IMG/VR virus record: IMGVR_UViG_3300032073_000008
Location: 32,001 to 96,000 of that record
From: a virus
DNA length: 64,000 nucleotides
Strand: one strand, 5' to 3'
The notes under the pieces were generated by a model. That model had not been told where the DNA came from and did not search any database. It saw only the letters and a list, made by a program, of their open reading frames with translations. This document shows positions 1 to 64,000 of this stretch, one piece after another; the stretch's first letter is position 1, and the number at the start of each line of letters is the position of its first letter. The translations under genes were made by a program, and so were the position numbers.

Positions 1-705
1 ATTAAACCCAACAGCAGGATTAATATACTCACCAGTCTTTTTGATAAAATATCCTTTACCCTCAAGGATAGACTGAAGACACATAATCTTTGCTGGATTA
101 CCCAGATCGATCTCATCCAGAAGTAATAAAGCACCACGCTCCATTGCCTTGATAACTGGACCTTTGAAGAAACGAGTGTCACCGTCAACAAGACGGAAAC
201 CACCAATCAGGTCATCTTCATCAGTCTCAATTGTAAAGTTTACACGGATGACTTCACGCTTCAACTGAGCACATGCTTGTTCAACCGAGAATGTTTTACC
301 ATTACCAGACATACCAGTAATGAAAGATGGATAGAACATACCAGACTTAATGACTTGCTTCAGTGTCGAGAAATTACCAAAGGGAACAAACAAAGGATCT
401 TTGGCAGGGACAAGATTTTCAGTGAAGCCATCAGTGACAACATTCATCTCAGCAACAAGTTTGTTAGGCTCAAGATTAGTCACAGGAGCTGGAGCAGACG
501 GTGCGAGAGGAGCAGGAGAGCTCACTGCAGTCGTCTTTGGAGCAGTTGAAGGCAGGTTATACAAACCACGATCAACACGGAGAGCAGTCGCGAAATACTT
601 ACTCGGCACTTTCACGCCAAGCTCACGAGCAACTCTTTTGGTTTCAAGACTAGGAACAGGATTATTCCCATACTTTTCTTTCAGGATAGAATATAGATCA
701 GTCAT
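1..705 (-). CDS. cobS: CobS/MoxR-like AAA+ ATPase, partial (3' end runs off the window)
   Basis: Not in the ORF track. Hand translation from ATG at 705 is open to base 1: MTDLYSILKEKYG...FITGMSGNGKT (Walker A)...IETDEDDLIGGFRLVDG...LLLLDEID (Walker B). Adjacent to a vWA/CobT-like gene, as in marine T4-like phages. Confidence 0.9.
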   Translation of the reverse strand, partial: MTDLYSILKEKYGNNPVPSLETKRVARELGVKVPSKYFATALRVDRGLYNLPSTAPKTTAVSSPAPLAPSAPAPVTNLEPNKLVAEMNVVTDGFTENLVPAKDPLFVPFGNFSTLKQVIKSGMFYPSFITGMSGNGKTFSVEQACAQLKREVIRVNFTIETDEDDLIGGFRLVDGDTRFFKGPVIKAMERGALLLLDEIDLGNPAKIMCLQSILEGKGYFIKKTGEYINPAVGFN

Positions 706-742
706 ATAGGTCTCTCTCATTTATTAATCAATTTCAAATACA

Positions 743-771
743 ATTCTAGCACAAAAACAACATAAAGACAA
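743..771 (-). promoter_or_regulatory. Early sigma70-type promoter for cobS
   Basis: TTGTCT-N17-TAGAAT with extended TG. Confidence 0.75.
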
Positions 772-830
772 CAAAAAAATTAGCCAATTATTACCTTTTT
801 TGTATAATAGGTTATTTTTTAACCTATTCA

Positions 831-3071
831 TTAAGCAATCGACTCTATCAAGTCACTCAACATTTTACGCGACTCTTTTCTAGAACCATTCGCTTTCTTA
901 AAGGCAGTGCGGATCTTTGCTTTTGTTGCATCACTACCGACCGCAATCGAAGTATTGCTCACTTCAAGATTTTTACCACCATGAATTAAGAACAGTCGAT
1001 CATAACCAAAGTTGTCTTCAAGCATAACAAACTTTTCTTTTTTGGCTCTCATATGATATGATTTAGCATCATACCAGTCCATACTGTTAGGAGCATTACG
1101 AGTCCATTTGTTTATACTACTCTCCATAATCCGATAACCAATAACAGTAGAACCAGTCCTTTCACGATACATATCTAAAAGGACTTTGGTGATCGCATCA
1201 CCATATCCAGTCACACGATAGCGTTTCTTGGTCACAGGATCATTTACATACAACACTGCAGTGCCACTTCTATTATGATAATAATTAGTTTGTGAACCCC
1301 ATTCTTTGTCAGGGTTAGTGAATTCCATAGGATGACTATCACCATCAGTCAAGAATATTGTATTCACAATATCAAGACGATTTTTCTTTTGGAAATCATC
1401 ATGCACTTTCATTGCAGCCATTATAGTCTCATCAAGAGGAGTACCGCTCAAAGCCAACCCTCTAGGAAAACGAAACCTGTTCATTTTCTTTTGAGCTTCC
1501 CAGCTGTATTTGTTGCGACGAGAGACACGGATATCATAATATCTCCCGACACAAAGAACGAATTTCATCATGTCATTGAAAGTTTGACGATTCATATTGT
1601 TATTGAAAAACTCTAATAATCTGAAACAATGATGATAACGCAAAACACTATCTCGTTTTTGTTGGGTCGCACTTTCAGAGTCAGAACCATACCAATTATT
1701 TGTAAAAGCATAAACACGGTATGGTATCTTCACCTGACGGCAGAACAAAACTAAATTCAACATTTGATCAATCGTGGCTTTAAGATCTTCCATCATTGAG
1801 CCAGACCAATCAACATACATGATTATACCATGACTTTTACCATCTGGTGTCACTGTTACTTTGCGGAAAATATCATCATTGTAACGATAGCTGTTCATCT
1901 TGACAGGATCAATCACACCAGTCTTTGCCACAGTTTGTCTAGAGTAAGCTGATGCACTTTTCTTCATCTCAAACTCTTTTGCCATGTAATTTACGCTTCT
2001 CTTATTATTATTCATGAAGTCATTAACATATCCTTCACCCAGATCATTCATCGCTTGATCAAACGAATCAGGCTCTTGAACTTTGAAATTTTCTAGAATT
2101 TCTTTTGCTGATATAATCAAGTCATTAATCGGTGCGTCATTCAAGAACACATTAGTGATTTTTATATCATCATCATCACCATGCTCAGCAGCAATATTGT
2201 TTCTTAATGACTGATCAGTTTTTGATTCAAGATCTTCTTCAGATGATTCACCACCTGTCTGTCCTGTCTGGTTATCATCAGAATCATCTTCATCATCTTT
2301 CCAGAAGTCATCTTGATCTTCATCAGAACTCCAGAAGTCACCATCATCTTCATCTTCATCTTCATCATCAGGAGTGCTACCAGATGAATCACCTGATTCA
2401 CTTTCATCTTCATCATCAGAATCATCAAAATCATAAGAGCCACTGCCATCAGTATCTTCTTGACTCTCATCTTTTGCCATTTCATCCATAGCTTTCTGCT
2501 TGTCAGCATTTTCTTCTTCTTGCTTTTGTTTACAGAAATCATACAAACGCTCAGTCAGGTCAACAACCTGATCCCATGTTTCAAGAGTTTCAATCTCATC
2601 AATCCATGGTTGCTCATCTGCCTCAATGCGAACACCAGCAGAACGACCGCATTTAAAATAAGTGTTGATACGATCAATAAGACCATAATTGTTTATTTGT
2701 TTGATGTCACCACCAAAGAAACCATCAGCAAGCATGCGTCTGTATGAAGAAACAAATGAAGTTCGCAGACCTTGATATCGTTTTTGAATTAGCTTTTCAA
2801 TCCTAGCATCTTCAATAACATTTAAAAAAGATCTGAAAGTTTGACCACGCTTATGAGTAGACTCATGCCATCCCTCTTCTGGAGTATACAAAGCATGACC
2901 AACCTCATGACCAACCAAATGATCATAAGTGTCAGACCTCATATCATCCCACATTGGTAGAGTAAGGATGCGGTCACGAACATTAAATGAAGCAGTCTTT
3001 GCTTGCTTATGAGAAACAGTAATGTTTTCAGTAGCAAGTAGACGAGCCAATGTATCTTTAGAAGTATTCAT
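831..3071 (-). CDS. CobT-like protein: N-terminal HExxH metallopeptidase-like domain, acidic linker, C-terminal vWA domain
   Basis: HEVGH motif, D/E-rich linker, MIDAS DWSGS...TP...LTDG. Start placed at MNTSKD (3071) because the ORF-track start at 3110 lies inside the promoter. Confidence 0.85.
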   Translation of the reverse strand: MNTSKDTLARLLATENITVSHKQAKTASFNVRDRILTLPMWDDMRSDTYDHLVGHEVGHALYTPEEGWHESTHKRGQTFRSFLNVIEDARIEKLIQKRYQGLRTSFVSSYRRMLADGFFGGDIKQINNYGLIDRINTYFKCGRSAGVRIEADEQPWIDEIETLETWDQVVDLTERLYDFCKQKQEEENADKQKAMDEMAKDESQEDTDGSGSYDFDDSDDEDESESGDSSGSTPDDEDEDEDDGDFWSSDEDQDDFWKDDEDDSDDNQTGQTGGESSEEDLESKTDQSLRNNIAAEHGDDDDIKITNVFLNDAPINDLIISAKEILENFKVQEPDSFDQAMNDLGEGYVNDFMNNNKRSVNYMAKEFEMKKSASAYSRQTVAKTGVIDPVKMNSYRYNDDIFRKVTVTPDGKSHGIIMYVDWSGSMMEDLKATIDQMLNLVLFCRQVKIPYRVYAFTNNWYGSDSESATQQKRDSVLRYHHCFRLLEFFNNNMNRQTFNDMMKFVLCVGRYYDIRVSRRNKYSWEAQKKMNRFRFPRGLALSGTPLDETIMAAMKVHDDFQKKNRLDIVNTIFLTDGDSHPMEFTNPDKEWGSQTNYYHNRSGTAVLYVNDPVTKKRYRVTGYGDAITKVLLDMYRERTGSTVIGYRIMESSINKWTRNAPNSMDWYDAKSYHMRAKKEKFVMLEDNFGYDRLFLIHGGKNLEVSNTSIAVGSDATKAKIRTAFKKANGSRKESRKMLSDLIESIA

Positions 3072-3100
3072 ATGATAGTCTCTCAACAAAATAGACGCCC

Positions 3101-3129
3101 ATTCTACCATATCAGGAGACCTGAGACAA
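3101..3129 (-). promoter_or_regulatory. Early sigma70-type promoter for the CobT-like gene
   Basis: TTGTCT-N17-TAGAAT with extended TG and an upstream A-tract. Confidence 0.75.
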
Positions 3130-3237
3130 CACTTTTTTCAATTAAAAACGGTAATTTTACCTATTTATTGATATTATTTTGGAATAAAAAGGTAGATTTT
3201 AAGAACTTTTTTGTATAAAAGGACAAAAGTCCTGTAT

Positions 3238-3250
3238 TATCAATAACTTA
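3238..3250 (+). promoter_or_regulatory. IHF consensus site
   Basis: TATCAATAACTTA is an exact match to WATCAANNNNTTR; a second match lies at 37816-37828. Confidence 0.5.
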
Positions 3251-3288
3251 GTGAAATACACTATTTTGCCCTTTTATAACTCTTCGGA

Positions 3289-3381
3289 TTAACTTAATGC
3301 AATCAGGCAGTTAGCGATTGTTACATAAACCGACACTTGAAACGCCCAACAGAAAAAGCAATCAGTTTTGCTATTTTCCAT
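3289..3381 (-). CDS. 30-aa hydrophobic peptide
   Basis: GAGGAGG Shine-Dalgarno, then MENSKTDCFFCWAFQVSVYVTIANCLIALS*, directly downstream of hsp20. Confidence 0.6.
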   Translation of the reverse strand: MENSKTDCFFCWAFQVSVYVTIANCLIALS

Positions 3382-3397
3382 ATTTCCTCCTCGAAAA

Positions 3398-3814
3398 TTA
3401 TTTAATTTCAATTTTTCGAGGACGCTTCTCTTCTGGCAAATTGACCTTTAGGTTCACTACAAGGATTCCTTTGTCTAGAGTCGCTCCGACTACTTCGACA
3501 TATTCAGACAGACGAAAAGTTCTCTGAAATCTTTTTGTGGATATTCCTTTGTGTAGATACTCAACATCAGTACCGTGGAATTGATCCCCAGTGATGTTCA
3601 AAGTTCTTTCATCTTGTTCAATGGTCAGATCTTTCATATCGAACCCAGCTACTGCCACTTCAATGGCATATTCATGCTCATCTACTTTAACCACATTGTG
3701 TGGTGGGTATGTATCTTTGGCGTTTCGATTGATGAATTCTAATTCATTGAAAAGGTGGTCAAACCCAACAAATGCTGCTCGTGGGAAAAGACTCGGTGTT
3801 TTAATACTCGTCAT
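3398..3814 (-). CDS. hsp20: Small heat shock protein (Hsp20/IbpA family)
   Basis: YPPHNVVK, IEVAVAGF, YLHKGIS..FQRTFRL, GILVVNL, PEEKRPRKIEI. Confidence 0.95.
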   Translation of the reverse strand: MTSIKTPSLFPRAAFVGFDHLFNELEFINRNAKDTYPPHNVVKVDEHEYAIEVAVAGFDMKDLTIEQDERTLNITGDQFHGTDVEYLHKGISTKRFQRTFRLSEYVEVVGATLDKGILVVNLKVNLPEEKRPRKIEIK

Positions 3815-3878
3815 AATGCTCTCCTTTTGTTTAAAGCAAGATTAATAAGTGAACCCGATTATTCGGCATCCACTCACC

Positions 3879-3886
3879 TATTTATA
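3879..3886 (-). promoter_or_regulatory. T4-type late promoter upstream of hsp20
   Basis: TATAAATA. Confidence 0.7.
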
Positions 3887-3892
3887 CTGACT

Positions 3893-4441
3893 CTACATAA
3901 GATTTTCAATAAAGCCAATAATTTTTTTCGTATCTTCAGGGACATTGTGTTCAAAAGCATGGACACATCCAGCTTCGCCCATCAATATTTTTTCCCCAAA
4001 CATATCTTCAATGTTAGCAACTTTCGTTACTCGCCCATTGATAAATGTTTCTGATTGATCAGAACCTCTATCAGCATAACGCTGTTCACGAACAGCATCA
4101 TCTGTTTTTAATACTATAATTGTTAGATCATGCCCTGCTCTCTTCACAGCCTCAAAGAACTTAGAAGAAGTCAATCTGTCACCCTCGAACACTACGACAG
4201 GTGATGGATTGTTTTCTAGGTATTCAATTGCCATTGGCTGTACTGCCATTGACAGTTTATCAGTACCAGCAAACACTTCTCCTTCATCATATTTACCAAA
4301 CAAACGGATATCTCCAGAAACATAACCATCAAGCAACTTAACTGGAGTATCTTTAGTCCACTCTCGTTTTGACATCCACTCACGCATAAGTGTTGTTTTT
4401 CCAGTTCCTGGAATTCCAATAATACCAATCACTTTACTCAT
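3893..4441 (-). CDS. P-loop nucleotide/DNA-base kinase (candidate 5-hydroxymethylpyrimidine-DNA kinase)
   Basis: GIPGTGKTT Walker A, VVVFEGDRL; last gene of the modification operon with an ATGA overlap to the TET/JBP gene. Confidence 0.7.
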   Translation of the reverse strand: MSKVIGIIGIPGTGKTTLMREWMSKREWTKDTPVKLLDGYVSGDIRLFGKYDEGEVFAGTDKLSMAVQPMAIEYLENNPSPVVVFEGDRLTSSKFFEAVKRAGHDLTIIVLKTDDAVREQRYADRGSDQSETFINGRVTKVANIEDMFGEKILMGEAGCVHAFEHNVPEDTKKIIGFIENLM

Positions 4442-5826
4442 GAAAAGAATCCTTCTAATGATGACTTTGTCACAACAGCTTCTGGATGATATTGCGATAA
4501 CATTCCTTCACCGCCTTTCTGTTTCAGATAATCATACCACTCATCTTCAGCCCACATATTTGGCGAAACACCATTCCAAAATTCTTTCCACAACTTGTGG
4601 TTCTTATTGAGTCTGCGATCATCAACATATTGTCTACGCAGTTTTTCATATTCCCAAGAACCAACCTCAAGCATTTTTTCACGGAAGTAGCATACAAGAG
4701 ATATGCGTTCCATTTCTTCAATAGTGGTTCCAGCAGGTGGTTTCAGTTCAGTGTTACCATGAATGCCACCATGATTATTGATCAACAAAAGATCTCCTGG
4801 ACGGATATTGATACCTACACGAAACTCTGGAAGGACAAGATAACCACCTTCCCAATTCTTTTCTTTAGCAACAACAGTAAGGTTTGAAAATCCTTCATTC
4901 AAATCACCAGCATCTCTGTGAGCTGCAGTTCTGAAGTTTTTATTTACAGTAATCGTAGTGAACGGTGTATCTTCACCAGCAACACGAAAGCGTGGATCTA
5001 GCTTGCTTGCAGCTTCGTTTTGAATACCATAACGAATAGGTAAATGCTCCTTAAATTTGTCAGCTAATTGACGCATGAAAGGATAGCACTTCTCATAGAC
5101 AGGATAGTTGTTCTCTGTATACGCAGTTGCTCGACCGTATGGAATACGAGGATATCGATCAAAGAATCCAGCAATACCTGACAACACCATGTTAGCATAT
5201 GTTGTCTCAGAGATATAGTTCTTTTGAGTTGCCTTTGCGTCTTTCTGAGCATCCTCTGCTGACATACCTTGCCATTCAGCAACCTTGTCATTGAAGAATG
5301 ATTCGTAATTATAACCACTATCAGTGATCTTAGATCTGATCCAAACTATACCACGAGATTCACCTGCTGTAATTGAAGCATGTTTTGCTCTGATTCTTTC
5401 TACTGGATCAGTGTCATCTTCAAACAGAGAAACTTCACGCTCAGCAAAGTGCTTCATAATATCAAGCTGTTCTTCAGTTACCCAATCACGACCGCCTTGC
5501 TTTGCTCCTTTTGGACCAGCAGCAAGACCACGATTTTGTGTAGGTAATGCAGCACCTAATAATCCTTCATAAGCACCGTGCTGTTGTTCTTCAGTAAAAA
5601 CATTTTTGCGAAACTTAAAGATAATGTTATCTTCATTATTCTCACCACCAAACCCAGCAGGAGCATAGAAGTCAGTATCTTCTTCACAAATAAAATCCCA
5701 GTCAGTATCTTCCATATATTGACCGAGTTTGTGTTCACAATCATCCCAAAACTTGGCTGTAATGATTCTGACATTGTTTACATTATCTACCTTAACATCA
5801 TACTTTTCGTTTATCACACCAATCAT
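4438..5826 (-). CDS. TET/JBP-family 2OG-Fe(II) DNA dioxygenase
   Basis: FTTITVNKNFRTAAHRDAGD (HxD), GGYLVLPE..V..RPGDLL, HGNT (distal His), ERISLVCYFREKM (RxS). Confidence 0.88.
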   Translation of the reverse strand: MIGVINEKYDVKVDNVNNVRIITAKFWDDCEHKLGQYMEDTDWDFICEEDTDFYAPAGFGGENNEDNIIFKFRKNVFTEEQQHGAYEGLLGAALPTQNRGLAAGPKGAKQGGRDWVTEEQLDIMKHFAEREVSLFEDDTDPVERIRAKHASITAGESRGIVWIRSKITDSGYNYESFFNDKVAEWQGMSAEDAQKDAKATQKNYISETTYANMVLSGIAGFFDRYPRIPYGRATAYTENNYPVYEKCYPFMRQLADKFKEHLPIRYGIQNEAASKLDPRFRVAGEDTPFTTITVNKNFRTAAHRDAGDLNEGFSNLTVVAKEKNWEGGYLVLPEFRVGINIRPGDLLLINNHGGIHGNTELKPPAGTTIEEMERISLVCYFREKMLEVGSWEYEKLRRQYVDDRRLNKNHKLWKEFWNGVSPNMWAEDEWYDYLKQKGGEGMLSQYHPEAVVTKSSLEGFFS

Positions 5827-6833
5827 ATCATAAATCTCTCTATTCCAACATTACTCATTTCATTTGTAAAAGTATTCATATGGTCTATCTTCCCAGTGTC
5901 TAGGAATATCTCCATTTTACTCTTACTTATCGAATTAGTCAAGTATTCATTTCTCAATGTCTCTTTTCTAGCATCCCACATGGGTGTCCAGTCAATACCA
6001 TCCCATCCATCTCTCTCCACTTGCTTTATTTCTTCAGCTTGTCTGTCAATATAATAACCAAGATAACGACCTCTACTCTTGCGAAACAGTTTCTTAAATG
6101 AACACAGTGCTGTTTCCATAGCAAAAAAGTCTGCTTTGCTCTCAGCATTTGGGTGTGTGCGTTTTACATCTTCGAGTATTTTCTTTCCTTCTCCTTCCAT
6201 CCATTGTATTTGATCATCTTCGAGCTTTTTATTCACCCAATCATCTTTACCTAAAGCATAACAAAGACCATTCCGATGAGATCGAGATCCAGAATAGTCA
6301 TGTAACCATAGACTTGGAACATCAACATTGAGACCAGCACACTGCTTTAGAGTTTGGATATAAAACCAAGATGTGTATCTTCCGAACTTGTGTAATGAAG
6401 TTACAGAATCCCAAACTTTTTGGAAGTTTTGATATTTGTCGCCACGACATAACTCTTCAAATGCATCTTCTTGTTTCCTACCACCAACCCATTCTTTATA
6501 GGAAACAAATTGATCAGCAAGATGACCTTTATTCCATTTTGTATCTGTTTGATATCTGAGACGCGAATAGTTTTCATTGTTCCATTCACGCAAACGATCA
6601 ACACCAACCAACTCCATATCAGGGAACTCATTCCAGATAAGGTATGCTGTTGGGAAGTTGTATGTTGTTCCATATAACCAACAGAGCCATAACTTCTGTT
6701 CTGTGTTATATTCAAACCGATCAAAGAAGTAATTTGTGAGATACAATGCTGAGTCACAATCTTCTATCTCAAGACTCCACTTAAACCAGTTGACAAATGC
6801 TTGTCTACGATGTTCACTTAATCTATAATCCAC
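5823..6833 (-). CDS. Alpha-glutamyl/putrescinyl-thymine pyrophosphorylase clade-2-like amino acid:DNA transferase
   Basis: WLYGTTY, RYQTDTKWNKG, FGRYTSWFY, GSRSHRNGL, ETALCSFKK, RYLGYYIDRQ; GTG start overlaps the GNAT stop. Confidence 0.8.
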   Translation of the reverse strand: MDYRLSEHRRQAFVNWFKWSLEIEDCDSALYLTNYFFDRFEYNTEQKLWLCWLYGTTYNFPTAYLIWNEFPDMELVGVDRLREWNNENYSRLRYQTDTKWNKGHLADQFVSYKEWVGGRKQEDAFEELCRGDKYQNFQKVWDSVTSLHKFGRYTSWFYIQTLKQCAGLNVDVPSLWLHDYSGSRSHRNGLCYALGKDDWVNKKLEDDQIQWMEGEGKKILEDVKRTHPNAESKADFFAMETALCSFKKLFRKSRGRYLGYYIDRQAEEIKQVERDGWDGIDWTPMWDARKETLRNEYLTNSISKSKMEIFLDTGKIDHMNTFTNEMSNVGIERFMI

Positions 6834-7489
6834 TAAAAGAATTCCTCTAGAGTGTTTGGCTCATCACCTATTAATTTATCACGCATCCAAAACTCTCCTA
6901 CAGAAGAAATAGCTTCTTCTACAGTAGCAGTCTTTTTCTTACCAAAGCCATGAGACTCAAGCGATTCATCAAACAATTGTTTGATCACCTTTGGATCTTT
7001 AGGCAAAGCCAGATGCGGGACATTAATTGCTGTTGCCCTAAATGTGCACTGCTCCCTGATAGAAGGAAACAGTGGTTGATCAGAACGCAACGACCCAGTT
7101 GGATCAACAGCCCAAAATATCAAACCATTTCTTTTATGCCAAGTTATAGAAGATGGAGTGCAAGATATTTTCAAACGACTCATGCCATTATTAAAAGCAT
7201 CACTCATTACTCTTTCCCAGATAGCTGTAGCATATCCCTTTCCTTCATGACCTTGCCTAGTTACAATCTCATATAGATTAATATATCTCGATCTTTGACT
7301 ATAAGTAGCAAACACAAATGCAACCATTTCGCCATCAACCTCTAAGGCAAATGGCTTATTATCTTTTTCATAGTTTTTAAAACGAAACCACAAACTGTGT
7401 GATGAATTGAGGAACTTTGTATTTTTTCCTTCAGGGGAGTTCTCAATGACTTTCTCAATCATCTCTTGTGAACATCTTACTATGCGCAT
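6833..7489 (-). CDS. GNAT-family acetyltransferase
   Basis: NLYEIVTRQGHEGKGYAT acetyl-CoA-binding motif A; WHKRNG. Confidence 0.8.
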   Translation of the reverse strand: MRIVRCSQEMIEKVIENSPEGKNTKFLNSSHSLWFRFKNYEKDNKPFALEVDGEMVAFVFATYSQRSRYINLYEIVTRQGHEGKGYATAIWERVMSDAFNNGMSRLKISCTPSSITWHKRNGLIFWAVDPTGSLRSDQPLFPSIREQCTFRATAINVPHLALPKDPKVIKQLFDESLESHGFGKKKTATVEEAISSVGEFWMRDKLIGDEPNTLEEFF

Positions 7490-8172
7490 TGTAAGTCTCT
7501 CACTAATGCACCACCACGCAATGGAGAAGATTTCTCTAGCTTTCCATTGTATGTGTATGTTACATACATGTCTGTTCTTTGTTGATTTGTAATTGCACTT
7601 CTTTTTAGAATATCTTTTGTTGATGCGAATACAATACCATTATTTCGCTCACTATACCATAGTGGTCTTGCTTCATTTCTAAATCCAGTTAGACTCTTAT
7701 CTTTTTTGATACGACAGACAGCCATACTTGATGGGTAAAAATCATTCAATGGATCATTACCAGCCTCATATGATTTCAATATCAATTCACTGTCATTAGC
7801 TGTTTCAGTGTTATATTTCCACTTCTCTTTATCTTCTTGTGATATAACACCATTGTGAACAATACTTTGATCACCATTAGAGAAAGGTTGATTGTATCGA
7901 AGATCAGATGTTGAATAGCGAATATGACCAATAAGGTAGATACCACCATCCTCATTTATCATACTCTGAATTGGATATTTTGCGAGGAACTCATCACAAG
8001 GGATGCCCTCTTTTATCGTATATATCTTAGAATCTTTGACATATGATACACCAGTCGCATGTTTCCCTCTTATCATAGATTCGCGGAAAATACGCTCTAC
8101 CAGTTTAACATTCTCAATACTACCACGACTGACAGAGGATCTCTCTAACCAAACGCCTATCACACCACACAT
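7480..8172 (-). CDS. Class II (Ntn) glutamine amidotransferase, stand-alone glutaminase domain
   Basis: N-terminal MCGVIG, RG.HATG, GHIRYST, NQPF, HNGVI, NDSE. Confidence 0.9.
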   Translation of the reverse strand: MCGVIGVWLERSSVSRGSIENVKLVERIFRESMIRGKHATGVSYVKDSKIYTIKEGIPCDEFLAKYPIQSMINEDGGIYLIGHIRYSTSDLRYNQPFSNGDQSIVHNGVISQEDKEKWKYNTETANDSELILKSYEAGNDPLNDFYPSSMAVCRIKKDKSLTGFRNEARPLWYSERNNGIVFASTKDILKRSAITNQQRTDMYVTYTYNGKLEKSSPLRGGALVRDLQCA

Positions 8173-8200
8173 AATATACCCTTTATGTAAATAAACAGAT

Positions 8201-8229
8201 ATTATACATTATCAAATGTAATTTGTCAA
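8201..8229 (-). promoter_or_regulatory. Perfect-consensus sigma70 promoter heading the DNA-modification operon
   Basis: TTGACA-N17-TATAAT overlapping the end of def. Confidence 0.85.
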
Positions 8230-8745
8230 GTTCTTCTTTCTTAGCTTATCTAACTTCTTTTTCTGTTTCTTTGCCTTTTCAACATGATATGATGATGCTT
8301 TGCTCAAGAAGTTAATCCCAATAAGGTGGTCATATTCGTGCTGAAAACACTTAGATGTAAAGTCAGTCAAATTTTTTGTTATTGTGACACCGTTATAATT
8401 TGAGAATCTAGCTCTTATATTTACAGGTCTTTTTACTGGGATGAAGATTCCAGGAAAACTCAAACACCCTTCTTCTTCTGTCAAGACCTCATCAGAGTAC
8501 CCAACAATCCTTGGATTGAACACTGGTAAGACATCATCTGGTTTAGCTGGTAATCCAATAACAAATACTGATAAATTTATTCCGCATTGGTTTGCTGCCA
8601 GACCAACACCGCTGTTTTCAAGCATTGTAGCCTTGAGCCTTTCAAACAATACAACTGGATCCATCTGTGGGTTTTGAAAATCAAACTCTTGTGTTGGTGT
8701 TCTTAAACACTGATGTGAGCTTGATACTAATTTATATGGCTTCAT
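8212..8745 (-). CDS. def: Peptide deformylase
   Basis: GVGLAANQ, EGCLS, QHEYDHL.G motifs. Confidence 0.95.
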   Translation of the reverse strand: MKPYKLVSSSHQCLRTPTQEFDFQNPQMDPVVLFERLKATMLENSGVGLAANQCGINLSVFVIGLPAKPDDVLPVFNPRIVGYSDEVLTEEEGCLSFPGIFIPVKRPVNIRARFSNYNGVTITKNLTDFTSKCFQHEYDHLIGINFLSKASSYHVEKAKKQKKKLDKLRKKNLTNYI

Positions 8746-10457
8746 GCTGCTATCCTGCTAAATGATTTAAACTTCTCAAAGCGTATTTGACTGCGGAACT
8801 TATCAGTCAACACATCACCTTTGGTATGTGTGATAATAAAGACATTGGTGTCAGACATGTTGTTTAGTAGTTTAGTCAACTCATCTGTTCCAGTTAAGTC
8901 AAGAGAGTTATCAAACACCTCATCAAGTATCAATAGGTTGGTGTTAGTAGAGTTTTTTAATTTGGCTATTGCTCTCCATGTAAGTAGTAGAGCAATATCA
9001 ATACGAGTCTTTTCACCCTCAGAGAAACTTGCATATGAAAACTCATCACGATGACGACTTTTGATTATCTCATTAAACTCCTCATCAAGCTCAAAGTTCA
9101 CAAAGAAGTCTAGAGCTGATAGATACTTATTAACTAGCTTGTTCATAATAGGAACATACTGCTTAATTATTTTAGACTTGATGCCACCGTCTTTCAGCAT
9201 AGTTGAGGCAACCTCAAATAACGCTTTATCATCAGATAGATCTGACGCTTGCTTCTTGTAAACATTCAAGTCTTTCTTGAATTGTTTAAGTTTACCACTA
9301 GAATCGCTGTCGGCAGTAGCCTGCTGTTCAGCCTCTTTGATCTTTTTCTCCACACCACTAATCTGTTTACCATACAAATTTATCTGGGTCTGGCAATCGC
9401 GTATTTTATTCTGAACATCTTGTATCTCATACTGCACAGTGTTCATCTCGCTCAGTTCTTTGTGTAGAATATCATACTCTTCATTTAATTGTTCAACAGC
9501 TTCTTGCGTCTTGTGTAGTATCTTAGTAGTATCATCAACCTTCTGTTTCTTAACCTTCATGTCAATGATCTGTTCGCAAGTCGGGCAGTTATCATTCTTC
9601 TCATAAAACTTAATTCGCTTCTTAGCTTTTGATGACTTATCTTCCAGCTTATCAAGAAGTGATGTAATCTTATTTGACTTAGCTTCAAACTTCCCTTTGT
9701 GAGAGATTGAATCAATCAGAGTGTCAACTGTCATGGTAAGAGCAATACAAAGATTGTCAGCATCCTGCTTTGATTCAACATAACCTTGTGCCTCTTCTTT
9801 TAAGGAGCTGATCAGCTTGTTAGCATCAGATGTGACCTTCTTCAAGTAGTCTTGCTGTATATCTATTTTCTCTTGAGTTATGTCAAGCTGATATTGAATA
9901 TCGGATATACTTCGCTTGTTCTCAGATACTCGCTCTTTCAATAGCATATTCATTGTTGAGAATATCTGGATATCTAGCAGGTCTTCAATAACTTCTCTGC
10001 GATCACGAGTAGACAGCTGCATGAATGGAGTGAATGAAGCATTACCCAAGATAACAATCTGAGTGAATGACTTGTAGTTCAACTTTAGAATAGTGTTCTC
10101 TAGGATAAGCTGATAGTCTCTCGCATTTCCAGGTTGGTCAATCATCTTACCATTCTTGTATATCTCAAAGAATGCTGGCTTCATACCTCTACGAACTTTA
10201 TATCCAACTGTACCAATAGAAAACTCAATAGAAACCTCACAACCCTTTTCATTGATGCTGTTACAAAGCAATGCCTTATTGACTTTGCGGAATGGCTTAT
10301 TGAATAGTACAAAGGTCAGTGCATCCAGTATAGTCGACTTCCCAGCACCGTTTTCTCCAGTTATAACTGTGCTTGGAGAACGATTCAACTGTATTTCAGT
10401 CGCCACATTACCTGTGCTCAGGAAATTTTTATAAGATAACTTCTTGAATTCAATCAT
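8742..10457 (-). CDS. gp46: Recombination endonuclease ATPase subunit (Rad50/SbcC-like)
   Basis: GENGAGKST, CPTC zinc hook, FSEGEK, LLILDEVFD. Confidence 0.97.
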   Translation of the reverse strand: MIEFKKLSYKNFLSTGNVATEIQLNRSPSTVITGENGAGKSTILDALTFVLFNKPFRKVNKALLCNSINEKGCEVSIEFSIGTVGYKVRRGMKPAFFEIYKNGKMIDQPGNARDYQLILENTILKLNYKSFTQIVILGNASFTPFMQLSTRDRREVIEDLLDIQIFSTMNMLLKERVSENKRSISDIQYQLDITQEKIDIQQDYLKKVTSDANKLISSLKEEAQGYVESKQDADNLCIALTMTVDTLIDSISHKGKFEAKSNKITSLLDKLEDKSSKAKKRIKFYEKNDNCPTCEQIIDMKVKKQKVDDTTKILHKTQEAVEQLNEEYDILHKELSEMNTVQYEIQDVQNKIRDCQTQINLYGKQISGVEKKIKEAEQQATADSDSSGKLKQFKKDLNVYKKQASDLSDDKALFEVASTMLKDGGIKSKIIKQYVPIMNKLVNKYLSALDFFVNFELDEEFNEIIKSRHRDEFSYASFSEGEKTRIDIALLLTWRAIAKLKNSTNTNLLILDEVFDNSLDLTGTDELTKLLNNMSDTNVFIITHTKGDVLTDKFRSQIRFEKFKSFSRIAA

Positions 10458-10467
10458 AAAATATAAA

Positions 10468-11526
10468 TTACTCTATTGTAAGGGATTCATTATATAACGA
10501 ACGGAGCAGAGAGTCAAGCCTTTCCTTTGGAACAGTGTCTGGCAATCCACTAACATACTTTGAGAGTATTGTCATGGTATCTTCAGCTTCATTAACTATA
10601 TCCTCATCATCCTCTAGATTCAGATTCATATGATCATCTACAATCTGAATGTTCAATGGATCAACTTTATATAGCTTATCCATGTAAAGATCAAACCAAT
10701 ATGGGTTGTCACACTTTTGCTTGATGACTTTAACATATGTGTTTCTGAAACCTTCAAAATCAACATCAAGGATTTCATCCATAGTCTTGCCAGACTCATT
10801 ATAAAATAGCTTGTGAAACATAGAATATGGATTGCGGATAAACTCTAGATCACGAGTGTCAGTGTCATAGATATGAAAACCTTTCACATCACCATAATCA
10901 GCCCATGTTAGTTCATATGGACACCCAAGATATTCTATGTTTTTAGTGGTAGATTTATGATGGAAGTGACCAGAGCAAACAAGATCAAACTTAGAAAAAT
11001 CTGAGATCTTCATGCCGTGTTCATTCATGTTACCGCGATCCATCAAACATCCAGCAATCTCTAAGTGACCAAACAATACTTGTGCTGGAGTATCTTCCAT
11101 AGCTTGTATTGCTGCTGAATAATTTTGATTGTTTATCCATGGCATGATATGAATATCATGACCGTCAAAGTTTAGGTCGGTTGGATCTGAATAGTAATTC
11201 ACATTACTTTTATCAAACAACTCACGCATGGAATTTACATCGTTGGTGTTCTTATACGGAACATCGTGATTACCAACTATGACATGAAGCTCAATACCTT
11301 CCTCTGTGCACTTGTCAATGAACATCTCTTTCATTCTACGAAGTGTAACATAGTTGATATATTTGCGTCTATCAACAATATCACCCAAATGAATGATTGT
11401 GTCAATACCTTGCTCTTTCAAGTGAGGAAAGAAATGTTTGCTATAAAACTTCTCGAAGTAATCTAAGAAGTTCACATTATCGTTACGAATACCAAAGTGT
11501 GTGTCTGTTACTAAACCTATCTTCAT
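10468..11526 (-). CDS. gp47: Recombination endonuclease nuclease subunit (Mre11/SbcD-like)
   Basis: DTHFG, GDIVD, GNHD, GHLE, SGHFH. Confidence 0.97.
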   Translation of the reverse strand: MKIGLVTDTHFGIRNDNVNFLDYFEKFYSKHFFPHLKEQGIDTIIHLGDIVDRRKYINYVTLRRMKEMFIDKCTEEGIELHVIVGNHDVPYKNTNDVNSMRELFDKSNVNYYSDPTDLNFDGHDIHIMPWINNQNYSAAIQAMEDTPAQVLFGHLEIAGCLMDRGNMNEHGMKISDFSKFDLVCSGHFHHKSTTKNIEYLGCPYELTWADYGDVKGFHIYDTDTRDLEFIRNPYSMFHKLFYNESGKTMDEILDVDFEGFRNTYVKVIKQKCDNPYWFDLYMDKLYKVDPLNIQIVDDHMNLNLEDDEDIVNEAEDTMTILSKYVSGLPDTVPKERLDSLLRSLYNESLTIE

Positions 11527-11559
11527 GTGATAATATACCCTTTGACTGGCAGATGGTTA

Positions 11560-11588
11560 ATTATACTACAATTCAATACAAGTGTCAA
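11560..11588 (-). promoter_or_regulatory. Perfect-consensus sigma70 promoter for gp47-gp46-def
   Basis: TTGACA-N17-TATAAT. Confidence 0.85.
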
Positions 11589-12142
11589 GCAGAGTCCTTA
11601 GAGACCTTTTTCTTCACTTTTCTGCGTTTATTAGCTTCAAAGTCTTCAACAAACCGAGCCATATACTCTTCAGTCCATTCACTATACTTCATATCATCAT
11701 TATAGTCTTTACCACCATCGTGTTCTTGTCGATCTGATGTGTCACCTACCACATTGGTGTGTTCAGCATATTTAATTTTGACATAGAGATTCTTTTTCTC
11801 TTTCTGAATTCTACGAAGAAACGCATAGTAGATAATCTGAGTAAAATAGGCAAATGGATTGTTTGACTTCTCAGGGTTAAAGTTGTCAATATATTGTAAA
11901 CAGTTTTCAATACCATCGCAGATCATTTCATCGCGAAAAGTATAGTTCACAAAGTTTGGTTTATATGACAAGTGGGTGGCGATCTTCATGATGCATTCAG
12001 CAATATAATTAGGAACAACAGGTCTTGGATCACCAGCTTCCTTTGCTTCCATTACACTCTGGCGAAATTCAGTCATCGCCCCCAGAAACTTTTTATTGTC
12101 TACATAATATGGCTTTTTCTTCGCTTCTTTGCTCTTACTCAT
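11585..12142 (-). CDS. gp55: Late-transcription sigma factor
   Basis: YVDNKKF, KIATHLSYKPNFVNYTFRDEMI.DGIENC, NPFAYFTQIIYYAFLRRIQKEKK; start MSKSKE after GAGGGG. Confidence 0.95.
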   Translation of the reverse strand: MSKSKEAKKKPYYVDNKKFLGAMTEFRQSVMEAKEAGDPRPVVPNYIAECIMKIATHLSYKPNFVNYTFRDEMICDGIENCLQYIDNFNPEKSNNPFAYFTQIIYYAFLRRIQKEKKNLYVKIKYAEHTNVVGDTSDRQEHDGGKDYNDDMKYSEWTEEYMARFVEDFEANKRRKVKKKVSKDSA

Positions 12143-12149
12143 AATCCCC

Positions 12150-12569
12150 TCAATGCATTGATGTATTTGCTGATAAATGATAGACATTATCTATCTGTTT
12201 TGGTTTATCATCTATAATTTTTAATTTCTTCAACAGCTCATCTATTTCTTGTGCTGTCATCGAATCCTTCTTACTATTAAAAAAAGTGCCACCATCTTCC
12301 CTCATCGCCCTTAAACAGTTATCATAATATTCAACCATATCATCATCAACATCTACTGTTACTAGGATAGTAGATTGTTTTAAGTGAAGCAAGTTTACTG
12401 CTTTAGTTAATGGAACCCATATTGTAGATATACAAACTGGCGATGCTCCTGTCCTAGACTGTATGATCATTTGAACTGGATCTATAATATGTAGATGAGT
12501 TTCATCTTCATGTGTAACTTCTGCTATTAGTGTATCACCATTCACCAGCTTAATAATCTTAATGCTCAT
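12150..12569 (-). CDS. Conserved T4-like hypothetical protein (Sm-like fold suspected)
   Basis: IIKLVNGDTLIAEV...WVP pattern; syntenic between uvsW and gp55. Confidence 0.6.
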   Translation of the reverse strand: MSIKIIKLVNGDTLIAEVTHEDETHLHIIDPVQMIIQSRTGASPVCISTIWVPLTKAVNLLHLKQSTILVTVDVDDDMVEYYDNCLRAMREDGGTFFNSKKDSMTAQEIDELLKKLKIIDDKPKQIDNVYHLSANTSMH

Positions 12570-14031
12570 TATCAATTCCTATGTTATATATTTTGTATGT
12601 AAAGTTTTCTTCATTATACATTTTAACCCTTACTGCAAAATGTTTCAATGTGTGGTTGTTGTATGACTTCCAGCTAAGATCATCTGATATGTCATAGAGT
12701 GTAGCAACCTCTTTACTGTCCCCTTTCCTCAAACCACGACCTATTGACTGTAAGTTCCTTATGCGTGATTTACTAGGACTAGCAAAGATAACATTATGTA
12801 AGTTTCTGATATTAATCCCAGTTGAGAAAGTTCCATAAGAAGCGATGATAATTGCATCTTCTTCTTTCTCAACAACTGCTCTAACTTGTTCTCTTGTTTC
12901 TGCATCTACTCCACCGTATATAAAAAATACTTGTCGACCTTCTTCAGCCGATTCTTTTATTTGGTTATACAACATCTTACCGTGTTTTTCTACATATTGG
13001 AAGAGTAATAGTGTATTACCTTTTCTTGTCAAAGTCAAGTTCTTAATGAACGCATTTCTTCTATCGTGCTTGACCAAGAAGTCCATTTCTTCCTGATATG
13101 TTTTCCTATTCATCATCTTACGAATAGCATCACTATATTTTAAAACTAGACATTTTATCCTGAAGTCTGCCAAAGTATTATTATCAATAAGCTCTTTGGT
13201 TGTTATCACTTTCATAACTGGACCAAACAAACCCTCTAGCACCAACTTGTTTGTTACAGTTCCGTCTAATGTACCTGTGAAGCCAAACCTATATTTACAA
13301 TCAACCATCTTCTCCATTATCTTGGTGAGTGATGTAGCCTTAAATAAATGTGCTTCATCTCCAATTATAATATCAAACTGATCAAAATATGATTTTGGTT
13401 GTTTATATATGCTCTGCCATGTGCTGATAATTATTTGTGCTTCAGGGTCAGATTTTGCTTGACCTCCAGTCACTAAGTGTGTATAATAAGGTTGTCCCTT
13501 TTCGGAATAGTCTATAAAGTCAGTATTCAACTGAGAAACAAGTGATGTAGTTGGTACAATAACCAGAGCTTTCTTACAAGTCTTTCTTAGATAGTATTTC
13601 AGTAAGCAGTAGATAATGAATGATTTACCTGATGCTGTTGGGGAAAGGATCAAGGCTCTGTGATTGCGGATAGCATGAGCAACTGCTCTTAGCTGATAGT
13701 CTCTTGGTTTATAGTTTTCCTCTTCAAGAAATTTCTCTAATCCATTTAATGGCAGGTCAATAGTATCATCCAAACCATCATGTACTATGACTTCATAATC
13801 CCTTTCTTCAGCAAACTTCTTTAACTTCTCTATTAGACCAACATATATCTGCATTGAATTAACATTAAAAAGTCGGATTTTTCCATCCCACATTTTAGAT
13901 CTAACTGAAGGAATGAATGATGCATTAGGCACAAGAAACTCAAAATAACTTGAAAGTTCCATAGCGATACCACGATCACATTCGACCTTTAGATGCACCT
14001 CATTCTTCTTGTATATGTTGATCTGTTCCAT
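12559..14031 (-). CDS. uvsW: SF2 DNA helicase UvsW
   Basis: PRDYQ, SPTASGKS, DEAH, TGT, QSIGRGLR. Confidence 0.96.
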   Translation of the reverse strand: MEQINIYKKNEVHLKVECDRGIAMELSSYFEFLVPNASFIPSVRSKMWDGKIRLFNVNSMQIYVGLIEKLKKFAEERDYEVIVHDGLDDTIDLPLNGLEKFLEEENYKPRDYQLRAVAHAIRNHRALILSPTASGKSFIIYCLLKYYLRKTCKKALVIVPTTSLVSQLNTDFIDYSEKGQPYYTHLVTGGQAKSDPEAQIIISTWQSIYKQPKSYFDQFDIIIGDEAHLFKATSLTKIMEKMVDCKYRFGFTGTLDGTVTNKLVLEGLFGPVMKVITTKELIDNNTLADFRIKCLVLKYSDAIRKMMNRKTYQEEMDFLVKHDRRNAFIKNLTLTRKGNTLLLFQYVEKHGKMLYNQIKESAEEGRQVFFIYGGVDAETREQVRAVVEKEEDAIIIASYGTFSTGINIRNLHNVIFASPSKSRIRNLQSIGRGLRKGDSKEVATLYDISDDLSWKSYNNHTLKHFAVRVKMYNEENFTYKIYNIGIDNEH

Positions 14032-14033
14032 AA

Positions 14034-14465
14034 TTAACCTGTGGTAAACTGTGCCCAATCAATTGCACTTTTGATTTGAAAGCCACGACTATTAATGCTT
14101 TTGATAATAGACTCTAAATAACTGACTTTTTCTTCTTGCATACCCAACTGAAGATTTGCTTGTATCATCATATCATCTGATTCTATATATGTTTCCACTT
14201 CATTCTTTAATAATTTCTTATAGAACTGCTCTCTGTTAATATCATTAAGTTCAGATTGATCAAGCTCACCAAGATAATACTCAAGGAGCAACTTGCGAGT
14301 CTTCTTTGTTTCGGCTTTTAGTTTGATAAGAGCTACACGCTCACCCATATAGATTTTGAGATACTTGTTATGGACAACAGATATTTTGGCACTTTCCGCA
14401 CCAAGCTCAGTTTCATCTAGTTTACAGTCTTTATCCCATTCAATAACAATTTGTTCTATATTCAA
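14034..14465 (-). CDS. uvsY: Recombination mediator UvsY
   Basis: HNKYL, R.FQIKSAIDW..F..G; TTG start after GAGGTG. Confidence 0.9.
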   Translation of the reverse strand: MNIEQIVIEWDKDCKLDETELGAESAKISVVHNKYLKIYMGERVALIKLKAETKKTRKLLLEYYLGELDQSELNDINREQFYKKLLKNEVETYIESDDMMIQANLQLGMQEEKVSYLESIIKSINSRGFQIKSAIDWAQFTTG

Positions 14466-14498
14466 TTTTCACCTCATAAAATAGTTACATGCTTCAAT

Positions 14499-14527
14499 AT
14501 TATATCGTATTACTGAATTGTAGTCAA
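14499..14527 (-). promoter_or_regulatory. Sigma70 promoter for uvsY-uvsW
   Basis: TTGACT-N17-TATAAT. Confidence 0.8.
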
Positions 14528-15031
14528 CTCATATTTCCTATAATTAAAACTGACTTGGGCTGAAAGATAATCAACATCAGAGTTCTCTATACTAAACTCT
14601 AATGATGAAAGATTAGTTGGGTACATATCAACAAATTTAACTTCAATATTTGGTGTCATGGCTGCAGTCGTGATAATCATTGAACCATCAGAATATATAT
14701 TACCAGTGTTGTCTTTAGTTCTTCCAAGAGCCTTTGATTGATCAAAACTGTCTGGATAACCAAGACCAATCAACCAATCGTATATTTCAGAAAAGTTTTT
14801 CATATCTTCATCAACGCGGAATGTTAATTGCAACGCACCAAAGTCTAGCTTGTCACCTGGAATTGGAAGTTTCGCGAATGGATTTTGAACTTCAGTTGGT
14901 GCACTAAGAGAGATATCAGGTATCGCTGCAGCAGTACAAAAATAATTTACATGTGGCAATCTTTGTACGCTGAATCTAAACCCTATTGGAGAAAGAAAAC
15001 TTTTATTTGTTGGTTGTGATGGAACAGTCAT
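14510..15031 (-). CDS. gp3: Tail completion / tail tube terminator
   Basis: FLSPIGFRF, V.YFC....PDI, FRVDEDM.NF.EIYDW, P..LS.L.F. Confidence 0.9.
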   Translation of the reverse strand: MTVPSQPTNKSFLSPIGFRFSVQRLPHVNYFCTAAAIPDISLSAPTEVQNPFAKLPIPGDKLDFGALQLTFRVDEDMKNFSEIYDWLIGLGYPDSFDQSKALGRTKDNTGNIYSDGSMIITTAAMTPNIEVKFVDMYPTNLSSLEFSIENSDVDYLSAQVSFNYRKYELTTIQ

Positions 15032-15057
15032 TTGCTTTTCCTATGATTAATATTATC

Positions 15058-15065
15058 TATTTATA
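15058..15065 (-). promoter_or_regulatory. Late promoter for gp3
   Basis: TATAAATA. Confidence 0.8.
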
Positions 15066-15071
15066 ATCAAT

Positions 15072-15100
15072 AAAAAAAGGGGAATATTAAACTCCCCTTT
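15072..15100 (-). terminator. Rho-independent terminator after the YRGV peptide
   Basis: AAAGGGGAGT-TTAAT-ATTCCCCTTT followed by a T run. Confidence 0.85.
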
Positions 15101-15117
15101 CTTCCACGCACTAACAA

Positions 15118-15216
15118 TTAACTGACCTTAACACCTCTGTAAACACGCTCAGATCTAGTTTTATTTTTGGCAGATTTTTTAGGTGCAACTCGCACACCAC
15201 GATATATAATAGTCAT
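15118..15216 (-). CDS. 32-aa DUF4278-like basic peptide with two YRGV motifs
   Basis: AGGAGA SD; MTIIYRGVRVAPKKSAKNKTRSERVYRGVKVS*; not in the ORF track. Confidence 0.85.
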   Translation of the reverse strand: MTIIYRGVRVAPKKSAKNKTRSERVYRGVKVS

Positions 15217-15243
15217 AGCTATCTCCTATAGTTAAATAAAAGA

Positions 15244-15297
15244 TGCGTTCCTTCGACACAATTGTCTACTTCCGTTCACTTATAGTGAATGAACGAT
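15244..15297 (-). ncRNA. glnA-type (glutamine-I) riboswitch
   Basis: AUCGUUCAUUCACUAUAAGUGAACGGAAGUAGACAAUUGUGUCGAAGGAACGCA: P1 CGUUC/GAACG, P2 UUCAC/GUGAA, GGAAGUA/GAA E-loop, P3 GACA/UGUC. Confidence 0.88.
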
Positions 15298-15350
15298 GTA
15301 GTCTTTTGACCGATGACTTATCGGAGCATATCAGAATAGATATACACCAT

Positions 15351-15358
15351 TATTTATA
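15351..15358 (-). promoter_or_regulatory. Late promoter driving the riboswitch-peptide unit
   Basis: TATAAATA just downstream of the gp23 terminator. Confidence 0.8.
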
Positions 15359-15363
15359 AGAAT

Positions 15364-15390
15364 AAAAAAAGAGGCTCCGAAGAGCCTCTT
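15364..15390 (-). terminator. gp23 terminator with cUUCGg tetraloop
   Basis: AAGAGGCTC-TTCG-GAGCCTCTT followed by a T run. Confidence 0.92.
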
Positions 15391-15423
15391 ATAAAGTTGT
15401 CTGTTAAGACAGATCTTTTTATC

Positions 15424-16791
15424 TTATACCAAGTTAGCAACTTTAACGCGACGGTAGTAAGAGTTTTTACTAGCAAAGTTAACAGCACTTGCAGCAAATG
15501 GGTTCGCAACCATGCCGTAGCGAGTTTTGAAACCGATTTTTGGTTGGAAGGTATTCTCACCAACCGCACGAACCATTTGTAGAGGCACATATGGGCAGTA
15601 GAATAAACCAGCATCAAAGGCACTATCACCTTTGTAACCAATAGTGAAGTAGTTGTTAGTTGTATCAGAGAAGTATGGATCAATGTATACTTTGATACGA
15701 CCATTTAATACACCAGCGAAAGTGTTACCAGTGTCATCTACTTGCAAGTTGTTGCTAAGTGCAGGAGCATAGTCAAGAACACCAGCCATTTGAAGAGCAG
15801 AAGCTACATCAGATGAAGTGATCAAAACATTACCTTTACCGCGACGAGTTGCTTTACCGATTGCGTTAGCTTCACGCTCGATTTGGAACATTAAGCCTTT
15901 GAACTTCTCAACAGACCAGCGACCGTTTGAGTCAGTGTCTAGATCGAAAACACCATTATTAGTTACAAGACCTTGTGCACCGATAGTAGCAGTGTAGTTG
16001 ATAGTACGAACAACTTCACGGTTAATTTCAGCAAGGATCTCAGTAGATAAGATGTTGCTTAACTCTTGCTCAGCATCTAAACCATGGACAGCTTTAAGAT
16101 CTTGAGCTAATTCCATAGTGTATTCTGCTTTTAACGCACGAGATACAGCTGTTACACTGATTTTCTCGATAGAGAACGCCATTTCAGCAAAAGAGTTACC
16201 AGCTGCATCGCCAAGAGCTTCAGCAGTAGCAGTTGACATACCAGTGTGAACAGTATAGCCAGAACCAGAAGCAGCTTCAGTTGCATCTTGACCAGCTTGA
16301 GTAGTACCAGCAGCACCATCGATTACACCACCGAAGTTTGCTGTGTTAGCAGTCTCACTACCGATTGCAGAGAATGAAGTGTCAGCTTCGTTAAATAAGG
16401 CTTCAGTACCAGCTTGAGTATTGAGGCGTGATTTCATCGCAAAGATAAGACCAGTTGGACCAGTCATTGGCTGTACGCCACAAATATCATAAGCGATAAG
16501 GTTAGGCATTGAGCGACGCACTAAGCTGATTAGGACAGGATCGAAAGTATCGACACTACCGTCACCAGCAGTAGAGCTAGATGCACCCATTGCGTTTACT
16601 GGTGCTGCTTCGCCTAAAAGCGAAGGAGCGTGAGCACCGCCAGACTGAGCAGATTGCTCAGCTGCAGCTCGTTCTTGGTTTTCTAAAAGAGTTGCAACAG
16701 TTGAACGCTTGTGAGCGTCAGTGATCGAAGGAAGATCAGCGTGCTCAAGAACAGGTTGCCACTTCTTTTGTAGACTATCAGATTGAATCAT
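15424..16791 (-). CDS. gp23: Major capsid protein
   Basis: KWQPVLEH, DICGVQPMTGPTGLIFAM, SRALKAEYTMELAQDLKAVHGLDAE, FQPKIGFKTRYG. Confidence 0.99.
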   Translation of the reverse strand: MIQSDSLQKKWQPVLEHADLPSITDAHKRSTVATLLENQERAAAEQSAQSGGAHAPSLLGEAAPVNAMGASSSTAGDGSVDTFDPVLISLVRRSMPNLIAYDICGVQPMTGPTGLIFAMKSRLNTQAGTEALFNEADTSFSAIGSETANTANFGGVIDGAAGTTQAGQDATEAASGSGYTVHTGMSTATAEALGDAAGNSFAEMAFSIEKISVTAVSRALKAEYTMELAQDLKAVHGLDAEQELSNILSTEILAEINREVVRTINYTATIGAQGLVTNNGVFDLDTDSNGRWSVEKFKGLMFQIEREANAIGKATRRGKGNVLITSSDVASALQMAGVLDYAPALSNNLQVDDTGNTFAGVLNGRIKVYIDPYFSDTTNNYFTIGYKGDSAFDAGLFYCPYVPLQMVRAVGENTFQPKIGFKTRYGMVANPFAASAVNFASKNSYYRRVKVANLV

Positions 16792-16835
16792 TATAGGTTC
16801 TCCTTAAAATAAGACCTTTTATTAAATTACTTGAT

Positions 16836-16843
16836 TATTTATA
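16836..16843 (-). promoter_or_regulatory. Late promoter for gp23
   Basis: TATAAATA. Confidence 0.85.
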
Positions 16844-16848
16844 AAAAA

Positions 16849-17925
16849 TTACTTTTTAATGCTTTTTGAAATGGCATTCAAGTACGCACTCATGCTAGGA
16901 TCAGCATGATTTGTCTCTTCAGTTAATTCATCTAACTCAAGAGGCTCTTCATCGACAACCACTTGCTCAGCGACAACTTCTTCTTTAGGGAAGTAGCTCT
17001 CTTTGAGTGTCTCTAACTTTTCAGCATATGAATCTTCATCTTCAAACTCTACGCCTTCAGACAAAGAAGCCAGCTTAACGGCTTGAGACTCTGTGATATC
17101 TTCGCAAGCAGAAGCTAAGATCGCAGATTTCTTTGACTCAACTAATTCTTTGCGAAGAACGATGTTTCTTTCCATTTCTTCATTGATTGAAGATTCGAGC
17201 TCAGTAACCTTAGATGCTAATTCATCAACAAGGTCAACTTTCTCTTCTGGAATATCGATGTAGTTTTCAGTGAACAGACTGCGTAAACCAGTCATGAAGT
17301 TCTCAACGATTTCTGCTCGAACTCCTTGCTCAACTGCTAACTCATTTTCTTGCATCCACTCTTCAGCGACATACTCTAAGTAGTCATCTAAGCGTGATGA
17401 AAGAGATTCATTAATGGTAGATTTTTCTGCTTCAAGTTCTGCTTCAAAATCAACAGTAACAGATTCTAAAACTTCGTTGACTTTTGAAACTACTGCAGCT
17501 TCAAAGATAGTTGTAGCTTTTGATACAAAATCTTCTGAAAGATCTTGACCACCAAACATTGCTTCAACATCTTCAGCGATAGATACATCTTCAGCACTAA
17601 TCTGACGGATTTCTTTGATAGATTGTGTATCAGCTTCTTCTGAAACTTCTTCAGCTTCAAAACCTTCAACCTTCAAAGATGCCATAACCTTACCATAGTT
17701 TGCTGCGATGTCGTCTTTCTTCATGCCTTTAACAGCATCCATCATAGCATTGATCATACCAACTTTTGTTTTGGGAGCAGGCACTTGTTTAGGAGCACCC
17801 TTCTTAATTTCTGCAGCATTGTCGTCAGCGATTTTTTCGCCATCAACTTCTGGTGCAGCATTCGCTTCTTCGAGAGCGTCATCAGTTTGCTCAACTTCTA
17901 CACCCTCTAGTTCTAAATCAGACAT
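16849..17925 (-). CDS. gp22: Prohead core scaffolding protein
   Basis: KATTIFEAAV, DDYLEYV..EWM.EN.LA, LFTENYIDIPEEKVD; acidic; between gp21 and gp23. Confidence 0.95.
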   Translation of the reverse strand: MSDLELEGVEVEQTDDALEEANAAPEVDGEKIADDNAAEIKKGAPKQVPAPKTKVGMINAMMDAVKGMKKDDIAANYGKVMASLKVEGFEAEEVSEEADTQSIKEIRQISAEDVSIAEDVEAMFGGQDLSEDFVSKATTIFEAAVVSKVNEVLESVTVDFEAELEAEKSTINESLSSRLDDYLEYVAEEWMQENELAVEQGVRAEIVENFMTGLRSLFTENYIDIPEEKVDLVDELASKVTELESSINEEMERNIVLRKELVESKKSAILASACEDITESQAVKLASLSEGVEFEDEDSYAEKLETLKESYFPKEEVVAEQVVVDEEPLELDELTEETNHADPSMSAYLNAISKSIKK

Positions 17926-17957
17926 GGATTTCTCCTTTAAATTAATTGAATACAGTC

Positions 17958-17965
17958 TATTTATA
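17958..17965 (-). promoter_or_regulatory. Late promoter for gp22
   Basis: TATAAATA. Confidence 0.8.
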
Positions 17966-17970
17966 AAAAT

Positions 17971-18627
17971 TTATAATTTGGAAATAAAGTCCTTAAAAAC
18001 AGCCAACTTTGTCTCTTCGAGCTCTTGAGAACTGGCTTTTTGAACTTCATTCTTATAATCAGCAATATTGGCTTCGCGGATAACACCGTTTTCCCAAACC
18101 CACTCTTTGCCTTCCATGATACCTTGCACGAAAGCATCTGGTGCTGATGGGTCTGCAACAATATCAGCTGCAGTTGCGAGATAGAAGTCATTTTGAACTT
18201 CACCAACACCAGCTTTTGTTTGTTTGACTGAACCCATACCACGAGATGAAACACCTAGTTGAGCACCCTCGTCCATCAAAGATTTGACGATAGCACCATA
18301 AGGAGTTTCTGTCATGATTTTAGCTTTACCAAGAAAGTTAGAACCATCACGCTTCAACTCAGTGATCATATGCGAAACACGCTCAAGATTTATAGTTGGA
18401 CCTTGTGGATGTCCAAGCTCACCATAAGCACGATTCTTTTCAACATACTCTTCAGAGTATCGTTTGATTTCTTTATCTAAAACCTCAGCAGGATATAATC
18501 GACCGTTGCGGTTTTGTATATCACCTTGCAAGAAAACACCTTCAATAAAATATGACTTCTTACCATCTTTATCTTTGGCTTCTGTAAGGTAATTAATATC
18601 TTCGTTTACTTCGCATATTAGCTTCAT
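17971..18627 (-). CDS. gp21: Prohead protease
   Basis: NRNGRLYP, GELGHP, GVSSRGMGS, ADIVADPSAPDAFV. Confidence 0.97.
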   Translation of the reverse strand: MKLICEVNEDINYLTEAKDKDGKKSYFIEGVFLQGDIQNRNGRLYPAEVLDKEIKRYSEEYVEKNRAYGELGHPQGPTINLERVSHMITELKRDGSNFLGKAKIMTETPYGAIVKSLMDEGAQLGVSSRGMGSVKQTKAGVGEVQNDFYLATAADIVADPSAPDAFVQGIMEGKEWVWENGVIREANIADYKNEVQKASSQELEETKLAVFKDFISKL

Positions 18628-18628
18628 A

Positions 18629-18886
18629 TTAGTAACCTGAGTTTGCTATAGCTGTGCCATAAAAGGTTGTAGCACCACGCAATCCTTGACTATCTGCTAA
18701 GTGGACTACAATACCAGAACCTGCAGCAACATATATTGTTCCTAAATCACCGCCATCTGCAGCATTACGAACAGTTGCAACCGCAGCAGAAGTATGAGTG
18801 TTAAACAGATAAACTGCGTGTTGACCTGTTGTTTTAAATTTTGTTGTTCCTGTGGCTAGTGCCGTTGCTGTTCCTAATACCTTCAT
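18629..18886 (-). CDS. Hypothetical 85-aa protein in the head cluster
   Basis: Ala/Thr/Gly-rich ORF tightly packed between the gp68-like gene and gp21. Confidence 0.7.
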   Translation of the reverse strand: MKVLGTATALATGTTKFKTTGQHAVYLFNTHTSAAVATVRNAADGGDLGTIYVAAGSGIVVHLADSQGLRGATTFYGTAIANSGY

Positions 18887-19350
18887 TATTTACCCCCGAA
18901 TGCGATGTCAACCAACTGAAACATTCCTTCAGGCGATTTTTCTAACATCTTTTCAGCCTTTTTTGCATTAGCAGGCTTTAGTTTATTTAGCATGTTAACA
19001 AGAGCAGAAGCAGTAGTCATGTCTATTGTCTCAGACTTACCATCACCGAACTTAACCTTCTTTGCTGCTTTTTTCTTAACAATATCGTTTAACTGATCTA
19101 CAACTTTTCCCTCAGATAAGTCACTTTCCTCATCTTGTTCAGTTTCAGTTTCTTCAGTGATCTCAGCACGATCACCATCGAATTGATGATCTCCAGCAAC
19201 TGGATGTTTTGTTACAGTCATCTTGTGCTTGGCTTTAAAATCTTTTTCGCCTTTTGGTTTTGGTTCTAATTGATCCTTTTCAGTATTATCATTAGGACGA
19301 CCGCCTGATGCAGCTTCAGATACAAATGTCTTAAATCTTTTGATAGGCAT
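18886..19350 (-). CDS. Prohead core protein (gp68 position)
   Basis: KRFKTFVSEA N-terminus typical of T4-like internal head proteins; synteny. Confidence 0.6.
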   Translation of the reverse strand: MPIKRFKTFVSEAASGGRPNDNTEKDQLEPKPKGEKDFKAKHKMTVTKHPVAGDHQFDGDRAEITEETETEQDEESDLSEGKVVDQLNDIVKKKAAKKVKFGDGKSETIDMTTASALVNMLNKLKPANAKKAEKMLEKSPEGMFQLVDIAFGGK

Positions 19351-19352
19351 TA

Positions 19353-19544
19353 CTAATCCTCTGGTTCTTGATTATCTTGTTGTGACATAAAGTTTGTTGA
19401 AACCTCATGTTTTTTAATTTCTACAGCATCTTTAATTTTGTCCATCAACAAGTCGTTGACGACATCTTTAAACCCTGATACATCGCCTTCTGCAGCTTTA
19501 TTTATTGCGTCTAAAGATGTTACAGTTTCTTGTTCTTCGCTCAT
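19353..19544 (-). CDS. Small acidic prohead core protein (gp67 position)
   Basis: Follows gp20; GGAG SD before MSEEQE. Confidence 0.6.
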   Translation of the reverse strand: MSEEQETVTSLDAINKAAEGDVSGFKDVVNDLLMDKIKDAVEIKKHEVSTNFMSQQDNQEPED

Positions 19545-19556
19545 AATAATCTCCAA

Positions 19557-19572
19557 TATTTATATATTTATA
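19557..19572 (-). promoter_or_regulatory. Tandem late promoters
   Basis: TATAAATA-TATAAATA. Confidence 0.75.
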
Positions 19573-19589
19573 AGATAAATCTCTTACAA

Positions 19590-21071
19590 TTAAAATTCGT
19601 TATCGTCACCATCACCTTCATCAGCGATATCTTTATCCATCTGTTCAATATCTTCTTCTGTCTGCATAAGAACATTTTTACGGATCCATGCTGTGGAGAA
19701 ATATTTACCAGTATATTGGTCAACATCTTGAAGTAGTGATAATCTTTCTCTCATAACTTCAGATGTTTTCAATTCAGAAAAATGGTTGTCTTCAGCGAAA
19801 TTAAACCGCAATTCTTTCTTTATTTCAGACCACTCTTCTTTTGTTATAACGCCTTTCAAAAGTAGTTGCTTTTCAAGAAGAATCATAAACAATTCTGAAA
19901 AACGACTTCTTAATCTTTTAACAAACTTAGAAAACTTTAACTCGTCACGAGTTATCTCGGATGCTCTTCCAAGATTAAATTGTCCATCTGACTGTAATCT
20001 TGATGAAGGAACATTAAGAGATTCATAAAGTTTTCTGCGAAAATATTCTACATCATCCATCTCTCCAAGATTTTGCCCACCTGGAAGTGTGGTGATTTCT
20101 GTTCCGCTACTACCTTCTCTTCTTGGTAGCCAATAATCTTCAAGCATAGTAAGAAATTTACGATCATCTCTAACTTCACCAGTGTTAGCATCATAGACTA
20201 ATTTATTCTTATGCTTAACCATCATATCTCGTAGATATTGTTCAGCTTTTGCTTTGGGCAAATTACCTACATCGATATAAAATATTCTTCTTTCTGGTGC
20301 ACGAGCTAGACGATAAATAATTGTCGCATCTTCTAACATACGCAACTGATTCAAGGGCTTAACAGCTTTGTGTAAATGCCCAAGAACCATTGAATTCTTT
20401 TGATCCATAACACCGCTATGGATATATGCGATAGCATCAGGAGCAATCTTAACACCCGAATTACCAGCACTTACTCCTTTGCCAGAGTAAATAAAATATT
20501 CATTATATTGTTTACCAATAACACCTTGTCTGTCAGCACCGCCATTTTTTGGTTTCTTTTCAGTCCTGACTTTTTTGATCTTTCTTGGATCAATATATCT
20601 GAGTTCTTGTATTCCTTTTCTGGGATTAGCAGTATCAATCATCAGATGATAATACAACCTTCCATCAACATACCAATTACGGAATATGTCATATCCGCTG
20701 TTCTCAAAATGCATTAAATTAAGAATTCCGTCAAACTCTTCACGGATCCTTTCTTTGATTGCATCTGGTTGCTCGACTTCGTCAACAACAACCTCAACAG
20801 CAGCACTACTATCTTCAAACACAACAGCTTCATTAATAATATCATCTACAGCCTTGTCACATTCACCTTGATATGACATTTCTCTGTATTTTGTTATCAA
20901 TGTAACTTCAGTTTTAGCAGATCCTTCAAGATCAACTGTAGTGCCGAAAGCACCACCTGCATTCACATCTATCGTACCATCTATGTTAGGTGGTGGTGCG
21001 AATGACTGTACTGTTGGTGGTGCTTCTTGTTCTTTGCGTCCGATCTGAAAACCGAAAAGTTCTATTGCCAT
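19590..21071 (-). CDS. gp20: Portal vertex protein
   Basis: WYVDGR, YRLARAPERRIFYIDVGNLPK.KAEQY, EDYWLPRREG. Confidence 0.98.
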   Translation of the reverse strand: MAIELFGFQIGRKEQEAPPTVQSFAPPPNIDGTIDVNAGGAFGTTVDLEGSAKTEVTLITKYREMSYQGECDKAVDDIINEAVVFEDSSAAVEVVVDEVEQPDAIKERIREEFDGILNLMHFENSGYDIFRNWYVDGRLYYHLMIDTANPRKGIQELRYIDPRKIKKVRTEKKPKNGGADRQGVIGKQYNEYFIYSGKGVSAGNSGVKIAPDAIAYIHSGVMDQKNSMVLGHLHKAVKPLNQLRMLEDATIIYRLARAPERRIFYIDVGNLPKAKAEQYLRDMMVKHKNKLVYDANTGEVRDDRKFLTMLEDYWLPRREGSSGTEITTLPGGQNLGEMDDVEYFRRKLYESLNVPSSRLQSDGQFNLGRASEITRDELKFSKFVKRLRSRFSELFMILLEKQLLLKGVITKEEWSEIKKELRFNFAEDNHFSELKTSEVMRERLSLLQDVDQYTGKYFSTAWIRKNVLMQTEEDIEQMDKDIADEGDGDDNEF

Positions 21072-21140
21072 TATGGTCAATCCTCATCATTAATAGGGGC
21101 ATCATACTATTTATGCCTGCCCCTAGATCACTTTTTTGGA

Positions 21141-21686
21141 CTAAATTCCGCCAGCGTTTCCAGTAACACCGCCAGATACTTCCCAATAATCATATTGGAA
21201 TGTCACAGTGTACTCTTGGATTGCATCACTATCCCATGCTAAGTCGATGGTGCCAACTTCAGATGGATACAAGCCAACAAAGTTATAAACACGGAGTATA
21301 GCACCGTCTTTACCAAACTGTGTTACTTGTGCATTAGCTTTATATAGGCTTGGAGCAGAGCCAGACTGATTAACATTACCTTGAGCAGTGTTAATTGAGT
21401 TTGACCATGCTTCCATAGCATTTCGGACTGCGAAGTCTTCGTCATTAATAATAGTTGGTGCCCATTCAGCATAAGTACGATTACCAGCCAACTTAATTTG
21501 ACGACCGAAGTATGGAACTTCAACCGTACCAAGCGTAGAGGCAGGTATTTGTGCAGCCTTTGTCATAAAAGGCACTTGTGCATCAGCAACACCGTTAATT
21601 GGATTTGTAATCTGGACTTGGAAGAGTGATGCTCTTGCACCACCCCCAGTTAAAGCTCCAGCAAAATCATTTACATTAAACGCCAT
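21141..21686 (-). CDS. gp19: Tail tube protein
   Basis: AAQIPAS.LG.VEVPYFGRQIK.AG.RT...W, NDEDF, FQYDYW. Confidence 0.96.
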   Translation of the reverse strand: MAFNVNDFAGALTGGGARASLFQVQITNPINGVADAQVPFMTKAAQIPASTLGTVEVPYFGRQIKLAGNRTYAEWAPTIINDEDFAVRNAMEAWSNSINTAQGNVNQSGSAPSLYKANAQVTQFGKDGAILRVYNFVGLYPSEVGTIDLAWDSDAIQEYTVTFQYDYWEVSGGVTGNAGGI

Positions 21687-21716
21687 TTTTTTTATCTCCC
21701 GATTCTTATTTTATAT

Positions 21717-23663
21717 TTATGCACGACCAACAATTTCAGAAAACTCAACGCCAGTTCGTACAGCAACAAAGTTCAACTGAATAAAGTTGATTGATCGGGC
21801 TGGTTTGATATAGATGTCGCCTATGAATTCATTACGATCTATAACTTCGCCAGTGTTATTTGTTCCGTCACATACTACAACGAAATCATTAATACCACGA
21901 CGACCTTGAACATCTCTTAAGAAAGGTTCAACTAAGTTCTTAAATTGACTTCTAGTGAATTCATCATTGAATTCGAATAAAGTAAATTGTGAAGCTGTAG
22001 AAATAGCCTTTTCTAGTACGATGAACAGTCTACGAACATTAATACGATCAAATGCAGACGGTTTAGCTAACAGCGTCTTGTCTCCAAACAGTACAGTACC
22101 TTGTCCTGGAAATGTGACAACTGGATTAATGCCTTTCTTATAAAGGGCATCACGATCGCCTTTAGTTGGATTATATGCTAATTTGACAACGCTCTTAACA
22201 TTACCGCGATTGAATCCAGCAGGTGAGTACCAAGGATCACGAGTAGTGTCAGTTTGTACCATCAAACCAGCTGTATCGGCATTTAAAGGAATGTAACGGT
22301 AAACATCATTGTACTTATCATACATGTACTTCCAGCCACCATCCATAACTGCGTATGAAGATGAAGGTAATGAGTCGCGGAATGCAATTACATCAGCAAC
22401 CTCTTTACCAGCATATGAGTTGTTGTTAACAACATCAGCATACTCTGGTGAGATTACAGCGATACAATCTTTACGACTTTCAGCAATGTTTGTAATTAGG
22501 TATGTTGCTAATGTTTGGTCAGCATTACCACCCAACAAGAATGATACATCAACATCTTCAGAGGATTTGAATAAATCATATCCAACTATTTTTTGTGCTC
22601 CAGTCAGATCATTACCATCAGTACCACCAGAAAGCGAGATGTTTTTAACACCTGATTTTATAGTCGCTTGATCAACAGTAAATGATTCGTCGGCTTCTGA
22701 TGTTGTAGTTCCATCTAAAAATGTTTTATCAGAAACTTTAATAAATTGAGATTGTTGGTTTATAACTTCTCGGAAATTATTTCCTGCACCTTCTGCTGTT
22801 TTTGCATCAATTGCTTTGGAAACAGAGCTATATGTTTCTAAGATAGCATTTTTGGTTCCTGTAATAAGACCATCTTCATCTATGACTGCTATATGAAGCT
22901 CATCAGTCGTACCACCACGATTAGTAGCAGTTGCTGAAGTTCCAGGTGCAGTATCAAAACTGTTGAAGTATTCCCAATTTCGTATTACACCATATTGCGC
23001 ATTTGATGTTGTTCCATTATAGGTATCATCAATGAGCAATGTTACAAAAGCAGTGCTATTTGCGGATGGACCAGTACCAGTGGTTGTCACACTCAAAACT
23101 TTACTATCATGAGCGTTGTTTTCACCTACAGATACTATATCACCCACGCTAAACTGTTCAGCTAAAGCGGTTGCTTGTGAATCGCCAGCAGCATCTATTA
23201 CAACAGATTTTGTTCCATTAGCAATTGTGTGTTTATCAGCTAATGTTTTTTGATATCCATTTGCACTAGCACAAACTGAAATTTTTATAGAGTTTCCTAA
23301 TTTTCCAGGATACTTAGCATAAAAATTATCAGTTGTTGGTACAGTTGAATCATCATTTTTAATCATAACCTCAAAATTAGATTCTGATGCATTATTTGCT
23401 CCAGGACCAGCAACACGCACAACATTAAGTGCATTGCCGTATGCTAAAAAGTTTGCAGCCGTGAAAAAATCAACTGCATTATTTGAGTTCGGTTTTTGGA
23501 AAGTGCTCACAAGTCGATCTTCAGAGTCAACTAAAACTCTGTCCTCTACTGGACCCCACCTAAACTGACCAGCAATTGCACCTTCTGTGGTGGAAACTGC
23601 AGGAACAACTGTGGTAAGGTCGATCTCGCTTACATTAACTCCAGGACTTACTTGGAATGGCAT
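21717..23663 (-). CDS. gp18: Tail sheath protein
   Basis: SPGV.VSEIDLT, PWYSPAG.NRG, AFDRINVRRLF, IYIKPARSINFI.LNFVA. Confidence 0.98.
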   Translation of the reverse strand: MPFQVSPGVNVSEIDLTTVVPAVSTTEGAIAGQFRWGPVEDRVLVDSEDRLVSTFQKPNSNNAVDFFTAANFLAYGNALNVVRVAGPGANNASESNFEVMIKNDDSTVPTTDNFYAKYPGKLGNSIKISVCASANGYQKTLADKHTIANGTKSVVIDAAGDSQATALAEQFSVGDIVSVGENNAHDSKVLSVTTTGTGPSANSTAFVTLLIDDTYNGTTSNAQYGVIRNWEYFNSFDTAPGTSATATNRGGTTDELHIAVIDEDGLITGTKNAILETYSSVSKAIDAKTAEGAGNNFREVINQQSQFIKVSDKTFLDGTTTSEADESFTVDQATIKSGVKNISLSGGTDGNDLTGAQKIVGYDLFKSSEDVDVSFLLGGNADQTLATYLITNIAESRKDCIAVISPEYADVVNNNSYAGKEVADVIAFRDSLPSSSYAVMDGGWKYMYDKYNDVYRYIPLNADTAGLMVQTDTTRDPWYSPAGFNRGNVKSVVKLAYNPTKGDRDALYKKGINPVVTFPGQGTVLFGDKTLLAKPSAFDRINVRRLFIVLEKAISTASQFTLFEFNDEFTRSQFKNLVEPFLRDVQGRRGINDFVVVCDGTNNTGEVIDRNEFIGDIYIKPARSINFIQLNFVAVRTGVEFSEIVGRA

Positions 23664-23707
23664 TGTTATTCTCCTTTGGAAGAGTTTTTATTTCAATTCA
23701 GACTTGA

Positions 23708-23715
23708 TATTTATA
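23708..23715 (-). promoter_or_regulatory. Late promoter for gp18
   Basis: TATAAATA. Confidence 0.85.
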
Positions 23716-23727
23716 AAAACTCAATGT

Positions 23728-25368
23728 TTAGTAATTTTCAAAGTTCCCATGAGTGATGTAATCTTGCGTGTCAAATGGGTCAGATGGTGTGTAATCTACA
23801 ACATTATCATCAGGTATGCCATCATCATGGAACCCAAATGGTAACATACTCTCCATCATTTCTTGATCTGTTTTTTCTCTTAATTGGATTAGTGTATTTA
23901 TGTCTGTCATATCTTTAAAATATGACTGGTCTGTCAGCCATGCAAATAAAACAAGACACATCACTAGATCATCATGAGCACCAGACTCTGCTTCATACGA
24001 GTTTCTTTTTCTCGAGAAAGTTGATAGCTCTTTTATAGTATTAAAATCGTTAATTATAAGTTGATCTTGTTCAATCAACAGCTTTAGTATAGAACATCCT
24101 ACAGCCTTCACGCTTTTAGTTGTTCTAATTCCTTTATCACACCTTTTGCTGAACCCAGTTGATATTCTTTTACCTGATCTTCCAGCACTTTCGGTGAATA
24201 ATATGTTTTCATATTCAAATTCATAATGAAGAAGCTCTGCGACTTGTTCACCAATATCATTTATTTCAACTAATACAGTCGCTTCATTAAAGCTCTTGCA
24301 TGTTCTATATATTACTTCTGAGTATTCAGCAGGAGTGATAAAGTTATCTCTGTAAACACAGACTTGTTTATATGGCATTTCTGTTATGTCTATTATCTGA
24401 AATGCTGAATAGTCTAAACCCTTTCCTCTTGATACATCAACGACACAAGCATAGGTATGATCTGGCTGTCCTTGATCATACATTGATATGCCACTACCCT
24501 CAACTAATGGTCTTTTATCCACTAATGTTTTTAGTTTACTACCATCAATCAATGTTCCAGAACTGCCAAGAAACTCACACTCATATTCTTGAGCAAACTT
24601 CTCAAGATCATAATCCATAGACTGCAATGTTTCTTCTTTCCAAGCATCATCTCTTCCAGGAACATCAGTCCAATTTACCCTGACATACTCATATCCATTT
24701 TTACCATCTCTAGCACCTTCGCAAGTTTTATAAAAATGATTCAAACCATTTGGTGTGGATGTCAATAATATTTTAGTTGTGTTACCAGAAGATATTGTGG
24801 GGAATACAGAAGCAAAAAATTCATCCCAATTATCTACGAATGCAGTTTCATCAATGTATAGGAATGATACAGACTTACCACGAATAGCAGATGAGGATGT
24901 TGCAGCAGCAATAATTTTACAACCATTCTCAAACTGAACTGAACCTTTGTTCCACTCAACGACACCTTGTTGCATCCATTGCGGTAGTGCTTCATATGCA
25001 ATCTTAATTCTGTCAAGAATCTCACGAGCTGAGTCGCCCTTGTTCGCAAGCAACGCAACAGTCTTATGCTCATTGAATAGAATGAAGTGTAATATAACAG
25101 CAACTGCGGTTGTAGTTTTACCTGCCTGCCGAGATGTGACCACAGTTACTCTACGATTATCAGTTATCTTCTCAATAATATCTCGTTGATAATCATACAG
25201 ACGCATTGGTATTAGACCGTGATCTACATGAACAATTTGTATGTAGTTCTCAGCAAAATAGAGTGGATCTTTAGCACACTTCACATATTCTGTGACTTGC
25301 TCTTGAGTCCAGCTGATCTGAACACCCTTCTTTTTGAGAAGAGCATTTCCATTATATGTATCAGCCAA
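23728..25368 (-). CDS. gp17: Terminase large subunit
   Basis: SRQAGKTT, YIDETAF, STPNGLNHFY, VDVSRG.G.DYS, HDDLVM. Confidence 0.98.
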   Translation of the reverse strand: MADTYNGNALLKKKGVQISWTQEQVTEYVKCAKDPLYFAENYIQIVHVDHGLIPMRLYDYQRDIIEKITDNRRVTVVTSRQAGKTTTAVAVILHFILFNEHKTVALLANKGDSAREILDRIKIAYEALPQWMQQGVVEWNKGSVQFENGCKIIAAATSSSAIRGKSVSFLYIDETAFVDNWDEFFASVFPTISSGNTTKILLTSTPNGLNHFYKTCEGARDGKNGYEYVRVNWTDVPGRDDAWKEETLQSMDYDLEKFAQEYECEFLGSSGTLIDGSKLKTLVDKRPLVEGSGISMYDQGQPDHTYACVVDVSRGKGLDYSAFQIIDITEMPYKQVCVYRDNFITPAEYSEVIYRTCKSFNEATVLVEINDIGEQVAELLHYEFEYENILFTESAGRSGKRISTGFSKRCDKGIRTTKSVKAVGCSILKLLIEQDQLIINDFNTIKELSTFSRKRNSYEAESGAHDDLVMCLVLFAWLTDQSYFKDMTDINTLIQLREKTDQEMMESMLPFGFHDDGIPDDNVVDYTPSDPFDTQDYITHGNFENY

Positions 25369-25807
25369 TTACGACAATGCCTTCTTTTATTAATCGCTCA
25401 CGATTTTTTAAATGAGCTTCAGCAATATCATCTTTGTTTTGTCCGTGATAAGCGACAGCAAAACCTTCATCGATCATGATCTGAGTGGCTGGACGCCATG
25501 AATCAGTAGTTGCATCGTAGACATCAAAGTCACCAAGTATACGACCGAACTTACCTTTCATATCTTCGCCTTTTTTACTCACTTGAGTTTTAAGGACAGA
25601 CTGTTTACCGAGTAATGATTTTAGCTTTTCTTTGGCAGCAAGACCAAACTTTTTTTCAACCTTATCGCGAGTACGAGATTCAGGAGTATCAATACCCATA
25701 ACACGAACACGCTCGCCTTTAAGCCATATACCAAACCCCAGATCAATATCTACATCTACAGTATCGCCATCTACGACACGAACAATCTTACATCTATAAT
25801 CATACAT
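25361..25807 (-). CDS. Thermonuclease (staphylococcal-nuclease-like)
   Basis: RVVDGDTVDVDIDLGF, RVR..GIDTPESRT, KGKFGRILG. Confidence 0.9.
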   Translation of the reverse strand: MYDYRCKIVRVVDGDTVDVDIDLGFGIWLKGERVRVMGIDTPESRTRDKVEKKFGLAAKEKLKSLLGKQSVLKTQVSKKGEDMKGKFGRILGDFDVYDATTDSWRPATQIMIDEGFAVAYHGQNKDDIAEAHLKNRERLIKEGIVVIG

Positions 25808-26234
25808 CTTTTTCTTCACCTTTAATTAATTTTTGTAAATCTGCTGTGCTACCAACAAACAGAGCATTATTAGTCACATTTGCTGGTTGATTATTTTCTT
25901 CTTCGCGCAGAAGTTTAACTTTCTTTTGAATGTCTAACAAATCTTTATTTGCATCAACAAGAGTTTTTGTTAGTTGTGAAACAACTTCGAATGCTCTTGG
26001 ATGTTCACTTGCTTTGGCTAACTCAAGCAAATTATCAAGAGCATATGAACCTTTCTCTATAACATCATAGAGATTATCTCTGGCATAGGTGTAGTCTTTA
26101 GAGACATCATCTGGCAGATTTTTTGTTTTCTCTTCAAAGTTTGAACGAACTAATGATTGTTTTGGTTCATCATCTACAAGCTCTGCTTCAACTTCAAAAA
26201 TTTCATTCAAATTATCTGTGACATTGTTTTTCAT
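25800..26234 (-). CDS. gp16: Terminase small subunit
   Basis: DYTYARDNLY, SEHPRAFEV, NNALFVGST.DLQK. Confidence 0.95.
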   Translation of the reverse strand: MKNNVTDNLNEIFEVEAELVDDEPKQSLVRSNFEEKTKNLPDDVSKDYTYARDNLYDVIEKGSYALDNLLELAKASEHPRAFEVVSQLTKTLVDANKDLLDIQKKVKLLREEENNQPANVTNNALFVGSTADLQKLIKGEEKDV

Positions 26235-26246
26235 AATTTTTCATAC

Positions 26247-27080
26247 CTAATCATCAATACCATCAAAGAAATCAAACTTATCAAAGGCTAATCCATATGT
26301 GCTGTTTGCACTCACCGATGAATATGCTACACTTGCTGACGAGTTTGTTGTTGGTGAACCATTTGCCAATAATCCTGGACTCAGTTTAATTCTACTGCTC
26401 GGTGCTTCATTTGTAGCTAGTGGCGACAATGTAGACGGCATGTTAAAATCGACCGTTGATCTTTTGATCACACCTCTATTGCTAGTTGGTCCAAAAATAT
26501 AACCCTTGACTGTGAAGTTAAAAGTGTATATAATAGCTCTGCGAGTTTGAAAGTCTGCTTCATATGCATCTTCAATCGACATACCTTGCATGACTGTTGG
26601 TATGTCATAATAATGACCAGTCTCTTTAACCAACTTCAAACTGTGAGTAAACTCAGGTCTAAAGTAAGGCAGAATCTGTTCTGTAACCTGAACAGCATCT
26701 TCATTGTTAGCAAACATACCATATAAAGAAATATTTATATCATATGGCACAGGTGTAAACTGAGAAACAGAAGCATTGTTGTTAGAAGAAATAGCTGTAT
26801 TTTTCTGTAACTTATTTAATCCTCTGTTTGGAGAATATGACATATCAGTAATTTCAAACGAAAGTCTCGGGAGCTGAGTAGCAACTTGTCTATTCAAGTT
26901 TGGATCTTGATTTAATCTCGCCAAGAACTTTTCTTTTGGTCCATATGCTATCGGTACACGAATTGATTGAACAGCTACACCGCTTGTGTTAAAGCGAACA
27001 ACATCAATATCGTTGAACATTGAGCCAAACATAATGATATATTTTCGAATCGCACCGTGATTATAATAGTTACCAAACAT
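26247..27080 (-). CDS. gp15: Tail sheath stabiliser / completion protein
   Basis: VPIAYGPKEKFLARL, LPRLSFE, EQILPYF.P. Confidence 0.95.
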   Translation of the reverse strand: MFGNYYNHGAIRKYIIMFGSMFNDIDVVRFNTSGVAVQSIRVPIAYGPKEKFLARLNQDPNLNRQVATQLPRLSFEITDMSYSPNRGLNKLQKNTAISSNNNASVSQFTPVPYDINISLYGMFANNEDAVQVTEQILPYFRPEFTHSLKLVKETGHYYDIPTVMQGMSIEDAYEADFQTRRAIIYTFNFTVKGYIFGPTSNRGVIKRSTVDFNMPSTLSPLATNEAPSSRIKLSPGLLANGSPTTNSSASVAYSSVSANSTYGLAFDKFDFFDGIDD

Positions 27081-27845
27081 TTAGAAACCCTCACTAAATG
27101 GATTCATCTCACTGAAGTCAACAAAGTCTGCTGCTTTTAAGTCAAATGTGCTATTTCTTGCTGCTGAATCAGTTGATTCAATGCTATATTCTTCATTCAA
27201 TACATTCTCTCCACTCTCCATGACAAGATTATCGCCAGACTCATCAAGTATCTGGTTGTCCATTCTATCGCCAGAGTATAATGTCTCGATCTCATCAATG
27301 GTATTGATACCAGTGTTAAGCCTTTCATGGCTGTATTCAAACAACTCACAACGGAGATCATATGTTTGTAGTGAGCCAAGCTGGTAGAAAACAGATTCAT
27401 GCTCAACAAACTTAACTTCAAACAACTTATTATTGAGCGGAAAATAAATTAGATCACCCTCAACTGGACGACCTGCAGCTTTTGTTGTGTTTTCGTCTTG
27501 AATTTCTTCGCTGAATCTTCTGCGTGAAACAGTTAATGTCATTTCGTCTCTTATCTCAACATTAAACTTAGATAAGAAATCACCATCACCATCAAACCCA
27601 TCTACTGACTTAATATACATCTCAATAGAATAAGCTGATAATGATTCACCATCACCATCACCATTTGTAACTGCGTCAAACTTAGACAGGGTATCTTCGC
27701 CAAAGACACCGTCTTCAGCAACTAATGTTCTGGGCATGTAATAACAATCTACACCATAAACCTTAATTGCCTCAGTTACGAGATCTTCTATAAGGTTTTG
27801 TTCTTCTGTAAATTGATAATTATTAAAATATAAATTTGTAGCCAT
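27081..27845 (-). CDS. gp14: Neck protein
   Basis: EQNLIEDL..E.IK.YG, FLSKF, RP.EGDLIYFP, CELFEYS, DFSEMNPF. Confidence 0.95.
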   Translation of the reverse strand: MATNLYFNNYQFTEEQNLIEDLVTEAIKVYGVDCYYMPRTLVAEDGVFGEDTLSKFDAVTNGDGDGESLSAYSIEMYIKSVDGFDGDGDFLSKFNVEIRDEMTLTVSRRRFSEEIQDENTTKAAGRPVEGDLIYFPLNNKLFEVKFVEHESVFYQLGSLQTYDLRCELFEYSHERLNTGINTIDEIETLYSGDRMDNQILDESGDNLVMESGENVLNEEYSIESTDSAARNSTFDLKAADFVDFSEMNPFSEGF

Positions 27846-27849
27846 TTAA

Positions 27850-28590
27850 TTAGCCTATCATATCCATAGCTGGCATAGAGAATCGTTTCTGTACTTCTTC
27901 TTCTAACTTTTGGATTTCTTCATTGGCTTCATTCCAAATATTTTGACCATTAAATGTTACTCCACCTGGAAGTTGTAAACCCTCAAACTTTTTAAGGTTT
28001 TCACCCCATTGTTTTTTGATTAAAGCAGTCGCATATTGACGCAACCACCAATCGCCCCAGACTTGCGTATTTGAGTCTGGATCAATAACTTGATAACACT
28101 CAACGATAATATACTCACCGACATTTACTCTAGACCAGTCCATATCAATATGTAACTTGTCAGTGTGACGACTAAATCTTAATGGTTGCTTCCCTACAAA
28201 TAACTCTTGTAGGAGAGCGATTCTTTCCATAGAAGAAGCATAATTCTGAAATTGTGCGTGTGACCAATCATAAACATCATTAAGTGTTATTTGATATCTA
28301 AGATTGAACATATTATTTGTATTAAGTCCAGCACCAATTGGAAAAATGTTTATCACACCATTAATAGTTTCGGGTATAGTTAAATACCCATTATTAATAT
28401 CTGCTTGTGTTACTTGTGCTTTTAGAAAAGTTCTTTCGGTGCCATCATAATGATAATCTCTATAAAAATCTAATGCGTCATCTATACGATCATCTACTTG
28501 ATCGTCATCAACATTAATTTCAACAACTGGTGCACCGAGCCTGCGTAGGCAATATGTTTTGAATGTGCTTTTACTTGTAGGTACTGACAT
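27850..28590 (-). CDS. gp13: Neck protein
   Basis: YCLRRLGAPVVEINVDDDQ, YATALIK.QWG.NL.KF, LPGGVT.NG. Confidence 0.96.
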   Translation of the reverse strand: MSVPTSKSTFKTYCLRRLGAPVVEINVDDDQVDDRIDDALDFYRDYHYDGTERTFLKAQVTQADINNGYLTIPETINGVINIFPIGAGLNTNNMFNLRYQITLNDVYDWSHAQFQNYASSMERIALLQELFVGKQPLRFSRHTDKLHIDMDWSRVNVGEYIIVECYQVIDPDSNTQVWGDWWLRQYATALIKKQWGENLKKFEGLQLPGGVTFNGQNIWNEANEEIQKLEEEVQKRFSMPAMDMIG

Positions 28591-28623
28591 ATGTATAGTC
28601 TCGAAGTCTGGATTAATCTAGAC

Positions 28624-28631
28624 TATTTATA
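28624..28631 (-). promoter_or_regulatory. Late promoter for gp13
   Basis: TATAAATA. Confidence 0.8.
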
Positions 28632-28672
28632 AGAACAATAAACAGTTATAATCTATCAACTACACCATAAAT

Positions 28673-29209
28673 TCATGAAGGTATGCCTTTAAACTTCCCA
28701 TCTTCAAAATCATCCTCACCGAACACAAAATCTTCATATGCATTTTTCAAATCATCATCCCAATATTTTTTTTCATGTTTTTCAATAGCAGCAAATGTGA
28801 CCTCACAACCATCAAGTTCTGGAGTATCAGGTTCCCAATCAATTAACACAGTAGTTGAAACCAACATCATATTCCTCACTGCTTCTGCTAAATTATCGCC
28901 ATGAGATTCTTCGGTTTTAGATGTAGTTGCTAGAGGATAAAAAATTAATCCATTTTGTATTCTTTCTTTCTTTAATAAGCCGTGTGTTGTTGTCATCTTT
29001 TTTGACAAGAATAATGGTTTAAACTTCAAATATTTCTGAGGAACACCATCTTTTTTTCTGGCGATACGGCTCTCAGTTATTTCAACAACAGGAACTTGAG
29101 ATTGAATTTTCGGAGATGGATCAAAATCTTCATATCTTTCACCCAGTTCTTTCCTTATATGTTCCAATTCTTCTTCTGTCATGTGGTAATTTTTATTTGA
29201 TCTACTCAT
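28673..29209 (-). CDS. Hypothetical protein
   Basis: Open frame with ATGA overlap to the upstream 949-aa gene; no recognisable motif. Confidence 0.65.
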   Translation of the reverse strand: MSRSNKNYHMTEEELEHIRKELGERYEDFDPSPKIQSQVPVVEITESRIARKKDGVPQKYLKFKPLFLSKKMTTTHGLLKKERIQNGLIFYPLATTSKTEESHGDNLAEAVRNMMLVSTTVLIDWEPDTPELDGCEVTFAAIEKHEKKYWDDDLKNAYEDFVFGEDDFEDGKFKGIPS

Positions 29210-32055
29210 GTGTCTACGCACCTCATAACAAATGATTGTGCTATAACGGAATGCATTTTTTTCTGTACCGCATTTCCAGGTGGATAGCTATCATAATGAA
29301 CTGTTCCAGGACGCTGTAGCACTTCAAGTGCCAAGTTTCCAGCAGAGCTTGTTTTAGTGGGGTCATCAGGATCCATAATCATCGAAAGTGTGGTTCTAGC
29401 ACCGCCAGCATAGGATTGATATGTCCTGTATTCCTGTTCATGAATATGATTGTAGTCGACATTTGTGTGCGATATATCAAGAGTAGGTCTCTGAGGACCA
29501 AACGCAAAATCATCAAATACTGTATGAATCATAAGATCACCATAATTAACAGCTTGTTGAGTCTCTGGACCTAGAACATCACTCGAACCAAAAGTGAAAG
29601 ATTGAAGACCAGTTCTCTCTGGTGATTTGAAAGAGTTTGTCACACATTCCCATTTTCCTGGAAACATAAAAACATCTTGTACAGCAAAACGCTTGCTTGC
29701 ATGCTGACCGACAAATCTGACTTTTAATCTCCCTATCTCGCTAAGTGGAAGAGGGATATGATAGACATACCATAATGAGTGTGGGTGGTCTGCTTCATTG
29801 GATATGCCAGCTGTTTGACCTAGAGCTTCTAAATGTCCTTGCGGATAATCACCTTCTCCGTCGTTATCTTCTCCACCAAAAGAATATGCACCCCTCAATG
29901 GGAAACAGTCTACAGTAGATAAATCAGCATCACCAGTTCCTTCAGTAACATTTAAACAAGTGGGTTGAAATTTTGAAGAAGCATCATTAACAAAGTCATC
30001 CGAGTTGCCTCCCAAGTTCCCACCTTCATAAGAAAAATAACCTTTGGTGTCAGTTCCATCCATAACCTCTGCACCTAGCTGTGCGTGATTTATAAGGACG
30101 GTTGTGAAGGTATAGTCCCTATAATCTAATCTCTGGGAATAATTTTTTCTAGTTCCTTCTGAACCACCCCAAAATAAACCAAATAGATTAGTATCTTCTG
30201 TCACAGCAGATGTTGTGTCATGTTGAGGCATAGAACCAAAAAAACCGTCACCAGTGCCACCTGATATATATTGTTCAAACATAGCATCAGTGTCATATTT
30301 GAAAGAATAATAAGTCATTACTCTATCTTCTTCATGCTGAGGGCTTAAATATGTGTACTGTCTGCTAACTTCGGTTGGACCCCTGCTCCATGCTCTAGTA
30401 TTGTAAAAGTGTAACCTTGCTTCCCAAAGCTCTGGTTTTTTCTGAGCAGATTGAAAATCAGAAAATTTTAATAGGTTTCCTTCAACTGAGTGATCTCCGA
30501 TTGTTAATAACTCGCTATCATTGTAACGCGGTATTCCTCTTGTACCCCACCTTCCTGGTGTCGATGTTTGAAGCATTCTTCGCAATGCTTGTAACTCTAA
30601 CGCATCTGCATTAGAAGTATCACCTGCAGCACGAGTTTTTTTTGCTGCCGATATAAATGTGTTTACTATACCATCTGTTCTCGGAACATCAGCTAAAGGC
30701 AAGATTTTGTCTGAATGCCATAAAAAATCAGCAAAAGAAGTGTCATTATTCAAATCGCCATAGTAACCAACACTCGGAAGATTTAAAATACCATTATTGT
30801 CGCCTCTATCAGCATAATTGAGATAATATAATAACCTCACCACTCCAGCACTATCTGGACCCTCGACTGAGATGAGAGAACCACTTATAAAATATGGACC
30901 AATATCACTGCCAGTGTTATTTCTTAAGAACATGTTTTTTAGGTTGCCATTATATTCAATTTGACTAGCCCCAGTCGCAGTAAATTCACTACCAAAACGG
31001 TTTGATTCTATTATTGTTGTGAATTTAGTATCTCGCCCATCATTCAGGTTGTCAGTATCATAGGTTCCACCACTATCGCTTGGATTAAAACTGACTTGGA
31101 AAAAAGCACCGTCATTTCCTGACACAGTTCCTGAAGCGTCGGTAAAACCAGATGTGTCATATGCAGCATAAGTACCTGTGACATCTCGTGTTAAACCACG
31201 ATAATATCCGCTCAAGTATGACTCACTAAAAAATCTAACTCCTCCTTCCCATGAATGTGTTGACTCTGGTTTATAAACATCTGGCAGGTGACCAAATTCA
31301 TCCATGATACCACCTTCAAGTAAACTTAGATAAGTAATATCATTATTAACTTTTATACTGGGTGTTGATTCAGCACCAGTTTGGGAAATTTGAACAACCT
31401 TTCCTGCACCAATTTCTATCGAAGTATCATCGATTGTTGTACTCCATACACCATTTTCTTGGAGGCTTTGATCAAAATTCAAAATACCAAATATAGTATA
31501 AGTGGCAAAGGTTGGGTCGTTTGATGCTAATATTCTCGTATAATCTGCATGATGAAAACTGCTAGTATCAGTGCCTCTAATTTTAATTGTAAATTTGGAA
31601 ATGTTTCTTGGTTGAAGCATATCAATTTGCAGATAATTTAAACTTGCATCAGTGATGCCTAATGTCCACCACCAGTGAGATCCACCAAAAGCAGAATCTG
31701 GGCTATAGGTAGACGAATGAGAATAGCCAGCACTTACTGATATATCGCCTTGAGAGTATGGACCAAGTAGTTCGTCTGCACCACCATCAAGGTCGCTGCC
31801 ATCTACTGCGAATGTGGCGGTTGGATAGACTGTATTAGTCACAGCTTCCGTTATCTGACATGATGATATCGCCTGACGATCTGTGCTGTTATTAAAAGTT
31901 CTGAGAGCAGTTTCGTTTGCAGTTAATACAGCATCTGTGCCATCTGTAGCAATGATCCTATAATACCTATATGGACCGCCATGTGGACCACCGTTTCCAG
32001 CCACAGTAGAAGATCGAAATGAGATATCTCCTGTAGTTGATGATTTTACAGCCAT
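29206..32055 (-). CDS. 949-aa hypothetical protein, probably virion/receptor-binding; N-terminal discoidin/F5-8-like segment suspected
   Basis: YRYYRI, PDSAFG..WWW...YLQIDM.QPR.I.KF; G/S/T/D/Y-rich; under a late promoter. Confidence 0.55.
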   Translation of the reverse strand: MAVKSSTTGDISFRSSTVAGNGGPHGGPYRYYRIIATDGTDAVLTANETALRTFNNSTDRQAISSCQITEAVTNTVYPTATFAVDGSDLDGGADELLGPYSQGDISVSAGYSHSSTYSPDSAFGGSHWWWTLGITDASLNYLQIDMLQPRNISKFTIKIRGTDTSSFHHADYTRILASNDPTFATYTIFGILNFDQSLQENGVWSTTIDDTSIEIGAGKVVQISQTGAESTPSIKVNNDITYLSLLEGGIMDEFGHLPDVYKPESTHSWEGGVRFFSESYLSGYYRGLTRDVTGTYAAYDTSGFTDASGTVSGNDGAFFQVSFNPSDSGGTYDTDNLNDGRDTKFTTIIESNRFGSEFTATGASQIEYNGNLKNMFLRNNTGSDIGPYFISGSLISVEGPDSAGVVRLLYYLNYADRGDNNGILNLPSVGYYGDLNNDTSFADFLWHSDKILPLADVPRTDGIVNTFISAAKKTRAAGDTSNADALELQALRRMLQTSTPGRWGTRGIPRYNDSELLTIGDHSVEGNLLKFSDFQSAQKKPELWEARLHFYNTRAWSRGPTEVSRQYTYLSPQHEEDRVMTYYSFKYDTDAMFEQYISGGTGDGFFGSMPQHDTTSAVTEDTNLFGLFWGGSEGTRKNYSQRLDYRDYTFTTVLINHAQLGAEVMDGTDTKGYFSYEGGNLGGNSDDFVNDASSKFQPTCLNVTEGTGDADLSTVDCFPLRGAYSFGGEDNDGEGDYPQGHLEALGQTAGISNEADHPHSLWYVYHIPLPLSEIGRLKVRFVGQHASKRFAVQDVFMFPGKWECVTNSFKSPERTGLQSFTFGSSDVLGPETQQAVNYGDLMIHTVFDDFAFGPQRPTLDISHTNVDYNHIHEQEYRTYQSYAGGARTTLSMIMDPDDPTKTSSAGNLALEVLQRPGTVHYDSYPPGNAVQKKMHSVIAQSFVMRCVDT

Positions 32056-32080
32056 TCTATTCTACCTTATTATGTTATTC

Positions 32081-32410
32081 TCAGACCCACGGAAGATCGC
32101 GTGGTTGAGTAGAGTTTCTTTTTTCTTCTATGGCTTGATCACAAGCGTTTTTACATTTGTTAAGATATTCATCAGAAATATTTGACTCGATCCAAGAAAC
32201 GACTGTATTTGCTTGTAAGTTGCCAAACTCTACAAATTCGGATCCTGATTCTGGTTCTGGTATAACAGTGTTTCCTTCAAATCTAACAACAGTGCCATCA
32301 TCGTGGGTTCCAACTAAATGAAATGCCACATTCACTACAGCTTTTTCATGACCATGTGATGTTGTTTTAGTATCTAGATAAACAATGTCGTAGTAATATT
32401 GGTTTGCCAT
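32081..32410 (-). CDS. Small fibre-associated protein (possible assembly chaperone)
   Basis: FVEFGNL....V..W and C-terminal LPW, a pattern common next to phage fibre genes. Confidence 0.6.
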   Translation of the reverse strand: MANQYYYDIVYLDTKTTSHGHEKAVVNVAFHLVGTHDDGTVVRFEGNTVIPEPESGSEFVEFGNLQANTVVSWIESNISDEYLNKCKNACDQAIEEKRNSTQPRDLPWV

Positions 32411-32449
32411 TTATTGACCTGCTTGTTGTTGATGTTTACATTAATGTTC

Positions 32450-32457
32450 TATTTATA
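32450..32457 (-). promoter_or_regulatory. Late promoter
   Basis: TATAAATA. Confidence 0.75.
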
Positions 32458-32473
32458 ATAGTTTTTTGTTCCA

Positions 32474-33622
32474 TTATTTATTTTTGATCATATTATATTT
32501 TTCTTCTAAGCTCTTAGCTGAACAATTGGCTGGATGTTCTATTTGACAAACAACCTCACCATCAACCTCAATATCCCACAAATAATTTAATGTTGTCTCA
32601 AACACTTCAGGAACATAATCTGGAGGATAATCAACCTCAAGCTCAGGTAATGAATAATCTTCATGCAACAACATTTGCTTTTCCATATTGCATATCTCTT
32701 GGTTAAAAGGAAATAACCATTTGTTATTATTCTCACCAAATTCACCAACTTGACAAACAACTCCAGGATTGCTAGTATCATAGATATATGTTGGCGGTTT
32801 TTCCACATTGCAAAACATTTCTAATCTTCCATGATAAGATTCATTTTTAAGAATAAAATATTGTGCTGTATCTTCTCCTACAAGAAGAAATTCTTTAAAT
32901 TTATGTACTGCTGCTTTTCTAGAATACCATGTTACTCTGCAGTGAGCTTCAAATGTTTCGCAATATTTTTGTTGTTTAGCATAATATATTAACATCTCTA
33001 ATCTATCGCCTTTAGATATTTTCCTATCACTTGATAGTCCAGCGATGACTTTATTCCATAATTCTTTCTTTCTTACTTTACCATCAGCAGAATCTAATAG
33101 GTTAAGTGTTTCAGGTTCACCATTTACAGTAAAAATTAAATTTGGTTTAACCTTGATATATTCTTCTGGTATATCACCAAGTTTCAATTCATTTTGATCA
33201 ACATTATTTTCTTTTATCCATGTGTCAACAAGATTTCTATCCCAGACAAGAGCCATTTGATTTTTCATGCAAATAACATCTGGTGGAGAGTCTTGCTCAG
33301 CTATTCTTTTATACATCCAAACGCCATGTTGTGTCAAATAATCATCACCGTCAATCATAACAAAATAATCTTGATCACTCTCTAAAAATAAATCAAGCAC
33401 ACTGTTCTTTCCACGCGATGCAGTTCCGTTAGAATCTGTGACATAATGTTCTATATCTCTAGAGGAACACCACTCTTTCGCTTCAGCTTCATACTCTTTA
33501 TCTAAAGTATTGATTACAACAATAAGATCTTCCTTTGGTATTGCACTATAATCTGGGTGAATGTGTCTTTCAAGGCAATTAATTGATCTAGTAGTTAATA
33601 CATAAAATTTCATTTTATTCAT
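32474..33622 (-). CDS. GT-A-fold glycosyltransferase-like protein
   Basis: LIVVINT, SNGTASRGKNSVL, YFVMIDGDDYL (DxD), VGED. Confidence 0.7.
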   Translation of the reverse strand: MNKMKFYVLTTRSINCLERHIHPDYSAIPKEDLIVVINTLDKEYEAEAKEWCSSRDIEHYVTDSNGTASRGKNSVLDLFLESDQDYFVMIDGDDYLTQHGVWMYKRIAEQDSPPDVICMKNQMALVWDRNLVDTWIKENNVDQNELKLGDIPEEYIKVKPNLIFTVNGEPETLNLLDSADGKVRKKELWNKVIAGLSSDRKISKGDRLEMLIYYAKQQKYCETFEAHCRVTWYSRKAAVHKFKEFLLVGEDTAQYFILKNESYHGRLEMFCNVEKPPTYIYDTSNPGVVCQVGEFGENNNKWLFPFNQEICNMEKQMLLHEDYSLPELEVDYPPDYVPEVFETTLNYLWDIEVDGEVVCQIEHPANCSAKSLEEKYNMIKNK

Positions 33623-34242
33623 CTATCAATCCTTTTTATCCAACTGCTGTCTTGAAATACTTTTGTTGGTCTTTTGATAATTTCATCTATAGCCTGCACG
33701 CATCCAGGAAATGCTGGCTCATCTGTTTTGGGGAATTGAGGAAATCTGTAATCATGCCCACCTATAAAACCCCCAGTTTTAACTTTTGGTATGTAATTAA
33801 TCAAATCAGATTTAACTGCTTCATAGCTATGGTTAGCATCAATGTAAATGAAATCAAAATATTCGTCTTGAAATACTTCGTGGATATTTTGGCTGAAATC
33901 TCTATGATGCACAATATTATGATAATGTCTGGTATTTAAAAGAAACTGATTTTCAACAAACTCCCAGTCATAAAAATTCTCATCATTAAATTGTTCTTCT
34001 CCAGTGAATGGCTCTATACAATGTATTTCTTTAAATAAATTTGCCATACCAAACATAGCTGTTGATTCGCCCATGTAACTACCAATCTCGAGCATTTTTG
34101 CTTCCTTCACACCTCTTTTTTGCAGATCTTGTATTAATCTAAAAAGACCAGTCACAAAAACATTACCTTTGAACTCACTAAAAAATTGTGGTGGTGTGAA
34201 TCTAAGTGAGTATAAAACTTTGTCATCTCTTGTGTATGTCAT
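33619..34242 (-). CDS. Class I SAM-dependent methyltransferase (Methyltransf_24-like)
   Basis: LEIGSYMGES, DFIYIDANHSYEAV..D, GGFIGGHDY; ATGA overlaps at both ends. Confidence 0.9.
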   Translation of the reverse strand: MTYTRDDKVLYSLRFTPPQFFSEFKGNVFVTGLFRLIQDLQKRGVKEAKMLEIGSYMGESTAMFGMANLFKEIHCIEPFTGEEQFNDENFYDWEFVENQFLLNTRHYHNIVHHRDFSQNIHEVFQDEYFDFIYIDANHSYEAVKSDLINYIPKVKTGGFIGGHDYRFPQFPKTDEPAFPGCVQAIDEIIKRPTKVFQDSSWIKRIDR

Positions 34243-36110
34243 AAAGTATCTCCTGTGTACCTCGAAGTCCACATTGTCAGACTATATTTAACGCCACTCG
34301 TCAACTCTTCACACAAGTGACCGTGTGTTACCATTCCTGGAAATAGTATACACTTACCAACTTCTATATTTTTATTGGTGATATTTTGTCTTGGAAAAAC
34401 TAAATCAGCACCCTCATACTCATCATTTAATTTTACTGATCCAGTAATCATGCTTGCGTCACAGTGATGGTTTAGGCTCTTTTGTGTTTCTAGACAATAC
34501 CTCATAACAAACGCATCGCGTAATCCATACATTAATGTTGGTTTCCAGAATGCTTCTGTTATAGGATAAATGTTTTTCTGCCAATGGTTTTCTAATGCTT
34601 CAAAAGCACCAAACTCTGACATTCGTATTTCATAAGCTGGGAACTTATCTCCTTCCAATGGCTCCCACCCACCATGATTGTCTGCCATCGCAATCAAGTC
34701 TTCGCATTGTGATTGTGTCATGAAGTCTATGACTAACATATCATCGGATATAACATCAACCCCTTTGTAGTTTGGTATATACAACATTGGTGTTGACATC
34801 TTAACAGAGTTTCTTGCAGCATTAAATTTTTTCTTTGCTTCGTCACCACCGTTTCCATGATAGATACACCCAAATGTATTAGTGACAGGATTTAAAAATT
34901 TATTTTGGTCAACATCATATTTCACTTGTGGCTCGTGACATTGGAATATGTAACCCTCATAGTCCAGCTTCATGTCATAATCACCAGACAAGAATGCTTT
35001 CTGATAAAATAGTTGATCATCTGAAGAGTTTTCAATAGTGGCAGAGCTGAGTATCTTTTTCAGCTCACTTACAACCCCAATAAATGTACCGCTGTTTAGG
35101 TATCTATACTTTGTGCCACCATCTGGGAACTTTTCAGCAAGGGATTTATCTGGCCAAATCTCTGTCTCGGATGAGAATAAAACTTTTGTTCGGAAGCTGA
35201 GATATCTTCTAGTTATCTCCTCAAGGTCAGAGAAATACATCACATCATATGCATCAGTAAAAAGAACAACATCGTTGTCTGGGAGTTCATTCACATAGTC
35301 TCTGAGGATATTAATCTTATGACCACCCCCAGTTGATTGCATAGTGCCACCTTGCCACTCAACACCTTTACCGAGATTTTTAGGATAAACACCATACAAC
35401 GCAGCAGTGTCATTTAGAGGAGCACATTTTTTTATGTCAGTGCCAATTGTTACAGCGTGTGTATTGAAGTCAATGAAGAAGTCAGCTTCATTATTATTTT
35501 CTATATCTGATGACAACAAAGATCTGGGTGTTTGCTTTATAACATCATCTTTAAATGCAACAACATTCATATTGTCTATCATTATAGGAAGATATTCGTC
35601 TACTGGTATTATTGCTTGATCAACATTCCCATCAATAAGCTGTTGTGCTGTTTTTGGCGTTATAGCATAAGCATGGGCGTTATATGGATATGATGGAACT
35701 TCAAGCTCATCATCTATTGAAACAACCTCGTCAGGTCTATTTTCGTTCCTGCCAAAATAGACCATATCATATTTTTTTATTAGTTTATTTGCTTTCTTGT
35801 CGGTGTAATTATCTCCAACAATCGCATCATCTTCTAATATGAGAACTGGTTCATTTAATTCGATGCATTTCAACCACGCTTCTCGATGAGATAAAGTGCA
35901 TCCAACCTCTGATTTTTTAAGTTTTCTATTTAAGAAAGGATCACGCCAAGACAAATGCGATGAAAACCCAATGCCCTTCAATGCTTTGAAATCTAATCCA
36001 GAAGCATCTATGGCATTGAGCCATTCATAATTTGTTATTTTTGAATTTACTTTTAAAAAGTGTTCCTTGCGATCTGTTCTTCTCGCAAGATTTATAACCA
36101 ACTTTTTCAT
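34239..36110 (-). CDS. Three-domain GT25 (ColGalT/LgtB-like) + PLOD-type glycosyltransferase + 2OG-Fe(II) lysyl-hydroxylase-like protein
   Basis: GT25: INLARRTDRK, EVGCTLSH..AW, ILEDDA, PVDEYLP. PLOD GT: W.GG.M...GGGHKI, VLFTDAYDV, YLNSGTFIG, DDQLFY, HGNG. Hydroxylase: FVMRY, HHCDAS, NDEYEG...F, LFPG.VTH.H, G.KY. Confidence 0.88.
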   Translation of the reverse strand: MKKLVINLARRTDRKEHFLKVNSKITNYEWLNAIDASGLDFKALKGIGFSSHLSWRDPFLNRKLKKSEVGCTLSHREAWLKCIELNEPVLILEDDAIVGDNYTDKKANKLIKKYDMVYFGRNENRPDEVVSIDDELEVPSYPYNAHAYAITPKTAQQLIDGNVDQAIIPVDEYLPIMIDNMNVVAFKDDVIKQTPRSLLSSDIENNNEADFFIDFNTHAVTIGTDIKKCAPLNDTAALYGVYPKNLGKGVEWQGGTMQSTGGGHKINILRDYVNELPDNDVVLFTDAYDVMYFSDLEEITRRYLSFRTKVLFSSETEIWPDKSLAEKFPDGGTKYRYLNSGTFIGVVSELKKILSSATIENSSDDQLFYQKAFLSGDYDMKLDYEGYIFQCHEPQVKYDVDQNKFLNPVTNTFGCIYHGNGGDEAKKKFNAARNSVKMSTPMLYIPNYKGVDVISDDMLVIDFMTQSQCEDLIAMADNHGGWEPLEGDKFPAYEIRMSEFGAFEALENHWQKNIYPITEAFWKPTLMYGLRDAFVMRYCLETQKSLNHHCDASMITGSVKLNDEYEGADLVFPRQNITNKNIEVGKCILFPGMVTHGHLCEELTSGVKYSLTMWTSRYTGDTL

Positions 36111-36171
36111 CAACCACTCCGCAACATAATCAAATTTATGCTACTATATAGGAGTTGTAAAAAAGATGATT

Positions 36172-36336
36172 TTATCCTTTCTTCTGTTCCATCCTACCAA
36201 TAGCATCTAAAGAAGCAAATGTACCAATAGCAACAACAACAATACCCATTGTCAATGACATTTGCTCATTGTCCATACCTCCAACAGCACCGAAAATTAA
36301 AAAGAAACCTAACAATAATTGAATTGCATTTAACAT
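36172..36336 (-). CDS. 54-aa two-helix membrane protein
   Basis: Hand translation MLNAIQLLLGFFLIFGAVGGMDNEQMSLTMGIVVVAIGTFASLDAIGRMEQKKG*; not in the ORF track. Confidence 0.7.
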   Translation of the reverse strand: MLNAIQLLLGFFLIFGAVGGMDNEQMSLTMGIVVVAIGTFASLDAIGRMEQKKG

Positions 36337-36344
36337 AATATTTC

Positions 36345-36764
36345 TCACTTTAATGGTAGTTCAAAAGGGAAGCATTCAGCAAACAAAACTTTTTCGAGTT
36401 TATATGCCTCCTTTTCCCATGGTTGGTTTTCATACTGATATCCGTCAGCACTCCTTTTCTTCCATGCCCATCCACCGTTCTTTGTATAACCAAGTTCATT
36501 GCGCAGATATTGTCTTGCATGAACCATCTCATGAGCAAGTGTTATCATTTGCTGAAGGAATGTTGTAGGTTGAGTGGCAATAGTCAGCGTCAAATCATCA
36601 TCATCATACCAACATTCACCAATACATCCGTATGGAAGAACCCTCTGAAACTTAACAGTCAAAACTCTCTGAAATCTGTTTATCTTCAGTTCTTTGATTA
36701 AAGATTCAACATACAACATGACGGAGTCGCGATTTTTCACGCGACCTTTTATATTAACCAACAC
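36345..36764 (-). CDS. HExxH zinc-metallopeptidase-like protein
   Basis: TLAHEMVHARQY, Y..QPWEKEAY. Confidence 0.8.
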   Translation of the reverse strand: MLVNIKGRVKNRDSVMLYVESLIKELKINRFQRVLTVKFQRVLPYGCIGECWYDDDDLTLTIATQPTTFLQQMITLAHEMVHARQYLRNELGYTKNGGWAWKKRSADGYQYENQPWEKEAYKLEKVLFAECFPFELPLK

Positions 36765-37021
36765 TATGATGCAAACCTTGCGTCAAGCTCATCTTTTCTT
36801 TTGGATTCAATTTGAAGTTTGATCATATCAGCATGACCGACTATACGCTCCATGACTTCAGGATTTTCGTCAGCAAGAACATTCAAGAAACCTGTTAGAT
36901 AACCAACAACATAATTATCATTGTTAGCATTATTAAGCAAGTAGTCAGGATAGTTAGCTCTAATAGACGAAACGAAATCCTTAACAGCAAGCTCAGAAGT
37001 TTTAACATTATCATTACTCAT
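36764..37021 (-). CDS. Hypothetical early protein
   Basis: GAGG SD, 85 aa, YVVGYLTGFL. Confidence 0.7.
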   Translation of the reverse strand: MSNDNVKTSELAVKDFVSSIRANYPDYLLNNANNDNYVVGYLTGFLNVLADENPEVMERIVGHADMIKLQIESKRKDELDARFAS

Positions 37022-37034
37022 AAAATTACCTCAT

Positions 37035-37104
37035 AAAAAAAGAAGTGTTGCGTCATTTGGTTCCGACACCAAATTGTTACGCTAGACTCGGGACACGCAA
37101 CACT
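37035..37104 (-). other. Structured intergenic element / terminator-like multibranch RNA
   Basis: 10-bp stem AGTGTTGCGT/ACGCAACACT enclosing a 7-bp hairpin ATTTGGT/ACCAAAT, followed by a T tract. Confidence 0.55.
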
Positions 37105-37117
37105 ATTAAAACAATGT

Positions 37118-37393
37118 CTACGCTACAGAGAGCATAGACAAGGGAACATTCCAACGAGAACCAGCATCGGTCTCTACAATCGCTTTGGTTCTTTTGATTT
37201 TAAGAACAACAGCATTCATGTTCTCACTAGGGATAAAAACTTTTGAACCCTCGCGGAGATTAGACTTAACAGCAGTGGCTAGTCCTTTGCGAAGAGCTTT
37301 TTGTTTTAACTTAACAGCATCAATAACAGCATTTAAGTCAGTAGTGTTATCAATTTTCATGATAGAAGCGATAGCAGAATTAACATTACTCAT
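37118..37393 (-). CDS. Hypothetical early protein with SH3/KOW-like C-terminus
   Basis: GSKV....AVVLKIKRTKAIVE....RWNVPLSML. Confidence 0.7.
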   Translation of the reverse strand: MSNVNSAIASIMKIDNTTDLNAVIDAVKLKQKALRKGLATAVKSNLREGSKVFIPSENMNAVVLKIKRTKAIVETDAGSRWNVPLSMLSVA

Positions 37394-37466
37394 AAAATAT
37401 CTCTCTCAAAGTTAAAAATTTATTATATAAAAATGGAAAGGGGAAGGCAACAACTATTTTAGCCAA

Positions 37467-37679
37467 CTATTTACTAAACAGCGAAGCCATAATTTCTTTC
37501 TGCTTTTTCCAAGCAGAGAATGATGTGGTTTTAATACCGTTCGCTCTACGCTCAAACATCTCTTCATCATACTGTTCTTCAAGCATGATCTGTTCAGCAT
37601 CTTCTTCACTCACAGGAGTATTAAGAGCTTCAAGGTATTCTTCATGGGTTAGTTCTTTATCATCATATAGTGGGTGCAT
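37467..37679 (-). CDS. Hypothetical acidic early protein
   Basis: First gene after an early promoter; GAGAGA leader. Confidence 0.7.
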   Translation of the reverse strand: MHPLYDDKELTHEEYLEALNTPVSEEDAEQIMLEEQYDEEMFERRANGIKTTSFSAWKKQKEIMASLFSK

Positions 37680-37710
37680 ATTTCTCTCTCTTTTTTTAGT
37701 TTACAAGAGA

Positions 37711-37739
37711 ATTCTAGCACAATTTTAAGGAATTCGCAA
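37711..37739 (-). promoter_or_regulatory. Early sigma70-type promoter of the small-gene island
   Basis: TTGCGA-N17-TAGAAT with extended TG and phased upstream A-tracts. Confidence 0.75.
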
Positions 37740-37815
37740 GGTTTTTTTGAAGTTTTTTTATACCGAGTTTGAATATGGGGAAGGTTTTTTATAACTTTTT
37801 TGTATATGCTTGTAA

Positions 37816-37828
37816 AATCAACAACTTA
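37816..37828 (+). promoter_or_regulatory. IHF consensus site
   Basis: AATCAACAACTTA matches WATCAANNNNTTR. Confidence 0.5.
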
Positions 37829-38905
37829 GCCCAAAGGCTTACTGAGTTCATCCCAGCTTATTTCATAGTCGTTGTTGGAGTCTGCATATTTCATTATGCC
37901 GAGTTTCTCATATTCAGGGATAAATTCTGTCCTGAGCAGTCCTATCCTTTTCAGATTAGGCATTATCCGAGTGAATAATGTACTCTGGAACTTTCGTTGA
38001 ATCCAATGGGGTGGATCCATTTGATAATCTTCGGTGTATTCAACATCCATACCATAATGCTCCCACAGAGCAAATGGCTTTAGATTTTTGCGACTAATCG
38101 TGCATGCTTCGAGAGCAAACTTCGCTCTATCATATTTTTCTTCTTCACTCAATGTTTCAATATACTCTTTAAGGTATGTCACACCAAAAGCAACATGCCT
38201 TGCTTCGTCTCTTAATATCAGCTCTATCATTCTTTTATATACTGGATCGTCTGCTGCTTCTTTTGCTACACTGAATGCAGCCAATGCAAATCCTTCTAGG
38301 ATTACTTGCATGCCAAGAAATTTAAGATCCCATCTTGGATCTGTGAGTATTTTATCTAACAACCCTTTGAAGTGTCTATTGACTGGCCAAAGTTTATTGA
38401 GTCTTGTTTGGATATATTTGTTAAATGCTTCTACATGTCTTGCTTCATCAAATGCTTGACTTGCAGCATATAGTTTTGCGTTGTATGTGGGTGCACAACT
38501 ACATAACTGACTAGCCACTAATAATGAACATTGCTCTCCATGTAAGAACTGGCTGTTGTACCAAGAGAACATATCAGATAAGAATTGTACTCTTTTCTCT
38601 TTACTCCAACGCTTGTATACTTTATGATTTTCCCATTGAGCATTCTCAAACTCAAACATGAAACTTGTGATTCCTGGATATTCAATAGACCAATCTATAT
38701 CAAGCTCAACATTCCAGTTTAGCTTTTTACCAAGCTCATAAAGTCTTTTAATACGATCATCGTGCAGAGAGTAATCCCAGTTGTAACTTCCAACTAGAGG
38801 TGTTTCAAAAGTTTCTATTATATCAGATGGCTCGAGGTCGGGGATAATGTCTTCACCGCAAAGTTTTATTTCTTTCGGTGGTGTCTTTCTTTTGTCAATC
38901 TGCAT
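37826..38905 (-). CDS. Ferritin-like di-iron protein (AurF/N-oxygenase-like)
   Basis: SQFLHGEQ...DEARHVEAF...QVILEG...DEARHVAFG, two ExxH motifs. Confidence 0.85.
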   Translation of the reverse strand: MQIDKRKTPPKEIKLCGEDIIPDLEPSDIIETFETPLVGSYNWDYSLHDDRIKRLYELGKKLNWNVELDIDWSIEYPGITSFMFEFENAQWENHKVYKRWSKEKRVQFLSDMFSWYNSQFLHGEQCSLLVASQLCSCAPTYNAKLYAASQAFDEARHVEAFNKYIQTRLNKLWPVNRHFKGLLDKILTDPRWDLKFLGMQVILEGFALAAFSVAKEAADDPVYKRMIELILRDEARHVAFGVTYLKEYIETLSEEEKYDRAKFALEACTISRKNLKPFALWEHYGMDVEYTEDYQMDPPHWIQRKFQSTLFTRIMPNLKRIGLLRTEFIPEYEKLGIMKYADSNNDYEISWDELSKPLG

Positions 38906-38906
38906 A

Positions 38907-39320
38907 CTATTCTCTGAAGTCTAGTATGATTGTTTCTTTCCAATTATCTTCTATTTGTTTTTTGGCAGCATTATCTTCAGCAAGGCTGATTTGTGCGTGA
39001 AATGGTCGGACTAGATCCATCTTCAAATCACCAGTATCTTCATAATGCTCTGGTGCACATTTTTGAGCAATGCCACGAAGTCTAGCAGGAGAGTCCTCTC
39101 TTGTGATTAGATCAACCAATCCATTTAATGTTGAGTCAACTGGAAAGTTATCTATCATTTCAGCAATAGTAATCTTTTCGTCTAGATCTCTTCCTTCATA
39201 AAACACAAGACCAGCAGTGCATGGATTAATTTCTAAAAACTGTCTATATGTTGTACCAATCTCATCCTTTCCATCAGAAGGGAGATCTCTAGCTGGTTTT
39301 TTATTTGGAAATTCGCTCAT
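38907..39320 (-). CDS. Hypothetical protein
   Basis: Open frame coupled to its neighbours (TGATG overlap). Confidence 0.65.
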   Translation of the reverse strand: MSEFPNKKPARDLPSDGKDEIGTTYRQFLEINPCTAGLVFYEGRDLDEKITIAEMIDNFPVDSTLNGLVDLITREDSPARLRGIAQKCAPEHYEDTGDLKMDLVRPFHAQISLAEDNAAKKQIEDNWKETIILDFRE

Positions 39321-39628
39321 CAATTATACCCCAATTTTTGACCAAAAAATGTGTTGTCCTCATCAGTATAATCATACTCATATGGTAAACTTTTTGCTCT
39401 AAATGTCACACTTGTGTTATTAATTATATTATCCATTTCACTAGAATATTGGCTAAATCTATTTCTTGGATCTTCAAAAACCCAAAAGTTGTAATCAACT
39501 TTATCAGGCTGCCTGATATCAGTGAAGATTAAATCAGACACACCTGTCAACTCCACCAATTTATTATTTATAGTGGCGTGCAAACTTACAGCATCAGCTT
39601 TTGTATCAAACTCAAATATATTAGACAT
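39320..39628 (-). CDS. Hypothetical protein
   Basis: TAATG overlap with the upstream LamG-like gene. Confidence 0.65.
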   Translation of the reverse strand: MSNIFEFDTKADAVSLHATINNKLVELTGVSDLIFTDIRQPDKVDYNFWVFEDPRNRFSQYSSEMDNIINNTSVTFRAKSLPYEYDYTDEDNTFFGQKLGYN

Positions 39629-40536
39629 TATTGTGGTATTCTCCACTTGCCCATTAAATGACCCATAACTTGGTTTCTTTCACCATCAGAGAGCAATCTA
39701 TTATAATTTATAATTTCCATTATATGACCACTAAACATTGCAAAGGTTGAATTATTCTGGGCGGTGCTGTTGCCTAAGGTATTAAATCCTGATCCTCCAA
39801 CCATCCACCTTGTTCCTATGTTACCAATTTTTGTTTTTGTTTGACTATCTGCAGCATCTGTCCCAGTGTTTGTTAATGTCATGCGACTACTACCAATTCC
39901 TGGATCACTATAAACAACTCTTGTACCTGCATTCAATTGTCCATTATGTCCATTTGTTGAGTGGCTGTCAGTATAGTTTGTTTGATGCTGTATCAAAGCA
40001 TCAACACCATCAGCTAAATTAGTGGCAATTTCTATTTGAGCATCTGATGTACCAGTAGCTGTAGCAGAAGAACCGCCCATAGCAAATACATGGTCTTCAT
40101 CATCACCAAATTGGGCATCTGTCCCATCACCGCCCAACAATATACCATTTCCAGACTCTAACGCTTTAAGTCTAAAATAATTTGTCGCATAAGGTGAAGT
40201 TCTTAAAGATGTTGCTGTTTTATTTAAAACTATAAAGACAGTGTATTGAAACTCATTCCACTGCGGAGCAGTAGTATGCATTATTTCGTTAAATTGGAAT
40301 CCATCTGGTCCAAAAACTACTGATGGCAACCCATTTGAAGGAGAAGTTGAGGTTGATGGTTTTTTGTTATCTGCACTTTGTGTTGCATGATATCCATTAC
40401 CAGACTTATCATTCCATTGACTAATCAGTCCACTGCTTGAAGTGATACTACTACTGTCCGATGCATCTAACCATTGGTATAGATTTGGAATATCACTTGG
40501 AACAAATGATTGAGCAACAACTGCAGCACTAAACAT
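39628..40536 (-). CDS. LamG/concanavalin-A-like lectin-domain virion protein
   Basis: WLDASD......ISQWNDKSGNGYHATQ...G.I.EII.YNR.LS..ER..V..HL..KW. Confidence 0.8.
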   Translation of the reverse strand: MFSAAVVAQSFVPSDIPNLYQWLDASDSSSITSSSGLISQWNDKSGNGYHATQSADNKKPSTSTSPSNGLPSVVFGPDGFQFNEIMHTTAPQWNEFQYTVFIVLNKTATSLRTSPYATNYFRLKALESGNGILLGGDGTDAQFGDDEDHVFAMGGSSATATGTSDAQIEIATNLADGVDALIQHQTNYTDSHSTNGHNGQLNAGTRVVYSDPGIGSSRMTLTNTGTDAADSQTKTKIGNIGTRWMVGGSGFNTLGNSTAQNNSTFAMFSGHIMEIINYNRLLSDGERNQVMGHLMGKWRIPQ

Positions 40537-43500
40537 TAACTGATACCACCACCGAATATGGTGAGAGTATCTGAGCCAGTAACAACAAGCTCAGCAACAC
40601 CACCTGAAGCAATAGTGCTGTTTGCACTTAATGCAGTAAATGAACCGCCTGAAGCAAAGTTTAATGTTATACTGTTAGTTGTTTTATCTAGTGTTAATGC
40701 TTGTGTTGTAGAGTTTACAACTGTAAATATCTGACCAACAGTGCTAACAGAAGGAATCTTAAATATATTCACACCGCCAGTATGTGTGTTTATAACTTTC
40801 TTGTTTGCTTCCATTGTGTATGTTGTATTTGCAGCACTGATAACAACAGTTGTTGGATTTGCGGTTATACCACCAGATACATTTAATGACCCACTTAGTT
40901 CTAAATCAGAATAAAATGTTGAACCAGCACCTTCTAAGCTCAACACTTCAGCATTAGTTCCTGCTGTTATAGCATCGAACCGTATACGACCATCTTCTGT
41001 TCCATCAGATACATCAGCAATCTCAGCATAAATTGATCCATACTGAATCTTTTCTGCGGGTGATGATGGTGGATTTGCTGTATCATTAATCCCAAAAAAT
41101 CTTATAGCTCCTAATTCATCATTATCTGACGCACTGTGCAAACCAGTTCCTGATTTACGATATAACTCTAAAACAGGATTTTCAGTCTGTCCTTCTGTAG
41201 TATCAAAACTTATTAGCGATAATGATCCAGAATTTAAAAACCCAGTTGAAGGATTATAAGTTAGACCGTACTCTCCAGTATGATCTCTAAGACCATTTGA
41301 TTCATCATGAAATACAACTGGTAAATTTGAATCCGTTAGCGTTGAGTCAGCAGTTACAGTAACCGTTGTCGCAAGAGTGGCTGTTGCCGCAGTCCCAGTA
41401 GTATCTTGGTTAAGAGTTGCTACCCTTGCTGCAGCAATTGTACCAGAGTTTATCTGTTCACCACTAATAGATTTATTTGTTAGCGTGTCACTACTTGAGG
41501 CAGTAATAAATGAACTTAACTCTGAGTCTCTAGCTATGCCACTTGGAATCCTTGCATCAGCTATTGTCCCAGTTAATTGACCAGCATCAATAGATTTATT
41601 TGTTAGTGTATCACTACTAGATGCTGTGATAAACGAGCTCAAATCTGAAGTAAGAGCCATTGTACCAGCAGCATTAGGGAATGTAATATCTAATGTACCA
41701 AATGAACCTGCACCATCTACTTGAGCAGGAGCTTGCAATTTAATTGCATTTGTTCCATTATCAGTGCCTTCTCTAAATACAACAGCACCGCCAGTTGTAG
41801 TGCCTAATGCTGACATTGTCAAACCACCTAATGTGCTGGTGGTTAATGCAGTCTGTACTGCACTTGTTACAACATCAGGTATTCTCGCATCATCTATTGT
41901 TCCAGTTAATTGACTAGCATCAATAGATTTATTAGTTAATGTGTCAGTGCTATCTTTTAAAACGACTGTGCCAGATGCATTAGGTAATATGATTTCTCTA
42001 TTAGTATTTGGATCATCGCAGTACAAAGTTGTTCTTATTGATGAACCTGTTGTATTACCTTCAAATTGTATATTGCCATTTTGTCCTAATATTAAATCAT
42101 TATCTGATCCAAGCAATATTCCTGCAGGTGCTAATGTCATAACTGGATCTTCAACAGTACCATTATTTAAGATACCAAAATCTAATCTTCCATATTCAGC
42201 ATCAGATGTTGGATCAGCTATCTCAGCATGAATGGTAGCATATTCTGTTTTGTTTCCTGCAGAGTCTTCACCATTGAATTTTATAATACCCAATTTATCA
42301 TTTGTTGCAGGAGATGAAGAGTTACGATGTAATGAAATAATAGGATCAACAGCAGTTCCAGTATCAGGAGCAATAACTTCAAAAATATTACCACTAATTT
42401 GGTTTTGAACAAGTGGTCCAGTAACAGTTAATGAGCCCAATGTGCCGACACTTGTTAATGATGAAGATAATACAGTAGAGCCTAATTGCGTTTGACTCAG
42501 GATATCATTACCGTTGATTCTAAATTGTTTAGTAGATGCAAGTTCGAAGTTTTCAGATGATGTCCAAGAATCAGTTGAGTTGATCCAATTGATTGTTTTG
42601 TCAGTTGAGCCTTTTAATGTAATACCACCACCATCAGCAGTAGTGTCAGAAGGTGATGTGACAGAGCCAAGCTCTATGTTTTTATCATCTACAGTTAATG
42701 TAGTAGAGTTTACTGTCGTTGTAGTGCCATTAACAGTCATGTCACCATGAACAGTTAAATTGCCAGAAACATCACCATTACCATTAATATCTAATCCGCC
42801 AGCTGTAACTGTGTTGGCACCAACATCAATATTACCAAACCCTGATGAAATAGAACCAGAGTTTAAAGCACCAGTACCAACTACATGTGATAAGTTTGTG
42901 TTAACTGAAAAAACATTATTAGAAAATACTGATGTGTTTGCAGTTAATGTTAAACCAGTACCTGCGTCAATAATAGGTTTAGGTCTTAAGAATGAACCAT
43001 TCGCAGAAAGGAACAAATAACTGCTTTGATTATTAGCAAATGCTCCACCCAAATTGTTTAAAGCTGCATTAGTCTCTAATGAAATTACATTATTGCCAGT
43101 TTGATCACTAATAACAATTCCTGTTCCACCATAATACAGCGTGTCGGTATCTATTGGGGCAGTAAATTGACCTCGTGCGTTTAAGAAAGCAACAGTATTT
43201 CCTGAAGAATTGTCACCGCCTAAATTGGTTAATGCTGCACCAGCACTTAATGAAATTGCGTCTTTGCCTTCTTGGAAATCAGTATTTGAGTTTAGTGTTA
43301 CTGTTATCCCAGTACCGCCATAATATTGTTCTGTAGCAGACCAGATACCATCATGTCTTAGGAATCTGGCTTGATCACTAGGATCATATCCAAGATTTAT
43401 TATTGCAGCATTGGAAGAAAGAGAAAATTGATTATCAACATTTAAGTCGAGACCAGTCCCAGCTGTAAAGTTTTTAATGAATGTGCCATCTTTTCTCAGA

Positions 43501-44435
43501 ATGGCTGTGGTATTTGCTCCATCACCGCCTAAATTAACTAGAGCAGAGTTTGCAGTAAGAGAAAGTGTATTGCCAGATAATGTAATTCCAGTACCACCAA
43601 CCAAAGCTGTTTTAGAAATTTCTATACCAGCTGAAGCATTTACATCTGCATTTACGATCGATCCTGCAGTTATAGAAGCAACACCTTGATTCGTGATTGC
43701 AATGTCACCGCTTATACTCTTGTTATCAAAACTATCAGTTCCATCATGTATTATAAACTGACCAGAACTTGGACTTGTTATAGTTGTATCAACTAATTCA
43801 GCAAGAGCATCTTTGCCAGCTGATGTCGCATCAACATACGCTTTAATTGATTCTGATGTGGGAACATTTGTATTATTAGCTGAACCAAAACTATCATCAT
43901 CAATAAAATTTGTTATGGTTACTGAACCTGTTCCACTGAATCCGTCAGCTTCAAGAGTTCCTGTAACATCAAGAACAGTATTGCTAGTTGCTCTTATCTG
44001 CGTTGTGTCAACCCAATTAGTATTTGCTGACTCATAAACTAAAAATGCACCATCTTGCGGATCAGTTATCTTTACTTCTGTAACAAAATCAACAGCACCT
44101 TCTCTTGTAACTTCTTGTGTTACTGTTACTTGCCCCTCAGCAAGACGCGACCGTTTGTTTGCATCAGTTGTCAACTCAATATCATATACATAACGACCAG
44201 CAGGAAGCGAAGAAGTTTGTGCTCTAGCCAAAGAGATAGTAACTTCACCTTTCGTTCTATCACCAAATGTCACAGTAAAGTTTGTTGCTGTGTCTGATGT
44301 AAATGACTTACGAATTTGACCAGCAGCACTAAACCCAGTTACATTTTGTACTGTTCCGTCTGTGTTTTTAGCGATAAGTGTTTCAGAAAAATCAGTACCC
44401 TGATCTACTGTAAGATTTAGCTTTTGAGATGCCAT
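40536..44435 (-). CDS. Tail fibre-like protein (1299 aa) with N-terminal attachment domain and internal repeats
   Basis: VDQGTDFS...GRYVYDIEL..EG.VTV N-terminus; GTG repeats; NGTTTTVNSTTL..DDK, TLTNKSI motifs. Confidence 0.8.
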   Translation of the reverse strand: MASQKLNLTVDQGTDFSETLIAKNTDGTVQNVTGFSAAGQIRKSFTSDTATNFTVTFGDRTKGEVTISLARAQTSSLPAGRYVYDIELTTDANKRSRLAEGQVTVTQEVTREGAVDFVTEVKITDPQDGAFLVYESANTNWVDTTQIRATSNTVLDVTGTLEADGFSGTGSVTITNFIDDDSFGSANNTNVPTSESIKAYVDATSAGKDALAELVDTTITSPSSGQFIIHDGTDSFDNKSISGDIAITNQGVASITAGSIVNADVNASAGIEISKTALVGGTGITLSGNTLSLTANSALVNLGGDGANTTAILRKDGTFIKNFTAGTGLDLNVDNQFSLSSNAAIINLGYDPSDQARFLRHDGIWSATEQYYGGTGITVTLNSNTDFQEGKDAISLSAGAALTNLGGDNSSGNTVAFLNARGQFTAPIDTDTLYYGGTGIVISDQTGNNVISLETNAALNNLGGAFANNQSSYLFLSANGSFLRPKPIIDAGTGLTLTANTSVFSNNVFSVNTNLSHVVGTGALNSGSISSGFGNIDVGANTVTAGGLDINGNGDVSGNLTVHGDMTVNGTTTTVNSTTLTVDDKNIELGSVTSPSDTTADGGGITLKGSTDKTINWINSTDSWTSSENFELASTKQFRINGNDILSQTQLGSTVLSSSLTSVGTLGSLTVTGPLVQNQISGNIFEVIAPDTGTAVDPIISLHRNSSSPATNDKLGIIKFNGEDSAGNKTEYATIHAEIADPTSDAEYGRLDFGILNNGTVEDPVMTLAPAGILLGSDNDLILGQNGNIQFEGNTTGSSIRTTLYCDDPNTNREIILPNASGTVVLKDSTDTLTNKSIDASQLTGTIDDARIPDVVTSAVQTALTTSTLGGLTMSALGTTTGGAVVFREGTDNGTNAIKLQAPAQVDGAGSFGTLDITFPNAAGTMALTSDLSSFITASSSDTLTNKSIDAGQLTGTIADARIPSGIARDSELSSFITASSSDTLTNKSISGEQINSGTIAAARVATLNQDTTGTAATATLATTVTVTADSTLTDSNLPVVFHDESNGLRDHTGEYGLTYNPSTGFLNSGSLSLISFDTTEGQTENPVLELYRKSGTGLHSASDNDELGAIRFFGINDTANPPSSPAEKIQYGSIYAEIADVSDGTEDGRIRFDAITAGTNAEVLSLEGAGSTFYSDLELSGSLNVSGGITANPTTVVISAANTTYTMEANKKVINTHTGGVNIFKIPSVSTVGQIFTVVNSTTQALTLDKTTNSITLNFASGGSFTALSANSTIASGGVAELVVTGSDTLTIFGGGIS
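41420..41960 (-). repeat. Three degenerate DTLTNKSI..Q..GTI..AR repeats
   Basis: Visible in the translation of the 1299-aa fibre; approximate bounds. Confidence 0.7.
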
Positions 44436-49550
<5,115 letters not shown>

Positions 49551-49578
49551 TTATCTCTATTTCTTAAAGTTGGTAAGA

Positions 49579-49797
49579 TTAGCTATCTCTATTTATTAGA
49601 ATTGATAACATGTTTTTCATTTCATCCATCTGTTTTTTCATATCATCAATTTCTTTTTTTGTTTTTTCTCGAATATCATTATCAAGAACCCTTTGTTGAT
49701 GCCTATTGTGTTCCCCAATATCATTACAAAATATCGCACCAGTCTCTGGGTCGACTGTTAATTCAGGTCGACCCTCTACAGTATAGACTTCTTTCAT
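49579..49797 (-). CDS. Small coiled-coil hypothetical protein
   Basis: VEGRPEL..DPETGAI...EI..MK....EMK.ML, a pattern seen after VrlC-like genes in T4-like phages. Confidence 0.75.
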   Translation of the reverse strand: MKEVYTVEGRPELTVDPETGAIFCNDIGEHNRHQQRVLDNDIREKTKKEIDDMKKQMDEMKNMLSILINRDS

Positions 49798-52700
49798 CAG
49801 GACACTGGAGTCTTAGATGTAAATGTTGTCATATGCTTGATCTCAGGCGTATAATCACGACCAGATCCATCTGGTCTAGTCATTACAATCTTAAATTGCA
49901 TCCGATCAATACCGCTATGAGTAGAATCATCACCAGATCGATATTTAATTTTTCTTGTTGTGAGTAATTCTTTAATAGCATTCGCACCAGCATCAGCAGT
50001 ATCACCAATAGTAAGGTAATTGTCATTCGTAGATTTGGGGAATCTATATAATCTCTTTACTACATCATTCTTATCACCAAGTGCCGAGTTTTTCTTGGGA
50101 ACCGAAGCATAGTTGACAAGCTCTGTAAATACCTTATCTTCTAACTCCTCAGAATCATTATTATTTTTGGCACGAACATATACTTTCACTGTACTCTCAG
50201 AAGGACAATATAGATTTAAAACCGCTGTTAGCCTTTCAGCAGCACCACCATCTGGACGGCTTGCTGGTACTACTTTGGAAACATATCTTGCAGTTGCATC
50301 ACCAGCAGCAAACTGTTCATTACCAAACGAATTGTTTATTCTCTGAAGCTCAACTCGTGCCGAAATATCATTCAAGGTGAATATGGGTGCTATTCGTTTA
50401 TCCTCAGATGTGATAGTTCCTTTAACAATTAGTGACTTAGCAGTTCTGTTTGACTTACTATAAATTTTCTTCTGATATTGAGAAAGCTCAATTTCATTAT
50501 CACCAACAACTGGCAAGAAAGAAGAAGCAGTAACACCAGCAGTAGATGTAGTCTTAACACCCCACTCAACCTTTGTATTTTTAGGAGAGAAGTATGGTGT
50601 GATCAACTCAATGGAGTCAAGGTTGACATCAGCAACAGATTGTATAAATGCACTTGTTGCACTATCTTGTGACCTTACCCAGTCACGAGTGTTATCTCCG
50701 CCACGGAAACCTAAACCTGAACCAGCAACAACACCTGTTGATTCATTCAGTCTCAGTCTTCCATAATCATGATTAAAGAAACTCACTATACCAGTCACAG
50801 TGTTTGCAGCAAAACCACTCGTTGTTCCCAACTCTGTTGTCCCACGATAAACTTTTTGTTCATTATTAGCATTGGCATCTGTCGGGAAATCGCCAAAAGC
50901 ATCAATACTTAATATGACTGGACTTGTGCTCACTATTTTCCTGACTACACCATTTGCATATCCAGTTGGATGTGCATCGAAGGTTTCATCTTTAGCTATT
51001 TTACTCTGGAGTATATCACCAACAGCAAATGAGTCTGTATTAGCACCTAATGTAAGCAAAGACTGACCACGAACTTTCTCATCCATTTGGAAACCAGTAG
51101 TAGCACTTGGCTCACCAAAAGGTGATACGAAGTTTACATTTAAGAATTCAGTATCAGCATTTGTTAAAACAAATGAAGATGCTGCACCGATGTTATAATC
51201 AGCACGCTTAATTTGAAACTTCAATGTTTCATTTTTCAACTCAGCCCATTTTTTCCCAGTCGCAGAGCCATATAATTTACCTATACCAGTTGGAGCATAT
51301 GCAGTCTTATTTGATCTAAAGTCTTTTTTGCCTTTGACCATAGAAAGCAACTCATAATCACTGCCTTGTTCAGTAGGAATTACAGTAAATGCATATTTCT
51401 TACCTGACTGTAAGAAAGGTCTCTTTGTGAACTTGAATGTTGTAGCTGTATGACCTGTTGTAGAAGATAAGTTTATATTTGCATTCAGTATCTCATCTGA
51501 TTCATCAATAAGTTTTTCAGTTGGACCAGCTGGACCACATTCGCGTATTTGTAATTCAACACCAGCACTCGCATCATTTGGTTTCTTAATAAAGAATAAA
51601 TCTATCTCAGAAAGATAAATACCATCAATTTTTGTGGCAGGAATTGTGAATACCTGTGACATAAAATCAGGCAATTCTTCTTTTACCTGAGTGGTTGTTA
51701 CAGATGTTTGAGTATTATCAGCAGAGAGTTCTTGTAACCATATACCAGACATCTTTCCGCGAGATTTGTATGAAAATCCATTCTTATTTGTAGAAGCAAA
51801 ATAGTATTGACCACATCGTGTTGTTGCTCCATCTTTACCAGAACTTATTCCATTCTTGACTGGTGGTCTAACATCACTCACTTCTAATAAGTGTTTATAT
51901 CCACGGAACTTCATTGTTGAATCATTTGGTATTGTAAACCTAAATGATAATCTTCCACCACCATCTGTAACCAGTGTTCGCTTTCCAGGTGAGTTGATAT
52001 AATGGGTAACATCCCGCCCATCAAAACGAGCATATACCCTTGTATTTGGTTTTAAACCAGTACAAGTTGCTCTAATCCCAGCGTGTCTTCCGAGATAGTA
52101 ATCATTTGTTCCGCCTTTATATTTTGAAACATCAGATGCTTCAGCTAGACCACTGTAATCTTTACCAGCTTTCTTATATGATTCTATCATTTTAGTTACG
52201 ACTGGATTTTCTACTTTTACATTAGAATAAACAGCTACATTCTTCTTCAACCCAAATGCTTTTCCGATCTTGCCACCATAACTAACTTTTTTAGTTCCAG
52301 TCTGAACTTTTTTCTGCGTATACTTAGCGGTCAGTCCAGGAATTACAGTCTGTCTTAGAGAACAGTTATTATGATTCAGTTTCATACGACCATTAAATGT
52401 TCTAACTGGAGAAGTTGTCTTTTTGTTAACAAGTGTTCTCTTAGTCGCCATTGGCTGATCGATGAGTGATTTTGCTGTATTACCTAATGTTATCCTTGTA
52501 CTGTCATCACTCTTATGTAAGTTTACAGACTGACTATCATCAATTATTAGATCAACATCGTCTAATGTAGCTATTGGTCGAATTGTCTGATTATCGTCAA
52601 CAAAGTCGCTTGACTGCATACTATTAATGTATGTTTGTATAGGTGGTGGGTTTGAGATCACAACCTCTTTTGGTGGCTCTGGTGCAGCAACAGGATCGTC

Positions 52701-55700
52701 TTCCCTCAACAAAGTGGTTTTAAGTGCCTCAATTTCAACACGGTTCAATTCAACTTGAATTTTCGTAGATTCTAAATCAGCGTCTAATTCACGAATGTCT
52801 TCCATCGTGTATCGTCTATTATTTTCGCCAATGTGATTAACTTGATAATCAAATCTGTCATAATGAATTGCAGCAGTTTGTGACAATGATGGATAAGGTG
52901 GAATAACAACTGCACCTAATGTCATGGAAACTTCATCGTCTTCAGTTGGAACTGCTGGGTTTTCAGATGGTGTTCCAGTTAAAACATCAAAATCGCCATT
53001 AGGTCTTAATGTTACTGTATCTATTCTTGGGAGATAGAATTGGACATCACATTGGAAATTTTCATCTGGTGTGGGCACATAAGAGCCTAAAGAACCATCT
53101 ACATCAAATGCTGATGGTTGTGTTGGGTTTGTCGGTGCAGCTGTTGATGTTCCAGTTGATTTTGGTTCACATGTATTTGCTTTTGCTGGTCTGAAATCAA
53201 TACTGTCTCTTAAATCAAAATCTATTCCATCAAAAGAAGTGAACACTGGTATTTCTGCAGTCGCCATTTTTCCTGCTGCAGTTGGATCTGAATCATCTAT
53301 TGGGTATGAATCAACTGACATATAACCTATACCAGCAGATCTATTTCTTTTGAACCAGCTGAACTGAACCAGTAAGTCATTACCAGCAACCGTTAAACTG
53401 CTATCAGATCTTTTTATTAACCTTGAACCATCATAGAAACTTTCTCTCTGACCATTATCCAATTCAAAGTGTGTTGTAACATCAGTAGAAGAAGTTGTAA
53501 CTTCACTTCCTTCAGCACCCATATAAACTTTTTCTAATTTAAATGCGTCTGATACACCAAGAGACCATGGACCAGTGTTTCCTGAAGAGTTTGTTGGATA
53601 GTTTGCAGCTGCAGGATTAGTGCCACTAGGTTGTGCACTTGTGTCTATATGAATATATTTTGTTTTGTTTAAGTCTTTATTTTCTTGAACTGCACTATCA
53701 CGCAACATATCATAATAAACTCTAGCTGCAAATGTTCCAGTGAATGACCCACTGATGTCTAAATCTATTGCATGCTGTGTTGCTGTTGATGTGAATGATC
53801 CAATTTGTTGAGTATCAATTATAGAACCAGCTTTAAAGACTTTAGTAAGGGCTGTTGAATCACTAATCGTGCCAGTAGAAGGAGTACCACTTGAATGAAC
53901 TGTTATTACATTAGCACTAATTTCAGTTACACGCATTGGTTCTGTAAGACCTGATGCAGCTTGAACATAATCGCCAACAGCAACTTTGCCAACAAATGTA
54001 CTTTTTCCAGTAATAGCAAATGTATTACTGCTACTGCTTTTTGTGGCTGTTCCATGTGTTTGGAACAAGTTTATTGTAGCATCAGCTTTAGGTATGATAA
54101 TTATATTTCTTTCATCAACAGATGATAAAGGAGAACCAGTATCATTCATTTTGTTTGAACCGCCAGTCGCTTCACTGGTAGGAGCATTGACTGTAGCTGT
54201 TCCGTCAGCAGCAAATGTCACATCAGTAAAATGTCTAACAACATATTGCGTTTGTACTGTGTTGTCTTCATCTTTCAGAGTTTTTGTACCTATACTCTGG
54301 ACAGGAAATATCATTTTATTTAATGATGGATCATGAACCTTTGCTTCACCATTTTCAAGAACAATATCAGCATATGCATCATCATTACCACCAGTACTAA
54401 TATAGAGTGCTTTAACATCACCTTCAAATGATTTACCAGCATTCATTTTAGCATCAAATCCATAAATTCTAAATTGTGCTGATTGATCACCTGATGTCCC
54501 TGAATGCCATTGGAATCCACGCAGTTTAGCAGTACCTATTTTGTTTCCTAAGCGAGCGTCATTTCCACTACTGAATTTGCGTCTTGCTATACGAGTCTGA
54601 GCAGTATCATAAAGATCTACTTCTACTAATCCTTTATGATTCCATGTACCCACAACATTATTACAAATAACATATTGACCAAATGCTTGACCAATAGTTA
54701 CAGCACTTCGTGTATCAAAAGTTGTTGCTTTGTCAATTGTTCTTCGAACTTTGTCTGTGTTTTCAATCCTATAGCCACCAACATAACCTACAGATGGATC
54801 TATCTCGACAACTAATTTATTCGCATCACCGTTTTCTGTAGATCGATAAACACCATTATTAAAATCAGTTCGTAAATGTTCTTCGGTAGATATTTTGAAT
54901 GGTTCTAGTGCATAGTTGCCAGATTCTTCATATGTCCTTTTGGCAAGCTCATCGCCAAGACCAGAATATCTTGTATCCATATAATCACGGATAACAAACC
55001 CATCTTGCATATCAAGAAGTGGTATAAATCCAACAGTATTTGCTGTTCCAGTATCAGATAAAGGTCTTGAGGCGATAGTGGGTGATAATTTTAATCTTGA
55101 TGCACCTGGAGCTGAGAAGTTTGTTGCTCCTGATGCATTATCCAATAATGATGAATCTTGGTTTGAATCAATGATTACTTCGTTTGTTTCTAAACCAATT
55201 CGTGTGTTTGCTGTTGTGCTGTATTTGATAACAGCCTTACTTTGCTGGTCAACTCTAATAAAATGACCTTTGTGGTAAACAATACCTTCTTGAACATTAG
55301 CACCAACACCCTCACCGCACGCACCACCTTGTGCTTGTGTGATTGTGTTTGCAGCGACAATAAAGGAGCTTGAACTAGAGTTTCTAAAAATTAGCGTTTC
55401 ATTATTAGCGAATGTTTTTGTAGTATTATTTGCACCAGAGTTCGTGTAAGATACAAATGCTGTTAAGAAGTTTGGCGTAGCCGATTCAGAACCATCAGCC
55501 ACATCTAAGAGTTTAGCAGTAACGCCAGTTGTCTCACCTGTGATAGTGGAGTTAGCTATAACGCCACCTGAGAAAAAGTCTGTTAAGATAAGTGTTCTGT
55601 TGTTTGCGTCTTTGTCACGAAGTTTTACATATTTCCATGTCTCGGCTGTAGTATCACAACCATTAATAACAGTTCCTTCAACATAAACTGCACTAGCAAA

Positions 55701-55853
55701 TCGTTCAATTTGATTTTGCAGTATTGTTTGAATTTGTGTTAATTCTCGTGCTTGTACCGCATATCCTGGACGGAATAAAACACGGTGGAAATTTTTAGTC
55801 TCGTCAAAGTCATCAAAAAACGGACTTTCATTGAGGTTTGTTTCGATTGACAT
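49797..55853 (-). CDS. VrlC-like / DUF4815 large baseplate-associated structural protein
   Basis: NLNESPFFDDF....FHRVLFRPG.AVQARELTQ.Q.ILQ.QI, PGASRLK, LAKRTYEESGNY, DFRP, RRYTM.DI. Confidence 0.9.
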   Translation of the reverse strand: MSIETNLNESPFFDDFDETKNFHRVLFRPGYAVQARELTQIQTILQNQIERFASAVYVEGTVINGCDTTAETWKYVKLRDKDANNRTLILTDFFSGGVIANSTITGETTGVTAKLLDVADGSESATPNFLTAFVSYTNSGANNTTKTFANNETLIFRNSSSSSFIVAANTITQAQGGACGEGVGANVQEGIVYHKGHFIRVDQQSKAVIKYSTTANTRIGLETNEVIIDSNQDSSLLDNASGATNFSAPGASRLKLSPTIASRPLSDTGTANTVGFIPLLDMQDGFVIRDYMDTRYSGLGDELAKRTYEESGNYALEPFKISTEEHLRTDFNNGVYRSTENGDANKLVVEIDPSVGYVGGYRIENTDKVRRTIDKATTFDTRSAVTIGQAFGQYVICNNVVGTWNHKGLVEVDLYDTAQTRIARRKFSSGNDARLGNKIGTAKLRGFQWHSGTSGDQSAQFRIYGFDAKMNAGKSFEGDVKALYISTGGNDDAYADIVLENGEAKVHDPSLNKMIFPVQSIGTKTLKDEDNTVQTQYVVRHFTDVTFAADGTATVNAPTSEATGGSNKMNDTGSPLSSVDERNIIIIPKADATINLFQTHGTATKSSSSNTFAITGKSTFVGKVAVGDYVQAASGLTEPMRVTEISANVITVHSSGTPSTGTISDSTALTKVFKAGSIIDTQQIGSFTSTATQHAIDLDISGSFTGTFAARVYYDMLRDSAVQENKDLNKTKYIHIDTSAQPSGTNPAAANYPTNSSGNTGPWSLGVSDAFKLEKVYMGAEGSEVTTSSTDVTTHFELDNGQRESFYDGSRLIKRSDSSLTVAGNDLLVQFSWFKRNRSAGIGYMSVDSYPIDDSDPTAAGKMATAEIPVFTSFDGIDFDLRDSIDFRPAKANTCEPKSTGTSTAAPTNPTQPSAFDVDGSLGSYVPTPDENFQCDVQFYLPRIDTVTLRPNGDFDVLTGTPSENPAVPTEDDEVSMTLGAVVIPPYPSLSQTAAIHYDRFDYQVNHIGENNRRYTMEDIRELDADLESTKIQVELNRVEIEALKTTLLREDDPVAAPEPPKEVVISNPPPIQTYINSMQSSDFVDDNQTIRPIATLDDVDLIIDDSQSVNLHKSDDSTRITLGNTAKSLIDQPMATKRTLVNKKTTSPVRTFNGRMKLNHNNCSLRQTVIPGLTAKYTQKKVQTGTKKVSYGGKIGKAFGLKKNVAVYSNVKVENPVVTKMIESYKKAGKDYSGLAEASDVSKYKGGTNDYYLGRHAGIRATCTGLKPNTRVYARFDGRDVTHYINSPGKRTLVTDGGGRLSFRFTIPNDSTMKFRGYKHLLEVSDVRPPVKNGISSGKDGATTRCGQYYFASTNKNGFSYKSRGKMSGIWLQELSADNTQTSVTTTQVKEELPDFMSQVFTIPATKIDGIYLSEIDLFFIKKPNDASAGVELQIRECGPAGPTEKLIDESDEILNANINLSSTTGHTATTFKFTKRPFLQSGKKYAFTVIPTEQGSDYELLSMVKGKKDFRSNKTAYAPTGIGKLYGSATGKKWAELKNETLKFQIKRADYNIGAASSFVLTNADTEFLNVNFVSPFGEPSATTGFQMDEKVRGQSLLTLGANTDSFAVGDILQSKIAKDETFDAHPTGYANGVVRKIVSTSPVILSIDAFGDFPTDANANNEQKVYRGTTELGTTSGFAANTVTGIVSFFNHDYGRLRLNESTGVVAGSGLGFRGGDNTRDWVRSQDSATSAFIQSVADVNLDSIELITPYFSPKNTKVEWGVKTTSTAGVTASSFLPVVGDNEIELSQYQKKIYSKSNRTAKSLIVKGTITSEDKRIAPIFTLNDISARVELQRINNSFGNEQFAAGDATARYVSKVVPASRPDGGAAERLTAVLNLYCPSESTVKVYVRAKNNNDSEELEDKVFTELVNYASVPKKNSALGDKNDVVKRLYRFPKSTNDNYLTIGDTADAGANAIKELLTTRKIKYRSGDDSTHSGIDRMQFKIVMTRPDGSGRDYTPEIKHMTTFTSKTPVS

Positions 55854-55864
55854 TTATAATACCC

Positions 55865-57652
55865 TTAGAAATCTAAAATGATTTTAATATCTTCTATTTG
55901 ATCCAGTGATTTAGTTGCTGCTGTTATGTTCTCAGTATATAGTATTTTTCCAGACATTGTATTTGCCTCTGGAACCTTAACTTGTTGAACAGTTGCGATT
56001 GCTGTATCACTACCAGCCTTCAATATAACATCGTCTGTAGTAAACGGAATAAAATTACTGTAACTAGAGACATTATTTAGGTATGTTGTAAAGAAGGATG
56101 TATCAGCTTGAACTTCATCTTCTCTTATAAAAACTATTTGTGCATTTGCAGCTTGCAATGCATTTGCTAGTGCCTCATTCTTTCTTGCAGCTGCACCTAA
56201 TGTTGTGACGAACTCTAAAGCACCTAATTCTGCTCTGAGTCTATTTCTTTCATTTGTTATAACATCGCGGACAACTAATTCATTTTGTGGCACATCGCCT
56301 TGCATACTATTATATGAGATTGTCGCTCTAGTTGTTAATCTTAATGTTGATGGACTGTTAGATGTATTTGCTACTGATTCCGTTGTGACAAAATTATTAT
56401 TTGAATCACATCTTAATTTTGGATCTTGAAGAATGCTTATTGTTCTGAATTCAGTATTAGATGGTATGTATCCATTACCATTAGCAGAGATACCTTCAGT
56501 TCCTTGAAATTGAACATTGAGTGCGATCTTATCACCGCCAAGCTCAGATACTGCATCTGAACCATGTCCACCTTGTGGTGAGATAATAACATTTGCAGTG
56601 GCACCAGAGCCATGAACACTATTTGCTGTAATAAGAGCAACAGCTTCAGTGTATTTTGAACCAACACTTATCATTGAAATGTTAGCGACCGCACCTGCTG
56701 CATTTAATCTAGTATATGCTTGCGCACCAAATCCATCTCCAATTATTGTAACTGTGGGAGAAATTATTGCTTTGGATGTTGTGTCTGGTACTACAGAAAA
56801 TGCAGTATTAACACTCAATCTTCTTGTAGACCCAATATAATCTGTAACTCTTCTTAATTGTCCAGCACCAGTTCCTGACACAATATATACGCTTGATCCA
56901 TTATAGATATTATCAGATGAAGACATATCAATATCAACCGCTCTAGATATTGTCACTGAATCTGATGTGGCACTTGCCACTGTCGCATCTATAACTTCCT
57001 CATAGCCAACACCAATTGTATTCGTTTCTATTACTTGTATTGCACCATCTACTGCTGCGTTTTGAACGGCTAACAACCTATCTGATTCTATCGAGTTATC
57101 TGTCGCACTGATTGTTTTGACTGGCATATGGACAGATGTCATGAACTTATCAGCTTCACCTAATGAAATTGAATACATATATTTCCATGTATATCCATCA
57201 GAAGTGGTGAATGGGATTATTGAGAATCCCGAAGGCTTTACGGTCGACTGAGCACCTTTATTATTAAATAGACATTTGTAAACATTTAACTGGTCGGTAA
57301 CAACATAAAATGCAGGTGTATCTTCATCATACAATGTTGTATTTGTATCTCTATACATAGTATAGACTGTGCCTGAAGCCCAGTCTTTTCTAGGTATAAC
57401 ATGTGAAACACTGCCAGTATCTATTTTTTTACCACCAATAAAATCTTTTTTAATATTATAATGTTCATGCTCAACATTTTTGGGTGGTGATGGTGGATTA
57501 GATTCATCTTGCCATGGAGTATTTTTTCCAATGCATGCATAAAGTATGATGGATTTTTTATCGGTAGAACCATCACTTGCATTCATAGATGAGATAAACG
57601 CTTTTGCGTTTGTTATTGACATCTCTTTTGTTGGGTGTCTATATGTTGGCAT
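55865..57652 (-). CDS. gp8: Baseplate wedge subunit
   Basis: IPRKDWASG..Y, VYKCLFN, DGYTWKYMY, P.GGHG.DA..ELG, EDIKIILDF. Confidence 0.93.
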   Translation of the reverse strand: MPTYRHPTKEMSITNAKAFISSMNASDGSTDKKSIILYACIGKNTPWQDESNPPSPPKNVEHEHYNIKKDFIGGKKIDTGSVSHVIPRKDWASGTVYTMYRDTNTTLYDEDTPAFYVVTDQLNVYKCLFNNKGAQSTVKPSGFSIIPFTTSDGYTWKYMYSISLGEADKFMTSVHMPVKTISATDNSIESDRLLAVQNAAVDGAIQVIETNTIGVGYEEVIDATVASATSDSVTISRAVDIDMSSSDNIYNGSSVYIVSGTGAGQLRRVTDYIGSTRRLSVNTAFSVVPDTTSKAIISPTVTIIGDGFGAQAYTRLNAAGAVANISMISVGSKYTEAVALITANSVHGSGATANVIISPQGGHGSDAVSELGGDKIALNVQFQGTEGISANGNGYIPSNTEFRTISILQDPKLRCDSNNNFVTTESVANTSNSPSTLRLTTRATISYNSMQGDVPQNELVVRDVITNERNRLRAELGALEFVTTLGAAARKNEALANALQAANAQIVFIREDEVQADTSFFTTYLNNVSSYSNFIPFTTDDVILKAGSDTAIATVQQVKVPEANTMSGKILYTENITAATKSLDQIEDIKIILDF

Positions 57653-60600
57653 TAACCTATCGATCCTGTAGTATATAAAGCTGTGGTTGTAAATGTACCG
57701 TTAGACCACGCTATAGTTGTATTTGCGACTGTGTCACTAGACACTATATTTAGCGGAACTTTATAGTAAACTCCTGCACTTTTTTGTATTATTATCACAC
57801 CACCATTAGCAAATTGAGACTCCATAGCTGAACCAGTACCAGTAATATTGAATGATCCATTTGTAAAGGTGAATGTTCCAGTCGCATTTTTTCTAAATGT
57901 ATTGTTTGCTGATAATATCACATTCAAATTAGTATTTGAGTGAGACTTAAACTTACCGAACATTTTTTGACCTGCTGGATGAGCAAGTTTCATTGCAACT
58001 TCTTTATACCTTTTCAAACTTAGAGGAACAGCTAGTTGATATGAAAACTCTTGATAAAAGTCACTATCTTGTATAAAGCCACGCTTGGTTGAAATGTGAC
58101 TTCTTGATGTGGCATAATATCCTTCTGAGTTTGCAGCATTTTGTAGTTTAAGTCTAACAACAGCTTGTGTTGAATCAACTCTTCCTGTGCTTTCAACTTT
58201 TACTTCTTCATTCTGATCATGTGAAAATCCAGAGTCAGCAACTCTTAATCCAGTTATTGTACCGTTTGCACCAACATCTGCACGGATGTTTGCGTTCTGT
58301 CCTAATATTCCTCTGTCAACAACCTTGACAATTTTAACTGTAGTGGTGCTATCAACAGATCTTGTGTCAGTAGTTCCAGGAACATATGAAGAACTAAACT
58401 TCTTAATTGTTGCGTTGGTATTGTTAGCAAATGTTTTTCCATTCGGGAATCTTTGCAGTGGTGGTTGCCAAACTCTTATTACTGTTTCAAACTGACCATT
58501 AGAATAAGAAGTTACAGTGGGTGCACCATAAGTCGATCCTGCTTTAATATCACCAGAAGCACCTGAAGAAGATTGTAATATTCCATCATTTGTATCGACA
58601 GTAACATTTGATTCTGTGCCAGATTGTATTGTGAGGAATTGTTCACCTATACCCAAAGAAGCAATACCAGATTCAGTAACATCAACTTTGGGTGCTACTG
58701 TGAAACCACTACCACCCACACGCCCAGATAATTGATCAATAGTTCCAAATGTTTGTGTTTTAAATACTAATGAATCTTCTAGTTTACTGTATACTGTTTC
58801 AAGTTCTGTATTTGAAGTTGAAAAGTGGACATTACCTACAATTGTAGATGAACCAACCTTTCTTACACCATCGCGTTCGACAAATCCTTGTAATGGACCA
58901 AAATCAAATTGATTAGATAGATTAGCACTATTGTTGGCACTAACACGGCATTTTACAACATGTCTAAACACACCACCCTTACCATATGCTGCACCACTTA
59001 AAGCTGGGCTAAATGCTGGAGTAACAACTATGGTATTGTCATCAGTAACACTAACAACTCTACGCGAAGGAGCTTGACCACCAGCCTTAATCACATCGCC
59101 ACGCCCAAATACTGTGCCTATATTAGTGCTAGTTACATTGTTAGATGAACTGTTTACAGTATTAGATTGAACAACATTTGCTGTAGTGTTGTGCTCATAA
59201 AGATATGGAGTAGTGCTTATAACTTTTTTAACAACACCATAACTGTAAACTTCTTCACCAGTTAATGTTGTATCAGCAGTATTTGCGTAAAAGTTTGTTG
59301 TGCTGACAATTTCATCACCTAAAGCTACAGTCTGTCCACCAGTATTCGCCACATCTAATATGTGATACCCAATGGTATTTCCAGCAAATGATGTTACTTT
59401 ACCTGCCGAAGAACCAGATGTGTTGACTATAAGTAATGTTTCGCCAGTCCCAAATGCATCTGTAACAACCTTTTGGTACTCAGTTGCTGTAGCTGCAGTT
59501 TCAACTTGAAACCCCCAAGCAAAGATATGTTTAGTAATATCGCCTTGATAACTGATAACATTCGATCCATCAGTCATGTTCAATTGCACATTATGCGATC
59601 CACTACCAGATGTGGTTCCAGTCATAGTGACACGATACCAACCATTACCAACATCCTTAATCGAGCTTGTTAGATCACCATGAGTTGAAACAATTGTTCC
59701 GTTTTGTAAATTAAATTTTACAGCAGGAAATGCACCGCCAGTGCTTAATCTTAGTGCAGCATTTCGATCACTTGAACCAGCTTTTAAAAATACAGAAGTT
59801 GTATACTGTGTACTGTTTTGTAGAAATGATGAAGCGAGAGTAATAAGGTGTGAATTATCTGACGCATCTTCTACAATCTTTTCAGCAGTTAAAGTACCAT
59901 TTGGTGCTAATGTTTGGTTTGCAATAGCACCACACCTTAAATCATTCCAATAATTATTATCTAATTCTTCTGAATAATTCACACGATTGCGTATACTTGT
60001 GATAAATTTTCTGTATCCATCTGTAGTAAATTTGCCAGCACCATCAGTAGCATCTGTTATTGCTGTGACGGTAGCATTTGCTCCACTAGACACACCATAT
60101 AATGAAGCACCAACACCTATTGTCAATGTGTTCGCTACATGCAAAGATGATTCTACATTATCTCTGAATAGACCGTTGTTTGTAACTTCATTTGATTCTC
60201 TAAATCCAAGAGTTGGTGAACCAATAATAGTGTTAGCAAATGTTGCCATTTTGCGTGTTGAATAATCAGCATTAAGTATATCTGGAGCATTGAAACCAAA
60301 GATAGTATTAGAACCTAACAATGTGACATTTGTTGAAATAGCAAATGTCTCATCTATATCTGATCCTGTTATTGTAAACGATGCAGCTGTATCTCCATCA
60401 CCGCCACTGATTGTGACAACTGAGCCACCTTGATTTGGGTCTGACGAAACTTCTGTGTAACCAGAACCACCGTCTATAAGAGTAAATGTCAATGAACCAT
60501 TAAGATCTACAGTATCAGTAACAACAACTTTACCAAAGTCACCTATTTTGTCTGACTCTAATTTAACAATATCTCCTGCTTGGTATTTTGCTCCAGGTGA

Positions 60601-61263
60601 AACAATTTCAATTCTGTGTATACCAGCATCAACAATTGCAGAATGACCAGAACCATCAGTATCTGACAATAATCTAATTGGCTCTAAGTGATTGAATGAA
60701 CCTTTAATATTTGATACATTAATTTGCATCAAATCCCTGCCTTTAACAATGCGACCTACCACATCTTCAACAAGAGCTTGGGCATTCGATTCAGTGCCAA
60801 CAATTGTTTTTCCTATAAAGTCATAATTATTTTGATTGTAGTTTGTTACTAGGTAGCGATCAAGTTGCCAATCGCCATCAGATATTTTCAACATCTGATC
60901 AGCAGGAAAATTAACCTCAACATCTTCATTGTAAATTGCCCTGAACATTAACTTATAAGAAGCTAATGAGCCACGAGTTTCGTTATAATATTTTACATAC
61001 TTTGCCATTAACCGCTTATCAGATAACACATCATGCGGTACTGATGGGAGGAGTGTTTCTTGGAAATGAGTTAAATACTGATCTAAAGTTGTGTTTATAT
61101 CTTTGTAATCTTCTAGATTTTGTATGGCTTCGGTCAACTTTCCATTCTGCTCAAGGTACTCATAATATCCTTCAATAAAAGCAAGGAAATTTTGCCCTTC
61201 TTCCTTATAGAAGTCTGGAAATTGATTCGCGACCTGCGTAGATAACTTTGATTTTATTGTCAT
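57652..61263 (-). CDS. gp7: Baseplate wedge protein / initiator
   Basis: QFPDF.KE....F..F...YYE, RGS..SY..MFR.IY, IQDSDFYQEFSY, HPAG.KMFG. Confidence 0.85.
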   Translation of the reverse strand: MTIKSKLSTQVANQFPDFYKEEGQNFLAFIEGYYEYLEQNGKLTEAIQNLEDYKDINTTLDQYLTHFQETLLPSVPHDVLSDKRLMAKYVKYYNETRGSLASYKLMFRAIYNEDVEVNFPADQMLKISDGDWQLDRYLVTNYNQNNYDFIGKTIVGTESNAQALVEDVVGRIVKGRDLMQINVSNIKGSFNHLEPIRLLSDTDGSGHSAIVDAGIHRIEIVSPGAKYQAGDIVKLESDKIGDFGKVVVTDTVDLNGSLTFTLIDGGSGYTEVSSDPNQGGSVVTISGGDGDTAASFTITGSDIDETFAISTNVTLLGSNTIFGFNAPDILNADYSTRKMATFANTIIGSPTLGFRESNEVTNNGLFRDNVESSLHVANTLTIGVGASLYGVSSGANATVTAITDATDGAGKFTTDGYRKFITSIRNRVNYSEELDNNYWNDLRCGAIANQTLAPNGTLTAEKIVEDASDNSHLITLASSFLQNSTQYTTSVFLKAGSSDRNAALRLSTGGAFPAVKFNLQNGTIVSTHGDLTSSIKDVGNGWYRVTMTGTTSGSGSHNVQLNMTDGSNVISYQGDITKHIFAWGFQVETAATATEYQKVVTDAFGTGETLLIVNTSGSSAGKVTSFAGNTIGYHILDVANTGGQTVALGDEIVSTTNFYANTADTTLTGEEVYSYGVVKKVISTTPYLYEHNTTANVVQSNTVNSSSNNVTSTNIGTVFGRGDVIKAGGQAPSRRVVSVTDDNTIVVTPAFSPALSGAAYGKGGVFRHVVKCRVSANNSANLSNQFDFGPLQGFVERDGVRKVGSSTIVGNVHFSTSNTELETVYSKLEDSLVFKTQTFGTIDQLSGRVGGSGFTVAPKVDVTESGIASLGIGEQFLTIQSGTESNVTVDTNDGILQSSSGASGDIKAGSTYGAPTVTSYSNGQFETVIRVWQPPLQRFPNGKTFANNTNATIKKFSSSYVPGTTDTRSVDSTTTVKIVKVVDRGILGQNANIRADVGANGTITGLRVADSGFSHDQNEEVKVESTGRVDSTQAVVRLKLQNAANSEGYYATSRSHISTKRGFIQDSDFYQEFSYQLAVPLSLKRYKEVAMKLAHPAGQKMFGKFKSHSNTNLNVILSANNTFRKNATGTFTFTNGSFNITGTGSAMESQFANGGVIIIQKSAGVYYKVPLNIVSSDTVANTTIAWSNGTFTTTALYTTGSIG

Positions 61264-63035
61264 TAAACTTGCTCACCAAATACATTAATGATAGCTTCAT
61301 TTGAGTTCATTACCAAAATTTGCTCTCTTACAGCTACAATATCAAAGTTCTCAGGAGACGCAGATACCTTCACTTGTATGTCTGAAAATGCTGTTGGTTC
61401 AAAATTTTGAAGTTCAACAATACCGTTTGTGTAGTCAATTGTTCCAGCAGAAGCGACAATATTTACTTTTTCTTTCTGTTCACTAAAACGGAATATTGTT
61501 ACTGTACCAGCTCCATCATCACCGAGTTGTGCTGGAAACCCATTGTATGTAAACTGAGTAGAATTTAGTGATGATGGTCTGATCTCGTTATTGAACTTCA
61601 ATTTAACATTAGTTGCATTATTGATATCAGGAACAAATCTTTTCTCAATAGAAATTGCTGCATCTGTATTTAAAACTGAACCTTCTGAAGTGTTATCTAA
61701 AGCTCTAACAAACCTTGAATATCTTAATCTGTTTCCAAACCTTTCTAAATTTGATTCAGAAAAAGTTTTTATTGCGTCTCTAATATTTGATGCAATACCA
61801 TCATCAGTCAAAACTGTTCTTGTCAAATCATAATTAACTGTTACTGTAGGGACAAGATATGTATAGTCTGCGTCTATAATAACAGGATCTATAGCCAATG
61901 GTGTTCTATCTTTGATAGAATCCTTCAACTTTTGTTTTCTTGTTATTGTAGCAAACTCTTCATTAAATGGTTTAATAGCAATATAAACTTTACCAAATGT
62001 GGGTGGATCAAAATCCTCTCCACCAAAAGCAATAACTGATTGCAAGTCTGAATTCTCGCTTAATATAATACGATCATAATCGTTCGATACTACAGCTCTG
62101 TTTTGAGTTTGGAAATTTCTAGGTGCATTAAATTTGATTGAATCAACGCTTTCTTGGAACCTACCACCTGACGACTTTCTTTCGACAGAAGTGATAGTTA
62201 TAGTCGGTGCAGGAGTTAGACCAGTAAAAACACTTTCTACAGAAAATGTAGAAGCACCATCTGTTTCATTACCATTACAAACCAAATAATCTGCGGTTAT
62301 AATATTTCCACCAACCACAGACTTGCCCAGACTGCCCTGACCAAAAATTATTTCATATTTCCCATCTGCTGACTCTTCTAGGAAAAATACTGGTGATGTT
62401 TTAAAAACTTGATTTACATTGGTAGCTCTTGTGTATTCAGTCACAGCAGTATCTGTTGAAGAGTTTTGCACCTTAACTGAAATACTAGATGTGTCTACAC
62501 CAGTGTTTGGTATAATATAACGAACAGGATTAGTTGTGCTAACAGTCCAAGAATGTGATAATGGTTCGCCTTCTTTTATTGTTATCAGTTTTGTGAATGT
62601 GTTAGCAGATGATCTATCTACTTTGATTGCTTGTGGAGCAACATATGTGTATGTAACATCATCGACTGTTGTTGTAAACTTAGAATTTTTTGGTATTGTT
62701 ACTTGTGGAACATCGCCAGCCACACCTGTGAATTGTATGTTTACATCTGCTTGTGAACCGATAGATGAAGCAGGAACATAACCAAGTTCTTTTGCACGAG
62801 AAACAACTGAGTCTCTTTGCTGTGCAGTATCTAAGAACATCTCATTTGCGACCATGTTTAGATAATATGCATTATAATGAGTGTTGTATGCCAGAACATC
62901 AAGTAAGACTGACATAGCAGAACCTTCAAAATTATAATCTGCGAATTTATCTTGTGATGAGAGATATGATTTCAGATTTGTTCTGATCTCTTCAAAATCT
63001 AATTCTGTAACTTTTAAATATGTATTTGCTGACAT
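61263..63035 (-). CDS. gp6: Baseplate wedge subunit
   Basis: LDFEEIR.NLK.YL, DYNFEGS..S.LLD.LAYNTHY, E.FLD.A..R.SVVS.AK.LGY, QNRAV. Confidence 0.96.
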   Translation of the reverse strand: MSANTYLKVTELDFEEIRTNLKSYLSSQDKFADYNFEGSAMSVLLDVLAYNTHYNAYYLNMVANEMFLDTAQQRDSVVSRAKELGYVPASSIGSQADVNIQFTGVAGDVPQVTIPKNSKFTTTVDDVTYTYVAPQAIKVDRSSANTFTKLITIKEGEPLSHSWTVSTTNPVRYIIPNTGVDTSSISVKVQNSSTDTAVTEYTRATNVNQVFKTSPVFFLEESADGKYEIIFGQGSLGKSVVGGNIITADYLVCNGNETDGASTFSVESVFTGLTPAPTITITSVERKSSGGRFQESVDSIKFNAPRNFQTQNRAVVSNDYDRIILSENSDLQSVIAFGGEDFDPPTFGKVYIAIKPFNEEFATITRKQKLKDSIKDRTPLAIDPVIIDADYTYLVPTVTVNYDLTRTVLTDDGIASNIRDAIKTFSESNLERFGNRLRYSRFVRALDNTSEGSVLNTDAAISIEKRFVPDINNATNVKLKFNNEIRPSSLNSTQFTYNGFPAQLGDDGAGTVTIFRFSEQKEKVNIVASAGTIDYTNGIVELQNFEPTAFSDIQVKVSASPENFDIVAVREQILVMNSNEAIINVFGEQV

Positions 63036-63427
63036 TACCTGACTCTTTCTAGTATGATGTCCAGTACAACTGGGTTAGGATCATTAATTATCATAAAAGC
63101 TACTGATAAAATTAATGAATGCGACTCTCTATTTTCTTCAACTAATACTTCAACAACATCAGCTCTTGGTTCAAAGTTTTTAATTACTTCTCGTATTGAT
63201 GCTTCCATTTGTTGTTTTACAGCTGGGGAAAATAACTCAAATAACTGATAGCGTATGCTACACCCAATGTTTGATTTGAATGGTCGATCATAGTAATCTG
63301 TAAGAATAAGTGATTTCACAGATTGACGAACAGCTTCTCTGTTTGTCTTCCGTGTCAGCTCTCCTGTCGCTGGATGGGGTATAAACCCCAACGAAATATC
63401 ACTAAACAATTCTTTCTTTTTAAGCAT
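63035..63427 (-). CDS. gp25: Baseplate wedge subunit
   Basis: FSDISL.F.PHP, AVRQSVK.L.LT...RPF, FEPR, LERVR. Confidence 0.95.
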   Translation of the reverse strand: MLKKKELFSDISLGFIPHPATGELTRKTNREAVRQSVKSLILTDYYDRPFKSNIGCSIRYQLFELFSPAVKQQMEASIREVIKNFEPRADVVEVLVEENRESHSLILSVAFMIINDPNPVVLDIILERVR

Positions 63428-63439
63428 ACTGCCAACTTA

Positions 63440-63607
63440 TTAGGTGTTTTTAGATTCTTGTATTTCTTTCCGTCTATCTTTACACAGCTTTGATATTTCT
63501 GCTAAAGCCTTTCTTGCTCTTGTTCCAGCAGACTTATTGCCTTGACTGAATTTTTCATTCTCAGCATTATACAGCTCAAATAAACTAATTAAATTATCAT
63601 GTATCAT
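63440..63607 (-). CDS. 55-aa Hc1 (histone H1-like)-family basic protein
   Basis: Hand translation MIHDNLISLFELYNAENEKFSQGNKSAGTRARKALAEISKLCKDRRKEIQESKNT*; GNK.AG.RARK motif; not in the ORF track. Confidence 0.8.
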   Translation of the reverse strand: MIHDNLISLFELYNAENEKFSQGNKSAGTRARKALAEISKLCKDRRKEIQESKNT

Positions 63608-63617
63608 AAAATAAACC

Positions 63618-63646
63618 TTGACTTATAATTAAAACTCATGTATACT
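63618..63646 (+). promoter_or_regulatory. Plus-strand (antisense) sigma70 promoter
   Basis: TTGACT-N17-TATACT, convergent with the late promoter at 63678-63685. Confidence 0.6.
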
Positions 63647-63677
63647 AGAGATGTTGCTTTCTAAGTATTAGATCATC

Positions 63678-63685
63678 TATTTATA
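63678..63685 (-). promoter_or_regulatory. Late promoter for the baseplate/fibre operon
   Basis: TATAAATA. Confidence 0.85.
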
Positions 63686-63691
63686 ACGCCA

Positions 63692-64000
63692 CTAATCAAT
63701 ATTTTTACTCTTATAATCTTCAATTGCAGCTTTAATTGCATCTTCAGCTAAAACAGAGCAGTGGATCTTTACTGGTGGAAGTGCAAGCTCTTCTGCGATA
63801 TCGCTGTTTTTGATTGTTGTTGCATATTCGAGACTTTTACCTTTGACATATTCTGTAAGGAGACTACTAGAAGCGATAGCAGAACCACAACCATAAGTTT
63901 TAAAACGAGCGTCTTCAATTATTCCTTCTCCATTAACATCTATTTGTAATTGCATTACATCACCGCATGCTGGTGCACCAACCATACCAGTGCCAACACT
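63692..64000 (-). CDS. iscU: Fe-S cluster scaffold IscU, partial (start outside the window)
   Basis: VGTGMVGAPACGDVM, FKTYGCGSAIASSS, LPPVKIHCSVLAEDAIKAA. Confidence 0.96.
   Translation of the reverse strand, partial: SVGTGMVGAPACGDVMQLQIDVNGEGIIEDARFKTYGCGSAIASSSLLTEYVKGKSLEYATTIKNSDIAEELALPPVKIHCSVLAEDAIKAAIEDYKSKNID

Follow-up and report, generated by a model that had tools for sequence, protein, structure and literature searches.

Known routes to hypermodified thymine in phage DNA

Several phages tailor thymine through 5-hydroxymethyluracil (5hmU). In M6, ViI and PhiW-14, 5hmU is made at the nucleotide level and, once converted to 5-phosphomethyl-dU, undergoes nucleophile displacement by an amino-acid:DNA transferase (AADT), with glycine, serine or putrescine used (Lee et al. 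2018, 2021). The Pseudomonas phage PaMx11 has a 5-acetylaminomethyl-dU pathway comprising the gp46 AADT, gp47 flavin lyase, gp48 acetyltransferase and gp49 kinase (PMC8989533; structures in PMC11472151). A separate entry point is provided by TET/JBP dioxygenases, which act on DNA itself, and oxidation of T in DNA by phage TETs has been demonstrated (O'Toole et al. 2026, PMC13229309). Metavirome contigs combining Tet_JBP with kinase and AADT genes were described by Lee et al. 2021 (PMC8989533), who also listed amidotransferase partners of unknown function, and one T-dioxygenase subclass was reported to be "consistently linked" with GATases, P-loop kinases and AADTs (PMC13229309).

The locus described here therefore belongs to a cluster type that is already known from the literature (Lee 2021; O'Toole 2026). 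A first-pass annotation of the DNA was right that such neighbourhoods had been predicted before, but given these two studies the combination is less new than it supposed. Two predicted features look new: a glutaminase docked on a DNA transferase, according to a complex model, and polymerase-like clamp tails on DNA-acting enzymes, according to sequence motifs.

Organization and conservation of the operon

The window, a stretch of 64,000 nt, is part of a 110,317-bp phage contig and contains the following minus-strand features.

8201..8229, minus strand: sigma-70-type promoter, TTGACA (8229-8224), 17-nt spacer, TATAAT (8206-8201), 12/12
7480..8172, minus strand: Ntn (class II) glutaminase (GAT), 230 aa, Pfam GATase_6/GATase_7
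6833..7489, minus strand: GNAT-fold acyltransferase, 218 aa, Acetyltransf_1
5823..6833, minus strand: AADT (aGPT-Pplase2), 336 aa, GTG start, PF18724
4438..5826, minus strand: TET/JBP-family Fe(II)/2OG 5-methylpyrimidine dioxygenase, 462 aa, PF12851
3893..4441, minus strand: P-loop kinase (Ploopntkinase3), predicted 5-hmdU DNA kinase, 182 aa, PF18751
3844..3878, minus strand: hairpin of 15 bp, candidate 3' end of the transcription unit, dG -20.2 kcal/mol, z -2.6

The five ORFs overlap by 10, 1, 4 and 4 nt in order from glutaminase to kinase. All five proteins score above the Pfam cut-offs, with intact catalytic motifs and catalytic residues that are invariant in relatives (Pfam search and alignments), which bears out the first-pass description of five overlapping genes of these families; the HMM searches it proposed for Tet_JBP, ADDT and P-loop kinase families returned PF12851, PF18724 and PF18751. 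The perfect sigma70 promoter it reported was recovered as well: the site overlaps the stop codon of the peptide deformylase gene upstream of the operon and is the sole 12/12 match within 3000-9000, a region where the overall count of promoter-like sites is no higher than in shuffles. A site matching at 10-11 of 12 positions lies about 30 nt 5' of the glutaminase gene in four further cases (L005, L010, L036/L093 and L068). The hairpin (3878-3844) is located 3' of the kinase stop, and a consensus terminator scan made no call there. The best reading is that the operon constitutes an early-expressed transcription unit.

The gene order GAT-GNAT-AADT-TET-kinase recurs in diverged marine phage contigs, down to 41-70% identity, so the five genes do co-occur in related genomes, a point on which the first-pass proposal had been made to depend. 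Sister cassettes add a 296-aa protein (weakly amidoligase-like) and a 439-aa protein, suggesting more elaborate chemistry within the family.

The TET dioxygenase and its substrate base

The TET matches PF12851 over residues 238-383 (E 2.4e-23; 82.6 bits, cut-off 34.9), and H303, D305, H356 and R374/R382 are invariant among relatives. The best matches of its AF2 model (pLDDT 85) are CcTet, human TET2 and NgTET1, confirming the fold. It falls in none of the experimentally tested clades identified, and ParB_N is not matched in the 110-kb contig. Among the clade C1 enzymes without ParB, some were inactive in E. coli towards either T or 5mC (PMC13229309).

Consistent with the first-pass observation that the cluster holds no C5-methyltransferase or dUMP hydroxymethylase, neither PF00145 nor the ThyA-type PF00303 is matched in the 110,317-bp contig or in five related contigs of at most 89% completeness; ThyX was found in four relatives. 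As CheckV rates the contig ~61% complete, either enzyme could sit in the missing part. TET orthologues of 61-67% identity occupy the same gp46/PDF-to-Hsp20 slot together with a TET-associated glycosyltransferase instead, and in the TET tree this glycosyltransferase module and the kinase/AADT/glutaminase/GNAT module interleave. That orthologous TETs occur in one slot with either module suggests a common intermediate, 5hmU on DNA.

Kinase, AADT and GNAT

The kinase matches PF18751 (E 5.7e-18; 65.6 bits, cut-off 27) with the Walker A motif GIPGTGKTT, and a natural kinase-TET fusion protein of 661 aa exists (P0094). Its family differs from that of the characterised 5-hmdU DNA kinase M6 gp54 (PF18748), with which only the P-loop is common (BLASTP). 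The AADT matches PF18724 (E 1.2e-23; 84.5 bits, cut-off 26.2). In an alignment of about 18% identity, its E240, T241 and C244 correspond to the catalytic E243, T244 and C247 of PaMx11 gp46 (PMC11472151), whereas the glycine anchors W146 and K150 of gp46 are replaced by Y153 and F157; judged from this alignment, the glycine-holding residues have been lost. The GNAT matches Acetyltransf_1 (E 2.5e-8; 34.6 bits, cut-off 20.7), carries a conserved EGxEGxGYA loop and is predicted to N-acetylate an aminomethyl base on DNA. It shares nothing beyond the fold with PaMx11 gp48 (E 0.45), and the search for solved relatives returned no informative one.

A stand-alone glutaminase predicted to dock on the AADT

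The glutaminase stands alone, without a synthase domain. Its Pfam matches are GATase_6 and GATase_7 (E 1e-9 and 3e-6), and its best PDB profile match is the glutaminase domain of PurF (6lbp, E 4e-8). Residues C2, R85, N107-G108 and D127 are invariant (11 relatives), as is the C-terminal D-L-Q. Across 80 glutaminase-seeded loci, every contig that reaches far enough has an AADT gene no more than about 4 kb away, L116 being the sole exception. Often the genes are direct neighbours, and the pairing is nearly obligate. It includes minimal TET-GAT-AADT-kinase cassettes, and the pair is also found with a thymidylate-synthase-like hydroxymethylase in place of TET.

The predicted glutaminase-AADT complex scored 0.77, against 0.00 for the best of three controls; the mark used is reached by roughly 58 of 80 solved complexes, as against 2 of 110 mismatched pairs, counts that are approximate because own alignments were used. 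Contact agreement between runs was at least 92% and partner pLDDT at least 88. On the glutaminase, the modelled interface comprises residues 1, 33-38, 86, 88, 109, 112 and 227-228, that is, the active-site face together with the C-terminal LQ, which is invariant. The AADT contributes segments 38-45, 68-72 and 278-284, which flank in sequence D27, Y54, Y58 and D287, residues that align (~18% identity) with the PaMx11 gp46 pocket receiving the C5 substituent. The model, which passes its controls, supports binding with the active-site face of the glutaminase seated on the AADT.

Clamp-like C-terminal tails

Three of the enzymes end in short motifs resembling that of the phage polymerase.

4441..4464, minus strand: TET tail SSLEGFFS, resembling a sliding-clamp-binding tail and matching SSLESFFA of the phage's own gp43
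6836..6856, minus strand: GNAT tail NTLEEFF, strict motif
5826..5846, minus strand: AADT tail GIERFMI, looser form of the motif (GLEEFM or GLEDFF in relatives)

SSLESFFA is the tail of the C-terminal half of the gp43 polymerase, and among 115 contig ORFs the strict motif occurs only in that protein, TET and GNAT. Across 44 related loci it is present in 38 of 43 TETs, 14 of 14 GNATs and 12 of 12 glycosyltransferases of the sister phages (PF20691, TAGT), which thus also end in a gp43-type tail, compared with 0 of 18 glutaminases, 0 of 23 kinases and none in five neighbouring gene families. The AADTs do not match the strict pattern (0/20) because G replaces S/T. The remaining matches in these loci are gp43 C-termini, small HNH endonucleases and one 106-aa ORF without a family match. 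The GNAT tail is absent from L116 and L121, the two most distant GNAT relatives.

In gp43, gp55 and gp33 a hydrophobic-acidic C-terminus is the known ligand of gp45 (PMC2988020), and outside the window, about 2 kb upstream, lies a gp45 gene. The likeness of the TET, AADT and GNAT tails to that of gp43 suggests that these enzymes are probably tethered to the gp45 sliding clamp; for direct binding by the tails, the motifs leave the chances about even. Such tethering, if true, would couple base modification to newly replicated DNA. The sole precedent for a phage DNA-modifying enzyme held in this way is gp45 binding by the T4 alpha-glucosyltransferase, which a 2025 preprint did not reproduce. The kinase must work on DNA, yet it carries no clamp-like tail, an observation that speaks against the clamp picture.

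Proposed pathway and alternative readings

Taken from sequence comparisons, a TET-initiated thymine hypermodification proceeding through phosphorylation and AADT is very likely in this marine T4-like phage. The chemical steps, nucleophile, acyl donor, clamp binding and biological role that we infer would form a post-replicative pathway running entirely on the DNA polymer. The TET/JBP dioxygenase would hydroxylate thymine in phage DNA to 5hmU, and the P-loop kinase would convert this to 5-phosphomethyl-dU. AADT Cys244 would then attack C6 and expel the phosphate, giving an exocyclic methylene intermediate. The docked Ntn glutaminase would hydrolyse glutamine and supply NH3 as the nucleophile, yielding 5-aminomethyl-dU directly, and the GNAT would acetylate the amine to 5-acetylaminomethyl-dU, a modification that may protect from host nucleases. 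That ammonia is the nucleophile and the product an acetylaminomethyl base is evenly balanced in our judgement, and the full on-DNA five-step route with docked glutaminase and clamp-held enzymes is moderately favoured as the best explanation. The order TET, kinase, glutaminase-fed transferase and GNAT, as drafted in the first-pass annotation, agrees with motifs, co-occurrence, gene pairing and the complex model, all computational, with the product deduced from them. It also fits the failure to find a methyltransferase, a ThyA-type hydroxymethylase or a PaMx11-type flavin lyase; homologues of PaMx11 gp47, the M6 PLP decarboxylase and the M6 radical-SAM enzyme are absent from the contig.

Alternatively, the AADT could install a free amino acid, as happens in M6, ViI and SP10; glutamine, glutamate, glycine and serine are examples. 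The glutaminase-like protein would then act downstream, either as an amidohydrolase of the added moiety, comparable to EgtC, or in carboxylate amidation, and the GNAT would acetylate the amino acid amine. The pathway would end in a new amino-acyl thymine and not in acetylaminomethyl-U. Stand-alone class II GATase-like amidohydrolases are known, EgtC acting on gamma-glutamyl conjugates, and the weakly amidoligase-like 296-aa protein and the 439-aa protein of the sister cassettes would suit such chemistry, as would the fact that every characterised AADT uses amino acids or polyamines (PMC8989533, PMC13458397). We nevertheless consider it unlikely: in the complex model the active-site face of the glutaminase is buried against the AADT and not open to DNA; the glutaminase lacks the clamp-like tail of TET, GNAT and AADT; the residues that anchor glycine have been lost; no gene in the window's cassette encodes an ATP-dependent ligase or synthetase that could amidate a carboxylate; and minimal TET-GAT-AADT-kinase cassettes exist.

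A cytosine pathway, in which TET would oxidise 5mC to 5hmC and the other four enzymes build a hypermodified cytosine, draws on the incompleteness of the contig and on clade A and B phage TETs, which are 5mC dioxygenases and in some contigs accompany P-loop kinase and aGPT-Pplase genes (PMC8256090). The missing PF00145 matches in this contig and in the five relatives (at most 89% complete), the finding that a C5-methyltransferase accompanies just 6% of the phage 5mYOX pathways mined (PMC13229309) and the pairing of glutaminase and AADT with thymidylate-synthase-like hydroxymethylases make it highly improbable. The generic folds of GNAT, kinase and glutaminase would also allow action on free nucleotides, RNA or a small metabolite, or a decaying cluster, with no phage DNA modification. 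This is the least credible reading, as tested TET/JBP and AADT enzymes all act on polymer DNA (PMC8989533, PMC13229309, PMC11472151), polymerase-like tails on three enzymes point to DNA-bound action, and many diverged contigs preserve both the catalytic residues and the gene order.

Comparison with known systems

The proposed thymine pathway most resembles that of PaMx11, with which it shares a kinase, an AADT retaining Glu-Thr-x-x-Cys, a GNAT-fold acetyltransferase on DNA and the predicted end product. In PaMx11, however, 5hmU comes from a pre-replication dUMP hydroxymethylase and the amine from glycine and an FAD lyase, whereas here TET would generate 5hmU on DNA and a glutaminase takes the place of the lyase; neither the GNAT nor the kinase is an orthologue of its PaMx11 counterpart. 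M6, ViI and PhiW-14 share the phosphorylation and displacement logic and differ in the nucleotide-level origin of 5hmU and in the nucleophile, M6 also in kinase family (PF18748 versus PF18751). On-DNA conversion of T to 5hmU by TET/JBP followed by tailoring is common to base J synthesis (JBP1/2 with a glucosyltransferase) and the phage TET/TAGT systems, the latter represented by sister phages in which this slot is occupied by an orthologous TET and a PF20691 glycosyltransferase; here the tailoring module consists of kinase, AADT, glutaminase and GNAT, with no glycosyltransferase. In the clusters of the ParB-dependent clade C1 phage T-dioxygenases (5mYOX; PMC13229309), the TET/JBP enzyme likewise extends beyond its last conserved Cys, lacks a C5-methyltransferase next to it and has GATase, P-loop kinase and AADT genes nearby, but the present TET lacks a ParB_N match and ends in a gp43-type clamp-like tail; it is also larger, about 450 aa against about 300 aa in tested ParB-independent enzymes (PMC13229309).

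PurF, the closest solved relative of the glutaminase, offers a parallel in that Ntn glutaminase NH3 would in both cases replace a phosphate-ester leaving group on carbon; PurF fuses the glutaminase to its acceptor domain, whereas here the predicted docking joins a separate 230-aa protein to the AADT, an unrelated enzyme of the helix-hairpin-helix type. The tails, finally, are short hydrophobic-acidic C-terminal motifs like those of T4 gp43, gp55 and gp33 and of the same type as this phage's own gp43 tail, with the difference that they are also borne by DNA base-modifying enzymes, which would make these enzymes predicted clamp ligands.

Genomic organization of the cassette

The contig from which the window is taken (bases 32001-96000) is 110,317 bp long, about 61% complete according to CheckV, and carries nearly all of its genes on the minus strand. 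The first-pass annotation had described a dedicated promoter followed by five overlapping ORFs of stated families, and ORF calls, Pfam assignments and a promoter scan bear this out in every particular. In order of transcription, Pfam identifies a class II glutaminase (GATase_6/7), a GNAT acetyltransferase (Acetyltransf_1), an amino-acid:DNA transferase (AADT), a TET/JBP dioxygenase and a P-loop kinase.

Features of the cassette region (window coordinates)
3893-8172, minus strand: five-ORF cassette, with successive overlaps of 10, 1, 4 and 4 nt
8229-8201, minus strand: promoter TTGACA-17 nt-TATAAT upstream of the cassette, the sole 12/12 site in 6 kb
8212-8745, minus strand: peptide deformylase gene, directly upstream

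Several diverged relatives have a promoter-like site matching at 10-11 of 12 positions, with the glutaminase start equally far from it. Folding alone gives a 15-bp hairpin 3' of the kinase stop codon, and a scan for consensus terminators found none 3' of the kinase gene. The gene neighbours run gp47, gp46, peptide deformylase, the cassette and then Hsp20 and a CobT-like protein. The cassette promoter overlaps the stop codon of the peptide deformylase gene, and Ntn glutaminases need their initiator Met removed to expose the Cys; the adjacency of the two is nonetheless probably incidental, as the same synteny is present in glycosyltransferase-type sister loci.

By gp46, the Methylophilales myophage Melnitz (48%) and marine cyanomyophages (47%) come closest among cultured phages, and megablast of the cassette region against cultured phages gave no match. 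The metagenomes that contain the stretch are marine and viral: beyond three possible source samples, four further studies contain over half of the words sampled from it, and RNA runs contain small shares only. The cassette is common in marine viromes, which makes its chemistry ecologically widespread. Judged from sequence, the cassette is real and functional-looking.

TET dioxygenase and its substrate

TET/JBP, ADDT and P-loop kinase, the families named in the first-pass annotation, are all recovered above the Pfam cut-offs in HMM searches. The TET matches PF12851 with 82.6 bits (gathering cut-off 34.9; E 2.4e-23), and its AlphaFold2 model, built from a 40-sequence alignment, reaches a pLDDT of 85, compared with only 33 for the single-sequence version. 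The model has the double-stranded beta-helix fold of TET enzymes, its top Foldseek matches being CcTet, human TET2 and NgTET1 (E 4e-10 to 8e-8), in alignments spanning most of the model length. The residues of the Fe(II) ligand motif HxD...H and the 2-oxoglutarate Arg (H303, D305, H356, R374 and R382) do not vary across sets of 26 and 40 relatives, and the closest cultured TETs, those of DLP6, C48C1 and Cr30, are 44-51% identical. A fused ParB-like or DNA-binding domain was considered for the 230 N-terminal residues preceding the Pfam match, and was set aside in view of the alignment with TET2 and CcTet and the lack of a ParB match. The incomplete 110-kb contig contains no PF02195 at E ≤ 1, the feature sought for a ParB-dependent 5mYOX. 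Oxidation of T in DNA by phage TETs has been demonstrated in vivo and in vitro, and in E. coli some clade C1 enzymes that lack a ParB showed no activity (PMC13229309); the window TET is itself about 450 aa long and ParB-less.

The base oxidized could be T or, as the first-pass annotation also allowed, 5mC. That annotation had seen neither a C5-methyltransferase nor a dUMP hydroxymethylase in the cluster, and the same holds for the remainder of the 110,317-bp contig (~61% complete): neither a PF00145 C5-methyltransferase nor a PF00303 ThyA-type enzyme occurs in it or in five related contigs (up to 89% complete). ThyX is encoded in four relatives, which therefore make ordinary dTMP. TETs with 60-90% identity are found in 44 IMG/VR loci, and the expected co-occurrence of the five genes is upheld, the order glutaminase-GNAT-AADT-TET-kinase being repeated in close relatives and in loci with protein identities of only 41-70%. 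Elsewhere, orthologous TETs (61-67% identity) occupy the same genomic slot and are followed by a TET-associated glycosyltransferase (TAGT, PF20691), with or without sugar-nucleotide enzymes. Both tailoring modules interleave in the TET tree, where the clade of the window is sister to a glycosyltransferase-type locus (support 95/91). On the simplest reading, these TETs share a single product, hydroxymethylated pyrimidine in DNA, that would feed either tailoring module. The lack of a C5-methyltransferase in six contigs and the module swapping with TAGT are contextual indications that the TET may act on T.

Kinase and GNAT

The kinase matches PF18751 (Ploopntkinase3) with 65.6 bits (cut-off 27; E 5.7e-18) and has the Walker A motif GIPGTGKTT. 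A natural 661-aa fusion protein (P0094) joins a PF18751 kinase to a TET, thereby linking the TET and kinase steps. Membership in the family of M6 gp54, the characterised 5-hmdU DNA kinase (PF18748, HMUDK), had been expected and was rejected, since the window kinase matches PF18751 and M6 gp54 matches PF18748; by BLASTP, the P-loop alone is common to the two. The GNAT matches Acetyltransf_1 with 34.6 bits (cut-off 20.7) and conserves the acyl-CoA-binding loop EGxEGxGYA; its profile has no match below E 0.1 in the PDB, and it is unrelated to the PaMx11 acetyltransferase gp48 beyond the fold.

AADT and its pairing with the glutaminase

The AADT matches PF18724 with 84.5 bits (cut-off 26.2; E 1.2e-23). 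Its residues E240, T241 and C244 align with E243, T244 and C247 of PaMx11 gp46, which are catalytic in that enzyme (PMC11472151), and C244 is one of only eight invariant columns across M6 gp51, PaMx11 gp46, a ViI-like protein, Cr30 and the window clade. In the PaMx11 gp46 structure, glycine is anchored by W146 and K150 (PMC11472151). The window enzyme departs here from glycine:DNA transferases of the M6 gp51 and PaMx11 gp46 type: in a low-identity alignment, Y153 and F157 stand in place of Trp146 and Lys150, and among 13 relatives Y153 is invariant and F157 is kept in 12. No match at E < 0.09 was found in the contig for the PaMx11 flavin lyase, the M6 PLP decarboxylase, a radical-SAM enzyme or thymidylate-synthase-like hydroxymethylases.

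The glutaminase (7480-8172, minus strand) matches GATase_6 with 38.9 bits (cut-off 27) and begins with Met-Cys. The nucleophile C2, R85 (which binds glutamine), the oxyanion hole N107-G108 and D127 (which binds the alpha-amino group) are all invariant. At 230 aa, the protein consists of the glutaminase domain only, with no fused acceptor (synthase) domain, and among solved structures the PurF glutaminase domain is closest to it. A search seeded with it returned 80 loci; wherever the contig is long enough, all of these but L116 have an AADT within ~4 kb, often as the direct neighbour of the glutaminase gene. The pair is also found in minimal TET-glutaminase-AADT-kinase cassettes without GNAT.

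The predicted AADT-glutaminase complex scores 0.77, against 0.00 for the best of three controls; 58 of 80 solved complexes score at this level, as do 2 of 110 mismatched pairs, counts that are rough because our own alignments were used. At least 92% of contacts are common to the runs, with a partner pLDDT of at least 88, and the model supports binding of the glutaminase to the AADT. The modelled interface involves the active-site face of the glutaminase (residues 1, 33-38, 86, 88, 109 and 112) together with its invariant C-terminal Leu-Gln, and segments 38-45, 68-72 and 278-284 of the AADT. These segments flank, in sequence, D27, Y54, Y58 and D287, which align with the pocket into which the C5 substituent points in PaMx11 gp46. 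The C-terminal Asp-Leu-Gln of the glutaminase is invariant in 11/11 relatives, and Leu227 and Gln228 are the residues that touch the AADT in the model. Taken together, the complex model, the lost glycine anchors and the lack of the enzymes on which known routes rely (flavin lyase, PLP decarboxylase, radical-SAM) favour NH3 as the nucleophile.

Variants of the pairing occur elsewhere. A second cassette type, found in the related IMG/VR loci L036:4233-7060 and L027:10048-12865 and in ~20 loci of the glutaminase-seeded search, has three genes between glutaminase and AADT, encoding a 296-aa protein that only faintly matches Amidoligase_2, a GNAT of another kind (Acetyltransf_10) and a protein of 433-439 aa without family; its product is probably a more elaborate base. 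Distant pairs in loci L113, L115, L120, L129 and L131 adjoin, instead of a TET, a thymidylate-synthase-like gene resembling the M6 dUMP hydroxymethylase. As the pair stands beside either gene, it would serve both post-replicative and pre-replicative routes to 5hmU.

One further element concerns glutamine.

Glutamine-related element in the late region
15242-15297, minus strand: glutamine riboswitch aptamer RF01739 (Rfam 59.6 bits, gathering 35; E 1e-12)

The phage thus senses glutamine, the compound that its own DNA modification probably consumes.

Clamp-type C-terminal tails

Three cassette proteins end in a short hydrophobic-acidic motif: SSLEGFFS in the TET, NTLEEFF in the GNAT and, as a loose match, GIERFMI in the AADT (GLEEFM in relatives). 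The contig has 115 ORFs, and apart from TET and GNAT only the C-terminal half of a split gp43 DNA polymerase carries the strict motif, as SSLESFFA. Within the 44 related loci, it is present in TET (38/43), GNAT (14/14) and the glycosyltransferase (12/12), and absent from the glutaminase (0/18), the kinase (0/23) and five neighbouring gene families. The remaining matches are gp43 C-termini, small HNH endonucleases beside cassettes and one 106-aa ORF without family match.

Tail-bearing and related genes outside the window
15316-16410 and 16679-18133, minus strand, DNA outside the window (G000; = L055): gp43 split in two ORFs that flank a 90-aa ORF, the halves covering phrog_262 positions 7-496 and 497-851
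24213-24623, minus strand, same DNA (= L056:4213-4623): MazG-like nucleotide pyrophosphohydrolase with the looser tail DLEKFL
L028:9965-10630, L034:8005-8676 and L045:7684-8013: HNH / endonuclease VII-like proteins by sister cassettes, with tails such as TLEKFFV and SLEEFMV

In T4, gp43, gp55 and gp33 bind the sliding clamp gp45 through C-termini of hydrophobic-acidic type (PMC2988020), and the genes for gp45 and gp44 lie just upstream of the window. Tails on enzymes that touch DNA, and none on the glutaminase, which would touch the AADT only, fit the pathway model; the tailless kinase is the exception. A recent preprint could not reproduce the sole precedent, binding of T4 alpha-glucosyltransferase to gp45. 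From these motifs, clamp tethering of the tailed enzymes may or may not hold, and we consider the two outcomes evenly balanced.

Proposed pathway and comparison with known systems

Hypermodified thymidine shields phage DNA against both restriction and CRISPR nucleases; the enzymes that make it are useful tools in DNA chemistry. The first-pass annotation proposed a route entirely on DNA, by TET, kinase, a glutaminase-fed transferase and GNAT, and every available computation supports it. We regard the cassette as very probably encoding a TET-initiated thymine hypermodification pathway, which would operate wholly on ordinary T-containing DNA and make a special nucleotide pool unnecessary. Within it, the glutaminase would supply NH3 as the AADT nucleophile, giving 5-aminomethyl-dU in one step, and the GNAT would cap the amine; for this ammonia route and its acetylaminomethyl product, the case is about even.

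A broader and more tentative proposal, which we consider possible but rather unlikely as a whole, combines an AADT-docked glutaminase making the ammonia nucleophile with gp45 as the platform, and perhaps required activator, of a post-replicative base-modification line in T4-like marine phages. The docked glutaminase would make 5-aminomethyl-dU reachable in one step and give class II amidotransferases a new type of acceptor. Through their polymerase-type tails, TET, AADT, GNAT and the glycosyltransferase of sister phages would ride gp45, with gp45 in the role that a ParB-like CTPase clamp has for ParB-dependent phage T-dioxygenases. Dependence on gp45 could then explain the inactivity of some ParB-less TETs in E. 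coli, and riding the sliding clamp is a possible answer to how post-replicative modifiers match the pace of replication.

The cluster type itself is already known. Tet_JBP genes beside such genes in contigs were described by Lee et al. 2021 (PMC8989533), who called the amidotransferase partners unknown, and O'Toole et al. 2026 (PMC13229309) listed GATase, kinase and AADT as neighbours of clade C1 T-dioxygenases; ammonia delivery to the AADT is a possible function for these amidotransferases. The cassette shares with M6, ViI and PaMx11 the logic of 5hmU, kinase and AADT in succession (PMC8989533). Its predicted product is the 5-acetylaminomethyl-dU of PaMx11, which here would be made from T already present in the DNA, with neither glycine nor a flavin enzyme. 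New relative to the compared literature are the predicted ammonia-delivering glutaminase-AADT complex, the loss of the amino-acid anchor and the polymerase-type tails.

Follow-up and report, generated by a model that had tools for sequence, protein, structure and literature searches.

Sliding clamps are the tool-belts of replication, repair and T4 late transcription. A DNA-modifying enzyme, DNMT1, is recruited to newly replicated DNA by a short clamp-binding motif, the PIP-box through which it binds PCNA; that motif is internal and serves maintenance methylation, and the enzyme and clamp lineage are unrelated to those considered here. The clamp-binding epitopes of T4 and RB69 gp43, gp33 and gp55 resemble the peptides described below in being short and hydrophobic/acidic and in forming the very end of the protein after a variable linker, in phages that encode the clamp gp45, but their carriers are replication and transcription proteins. 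The tail peptide of RB69 gp43 has been co-crystallised with RB69 gp45 (structure 1B8H; PMC2988020). An interaction between T4 alpha-glucosyltransferase and gp45, that is, a phage DNA-modifying enzyme working from the sliding clamp during replication, is cited as proposed from in vitro work (ref. 20 in bioRxiv 10.64898/2025.12.06.692756). The citing study, a recent preprint, disputes the interaction, having detected no binding of T4 glucosyltransferases to gp45, but it used C-terminal His tags, and it mentions no polymerase-like tail on the T4 enzyme.

Two described systems are close in chemistry. ParB-dependent phage thymine dioxygenases belong to 5mYOX clade C1 (PMC13229309); their TET/JBP genes are linked, as here, with genes for a GATase, a P-loop kinase and AADT. 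ViI and related phages first make DNA in which 5-hmdU replaces thymidine (PMC8989533), and the ViI 5-NeOmdU pathway (gp243 kinase and gp247 serine:DNA transferase; PMC5889632, PMC8989533) shares with our locus kinase and ADDT chemistry on 5-hmdU; here, unlike in ViI, TET/JBP would form 5-hmdU on the DNA itself. Neither of the two ViI papers mentions the clamp. We found no published description of clamp-type tails on phage DNA-modifying enzymes, although the comparative genomics of TET/JBP by Iyer et al. 2013 may mention them.

The locus, a probable thymine-hypermodification operon, lies on the minus strand of a 64,000-nucleotide stretch (the window) from a marine T4-like phage, whose contig of 110 kb is 61% complete and holds 120 ORFs (35,290 aa). 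Its first gene encodes a class-II glutamine amidotransferase, the GATase (7480..8172; Pfam GATase_6/7), which ends VRDLQCA and has no clamp-type tail. It is followed by a GNAT acyltransferase (6833..7489; Acetyltransf_1, PF00583, 34.6 bits against a curated cut-off of 20.7), the amino-acid:DNA transferase ADDT/AADT, formerly aGPT-Pplase (5823..6833; PF18724, 84.5 bits against 26.2, residues 34-251), a TET/JBP-type 5-methylpyrimidine dioxygenase (4438..5826; Tet_JBP, PF12851, 82.6 bits against 34.9), and last a P-loop kinase of the Ploopntkinase3 family (3893..4441; PF18751) with no tail of its own. The operon found no megablast match among 50,697 phage records, and its relatives were found by protein search only. 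Three of the five proteins end in putative gp45-docking peptides, exactly as a sequence-only reading had given them: NTLEEFF on the GNAT (6836..6856, protein end GDEPNTLEEFF), VGIERFMI on ADDT (5826..5849, protein end MSNVGIERFMI, a variant of G[LI]ExF[FM]) and SSLEGFFS on TET (4441..4464, behind a flexible linker, protein end VTKSSLEGFFS). In all three, at most one residue separates the motif from the stop codon.

The TET/JBP enzyme is probably a thymine dioxygenase. Residues H303, D305, H356 and R374, which form the HxD...H iron triad and the 2OG-binding arginine, are invariant across 27 TET homologues, and the AF2 model (pLDDT 82) matches CcTet, TET2 and NgTET1 in Foldseek at 5e-10 to 4e-8. 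In this model the last ~12 residues form an extension of low pLDDT, and a short helix is seen at 457-461. A C5-cytosine methyltransferase would have indicated that the substrate is 5mC and not T, so we searched for one; the contig, at 61% completeness, yielded no match.

That reading had proposed that the three enzymes carry the type of peptide with which T4-family gp43, gp55 and gp33 dock on gp45. Comparison with the phage's own polymerase bore this out for gp43, the C-terminal half of which, encoded outside the window, ends KKSSLESFFA: its SSLESFFA is close to SSLEGFFS of TET and NTLEEFF of the GNAT. The ADDT tail, GIERFMI, is a weaker match and the most divergent of the three. The same half of gp43 aligns end to end with residues 555-901 of the 903 of RB69 gp43, and the alignment pairs EKKSSLESFF with EKKASLFDMF. 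The clamp itself is encoded at G000:C1:29426-30088 (PF09116 at 5.9e-19; T4 gp45, 1CZD, at 7e-21). Only part of the T4 triad is seen in this phage: the gp43 tail is present, but gp55 ends KKVSKDSA and the DLNFL of gp33 lies eight residues before its end. The gp43 gene is split, and the gap found no Rfam match, for instance to an intron.

Short motifs are easily over-read, and the resemblance might be a chance match among short hydrophobic C-termini. The pattern [ST]L[ED]xF[FLMIY] occurs three times in the 35,290 aa of the contig, in gp43, TET and the GNAT, each time at most one residue from the C-terminus. Drawing random windows from these proteins gave an expectation of 0.013, and none of 5000 such resamplings reached three; ViI had 5 against an expected 0.10 and D506 had 5 against 0.017, again with 0/5000 resamplings reaching the observed number. 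The ADDT tail of this phage matches a relaxed pattern only, yet it is normal within the conserved G[LI]ExF[FM] of its family. Relaxed patterns yield false positives, since they also match two structural proteins, the baseplate hub of this contig (LQSFFT) and Vi01_066; MazG (DLEKFL) is matched as well. The strict motif leaves out both MazG and the baseplate hub. We rejected MazG as a clamp client because neither DLP6 nor Cr30 conserves its tail, and the hub because it is a virion protein. With observed counts far above expectation in three phages and tails kept in hundreds of homologues, chance resemblance is effectively refuted.

Loss of the tails from homologues would have spoken against the docking proposal, and we found them strongly kept in all three families. 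About 117 of 120 TET homologues end [ST]LExFF(x), behind linkers that vary in length and sequence; 105 of 120 ADDT homologues match G[LI]ExF[FM] and 9 more end GLEAF (~114/120 in total); and 98 of 120 GNAT homologues carry [ST]L[ED]xF[FLMI], with ~14 more ending VDLFA. Across 80 related loci the tail was present on gp43 (19/21), TET (62/78), ADDT (23/37) and the GNAT (8/11), and rare or absent on the kinase (0/37), the GATase (1/30), gp45 (0/17), gp44 (0/15), gp46 (0/25) and gp47 (0/21). Of 123 ORFs with a motif tail, 103 encode gp43, TET, ADDT or the GNAT, and 15 more encode glycosyltransferases or another GNAT. P0094, in which a kinase and TET are naturally fused, ends ATLDNFFE.

Conservation could in principle have a cause other than docking. 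In the window the stop codon of each tailed gene overlaps or abuts the start of the next (the kinase ATG overlaps the TET stop codon as ATGA, 4438-4441), so the tails might be by-products of overlapping stops and starts, or else signals for stability or degradation. At every conserved tail position, however, synonymous codons vary freely, and between them these positions use each of the six Leu codons and both families of Ser codons; selection therefore acts on the peptide. We therefore rejected an overlapping-gene by-product or a DNA-level signal as the origin of the tails. The same tail is moreover found on gp43 and on enzymes with differing downstream genes (kinase, TAGT and others), the kinase and GATase are untailed though they sit within the same overlapping operon, and the tail changes along with the polymerase tail between lineages. 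We consider a non-docking explanation very improbable.

The change between lineages was followed by comparing polymerase and enzyme tails phage by phage. Wherever one contig carries both gp43 and TET (14 contigs), the two tails agree. In DLP6 the polymerase ends TLDSFFA, TET TLGDFFV and TAGT DLSSFFN; in Cr30 the polymerase ends DLSSLFD and TAGT DLSKLF; in Cygsa01 the polymerase ends VMDFFS, ADDT LMGFFQ and the kinases xDLF; and in Vibrio phage D506 the polymerase, kinase, ADDT and HMUDK_hel all end [KR][KR]LW. The ViI enzymes likewise end in the tail of their own polymerase, of a different, NLLSMM-type class (polymerase NLLSMMGKKG, kinase gp243 SLLGLMRKA, ADDT gp247 NLMSLLKR). Only 3 of 5040 permutations reached the observed polymerase-enzyme pairing score. 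Cr30 provides exceptions, with an ADDT lacking a clear tail (DKWFKVL) and a TET tail shrunk to GATLF. As negative controls, TET of HTVC112P, P12024L and S-CBWM1, and ADDT and kinase of mycobacteriophage Fortunato, have no tail.

The partner of the shared tail might be other than gp45, either the host beta clamp or another replisome hub such as gp32, gp59 or gp41, on which polymerase and enzymes would both dock. The bacterial beta-clamp motif is short and hydrophobic, of the type QL[SD]LF, with a leading Gln and an LxLF core. The Cr30-type tails DLSSLF and DLSKLF somewhat resemble it, and the ViI-like and D506-like tails are taken as clamp binders by analogy, binding of the clamp by the polymerase tails of these two types being assumed. 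The TET, ADDT and GNAT tails, on the other hand, do not match the beta-clamp motif: they read [ST]LExFF or GIERFM, without the leading Q, and the tail of gp43 aligns with the gp45-bound peptide of RB69. The occurrence of gp45 also fits. It was matched in our contig, ViI, D506 and Cygsa01, and a clamp is annotated in DLP6 and Cr30; phiMAM1, which has tailed enzymes but no gp45 match, is the sole such exception among the tailed-enzyme phages searched. Fortunato, the only one of the four controls covered by the gp45 search, gave no gp45 and no family-B polymerase match. Docking on another partner is, on this evidence, unlikely.

We thus favour, at a probability of roughly 80%, the reading that TET/JBP, ADDT and the GNAT use their tails to dock on gp45, so that hypermodification, as a post-replicative process, is tethered to loaded clamps. 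Conservation and the match to gp43 support the original proposal that these enzymes ride the clamp; from the sequences we infer binding to gp45, and likewise what binding does to activity and which exact chemistry is carried out. In each enzyme the final 7-8 residues would copy the clamp-binding peptide of the polymerase on a flexible linker and, once the clamp loader has placed gp45 on DNA, would dock into the hydrophobic pocket of the trimer. Clamps are present at the replication fork and also stay on the DNA behind it, and the enzymes would therefore concentrate on newly made phage duplex and could slide along it. TET would convert T to 5-hmdU, the kinase would phosphorylate it, ADDT would transfer an amino group or amino acid, perhaps fed by the GATase, and the GNAT would acylate the product. 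The untailed kinase and GATase probably act via tailed partners or by free diffusion. As the putative benefit, fast and full coverage of nascent DNA is as good a proposal as the sparing of host DNA put forward in the sequence-only reading. The match between three enzymes and one trimer is so far numerology, since the polymerase is a competitor for the gp45 sites that the enzymes would occupy.

The ParB-dependent dioxygenases of clade C1 differ from this arrangement in their dependence on, or association with, ParB, a protein able to encircle or slide on DNA, in place of which the enzymes here have a gp45-type tail. The TET catalytic domain is 45% identical to that of HTVC112P, whose TET adjoins ParB. 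A search for ParB (PF02195) detected the positive control HTVC112P but found none in our 61%-complete contig, nor in any of 27 related TET contigs. It is conceivable, though doubtful, that gp45 is the obligatory activator and scaffold of the whole hypermodification assembly line, replacing ParB in T4-like phages, and that a single trimer is a moving toolbelt for the oxidase, the transferase and the acylase. If so, this would account for the finding that clade-C1 dioxygenases without ParB showed no activity when produced on their own in E. coli (PMC13229309), and a clamp scaffold could also determine how densely, and in what pattern, the genome is modified.

If the tails bind gp45, phage DNA hypermodification would join the processes that are clients of the clamp. 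This use of a conserved motif that co-varies with the polymerase tail, on families other than the T4 alpha-glucosyltransferase, would extend to at least seven enzyme families (TET/JBP, ADDT, GNAT, TAGT and GT1 glycosyltransferases, HMUD2 kinase and HMUDK_hel) in several phage lineages, including T4-like phages and Ackermannviridae. It would explain in simple physical terms how enzymes that act after replication locate and cover new phage DNA ahead of host nucleases, and also why some phage dioxygenases lack activity if produced on their own or with a C-terminal tag. It also suggests a sequence rule, by which a protein that shares the tail of the polymerase may be a clamp client; such a rule could flag unrecognised clamp clients and DNA-modifying enzymes in phage genomes.

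The sequence-only reading concerned the centre of a minus-strand operon of five genes, whose adjoining stop and start codons overlap or abut. In transcription order these encode a GATase (7480-8172), a GNAT (6833-7489), an amino-acid:DNA transferase (ADDT, PF18724; 5823-6833), a TET/JBP dioxygenase (4438-5826) and a P-loop kinase (PF18751; 3893-4441). The C-terminal tails read exactly as had been claimed, SSLEGFFS in TET/JBP, VGIERFMI in ADDT and NTLEEFF in GNAT. The GATase ends VRDLQCA; its homologues in related loci have a conserved ending of their own, [FI][ED]DLQ, or DLQ followed by two or three residues. The source contig, from a T4-like virus, has 110,317 bases, of which the window takes in 32,001-96,000, and an estimated completeness of 61%. 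Neighbouring the operon are gp46, gp47, gp55, peptide deformylase, hsp20 and CobS/CobT-like genes, as well as a long series of structural genes. A search of this 61%-complete contig for a C5-cytosine methyltransferase found none, in line with thymine rather than 5mC as the substrate.

The three tails had been likened to peptides that bind the sliding clamp gp45, and a comparison with the phage's own polymerase, gp43, had been proposed. Both genes lie upstream of the window. The gp45 gene (G000:C1:29426-30088, on the phage's own contig) matches PF09116 (5.9e-19) and T4 gp45 (1CZD, 7e-21). The gp43 region (L001:108-2925 = G000:C1:15316-18133) is split into an N-terminal ORF of 484 aa (L001:1471-2925) and a C-terminal ORF of 364 aa (L001:108-1202, C1:15316-16410), with a 90-aa ORF between them (L001:1202-1474); relatives carry gp43 as a single ORF of 811-855 aa, and an Rfam search of the gap between the halves gave no match. 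The C-terminal half aligns end to end with residues 555-901 of the 903 of RB69 gp43 and ends KKSSLESFFA, of which the TET and GNAT tails are near-copies. In this alignment EKKSSLESFF sits on EKKASLFDMF, and the last 11 residues of RB69 gp43 have been crystallised in complex with gp45, on its hydrophobic patch (PMC2988020, a review of T4 late transcription); therefore the phage's own polymerase tail is homologous, by position, to a peptide with proven clamp binding. Such tails interchange freely and are carried on divergent linkers (PMC2988020). We also noticed that gp55 (window 11585-12187, minus strand) ends KKVSKDSA, without the clamp-binding epitope of T4 gp55, and that gp33 (77 aa; L106:6988-7221, minus strand) has DLNFL eight residues ahead of its C-terminal end.

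The strict motif, [ST]L[ED].F[FLMIY], is present at three sites in the 120 ORFs of the contig (35,290 residues), in gp43, TET and GNAT, each time at most one residue from the C-terminus. Resampling random windows of the same proteins gave an expectation of 0.013 and reached three in 0 of 5000 trials. A relaxed pattern brings in ADDT, but also MazG and a baseplate hub protein, indicating that relaxed patterns are unreliable alone. The MazG-like nucleotide pyrophosphohydrolase (L105:514-924, minus strand = G000:C1:24213-24623) ends KPDLEKFL, which may be chance, since the MazG proteins of phages DLP6 and Cr30 lack it. The baseplate hub protein (L106:1938-2639, plus strand = G000:C1:103237-103938) ends LEGLQSFFT, and the tail-tube-like protein Vi01_066 of phage ViI has SLLGLL six residues from its C-terminal end; both are probably false positives of relaxed patterns.

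The tails proved to be conserved in homologues. About 117 of the 120 best TET homologues (50-90% identical) terminate in [ST]LExFF(x), while the short stretch from the conserved YHPEA to the motif varies in length and sequence. Among ADDT homologues 105/120 end in G[LI]ExF[FML] and 9 more in GLEAF, so that VGIERFMI is a normal variant of the ADDT tail. The GNAT motif is present in 98/120 homologues, with a VDLFA ending in ~14 more. At the DNA level synonymous variation was seen at every conserved position, with every one of the six Leu codons and the two families of Ser codons represented, indicating selection on the peptide and not on a nucleotide signal. An AF2 model of TET (pLDDT 82), whose TET fold Foldseek confirmed, has low confidence over the last dozen residues, where a short helix spans LEGFF.

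A census of motif-ended ORFs in 80 related IMG/VR loci detected the tail in 19/21 gp43, 62/78 TET, 23/37 ADDT and 8/11 GNAT ORFs. It was found in 0/37 kinases, 1/30 GATases, 0/17 gp45, 0/15 gp44, 0/25 gp46, 0/21 gp47 and 1/19 gp55 ORFs. Altogether 123 of 1526 ORFs were motif-ended, 103 of them gp43, TET, ADDT or GNAT; 15 further ones encode TET-associated glycosyltransferases (TAGT, PF20691), GT1 glycosyltransferases or another GNAT. A metagenomic protein of 661 aa, P0094, is a natural fusion of an N-terminal P-loop kinase (46% identical to window 3893-4441) to TET/JBP and ends in the clamp-type tail ATLDNFFE, suggesting that the kinase, which lacks a tail of its own, acts together with TET. 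An ORF adjoining a TET locus (L031:8005-8676, plus strand), HNH-endonuclease-like by a weak Pfam match, also has a clamp-type ending, GNTLEEFFV.

On 14 contigs holding both genes, the tail of gp43 agrees with that of TET, down to a rare FL variant (TET GSLAGFL with gp43 SDLSAFLV). In cultured phages, too, the enzyme tails, compared as sequences, change along with the polymerase tail. In C48C1 polymerase TLEDFFG accompanies TET SLEEFFV, and in Stenotrophomonas phage DLP6 TLDSFFA accompanies TET TLGDFFV and TAGT DLSSFFN. Caulobacter phage Cr30 has polymerase DLSSLFD and TAGT DLSKLF, with TET reduced to GATLF and ADDT without a clear tail. Salmonella phage ViI pairs NLLSMMGKKG with kinase gp243 SLLGLMRKA and ADDT gp247 NLMSLLKR, and Serratia phage phiMAM1 pairs NLLSMMGKR with kinase NLLAMLLRNKK and ADDT NLLSMLGGKK. 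In Vibrio phage D506 polymerase RKLW is matched by kinase KKLW, ADDT RKLW and HMUDK_hel KRLW, and in Pseudomonas phage Cygsa01 VMDFFS by ADDT LMGFFQ, HMUD2 kinase VFDLF and HMUDK_hel VLDLF. Over seven genomes the pairing of polymerase with enzyme tails beat all but 3 of 5040 permutations. Whole-genome censuses placed 5/5 [KR][KR]LW matches in D506 at exact C-termini (0.017 expected) and 5/6 matches in ViI within six residues of the C-terminus (0.10 expected). ViI, D506 and Cygsa01 encode a gp45-like clamp, two of the three Pfam matches being below the cut-off; the same search of phiMAM1 gave no match. Two further ORFs end in their own phage's polymerase-type tail, ViI Vi01_049c (70 aa; L118:30355-30567, minus strand; KVNLLSLMRK) and a 99-aa ORF of D506 (L126:17591-17890, plus strand; KTKRLW). 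Neither has a Pfam match, and both may be unrecognised clamp clients.

As negative controls, the TET homologues of three phages of other kinds, pelagiphage HTVC112P, Nonlabens phage P12024L and Synechococcus phage S-CBWM1, carry no such tail. In mycobacteriophage Fortunato, too, no tail is shared by the ADDT fusion and the kinase, which it encodes along with a ParB-like gene. Of these four phages Fortunato was the one searched for gp45, and it gave no match to gp45 or to a family-B polymerase. In HTVC112P a ParB gene lies immediately upstream of TET; a search that detected this positive control found no ParB in the contig (61% complete) or in 27 related T4-like TET contigs.

The comparative sequence evidence thus supports the interpretation of the tails as putative gp45-docking peptides. 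In the most economical reading, they would anchor the enzymes to gp45 already loaded on phage DNA. The operon chemistry is inferred from published pathways: phage TET/JBP proteins linked with GATase, P-loop kinase and AADT (= ADDT) genes are thymine dioxygenases making 5-hmdU post-replication (PMC13229309), kinases phosphorylate 5-hmdU in DNA, AADTs swap the phosphate for an amino acid, and in the PaMx11 pathway a GNAT acetylates 5-NmdU (PMC8989533). Sparing host DNA is a possible benefit of docking; faster, fuller coverage of nascent DNA would be an equally good one.

Neither of the two principal thymidine-hypermodification papers (PMC5889632, PMC8989533) uses the words clamp or replisome. 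The phage TET paper, which used enzymes with C-terminal His tags, mentions a clamp only as a nearby clamp-loader gene, and a 2026 paper on T-dioxygenases deals with ParB clamps rather than gp45. Full-text searches pairing the clamp with these enzymes turned up nothing further. A precedent is the proposed interaction of T4 alpha-glucosyltransferase with gp45, which was not reproduced in a 2025 preprint using C-terminal tags (bioRxiv 10.64898/2025.12.06.692756). Clamp-binding tails were already known; what is new is a class of putative clients carrying them, to which this window adds a cassette of the amino-acid type, whose ADDT and GNAT are additional putative tailed clients.

Follow-up and report, generated by a model that had tools for sequence, protein, structure and literature searches.

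What might a glutamine-sensing RNA be doing between two of the core structural genes of a marine T4-like phage, and which product does it control? Viral riboswitches are few, and the glutamine class is the commonest one in marine phages. The whole stretch of DNA analysed here, hereafter the window, comprises 64,000 nt (positions 32,001-96,000 of the IMG/VR record IMGVR_UViG_3300032073_000008, the whole record being 110 kb long) and spans the structural and replication genes of a marine T4-like phage, which lie on the minus strand. The gene order in the neighbourhood of interest is gp22, gp23, a small cassette, a tail gene in the gp3 position, UvsY, UvsW and gp55. The initial annotation had described this cassette as a self-contained late unit in which a glutamine riboswitch controls a short peptide, and had suggested that the peptide tunes nitrogen assimilation in a host that looked non-cyanobacterial.

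Organization of the transcription unit

The placement of the unit between gp23 and gp3 is borne out by the gene order. The upstream neighbour is the gene of the major capsid protein gp23 (15424..16791, minus strand; Pfam Gp23, E 2e-147), and the downstream one is the gp3-position tail gene, which has its own late promoter (14510..15031, minus strand; phrog_45 tail tube, E 2e-34). The description as a self-contained late unit also agrees with what lies between them, since a terminator, an own late promoter, a type-1 aptamer, a ribosome site, a short ORF and a second terminator are all present.

The late promoter motif TATAAATA was read in the sequence at 15351-15358 (minus strand), exactly where it had been annotated, and the phage itself encodes the late sigma factor gp55 (phrog_234, E 1e-60). 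The unit therefore has what a T4-type late unit has, i.e., TATAAATA upstream and an encoded gp55, the transcript start being a predicted one. The motif occurs 13 times in the window, with all 13 copies on the minus (gene) strand, against an expectation of 5.7, and 13 or more copies were reached in only 1 of 100 shuffles; further copies are located immediately 5' of gp3, gp23 and gp22. On its upstream side the cassette would be insulated from gp23 transcription by the predicted intrinsic terminator of gp23 (15369..15390, minus strand; a 9-bp stem with 5 GC pairs and a T-run), a hairpin that is also kept in relatives devoid of the cassette. The cassette is closed, 3' of the ORF, by a second terminator-like hairpin on the same strand, which extends over 15072..15104 rather than over 15072-15100 as initially annotated. 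Terminator-like sites are indeed dense in this region (three in 900 nt versus 0.4 expected).

Between promoter and aptamer there is a 5' leader (15298..15350, minus strand), consisting of a hairpin (15326-15345) that adjoins the predicted transcript start and of a further conserved stretch able to form a hairpin. Conservation of the leader is about 95% in two other IMG/VR loci, L342 and L341, and its first hairpin is kept by means of a different sequence in the loci L338 and L340. A gene on the opposite strand (a 38-aa ORF at 15243-15359) was considered and discarded, given that all the nearby genes and late promoters are on the minus strand.

A late promoter stands 5' of the aptamer in 24 of 123 viral loci among the matches listed, with one-base variants in 14 more (background 1.6% per 200 nt). 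The other viral loci exhibit early-type promoters, or an aptamer co-transcribed with the upstream gene, so that late timing is one option of several.

The glutamine aptamer and its expression platform

The Rfam covariance-model search that had been proposed as a check on the glnA-type aptamer gave a clear match. The type-1 glutamine riboswitch aptamer (glnA RNA, RF01739) was found at 15242..15297 on the minus strand, two nucleotides longer than the annotated 15244-15297, as a full-length match (model positions 1-53 of 53) with a score of 59.6 bits, above the gathering score of 35 (E 1.3e-10). No other Rfam match is present in the window, and no other copy of this RNA in the 110-kb record. In the alignment with the consensus the stems P1, P1a and P2 are all formed, and the ACGGAAGUAG and GAAGGAACGC cores as well as every conserved position are matched. 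On the basis of this match, we consider the element to be almost certainly a real glutamine aptamer.

The annotated AGGAGA Shine-Dalgarno sequence is likewise present, as read from the sequence, at 15222..15227 (minus strand), 5 nt 5' of the ATG. The 3' tail of the aptamer, made up of the last G of P1 (15246), a conserved C (15245) and then AUCUUUUAU, is predicted to pair with the ribosome-site region in an expression platform hairpin (15218..15246, minus strand). This hairpin folds at -9.0 kcal/mol (z -2.97) and is also found in the minimum-energy fold of the whole leader and in that of the 43-nt piece alone. Such a coupling of the aptamer 3' tail to the ribosome site is the one that characterizes the platform of a type-1 glutamine riboswitch. 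In the gifB leader of Synechocystis, in fact, the conserved C and the bases that follow it had been postulated as pairing partners of the ribosome site (Klaehn et al. 2018, PMC6212724).

In order to place this helix in a wider context, at least 120 IMG/VR loci sharing the aptamer core were fetched as a comparison set. Among the matches listed, 84% of 88 distinct viral loci have a ribosome-site window in which four or more bases pair with the 16 nt immediately following the aptamer, and the remaining loci (about 16% of the 88) have a different arrangement. RNAalifold applied to 44 viral sequences retrieved the helix CACCU/GGGUG, with CG-to-UA exchanges at two positions. Within this alignment the helix is paired at 96.4% versus 89.2% in shuffles, a value reached by none of 500 of them, and control helices slid by 1-3 columns pair at 36-62%. 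The cells with a double change within the helix amount to 21 versus 7.5 expected, a count that leans towards the helix because the 44 sequences were hand-picked from loci already looking paired; the figure of 84% is an unselected one. The recurrence of this tail/ribosome-site helix, with compensatory changes, across phage loci of IMG/VR suggests that control is most likely translational. Transcription attenuation was also taken into account and rejected, there being no U-run 3' of the masking hairpin.

The direction of the switch is a different matter. A 9-bp masking hairpin (-5.4 kcal/mol) is still compatible with an enforced P1, and secondary structure alone thus leaves the two states non-exclusive. 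For this reason the direction is derived from the Synechocystis precedent and from tertiary effects, and not from the folds. In the gifB switch the binding of glutamine melts the helix, and the switch was experimentally found to be ON and translational (PMC6212724); by analogy, the phage switch is probably an ON switch too.

The peptide and its relatives

The ORF that follows was correctly annotated as encoding a 32-aa peptide with two YRGV motifs (15118..15216, minus strand; ATG at 15214-15216), and its ATG is located 30 nt downstream of the GAAGGAAC core of the aptamer. The peptide is basic (pI 11.5, with 10 Lys+Arg), its motifs read YRGVRV and YRGVKV, and an AlphaFold model (pLDDT 72) predicts two beta-hairpins with one YRG at the centre of each.

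The assignment to the DUF4278 YRG peptides, proposed at the outset, is upheld by its relatives more than by the peptide itself, whose own match to PF14105 (DUF4278) is sub-threshold (17.8 bits versus 25.3; E 0.0045; profile positions 1-31 of 57). With its 32 residues, the peptide falls short of the length of the PF14105 model. Viral loci encoding YRG peptides are at least 26, and PF14105 was matched at E <=0.01 by 18 of the 19 viral YRG peptides scanned, the best one at 3e-9. When the profile of the viral YRG peptides was compared, using hhalign, with the cyanobacterial homologues of IF17, a probability of 91.6% (E 8e-7) was obtained, the alignment spanning only columns 3-58 of 151, that is, the N-terminal DUF4278 moiety. 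The repeated YRG motif and the position right behind a glutamine aptamer are those typical of DUF4278/YRG peptides. PHROG 5049 and PHROG 545, both without an assigned function, also match. The NCBIfam scan of five YRG peptides (E <=10) gave no match, a PDB sequence search with the peptide profile gave no meaningful match, and the 50,697 phage records searched by tblastn with the 32-aa peptide yielded none.

Is such a short ORF a gene? In 109 of 113 assessable viral aptamer loci, among the matches listed, an ATG ORF of 17-65 aa preceded by a ribosome site begins 18-38 nt after the aptamer. Moreover, in one cluster of near-identical viral YRG ORFs the codon differences are 74 synonymous versus 13 non-synonymous in frame, and 12/78 and 4/86 (synonymous/non-synonymous) in the other two frames; in a second cluster they are 78 versus 44 in frame, and in both clusters the differences in the other frames are mostly non-synonymous. 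This in-frame synonymous excess marks the viral YRG ORFs as real genes. Regarding the ORF of the window, the comparison with L342 revealed 15 differing codons, six of them synonymous, with length, frame and both YRG motifs kept; with so few differing codons the coding signal for this exact ORF is weak. On the whole, the peptide is very probably translated, as far as can be judged from these comparisons.

The cassette as an insertion

The two borders of the unit are direct repeats of 20 nt, spaced by 293, each one on the minus strand and composed of a terminator T-tail followed by TATAAATA. The left one (15351..15370) includes the promoter of the cassette at 15351-15358, and the right one (15058..15077) includes that of gp3 at 15058-15065. 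We compared 80 IMG/VR loci harboring relatives of the gp3-position protein; the spacer was measurable in 66, and in none of these 66 does the gp23-gp3 spacer contain the aptamer. In the closest relatives (gp3 94%, 89% and 81% identical) the spacer is 111-118 nt long, with one terminator and one promoter. The alignment with the first of them (L128, 94% gp3) shows exact insertion borders, the same gp23 terminator being followed by a single TATAAATA. As read from this comparison, the unit is a 293-nt insertion in the gp23-gp3 spacer, bounded by the repeated terminator-tail/late-promoter junction.

Close copies of the cassette were found by an exact search with the platform sequence of the window. 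L342 also encodes a 32-aa peptide; the stretch from promoter to ATG is identical at 135 of 142 nt (about 95%), and the ORF is 81% identical. L342 and L341 carry the same leader, aptamer and platform, and the genes that flank the cassette there have homologues elsewhere in the phage of the window, at about 101-107 kb of the record (45-65% amino-acid identity). Related cassettes, encoding peptides of 36-59 aa with two or three YRG repeats, are harbored in the gp23-gp3 spacer by L338, L340, L337 and L056, which come from phages sharing 62-80% identity with the window in the capsid protein. The cassettes of L338 and L340 are flanked on either side by an almost exact repeat of terminator plus promoter, about 38 nt long. 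A blastn search of the cassette against 50,697 phage records returned chance matches of 26 nt only.

These observations recall the PeSL, the composite terminator/early-promoter motifs through which modules are shuffled in T4-like phages (Arbiol 2010, PMC2839356; Comeau 2014, PMC4122927). The two situations share a small gene placed between repeated terminator-promoter junctions, which is present or absent exactly at the junction, and a module that is found in different contexts; all the marks of a PeSL-like cassette were observed here, namely the composite repeat on both sides, the presence/absence among relatives and the occurrence of the module elsewhere. However, the PeSL promoter is of the early sigma-70 type and that of the window is of the late TATAAATA type, so the unit is a variant of the PeSL pattern. 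In addition, PeSL are sited in a hyperplastic region and the cassette lies between core structural genes, and at the window junction, unlike in PeSL, recombination is something that we infer. Overall, the comparison of loci suggests that the unit behaves like a small mobile cassette.

Comparison with known glutamine riboswitch systems

A close counterpart is gifB (IF17) of Synechocystis sp. PCC 6803, which belongs to the same Rfam family and in which the aptamer stands directly before a ribosome-site-led ORF starting with YRG (DUF4278) repeats. The differences concern the promoter, which is regulated by NtcA in gifB and is a T4 late one in the phage, and the product, which is 149 aa long in the former and 32 aa long, without the IF7-like inhibitory C-terminus, in the latter. 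With regard to the product, a likeness is also seen in the type-2 systems of Prochlorococcus and Synechococcus (Downstream-peptide, RF01704), such as PMM1846/Yfr6, which consist of a glutamine-gated short protein made of DUF4278 only, also without the inhibitory C-terminal part. The aptamer class differs, being type 2 in PMM1846/Yfr6 and type 1 in the phage, and marine picocyanobacteria are reported to carry only type 2.

The association of glutamine RNAs with short ORFs dates to Weinberg 2010. Among phages, glutamine riboswitches are mentioned for T4-like cyanophages (PMC9964418 and PMC9602691) and have been described in the Methylophilales phage Melnitz, the Pelagibacter phage Mosig and related metagenomic genomes (Buchholz et al. 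2022, PMC9004378). The cyanophage S-PM2 and the phages DSL-LC03, Melnitz and Mosig, all of them isolates, share with the window the marine T4-like character, an RF01739-type aptamer and a short ORF 20-30 nt later; in S-PM2 the RF01739-like aptamer (33.3 bits) ends 30 nt before the YRG protein S-PM2p190. S-PM2 and DSL-LC03 encode YRG peptides, as the window does, whereas the peptides of Melnitz and Mosig belong to other families. The genome position is also different (speD-td in S-PM2, the vicinity of ssrA in Melnitz), the riboswitch of Melnitz has been interpreted in print as controlling the tmRNA and not a peptide (PMC9004378), and none of the four aptamers has been described as a late-promoter cassette after gp23.

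Chromosomal units of Gammaproteobacteria of the SAR86 order share with the window the type-1 aptamer, a short basic multi-YRG peptide and a terminator (G+C 0.35 versus 0.37). They differ in their aptamers, which span about 138 nt with a long insertion, and in their peptides, which are 54 aa long with three repeats.

The host

The record has a G+C content of 36.9% and is 61% complete. At this degree of completeness, no tRNA or tmRNA genes were found in it, nor were psbA, hli or CsgG in its 110 kb; psbA is also absent from two large related fragments. The capsid protein is 60-64% identical alike to those of Stenotrophomonas, Pelagibacter, OM43 and cyanobacterial phages, and the portal protein is likewise equidistant from these phages. 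For the terminase, that of Sinorhizobium phages comes nearest (60% identity versus 48% with cyanophages), and its similarity favours the alphaproteobacterial phages.

In bacterial genomes the type-1 aptamer is found also in SAR86, in SAR116 and in AT-rich alphaproteobacterial single-cell genomes, where it precedes amt, gltB, porin and TonB-receptor genes. DUF4278 matches are present in 17 of 151 SAR86-order genomes (eight over threshold); they are chromosomal, lie behind RF01739 matches and map between suhB and secF/secD, about 2 kb from glnK-amtB. In the 151 genomes searched of an alphaproteobacterial order there were no DUF4278 matches of this kind. T4-like capsid genes, with 61-69% identity, were found in three of 266 SAR86-order genomes, without the cassette. 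The scores of the peptide against the SAR86 YRG set (17.7 bits) and the cyanobacterial set (15.5 bits) assign it to neither type.

The non-cyanobacterial host of the initial annotation is hence a plausible proposal and not a proven one: the absence of psbA and hli from the record, the terminase (60% versus 48%) and the native SAR86 units speak for it, and we regard such a host as probable.

What the cassette might do

According to the explanation that we propose, which we hold to be probable as a whole, the cassette is a glutamine-gated late unit in which an ON switch governs a basic YRG peptide. Late in infection, as motif and context indicate, a gp55-type late promoter would start a short transcript comprising the structured leader, the aptamer, the ribosome site, the 32-codon ORF and the terminator. 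In the absence of ligand the 3' tail of the aptamer would pair with the ribosome-site region and hide the ribosome site, as folding and covariation indicate. At high glutamine, on the precedent of Synechocystis gifB, the conserved C just after P1 might be drawn into a long-range pair, and this pair might loosen the adjoining helix and allow the peptide to be translated. The very basic, two-beta-hairpin DUF4278/YRG peptide would then most likely bind some host protein involved in nitrogen metabolism or signalling. The whole cassette might move, or be lost, when recombination takes place at the repeated terminator/late-promoter junctions.

The regulatory part of this explanation has good support; the function of the peptide is more delicate. 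The IF7-like C-terminal region, which binds glutamine synthetase through conserved Arg residues, is absent, the peptide ending before it, and according to the review PMC6316151 the N-terminal moiety of IF17 is dispensable for the inhibition of glutamine synthetase and serves only for stability. Since the match is limited to this dispensable N-terminal half, control of glutamine synthetase does not follow from homology. It is unlikely, in our opinion, that the peptide is an IF17-like inactivating factor with which the phage shuts down the host glutamine synthetase at high glutamine. The idea draws on the fact that this riboswitch class and this peptide family also go together in the control of cyanobacterial gifB/IF17 (PMC6212724), on the strongly basic character that the peptide shares with the inactivating factors and on the 91.6% probability of the profile match; against it stand the coverage of IF17 columns 3-58 of 151 only, the merely stabilizing role of that moiety (PMC6316151) and the circumstance that inhibition of glutamine synthetase was never shown for the short Prochlorococcus homologues. 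The claim that the peptide tunes nitrogen assimilation is accordingly unproven and weakened by the missing inhibitory part, and an action on nitrogen metabolism is advanced here tentatively. A mimicry of the PII T-loop (xLYRGxEY around Tyr51), through which the YRG hairpins would compete for uridylyltransferase, AmtB or other receptors, is hardly probable. The T-loop is the best local match of hhalign (residues 39-55 with the viral peptides, 45-51 with IF17), SAR86 PII proteins contain ELYRGAEY and ETYRGASY, and the native SAR86 riboswitch-YRG unit is a neighbour of glnK-amtB (about 2 kb), but the probabilities are only 6.3% (17 columns, viral peptides) and 1.5% (7 columns, IF17), the motifs of the window have no second Tyr, and the hairpin is predicted to have RG at the turn, unlike the long flexible T-loop. 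The resemblance being at motif level, homology of the peptide to PII was discarded.

Other explanations concern the RNA rather than the peptide. The aptamer might be an OFF switch, or a conserved RNA element (a decoy or a stability element) with an incidental ORF. This would fit the higher conservation of the RNA part (95% identity to L342 versus 81% for the ORF) and the compatibility of P1 with most of the masking hairpin in the secondary-structure model, yet it is an improbable solution when confronted with a ribosome-site-led ORF at a fixed distance in those 109 of 113 viral loci among the matches listed, with the strong coding signature of the viral YRG ORFs and with the ON behaviour of the one member of the class that has been tested (PMC6212724). 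From the position of the cassette, immediately 5' of gp3 on the same strand, one could imagine that read-through makes this tail gene, rather than the peptide, the main target of the riboswitch. Such a role is extremely unlikely, because the terminator at 15072-15104 and gp3's own late promoter intervene, relatives without the cassette express gp3 from the same promoter, and a near-identical cassette precedes unrelated genes in L342 and L341.

The initial annotation had also pointed to a glutamine-consuming enzyme in the same phage. A class-II glutamine amidotransferase (PF13522) was indeed found, within a TET/JBP-AADT-GNAT-kinase operon; a functional tie between it and the glutamine-gated cassette is pure speculation.

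Implications

The switch and peptide families were already known, and so were the glutamine riboswitches of T4-like cyanophages and of Melnitz-like phages; the cassette does not establish a new mechanism. What is new is the tail/ribosome-site helix with its compensatory changes, the insertion borders, the 95%-identical copy of the RNA part in a different gene context and the match to the N-terminal part of IF17 only. The phage aptamers are in this way tied to a translational platform that is conserved and to short ORFs usually overlooked in annotation; for Melnitz, control of the tmRNA by the riboswitch is the published account. Between near-identical phages the cassette stands out as an indel whose recombination borders are clear. 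The riboswitch-YRG units of SAR86 chromosomes imply, furthermore, that the question of what DUF4278 binds is not only a cyanobacterial one, and a peptide of 32 residues whose inducer is defined lends itself readily to pull-down and reporter work.

Finally, the data may be read jointly in a broader manner, to which we assign little likelihood. Micro-cassettes bracketed by terminators and late promoters would have spread among T4-like phages of marine heterotrophs, with SAR86 as one candidate host; the glutamine-gated micropeptides would hit nitrogen signalling beyond the contact between glutamine synthetase and IF17, for instance by mimicry of the PII T-loop; and at least five unrelated peptide families would use the same switch and the same helix masking the ribosome site. 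If this reading were true, glutamine status would be a general late-infection checkpoint for marine phages.

Peptide families associated with viral glutamine aptamers

The type-1 glutamine aptamers found in viral contigs (IMG/VR loci L008-L127, e.g., L008:2598-2789(-), L015:3025-3171(-) and L016:4044-4193(+)) precede not only YRG peptides, which account for at least 26 loci, but also at least four other families of short peptides. One of these comprises W-C-[FY]/YCR peptides of 28-48 aa (at least 36 loci); the others are 64-65-aa peptides carrying GTSGY and a C-terminal NNW (at least 14 loci), 45-54-aa peptides ending in DNPFYP, which mostly lie behind tandem aptamers (at least 12 loci), and the Mosig type, that is, 50-aa peptides ending in DPRLQKI (at least six loci). 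The scanned representatives of the four non-YRG families had no significant match in Pfam and, with the single exception of phrog_32989, none in PHROG. In one viral cassette (L056), a second ORF of about 31 aa (5314-5410, minus strand), led by its own ribosome site, lies 3' of the YRG ORF, and the C-terminal half of its product is hydrophobic and membrane-like.

It has been proposed that in the Methylophilales phage Melnitz a tmRNA is under riboswitch control (PMC9004378). In this phage, the 3' end of the tmRNA called by ARAGORN and the glutamine aptamer overlap. At 27 nt past the aptamer, the plus strand harbors an unannotated 32-codon ORF (L005:1572-1667, corresponding to MZ577097.1 46469-46564, plus strand). 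This ORF shares with the other aptamer loci the masking helix (the pairing of the aptamer 3' tail with the ribosome-site region), and its ribosome site is strong; the CDS annotated there in MZ577097.1 is on the opposite strand. Since the aptamer overlapping the tmRNA is followed by such an ORF, and since the encoded peptide has family members in many IMG/VR loci, the control of the tmRNA by this riboswitch is questionable.

Aptamer units in bacterial chromosomes

Riboswitch-YRG units are also harbored by SAR86 chromosomes (L330:1299-1659, plus strand; L345:243-1818, in contig C2 of the SAR86-order genome G066). Here an insertion lengthens the RF01739 aptamer to a span of about 138 nt, and behind the aptamer come a 54-aa peptide with three YRG repeats and then a terminator; a suhB-like gene flanks the unit on one side and secF/secD on the other, with the glnK-amtB operon about 2 kb away. 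A DUF4278 match was found in 17 of the 151 genomes of this order. In SAR116, SAR86 and other proteobacterial MAGs/SAGs (L216, L220, L229, L255, L276 and others), type-1 aptamers lie 70-90 nt upstream of genes for an ammonium transporter, glutamate synthase, and porin-like and TonB-receptor proteins, which fits the older metagenome observations of Weinberg 2010. In several cyanobacteria (L211:327-485, L225:2773-2931, L230:3667-3822, L233:2308-2460(-), L263, L297 and L304), a 50-53-aa IF7-like (gifA-type) ORF without YRG repeats is located directly 3' of the aptamer; the partner reported in the literature is gifB, not gifA.

The cassette, its leader and comparisons with other phages

The window also embeds a five-gene operon (3893-8172, minus strand) whose products, according to Pfam, are a class-II glutamine amidotransferase (GATase_6), a GNAT protein, an amino acid:DNA transferase (AADT), a TET/JBP dioxygenase and a P-loop nucleotide kinase, a candidate DNA hypermodification pathway.

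In the cassette itself, a 5' leader hairpin (window 15326-15345, minus strand) adjoins the predicted transcript start. Because the viral loci L338/L340 retain this hairpin through a different sequence (GUAUAUC.../GUAUACUA... in aligned columns), the comparison suggests that the 5' stem is under selection, possibly for mRNA stability.

In relatives with 65-68% identical gp3 (L149-L157, L161), the gp23-gp3 spacer measures 434-472 nt; nothing in these spacers matched Rfam, and they contain other small ORFs, e.g., a basic one of 33 aa. This junction appears to be a hot spot for small insertions. In another phage (L047:5600-6120, plus strand), a triple-YRG cassette has a sigma-70-type early promoter on each side; the two promoters are near-identical, and a terminator stands between them, a classical PeSL-like layout (composite terminator/early-promoter motifs). 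The same kind of cassette is therefore set for early expression in that phage.

Follow-up and report, generated by a model that had tools for sequence, protein, structure and literature searches.

Collagen-lysine modification in animals and mimivirus

To our knowledge, O-glycosylation of hydroxylysine in collagen has been characterised only in animals and mimivirus. In humans the three catalytic modules are divided between LH3 (PLOD3) and ColGalT1 (GLT25D1), proteins of about 720 and 620 amino acids that make up the KOGG complex (6fxr, 9evj, 8zgc) and whose target is the lysine at the Y position of GXY triplets. LH3 has the domain order GT-AC-LH, where AC is an accessory domain, and ColGalT1 the order GT1-GT2, where GT1 is non-catalytic. 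ColGalT1 is unusual in having an EDD Mn2+ motif instead of DxD (PMC12003778). Mimivirus encodes its own set of enzymes for its collagen-like fibres, consisting of L230 (lysyl hydroxylase and hydroxylysine glucosyltransferase), R699 (GGT) and the GT25-like R655. The mimivirus collagen-modifying enzymes are soluble in E. coli.

A candidate single-chain collagen-lysine modifier in a marine phage

The window analysed here is a stretch of 64,000 nucleotides (positions 32,001 to 96,000 of IMG/VR record IMGVR_UViG_3300032073_000008) from a marine, T4-like phage whose major capsid protein shares ~62% identity with its counterparts in pelagimyophages and cyanomyophages. The phage has no close cultured relative, and a megablast search with 20 kb around the enzyme gene found no match among GenBank phages. 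Two SDR sugar enzymes are also encoded by this phage.

The enzyme gene (Table 1) lies in an uninterrupted open reading frame at 34239-36113 on the minus strand, with a TTG at 36113 and an ATG at 36110, and the protein begins MKKLVINL. Residues are numbered from the TTG, so that the methionine is residue 2. A GT25 domain, a PLOD-type glycosyltransferase (PLOD-GT) domain and a lysyl-hydroxylase (LH)-type 2OG/Fe(II) domain follow one another in a single 623-residue chain. Nothing precedes the GT25 domain, and a linker of ~30 residues (427-457) separates the PLOD-GT and LH domains. The E-values of the domains in Pfam and in phmmer searches of the PDB are far beyond the chance level. A sequence-only reading of this DNA had described three domains with intact motifs, and all the motifs that it listed were found at the expected aligned positions. 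That reading had also proposed structural superposition on human LH3 and ColGalT1 as a check. In the AlphaFold2 (AF2) model (pLDDT 87), the individual domains overlay on their counterparts in human LH3 and ColGalT1 and in mimivirus R699 and L230, with rmsd values of about 2.1-2.4 Å.

Table 1. Positions of the enzyme, its domains and motifs, the two downstream genes and the putative fibre substrate within the window
Feature	Position	Strand	Basis or remark
Three-domain enzyme gene	34239..36110	-	623 aa counted from ATG at 36110
GT25 / ColGalT1-GT2-like inverting glycosyltransferase domain, residues 3-188	35550..36107	-	PF01755, ColGalT1 alignment, Foldseek
RRTDR motif inside GT25 domain	36069-36083	-	
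E94-D95-D96 (EDD)	35826..35834	-	LEDDA aligned with FEDDL of ColGalT1
PLOD/LH3-type retaining glycosyltransferase domain, residues 232-437	34803..35420	-	PF25342, Foldseek
TDAYD, residues 286-290	35244..35258	-	D287/D290 = LH3 DxxD Mn2+ ligands D112/D115; Y289 = Y114
D365-D366-Q367 (DDQ)	35013..35021	-	Aligned with LH3 poly-Asp D190/D191, acceptor site
H419-G-N-G (HGNG), residues 419-422	34848..34859	-	H419 = LH3 H253, Mn2+ ligand
Lysyl-hydroxylase-type 2OG/Fe(II) dioxygenase domain, residues 458-616	34266..34742	-	LH3/L230 matches, Foldseek
H550-C-D552, first two Fe(II) ligands	34458..34466	-	LH3 H667/D669; L230 H825/D827
H599, third Fe(II) ligand	34317..34319	-	LH3 H719; L230 H877
K609 in GVKY	34287..34289	-	At 2OG C5-carboxylate-binding Arg position, LH3 R729; L230 R887
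Class I SAM methyltransferase (Methyltransf_24)	33619..34242	-	ATGA overlap with enzyme gene
GT-A-fold (GT2-like) glycosyltransferase, unchanged DGDD motif	32474..33622	-	ATGA overlap with methyltransferase gene
1703-aa tail fibre with collagen domain and C-terminal Peptidase_S74 intramolecular chaperone	44436..49547	-	Putative substrate
Collagen run 1, 27 GXY triplets (GEK, GQK, GLK)	46059..46301	-	
Collagen run 2, 15 triplets	45489..45623	-	
Collagen run 3, 15 triplets	45108..45242	-	

The phage protein shares with the human pair the EDD motif, the DxxD, His and poly-Asp elements and the HxD...H triad with its Tyr. Unlike the human proteins, it would act in the bacterial cytoplasm, with no signal peptide or ER, and its identity to them is only 15-33%. 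Both the AC domain of LH3 and the GT1 domain of ColGalT1 are absent, and although the phage protein is predicted to work like the animal system, as a whole it belongs to neither animal protein family. In mimivirus, a virus of eukaryotes, the functions are spread over three genes, whereas the phage version is one gene in bacteriophages; R699 retains the AC domain and L230 retains Arg887, and the phage enzyme has neither.

Glycosyltransferase domains

Residues 3-174 match the Pfam GT25 family PF01755 above the gathering score (E 7e-24; 85.2 bits against a cut-off of 24). The closest solved relative is the GT2 domain of ColGalT1 (E 3e-17 to 1.6e-16 by phmmer against the PDB), with bacterial GT25 proteins giving a much weaker match (E 2e-3 versus 3e-17), and Foldseek places the domain on ColGalT1 GT2 (9evk) with an rmsd of 2.1 Å. 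E94, D95 and D96 align with the catalytic Mn2+-binding EDD of ColGalT1.

The match of residues 232-437 to Pfam GT_PLOD (PF25342) is also above the gathering score (E 3.5e-52; 177.5 bits, cut-off 27), and phmmer against the PDB returns the GT domain of LH3 (E 1e-27) and mimivirus R699 (E 1e-32). Foldseek assigns a GT-A fold, with an rmsd of 2.4 Å to both the LH3 GT domain (6wfv, TMt 0.83) and R699. The residues that make up the Mn2+ site of LH3 (D112, D115 and H253) align with D287, D290 and H419. A YLNSG motif occupies residues 338-342, and W320 aligns with Trp145 of LH3, a position at which the family has W or Y.

Across an alignment of 32 homologues with 49-89% identity, the catalytic residues of the enzyme are unchanged, namely E94/D95/D96 of the GT25 domain, D287/D290/H419 and D365/D366 of the PLOD-GT domain, and H550/D552/H599 and Y539/K609 of the LH domain. 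This conservation argues that both GT domains are active in most members of the family.

Lysyl-hydroxylase-type domain

The LH domain of LH3 is matched by phmmer against the PDB with E 2e-6, or 2e-7 when the C-terminal domain alone is the query, and that of mimivirus L230 with E 2e-5. In Foldseek comparisons the domain superimposes on the L230 LH domain with TMt 0.74-0.75 and an rmsd of 2.2-2.3 Å (E 3e-11). The Fe(II) triad HxD...H is complete, and the Tyr of the 2OG site is kept (Y539, equivalent to L230 Y814).

The sole departure from the LH signature is at the position ten residues after the second His, where the Arg is absent and Lys (K609) is found in every aligned homologue, so that a basic residue still stands at the +10 spacing. 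The alignment with LH3 and L230 bears out the earlier remark that the residue at the usual 2OG-binding Arg position is Lys. Collagen prolyl 4-hydroxylases (P4Hs) have a 2OG-binding Lys at the same +10 spacing after the second His, and by this analogy the exchange of Lys for Arg is taken to be tolerated. A literature search on the P4H Lys-493 precedent found no paper. The Lys at the 2OG site also raised the idea that the C-terminal domain is a prolyl hydroxylase. That identity was rejected here, as this phage's collagen runs lack Pro and LH domains are better matches in both sequence and fold; P4Hs gave no match to the domain in the phmmer search of the PDB and weaker ones in Foldseek (TMt 0.5-0.64, E about 1e-6).

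Putative fibre substrate and proposed pathway

No collagen protein other than the tail fibre is encoded in the 110-kb phage record. Its three collagen runs hold 57 GXY triplets, and a recount returned the same figure as the sequence-only reading, with Lys at Y in 48 of the 57; Lys is never at X. Since the runs are without Pro, Lys is the only classical hydroxylation target in them. In the window, 8.3 kb separate the fibre gene from the enzyme gene, compared with a median of 1.4 kb elsewhere.

The enzyme is very likely a single-chain modifier of collagen lysines whose target is the phage's own fibre, modified in the infected cell prior to trimerisation; the mimivirus set likewise acts on the fibres of its own virus. 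The same role had been suggested from the sequence, and the conserved residues, the fold matches of the predicted model, the presence of a single collagen protein and the linkage described below are all consistent with it. By homology, the C-terminal 2OG/Fe(II) domain would hydroxylate the Y-position Lys of Gly-X-Lys-Gly to 5-hydroxylysine (Hyl). The N-terminal GT25 domain (inverting, EDD/Mn2+) would then transfer a hexose from a UDP-sugar onto the new hydroxyl; by analogy with ColGalT1 the sugar would be Gal, although Glc, the sugar transferred by mimivirus L230, is an alternative. The central PLOD-type GT (retaining, DxxD/His/Mn2+, with a poly-Asp acceptor site) would attach a second hexose, which would be Glc by analogy with LH3 and R699. 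Human LH3 and ColGalT1 act as a physical complex (PMC11897130), which makes such a fusion mechanistically natural. Helix stability, protease shielding and host binding are speculative benefits of the modification.

Two translationally coupled genes downstream, encoding the SAM methyltransferase and the GT-A glycosyltransferase, probably serve to extend or methylate the glycan. The second of these products, a 382-amino-acid protein, was identified as a GT-A glycosyltransferase only by its AF2 model and Foldseek. Sequence searches of Pfam, PHROGs, NCBIfam and the PDB gave no matches to it, and a profile comparison found it to be unrelated to the three-domain enzyme. Of 82 related loci, 11 have the gene for this glycosyltransferase directly after that for the enzyme.

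The enzyme might instead act on the fibre with chemistry that differs from that of animals, through a Glc-Hyl or other hexose series, a GT domain that is only structural, or hydroxylation of another carbon. The product of mimivirus L230 is Glc-Hyl and R699 may prefer a Glc-Hyl acceptor, donor specificity is unreadable from alignments of these enzymes, and the additional genes for a GT and a methyltransferase hint at a glycan that differs from that of animals. The GT1 domain of ColGalT1 is a precedent for a structural-only GT domain. In the homologue of phage CRP-6, moreover, the GT25 domain is missing ~48 residues at its start and has EED in place of EDD, so the three activities need not all be present everywhere. 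The unchanged catalytic residues of both GT domains in the 32-member alignment count against this alternative, and we consider it unlikely.

Linkage of the enzyme family to collagens with Lys at Y

If the enzyme modifies collagen lysines, the sequence-only reading had reasoned, its homologues should not commonly occur in phages that lack GXK collagen. A collagen gene with Lys at Y was found in all 36 related viral loci having at least 5 kb of upstream flank. In 35 of these the collagen open reading frame is just upstream on the same strand. The other (locus L056) has no collagen within 10 kb, but a search of the whole record located Lys-at-Y collagen frames 15 kb upstream. The linkage extends to the cultured Synechococcus phages S-CAM9, S-PRM1 and S-8S55 and Roseobacter phage CRP-6, to MAG contigs, and to a diverged two-domain PLOD-GT+LH form of the enzyme.

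Lys occupies 37.1% of Y positions and none of the X positions in the 5135 triplets of the enzyme-locus collagens, versus 4.9% of Y and 2.1% of X in 80 randomly sampled viral collagen loci (Mann-Whitney p = 1e-16, with duplicate loci removed). All 45 control records lack the enzyme. Some viral collagens rich in Lys (17-37% at Y) also occur in records in which no enzyme was found, but these records are incomplete or were outside the search. The preference for Y over X fits selection on an X-Lys-Gly substrate.

Outside the collagen runs, 60 of 67 enzyme-linked fibres join one mosaic cluster, and the idea that these fibres are independent families was therefore rejected. Since most of them form one mosaic family, co-inheritance of a module could explain part of the co-occurrence. 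Taken further, enzyme and fibre might simply travel together as a mosaic module while the hydroxylase acts on another virion or host protein or on a small molecule, and cyanophages do have many 2OG oxygenases that lack an assigned target (PMC2938197). Such hitch-hiking is very improbable, however, given that the Lys-at-Y, never-X pattern persists down to enzyme identities of about 40% and in the two-domain form, and that the fibre has no rival collagen protein in the record.

Distribution and annotation of the family

The family is present in at least 527 viral contigs. A scan with a single sequence recovered only one locus, and the family was recovered with an alignment-based scan. The family is modular: the LH domain occurs by itself, as PLOD-GT+LH and as GT25+PLOD-GT+LH, and some members also contain a methyltransferase (at the N-terminus of the fusion in homologue P0257) or have two GT25 domains (homologue P0266). 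Cultured carriers are S-CAM9, S-PRM1, S-8S53/55/56 and CRP-6. PHROG 61, "2OG-Fe(II) oxygenase", is the same family across its entire length (phrog_61, E 3e-130), as are S-CAM9 S050808_031, S-PRM1 gp162 and CRP-6 gp58 (40-50% identity), which likewise follow tail-fibre genes. In GenBank these coding sequences are labelled hypothetical protein, 2OG-Fe(II) oxygenase or auxiliary metabolic gene, with no collagen role. A literature search found no paper describing the family.

Databases name the family only "2OG-Fe(II) oxygenase" or "GT25, LPS biosynthesis". The latter name implies modification of host LPS or another cell-surface glycan, for instance in superinfection exclusion; bacterial LOS galactosyltransferases (8xkd and related entries) are GT25 members too, and glycosyltransferases in the fibre region of pelagimyophages have been interpreted as O-chain modifiers (PMC7029224). 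Such a role is highly doubtful, as it leaves unexplained both the obligatory fusion to lysyl-hydroxylase and PLOD-type GT domains and the near-perfect linkage to GXK collagen genes, and in both sequence and fold the protein matches collagen enzymes best, rather than LOS enzymes.

Significance

The evidence suggests that a previously undescribed system for fibre glycosylation is common among the phages of the ocean. It is likely that marine phages as different as T4-like myoviruses and a 45-kb Roseobacter phage glycosylate their tail fibres with a full Lys to Hyl to diglycosyl-Hyl pathway that is contained in one polypeptide and able to work in the bacterial cytoplasm. The existence of cultured carriers makes the idea directly testable. 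If true, the family would correct the widespread labels "LPS biosynthesis GT25", "2OG-Fe(II) oxygenase" and auxiliary metabolic gene, as well as the reading of fibre-adjacent glycosyltransferases as host-surface modifiers.

Production of modified recombinant collagen in E. coli currently requires several poorly expressed animal enzymes, and the phage protein, compact, single-chain and native to a bacterial host, would offer a means of making collagen that is both hydroxylated and glycosylated. The family would also be a natural Rosetta-stone fusion of the LH3-ColGalT1 complex and an independent evolutionary sample bearing on the origin of the LH, PLOD-GT and GT25 modules and on why the complex exists. 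Among phages, it would represent a new type of virion protein glycosylation, one likely to influence the stability, protease resistance and receptor binding of fibres in very abundant marine phages. Hyl-linked glycosylation, held to be a trait of animals and giant viruses, would then be a common virion modification in the ocean.

Domain architecture and catalytic residues

The enzyme is confirmed as a three-domain protein. In addition to the two glycosyltransferase (GT) domains recognized by Pfam (see the table), PDB sequence searches match the N-terminal module to the catalytic GT2 domain of human ColGalT1 (3e-17) and the central module to the GT domain of human LH3 and to mimivirus R699. The third module, residues 458-613, matches the lysyl hydroxylase (LH) domain of human LH3 when searched alone (2e-7), and also that of mimivirus L230 (2e-5). 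An AF2 model built on an alignment of 32 homologues (mean pLDDT 87, pTM 0.75) has full-length LH3 as its top Foldseek match against the PDB (E 5e-27). The likeness to LH3 and ColGalT1 proposed in the sequence-only reading is borne out domain by domain, with an rmsd of 2.4 Å to the LH3 GT domain (TMt 0.83) and 2.1 Å to ColGalT1; R699 superposes at 2.4 Å and the L230 LH domain at 2.2 Å (TMt 0.75), and bacterial and viral prolyl hydroxylases are poorer matches. The PLOD GT and LH domains are just ~30 residues apart (427-457), and the accessory (AC) domain of LH3 is therefore absent, as is the non-catalytic GT1 domain of ColGalT1.

Motifs described from the sequence as intact in the three domains all occur at aligned catalytic positions. 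Residues E94-D95-D96 align with the EDD of ColGalT1, an unusual Mn2+-binding catalytic motif according to a 2025 structure paper (PMC12003778). D287, D290 and H419 correspond to the Mn2+ ligands D112, D115 and H253 of LH3 (PMC11897130), D365 and D366 to its poly-Asp acceptor residues D190 and D191 (PMC9546862), and W320 to W145. In the LH domain, the Fe(II) triads of LH3 and L230 have their aligned counterparts in H550, D552 and H599, and the 2OG-binding Tyr814 of L230 has its own in Y539 (PMC5802723). The sole departure is K609, which takes the place of R729 in LH3 and R887 in L230, so that the earlier caveat about a Lys at the usual 2OG-binding Arg position is real. None of these residues varies in the alignment of 32 full-length homologues (49-89% identity); as this holds for K609 too, the Lys is a family trait rather than a sign of decay. 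K609 lies exactly 10 residues past the second His of the triad; collagen prolyl 4-hydroxylases have a 2OG-binding Lys at this same spacing.

Coordinates of the enzyme, the fibre and associated genes (window positions unless another record is named)
Feature	Position	Strand	Description
Enzyme ORF	34239-36113	-	open; ATG at 36110; product begins MKKLVINL
GT25 domain	enzyme residues 3-174		Pfam, E 7e-24
PLOD GT domain	enzyme residues 232-437		Pfam, E 3.5e-52
Methyltransf_24 and 382-aa protein genes	32474-34242	-	three-gene unit with the enzyme gene; successive ATGA overlaps
DUF7936 / phrog_7802 small protein	32081-32410	-	
AurF-like di-iron oxygenase	37826-38905	-	PF11583, E 1.8e-11
Fibre	44436-49547	-	1703 aa; Pfam Collagen, C-terminal Peptidase_S74 intramolecular chaperone
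Fibre-like gene	40536-44435	-	1299 aa
Fibre-like gene	49797-55853	-	2018 aa; DUF4815
Sugar-gene regions, whole phage record (G000:C1)	6387-8125; 27852-29511		outside the window
PF13640 oxygenases, locus L001	13839-15004		
PF13640 oxygenases, locus L212	10839-12004		
PF13640 oxygenases, locus L213	10824-12004		
CRP-6 gp58, locus L002	10130-11899		589 aa

The candidate substrate and its linkage to the enzyme

The phage is a marine T4-like myovirus whose major capsid protein shares ~62% identity with its counterparts in pelagimyophages and cyanomyophages, and the fibre is the single real collagen protein in its 110,317-bp record. GXY triplets of the fibre are grouped in three runs (27, 15 and 15), all Pro-free. 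A recount agrees with the original figure of Lys at Y in 48 of the 57 triplets, and Lys occurs at X in none. The fibre gene is flanked by two further very large fibre-like genes whose products lack collagen runs. A gene for an AurF-like di-iron oxygenase, not found in any of 82 related loci, sits within the fibre module, with the enzyme gene on one side and the fibre genes on the other.

Linkage was surveyed in the best 80 viral loci and scored in those with at least 5 kb of upstream flank (n=36). A same-strand upstream ORF with Lys-at-Y collagen runs is present in 35 of these, with a median gap of 1.4 kb between the collagen and enzyme genes, and in the one exception two such ORFs lie 15 kb upstream within its record. 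Homologues in phages lacking Gly-X-Lys collagen, which would have counted against the proposed role, were thus not seen among the flanked loci, and in no surveyed viral locus does a collagen gene lie downstream of the enzyme gene. The same arrangement is found in the cultured Kyanoviridae phages S-CAM9, S-PRM1 and S-8S55, in the 45-kb Roseobacter phage CRP-6, in metagenome-assembled genome (MAG) contigs that have flank, and with diverged two-domain PLOD-GT+LH relatives.

Collagens at enzyme loci carry Lys at 37.1% of Y positions (1903/5135) and at 0 of X, as compared with 4.9% of Y and 2.1% of X in a control of 80 viral loci sampled by a pattern for any 10-triplet GXY run (per-locus difference, p = 1e-16, duplicates removed). 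The enzyme was found in none of the 45 searchable control records. Lys triplets of enzyme-linked collagens share the context G-(A/S/Q)-K-G-Q-K-G-E-(V/I), which could be a recognition element for the hydroxylase. Followed by a further G, this cassette recurs within GPT/GAT/GST-type collagen in L002, L205, L206, L210, L220 and other loci. The Lys context in control collagens is different, being GPK, GEK or GDK, then D-T.

Part of the linkage may reflect co-inheritance of fibre and enzyme as a module, since masking of the collagen runs leaves 60 of the 67 enzyme-linked fibres joined in one single-linkage cluster, and the loci are therefore not independent observations. Lys nevertheless never occurs at X in enzyme-linked collagens, down to ~40% enzyme identity, a pattern not easily accounted for unless selection has acted on X-Lys-Gly as a target. 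Some control collagens are also rich in Lys (26-37% at Y in L087, L112, L135 and L146), and L135, at 37%, has 4 Lys at X. The enzyme was not found in the searched records of L084, L087, L112 and L146, which are incomplete (29-85% by CheckV for the first three, 18% for L146); the L135 and L107 records fell outside the enzyme search. The collagens of L087, L112, L135 and L146 may use a different or unlinked hydroxylase, or none.

Neighbouring genes and possible sugar supply

The gene following that of the enzyme encodes a SAM methyltransferase (Methyltransf_24). This neighbour was not found beside the enzyme gene in other loci, but a functional link is supported by P0257, a family protein of 875 aa in which the same methyltransferase domain is fused N-terminal to GT25-PLOD_GT-LH. 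The 382-aa protein encoded downstream has no match in any sequence library searched, and its family has an invariant DGDD motif. Foldseek matches its AF2 model (pLDDT 88) to TarP, TarS and RmlT, among other GT-A glycosyltransferases, and on this model it is a predicted GT-A glycosyltransferase; members of its family come directly after the enzyme gene at 11 of 82 loci. Given these two neighbours, the glycan of this phage may exceed the animal disaccharide and may be methylated. In 8 related loci, the gene for the small DUF7936 protein is conserved after those of the enzyme and the GT.

In the part of the phage record that lies upstream of the window there are genes for two SDR-type nucleotide-sugar epimerase/dehydratase proteins, whose GalE/RmlB-like matches are weak and do not reach the NCBIfam cut-offs; the record also encodes an FkbM methyltransferase and a protein with weak likeness to GT8. 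Within a few kb of the enzyme gene, S-PRM1 and S-8S55 likewise encode a nucleotide-sugar epimerase, and all of these proteins could supply donor sugars. Kyanoviridae carriers have two small PF13640 2OG-Fe(II) oxygenases encoded between the collagen fibre gene and the enzyme gene, and in their fibres the X residue is Pro in 21-31 of 55-59 triplets (GPT, GPK). These oxygenases are candidate prolyl hydroxylases for the same fibre; their genes are absent from the window.

Family distribution and relation to known systems

The family is large: of 8000 candidates scored in the protein collection, 691 matched, and IMG/VR contains at least 527 relatives. It is scarcely present in prokaryote genomes, where ~185,000 species gave only 6 matching contigs; each comes from a MAG, and the majority are short. 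The LH domain alone, searched against 1.8 billion representative proteins, returned 852 clusters at E <= 1e-3. Architectures include LH alone (~200 aa), PLOD_GT+LH (~420 aa), the three-domain form (~610-690 aa), the methyltransferase fusion of P0257, and a 942-aa form with two GT25 stretches before PLOD_GT+LH that is reminiscent of GT1+GT2 in ColGalT1 (P0266); P0256 and P0244 belong to these variants too. CRP-6 gp58 lacks the first ~48 GT25 residues, the RxDR motif among them, and has EED in place of EDD, with PLOD-GT and LH motifs intact. In this member the first glycosyltransferase may have degenerated.

In databases the family goes under PHROG 61, "2OG-Fe(II) oxygenase", which is classed with morons and auxiliary metabolic genes, under names that refer to GT25 and LPS biosynthesis, or as hypothetical proteins in GenBank, and a full-text literature search found no paper assigning it a collagen-modifying role. 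Glycosyltransferases of the fibre region were read as modifiers of the host O-chain in a pelagimyophage study (PMC7029224). A 2022 review describes most prokaryotic collagens as free of hydroxylation and glycosylation, with mimivirus the only virus mentioned (PMC8968730). Iyer et al. (2010) predicted that collagen-like proteins are hydroxylated in bacteria by other dioxygenase families; this enzyme is not among their predictions (PMC2938197).

Predicted modification of the fibre

Linkage, composition and domain matches together support the sequence-only reading, and the phage enzyme probably hydroxylates and glycosylates Lys residues of its own fibre. Late in infection, the LH domain would hydroxylate Y-position Lys of nascent fibre chains with Fe2+, 2OG and O2, after which the GT25 domain would add a hexose to hydroxylysine and the PLOD-type domain a second hexose. 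The order is modelled on that in animals, where LH3 and ColGalT1 work physically bound to each other and none of the three steps takes place once LH activity is lost (PMC11897130). Mimivirus L230 makes Glc-Hyl, which R699 may prefer as acceptor. The phage enzyme would work like the LH3/ColGalT1 pair and the mimivirus L230, R699 and R655 set, but differs from both in being a bacteriophage-encoded single chain without AC and GT1 domains, and from LH3 and L230 in having Lys rather than Arg at the 2OG site. With 48 sites per chain, a trimeric fibre could carry up to 144 glycans, and cultured phages exist in which the prediction can be tested.
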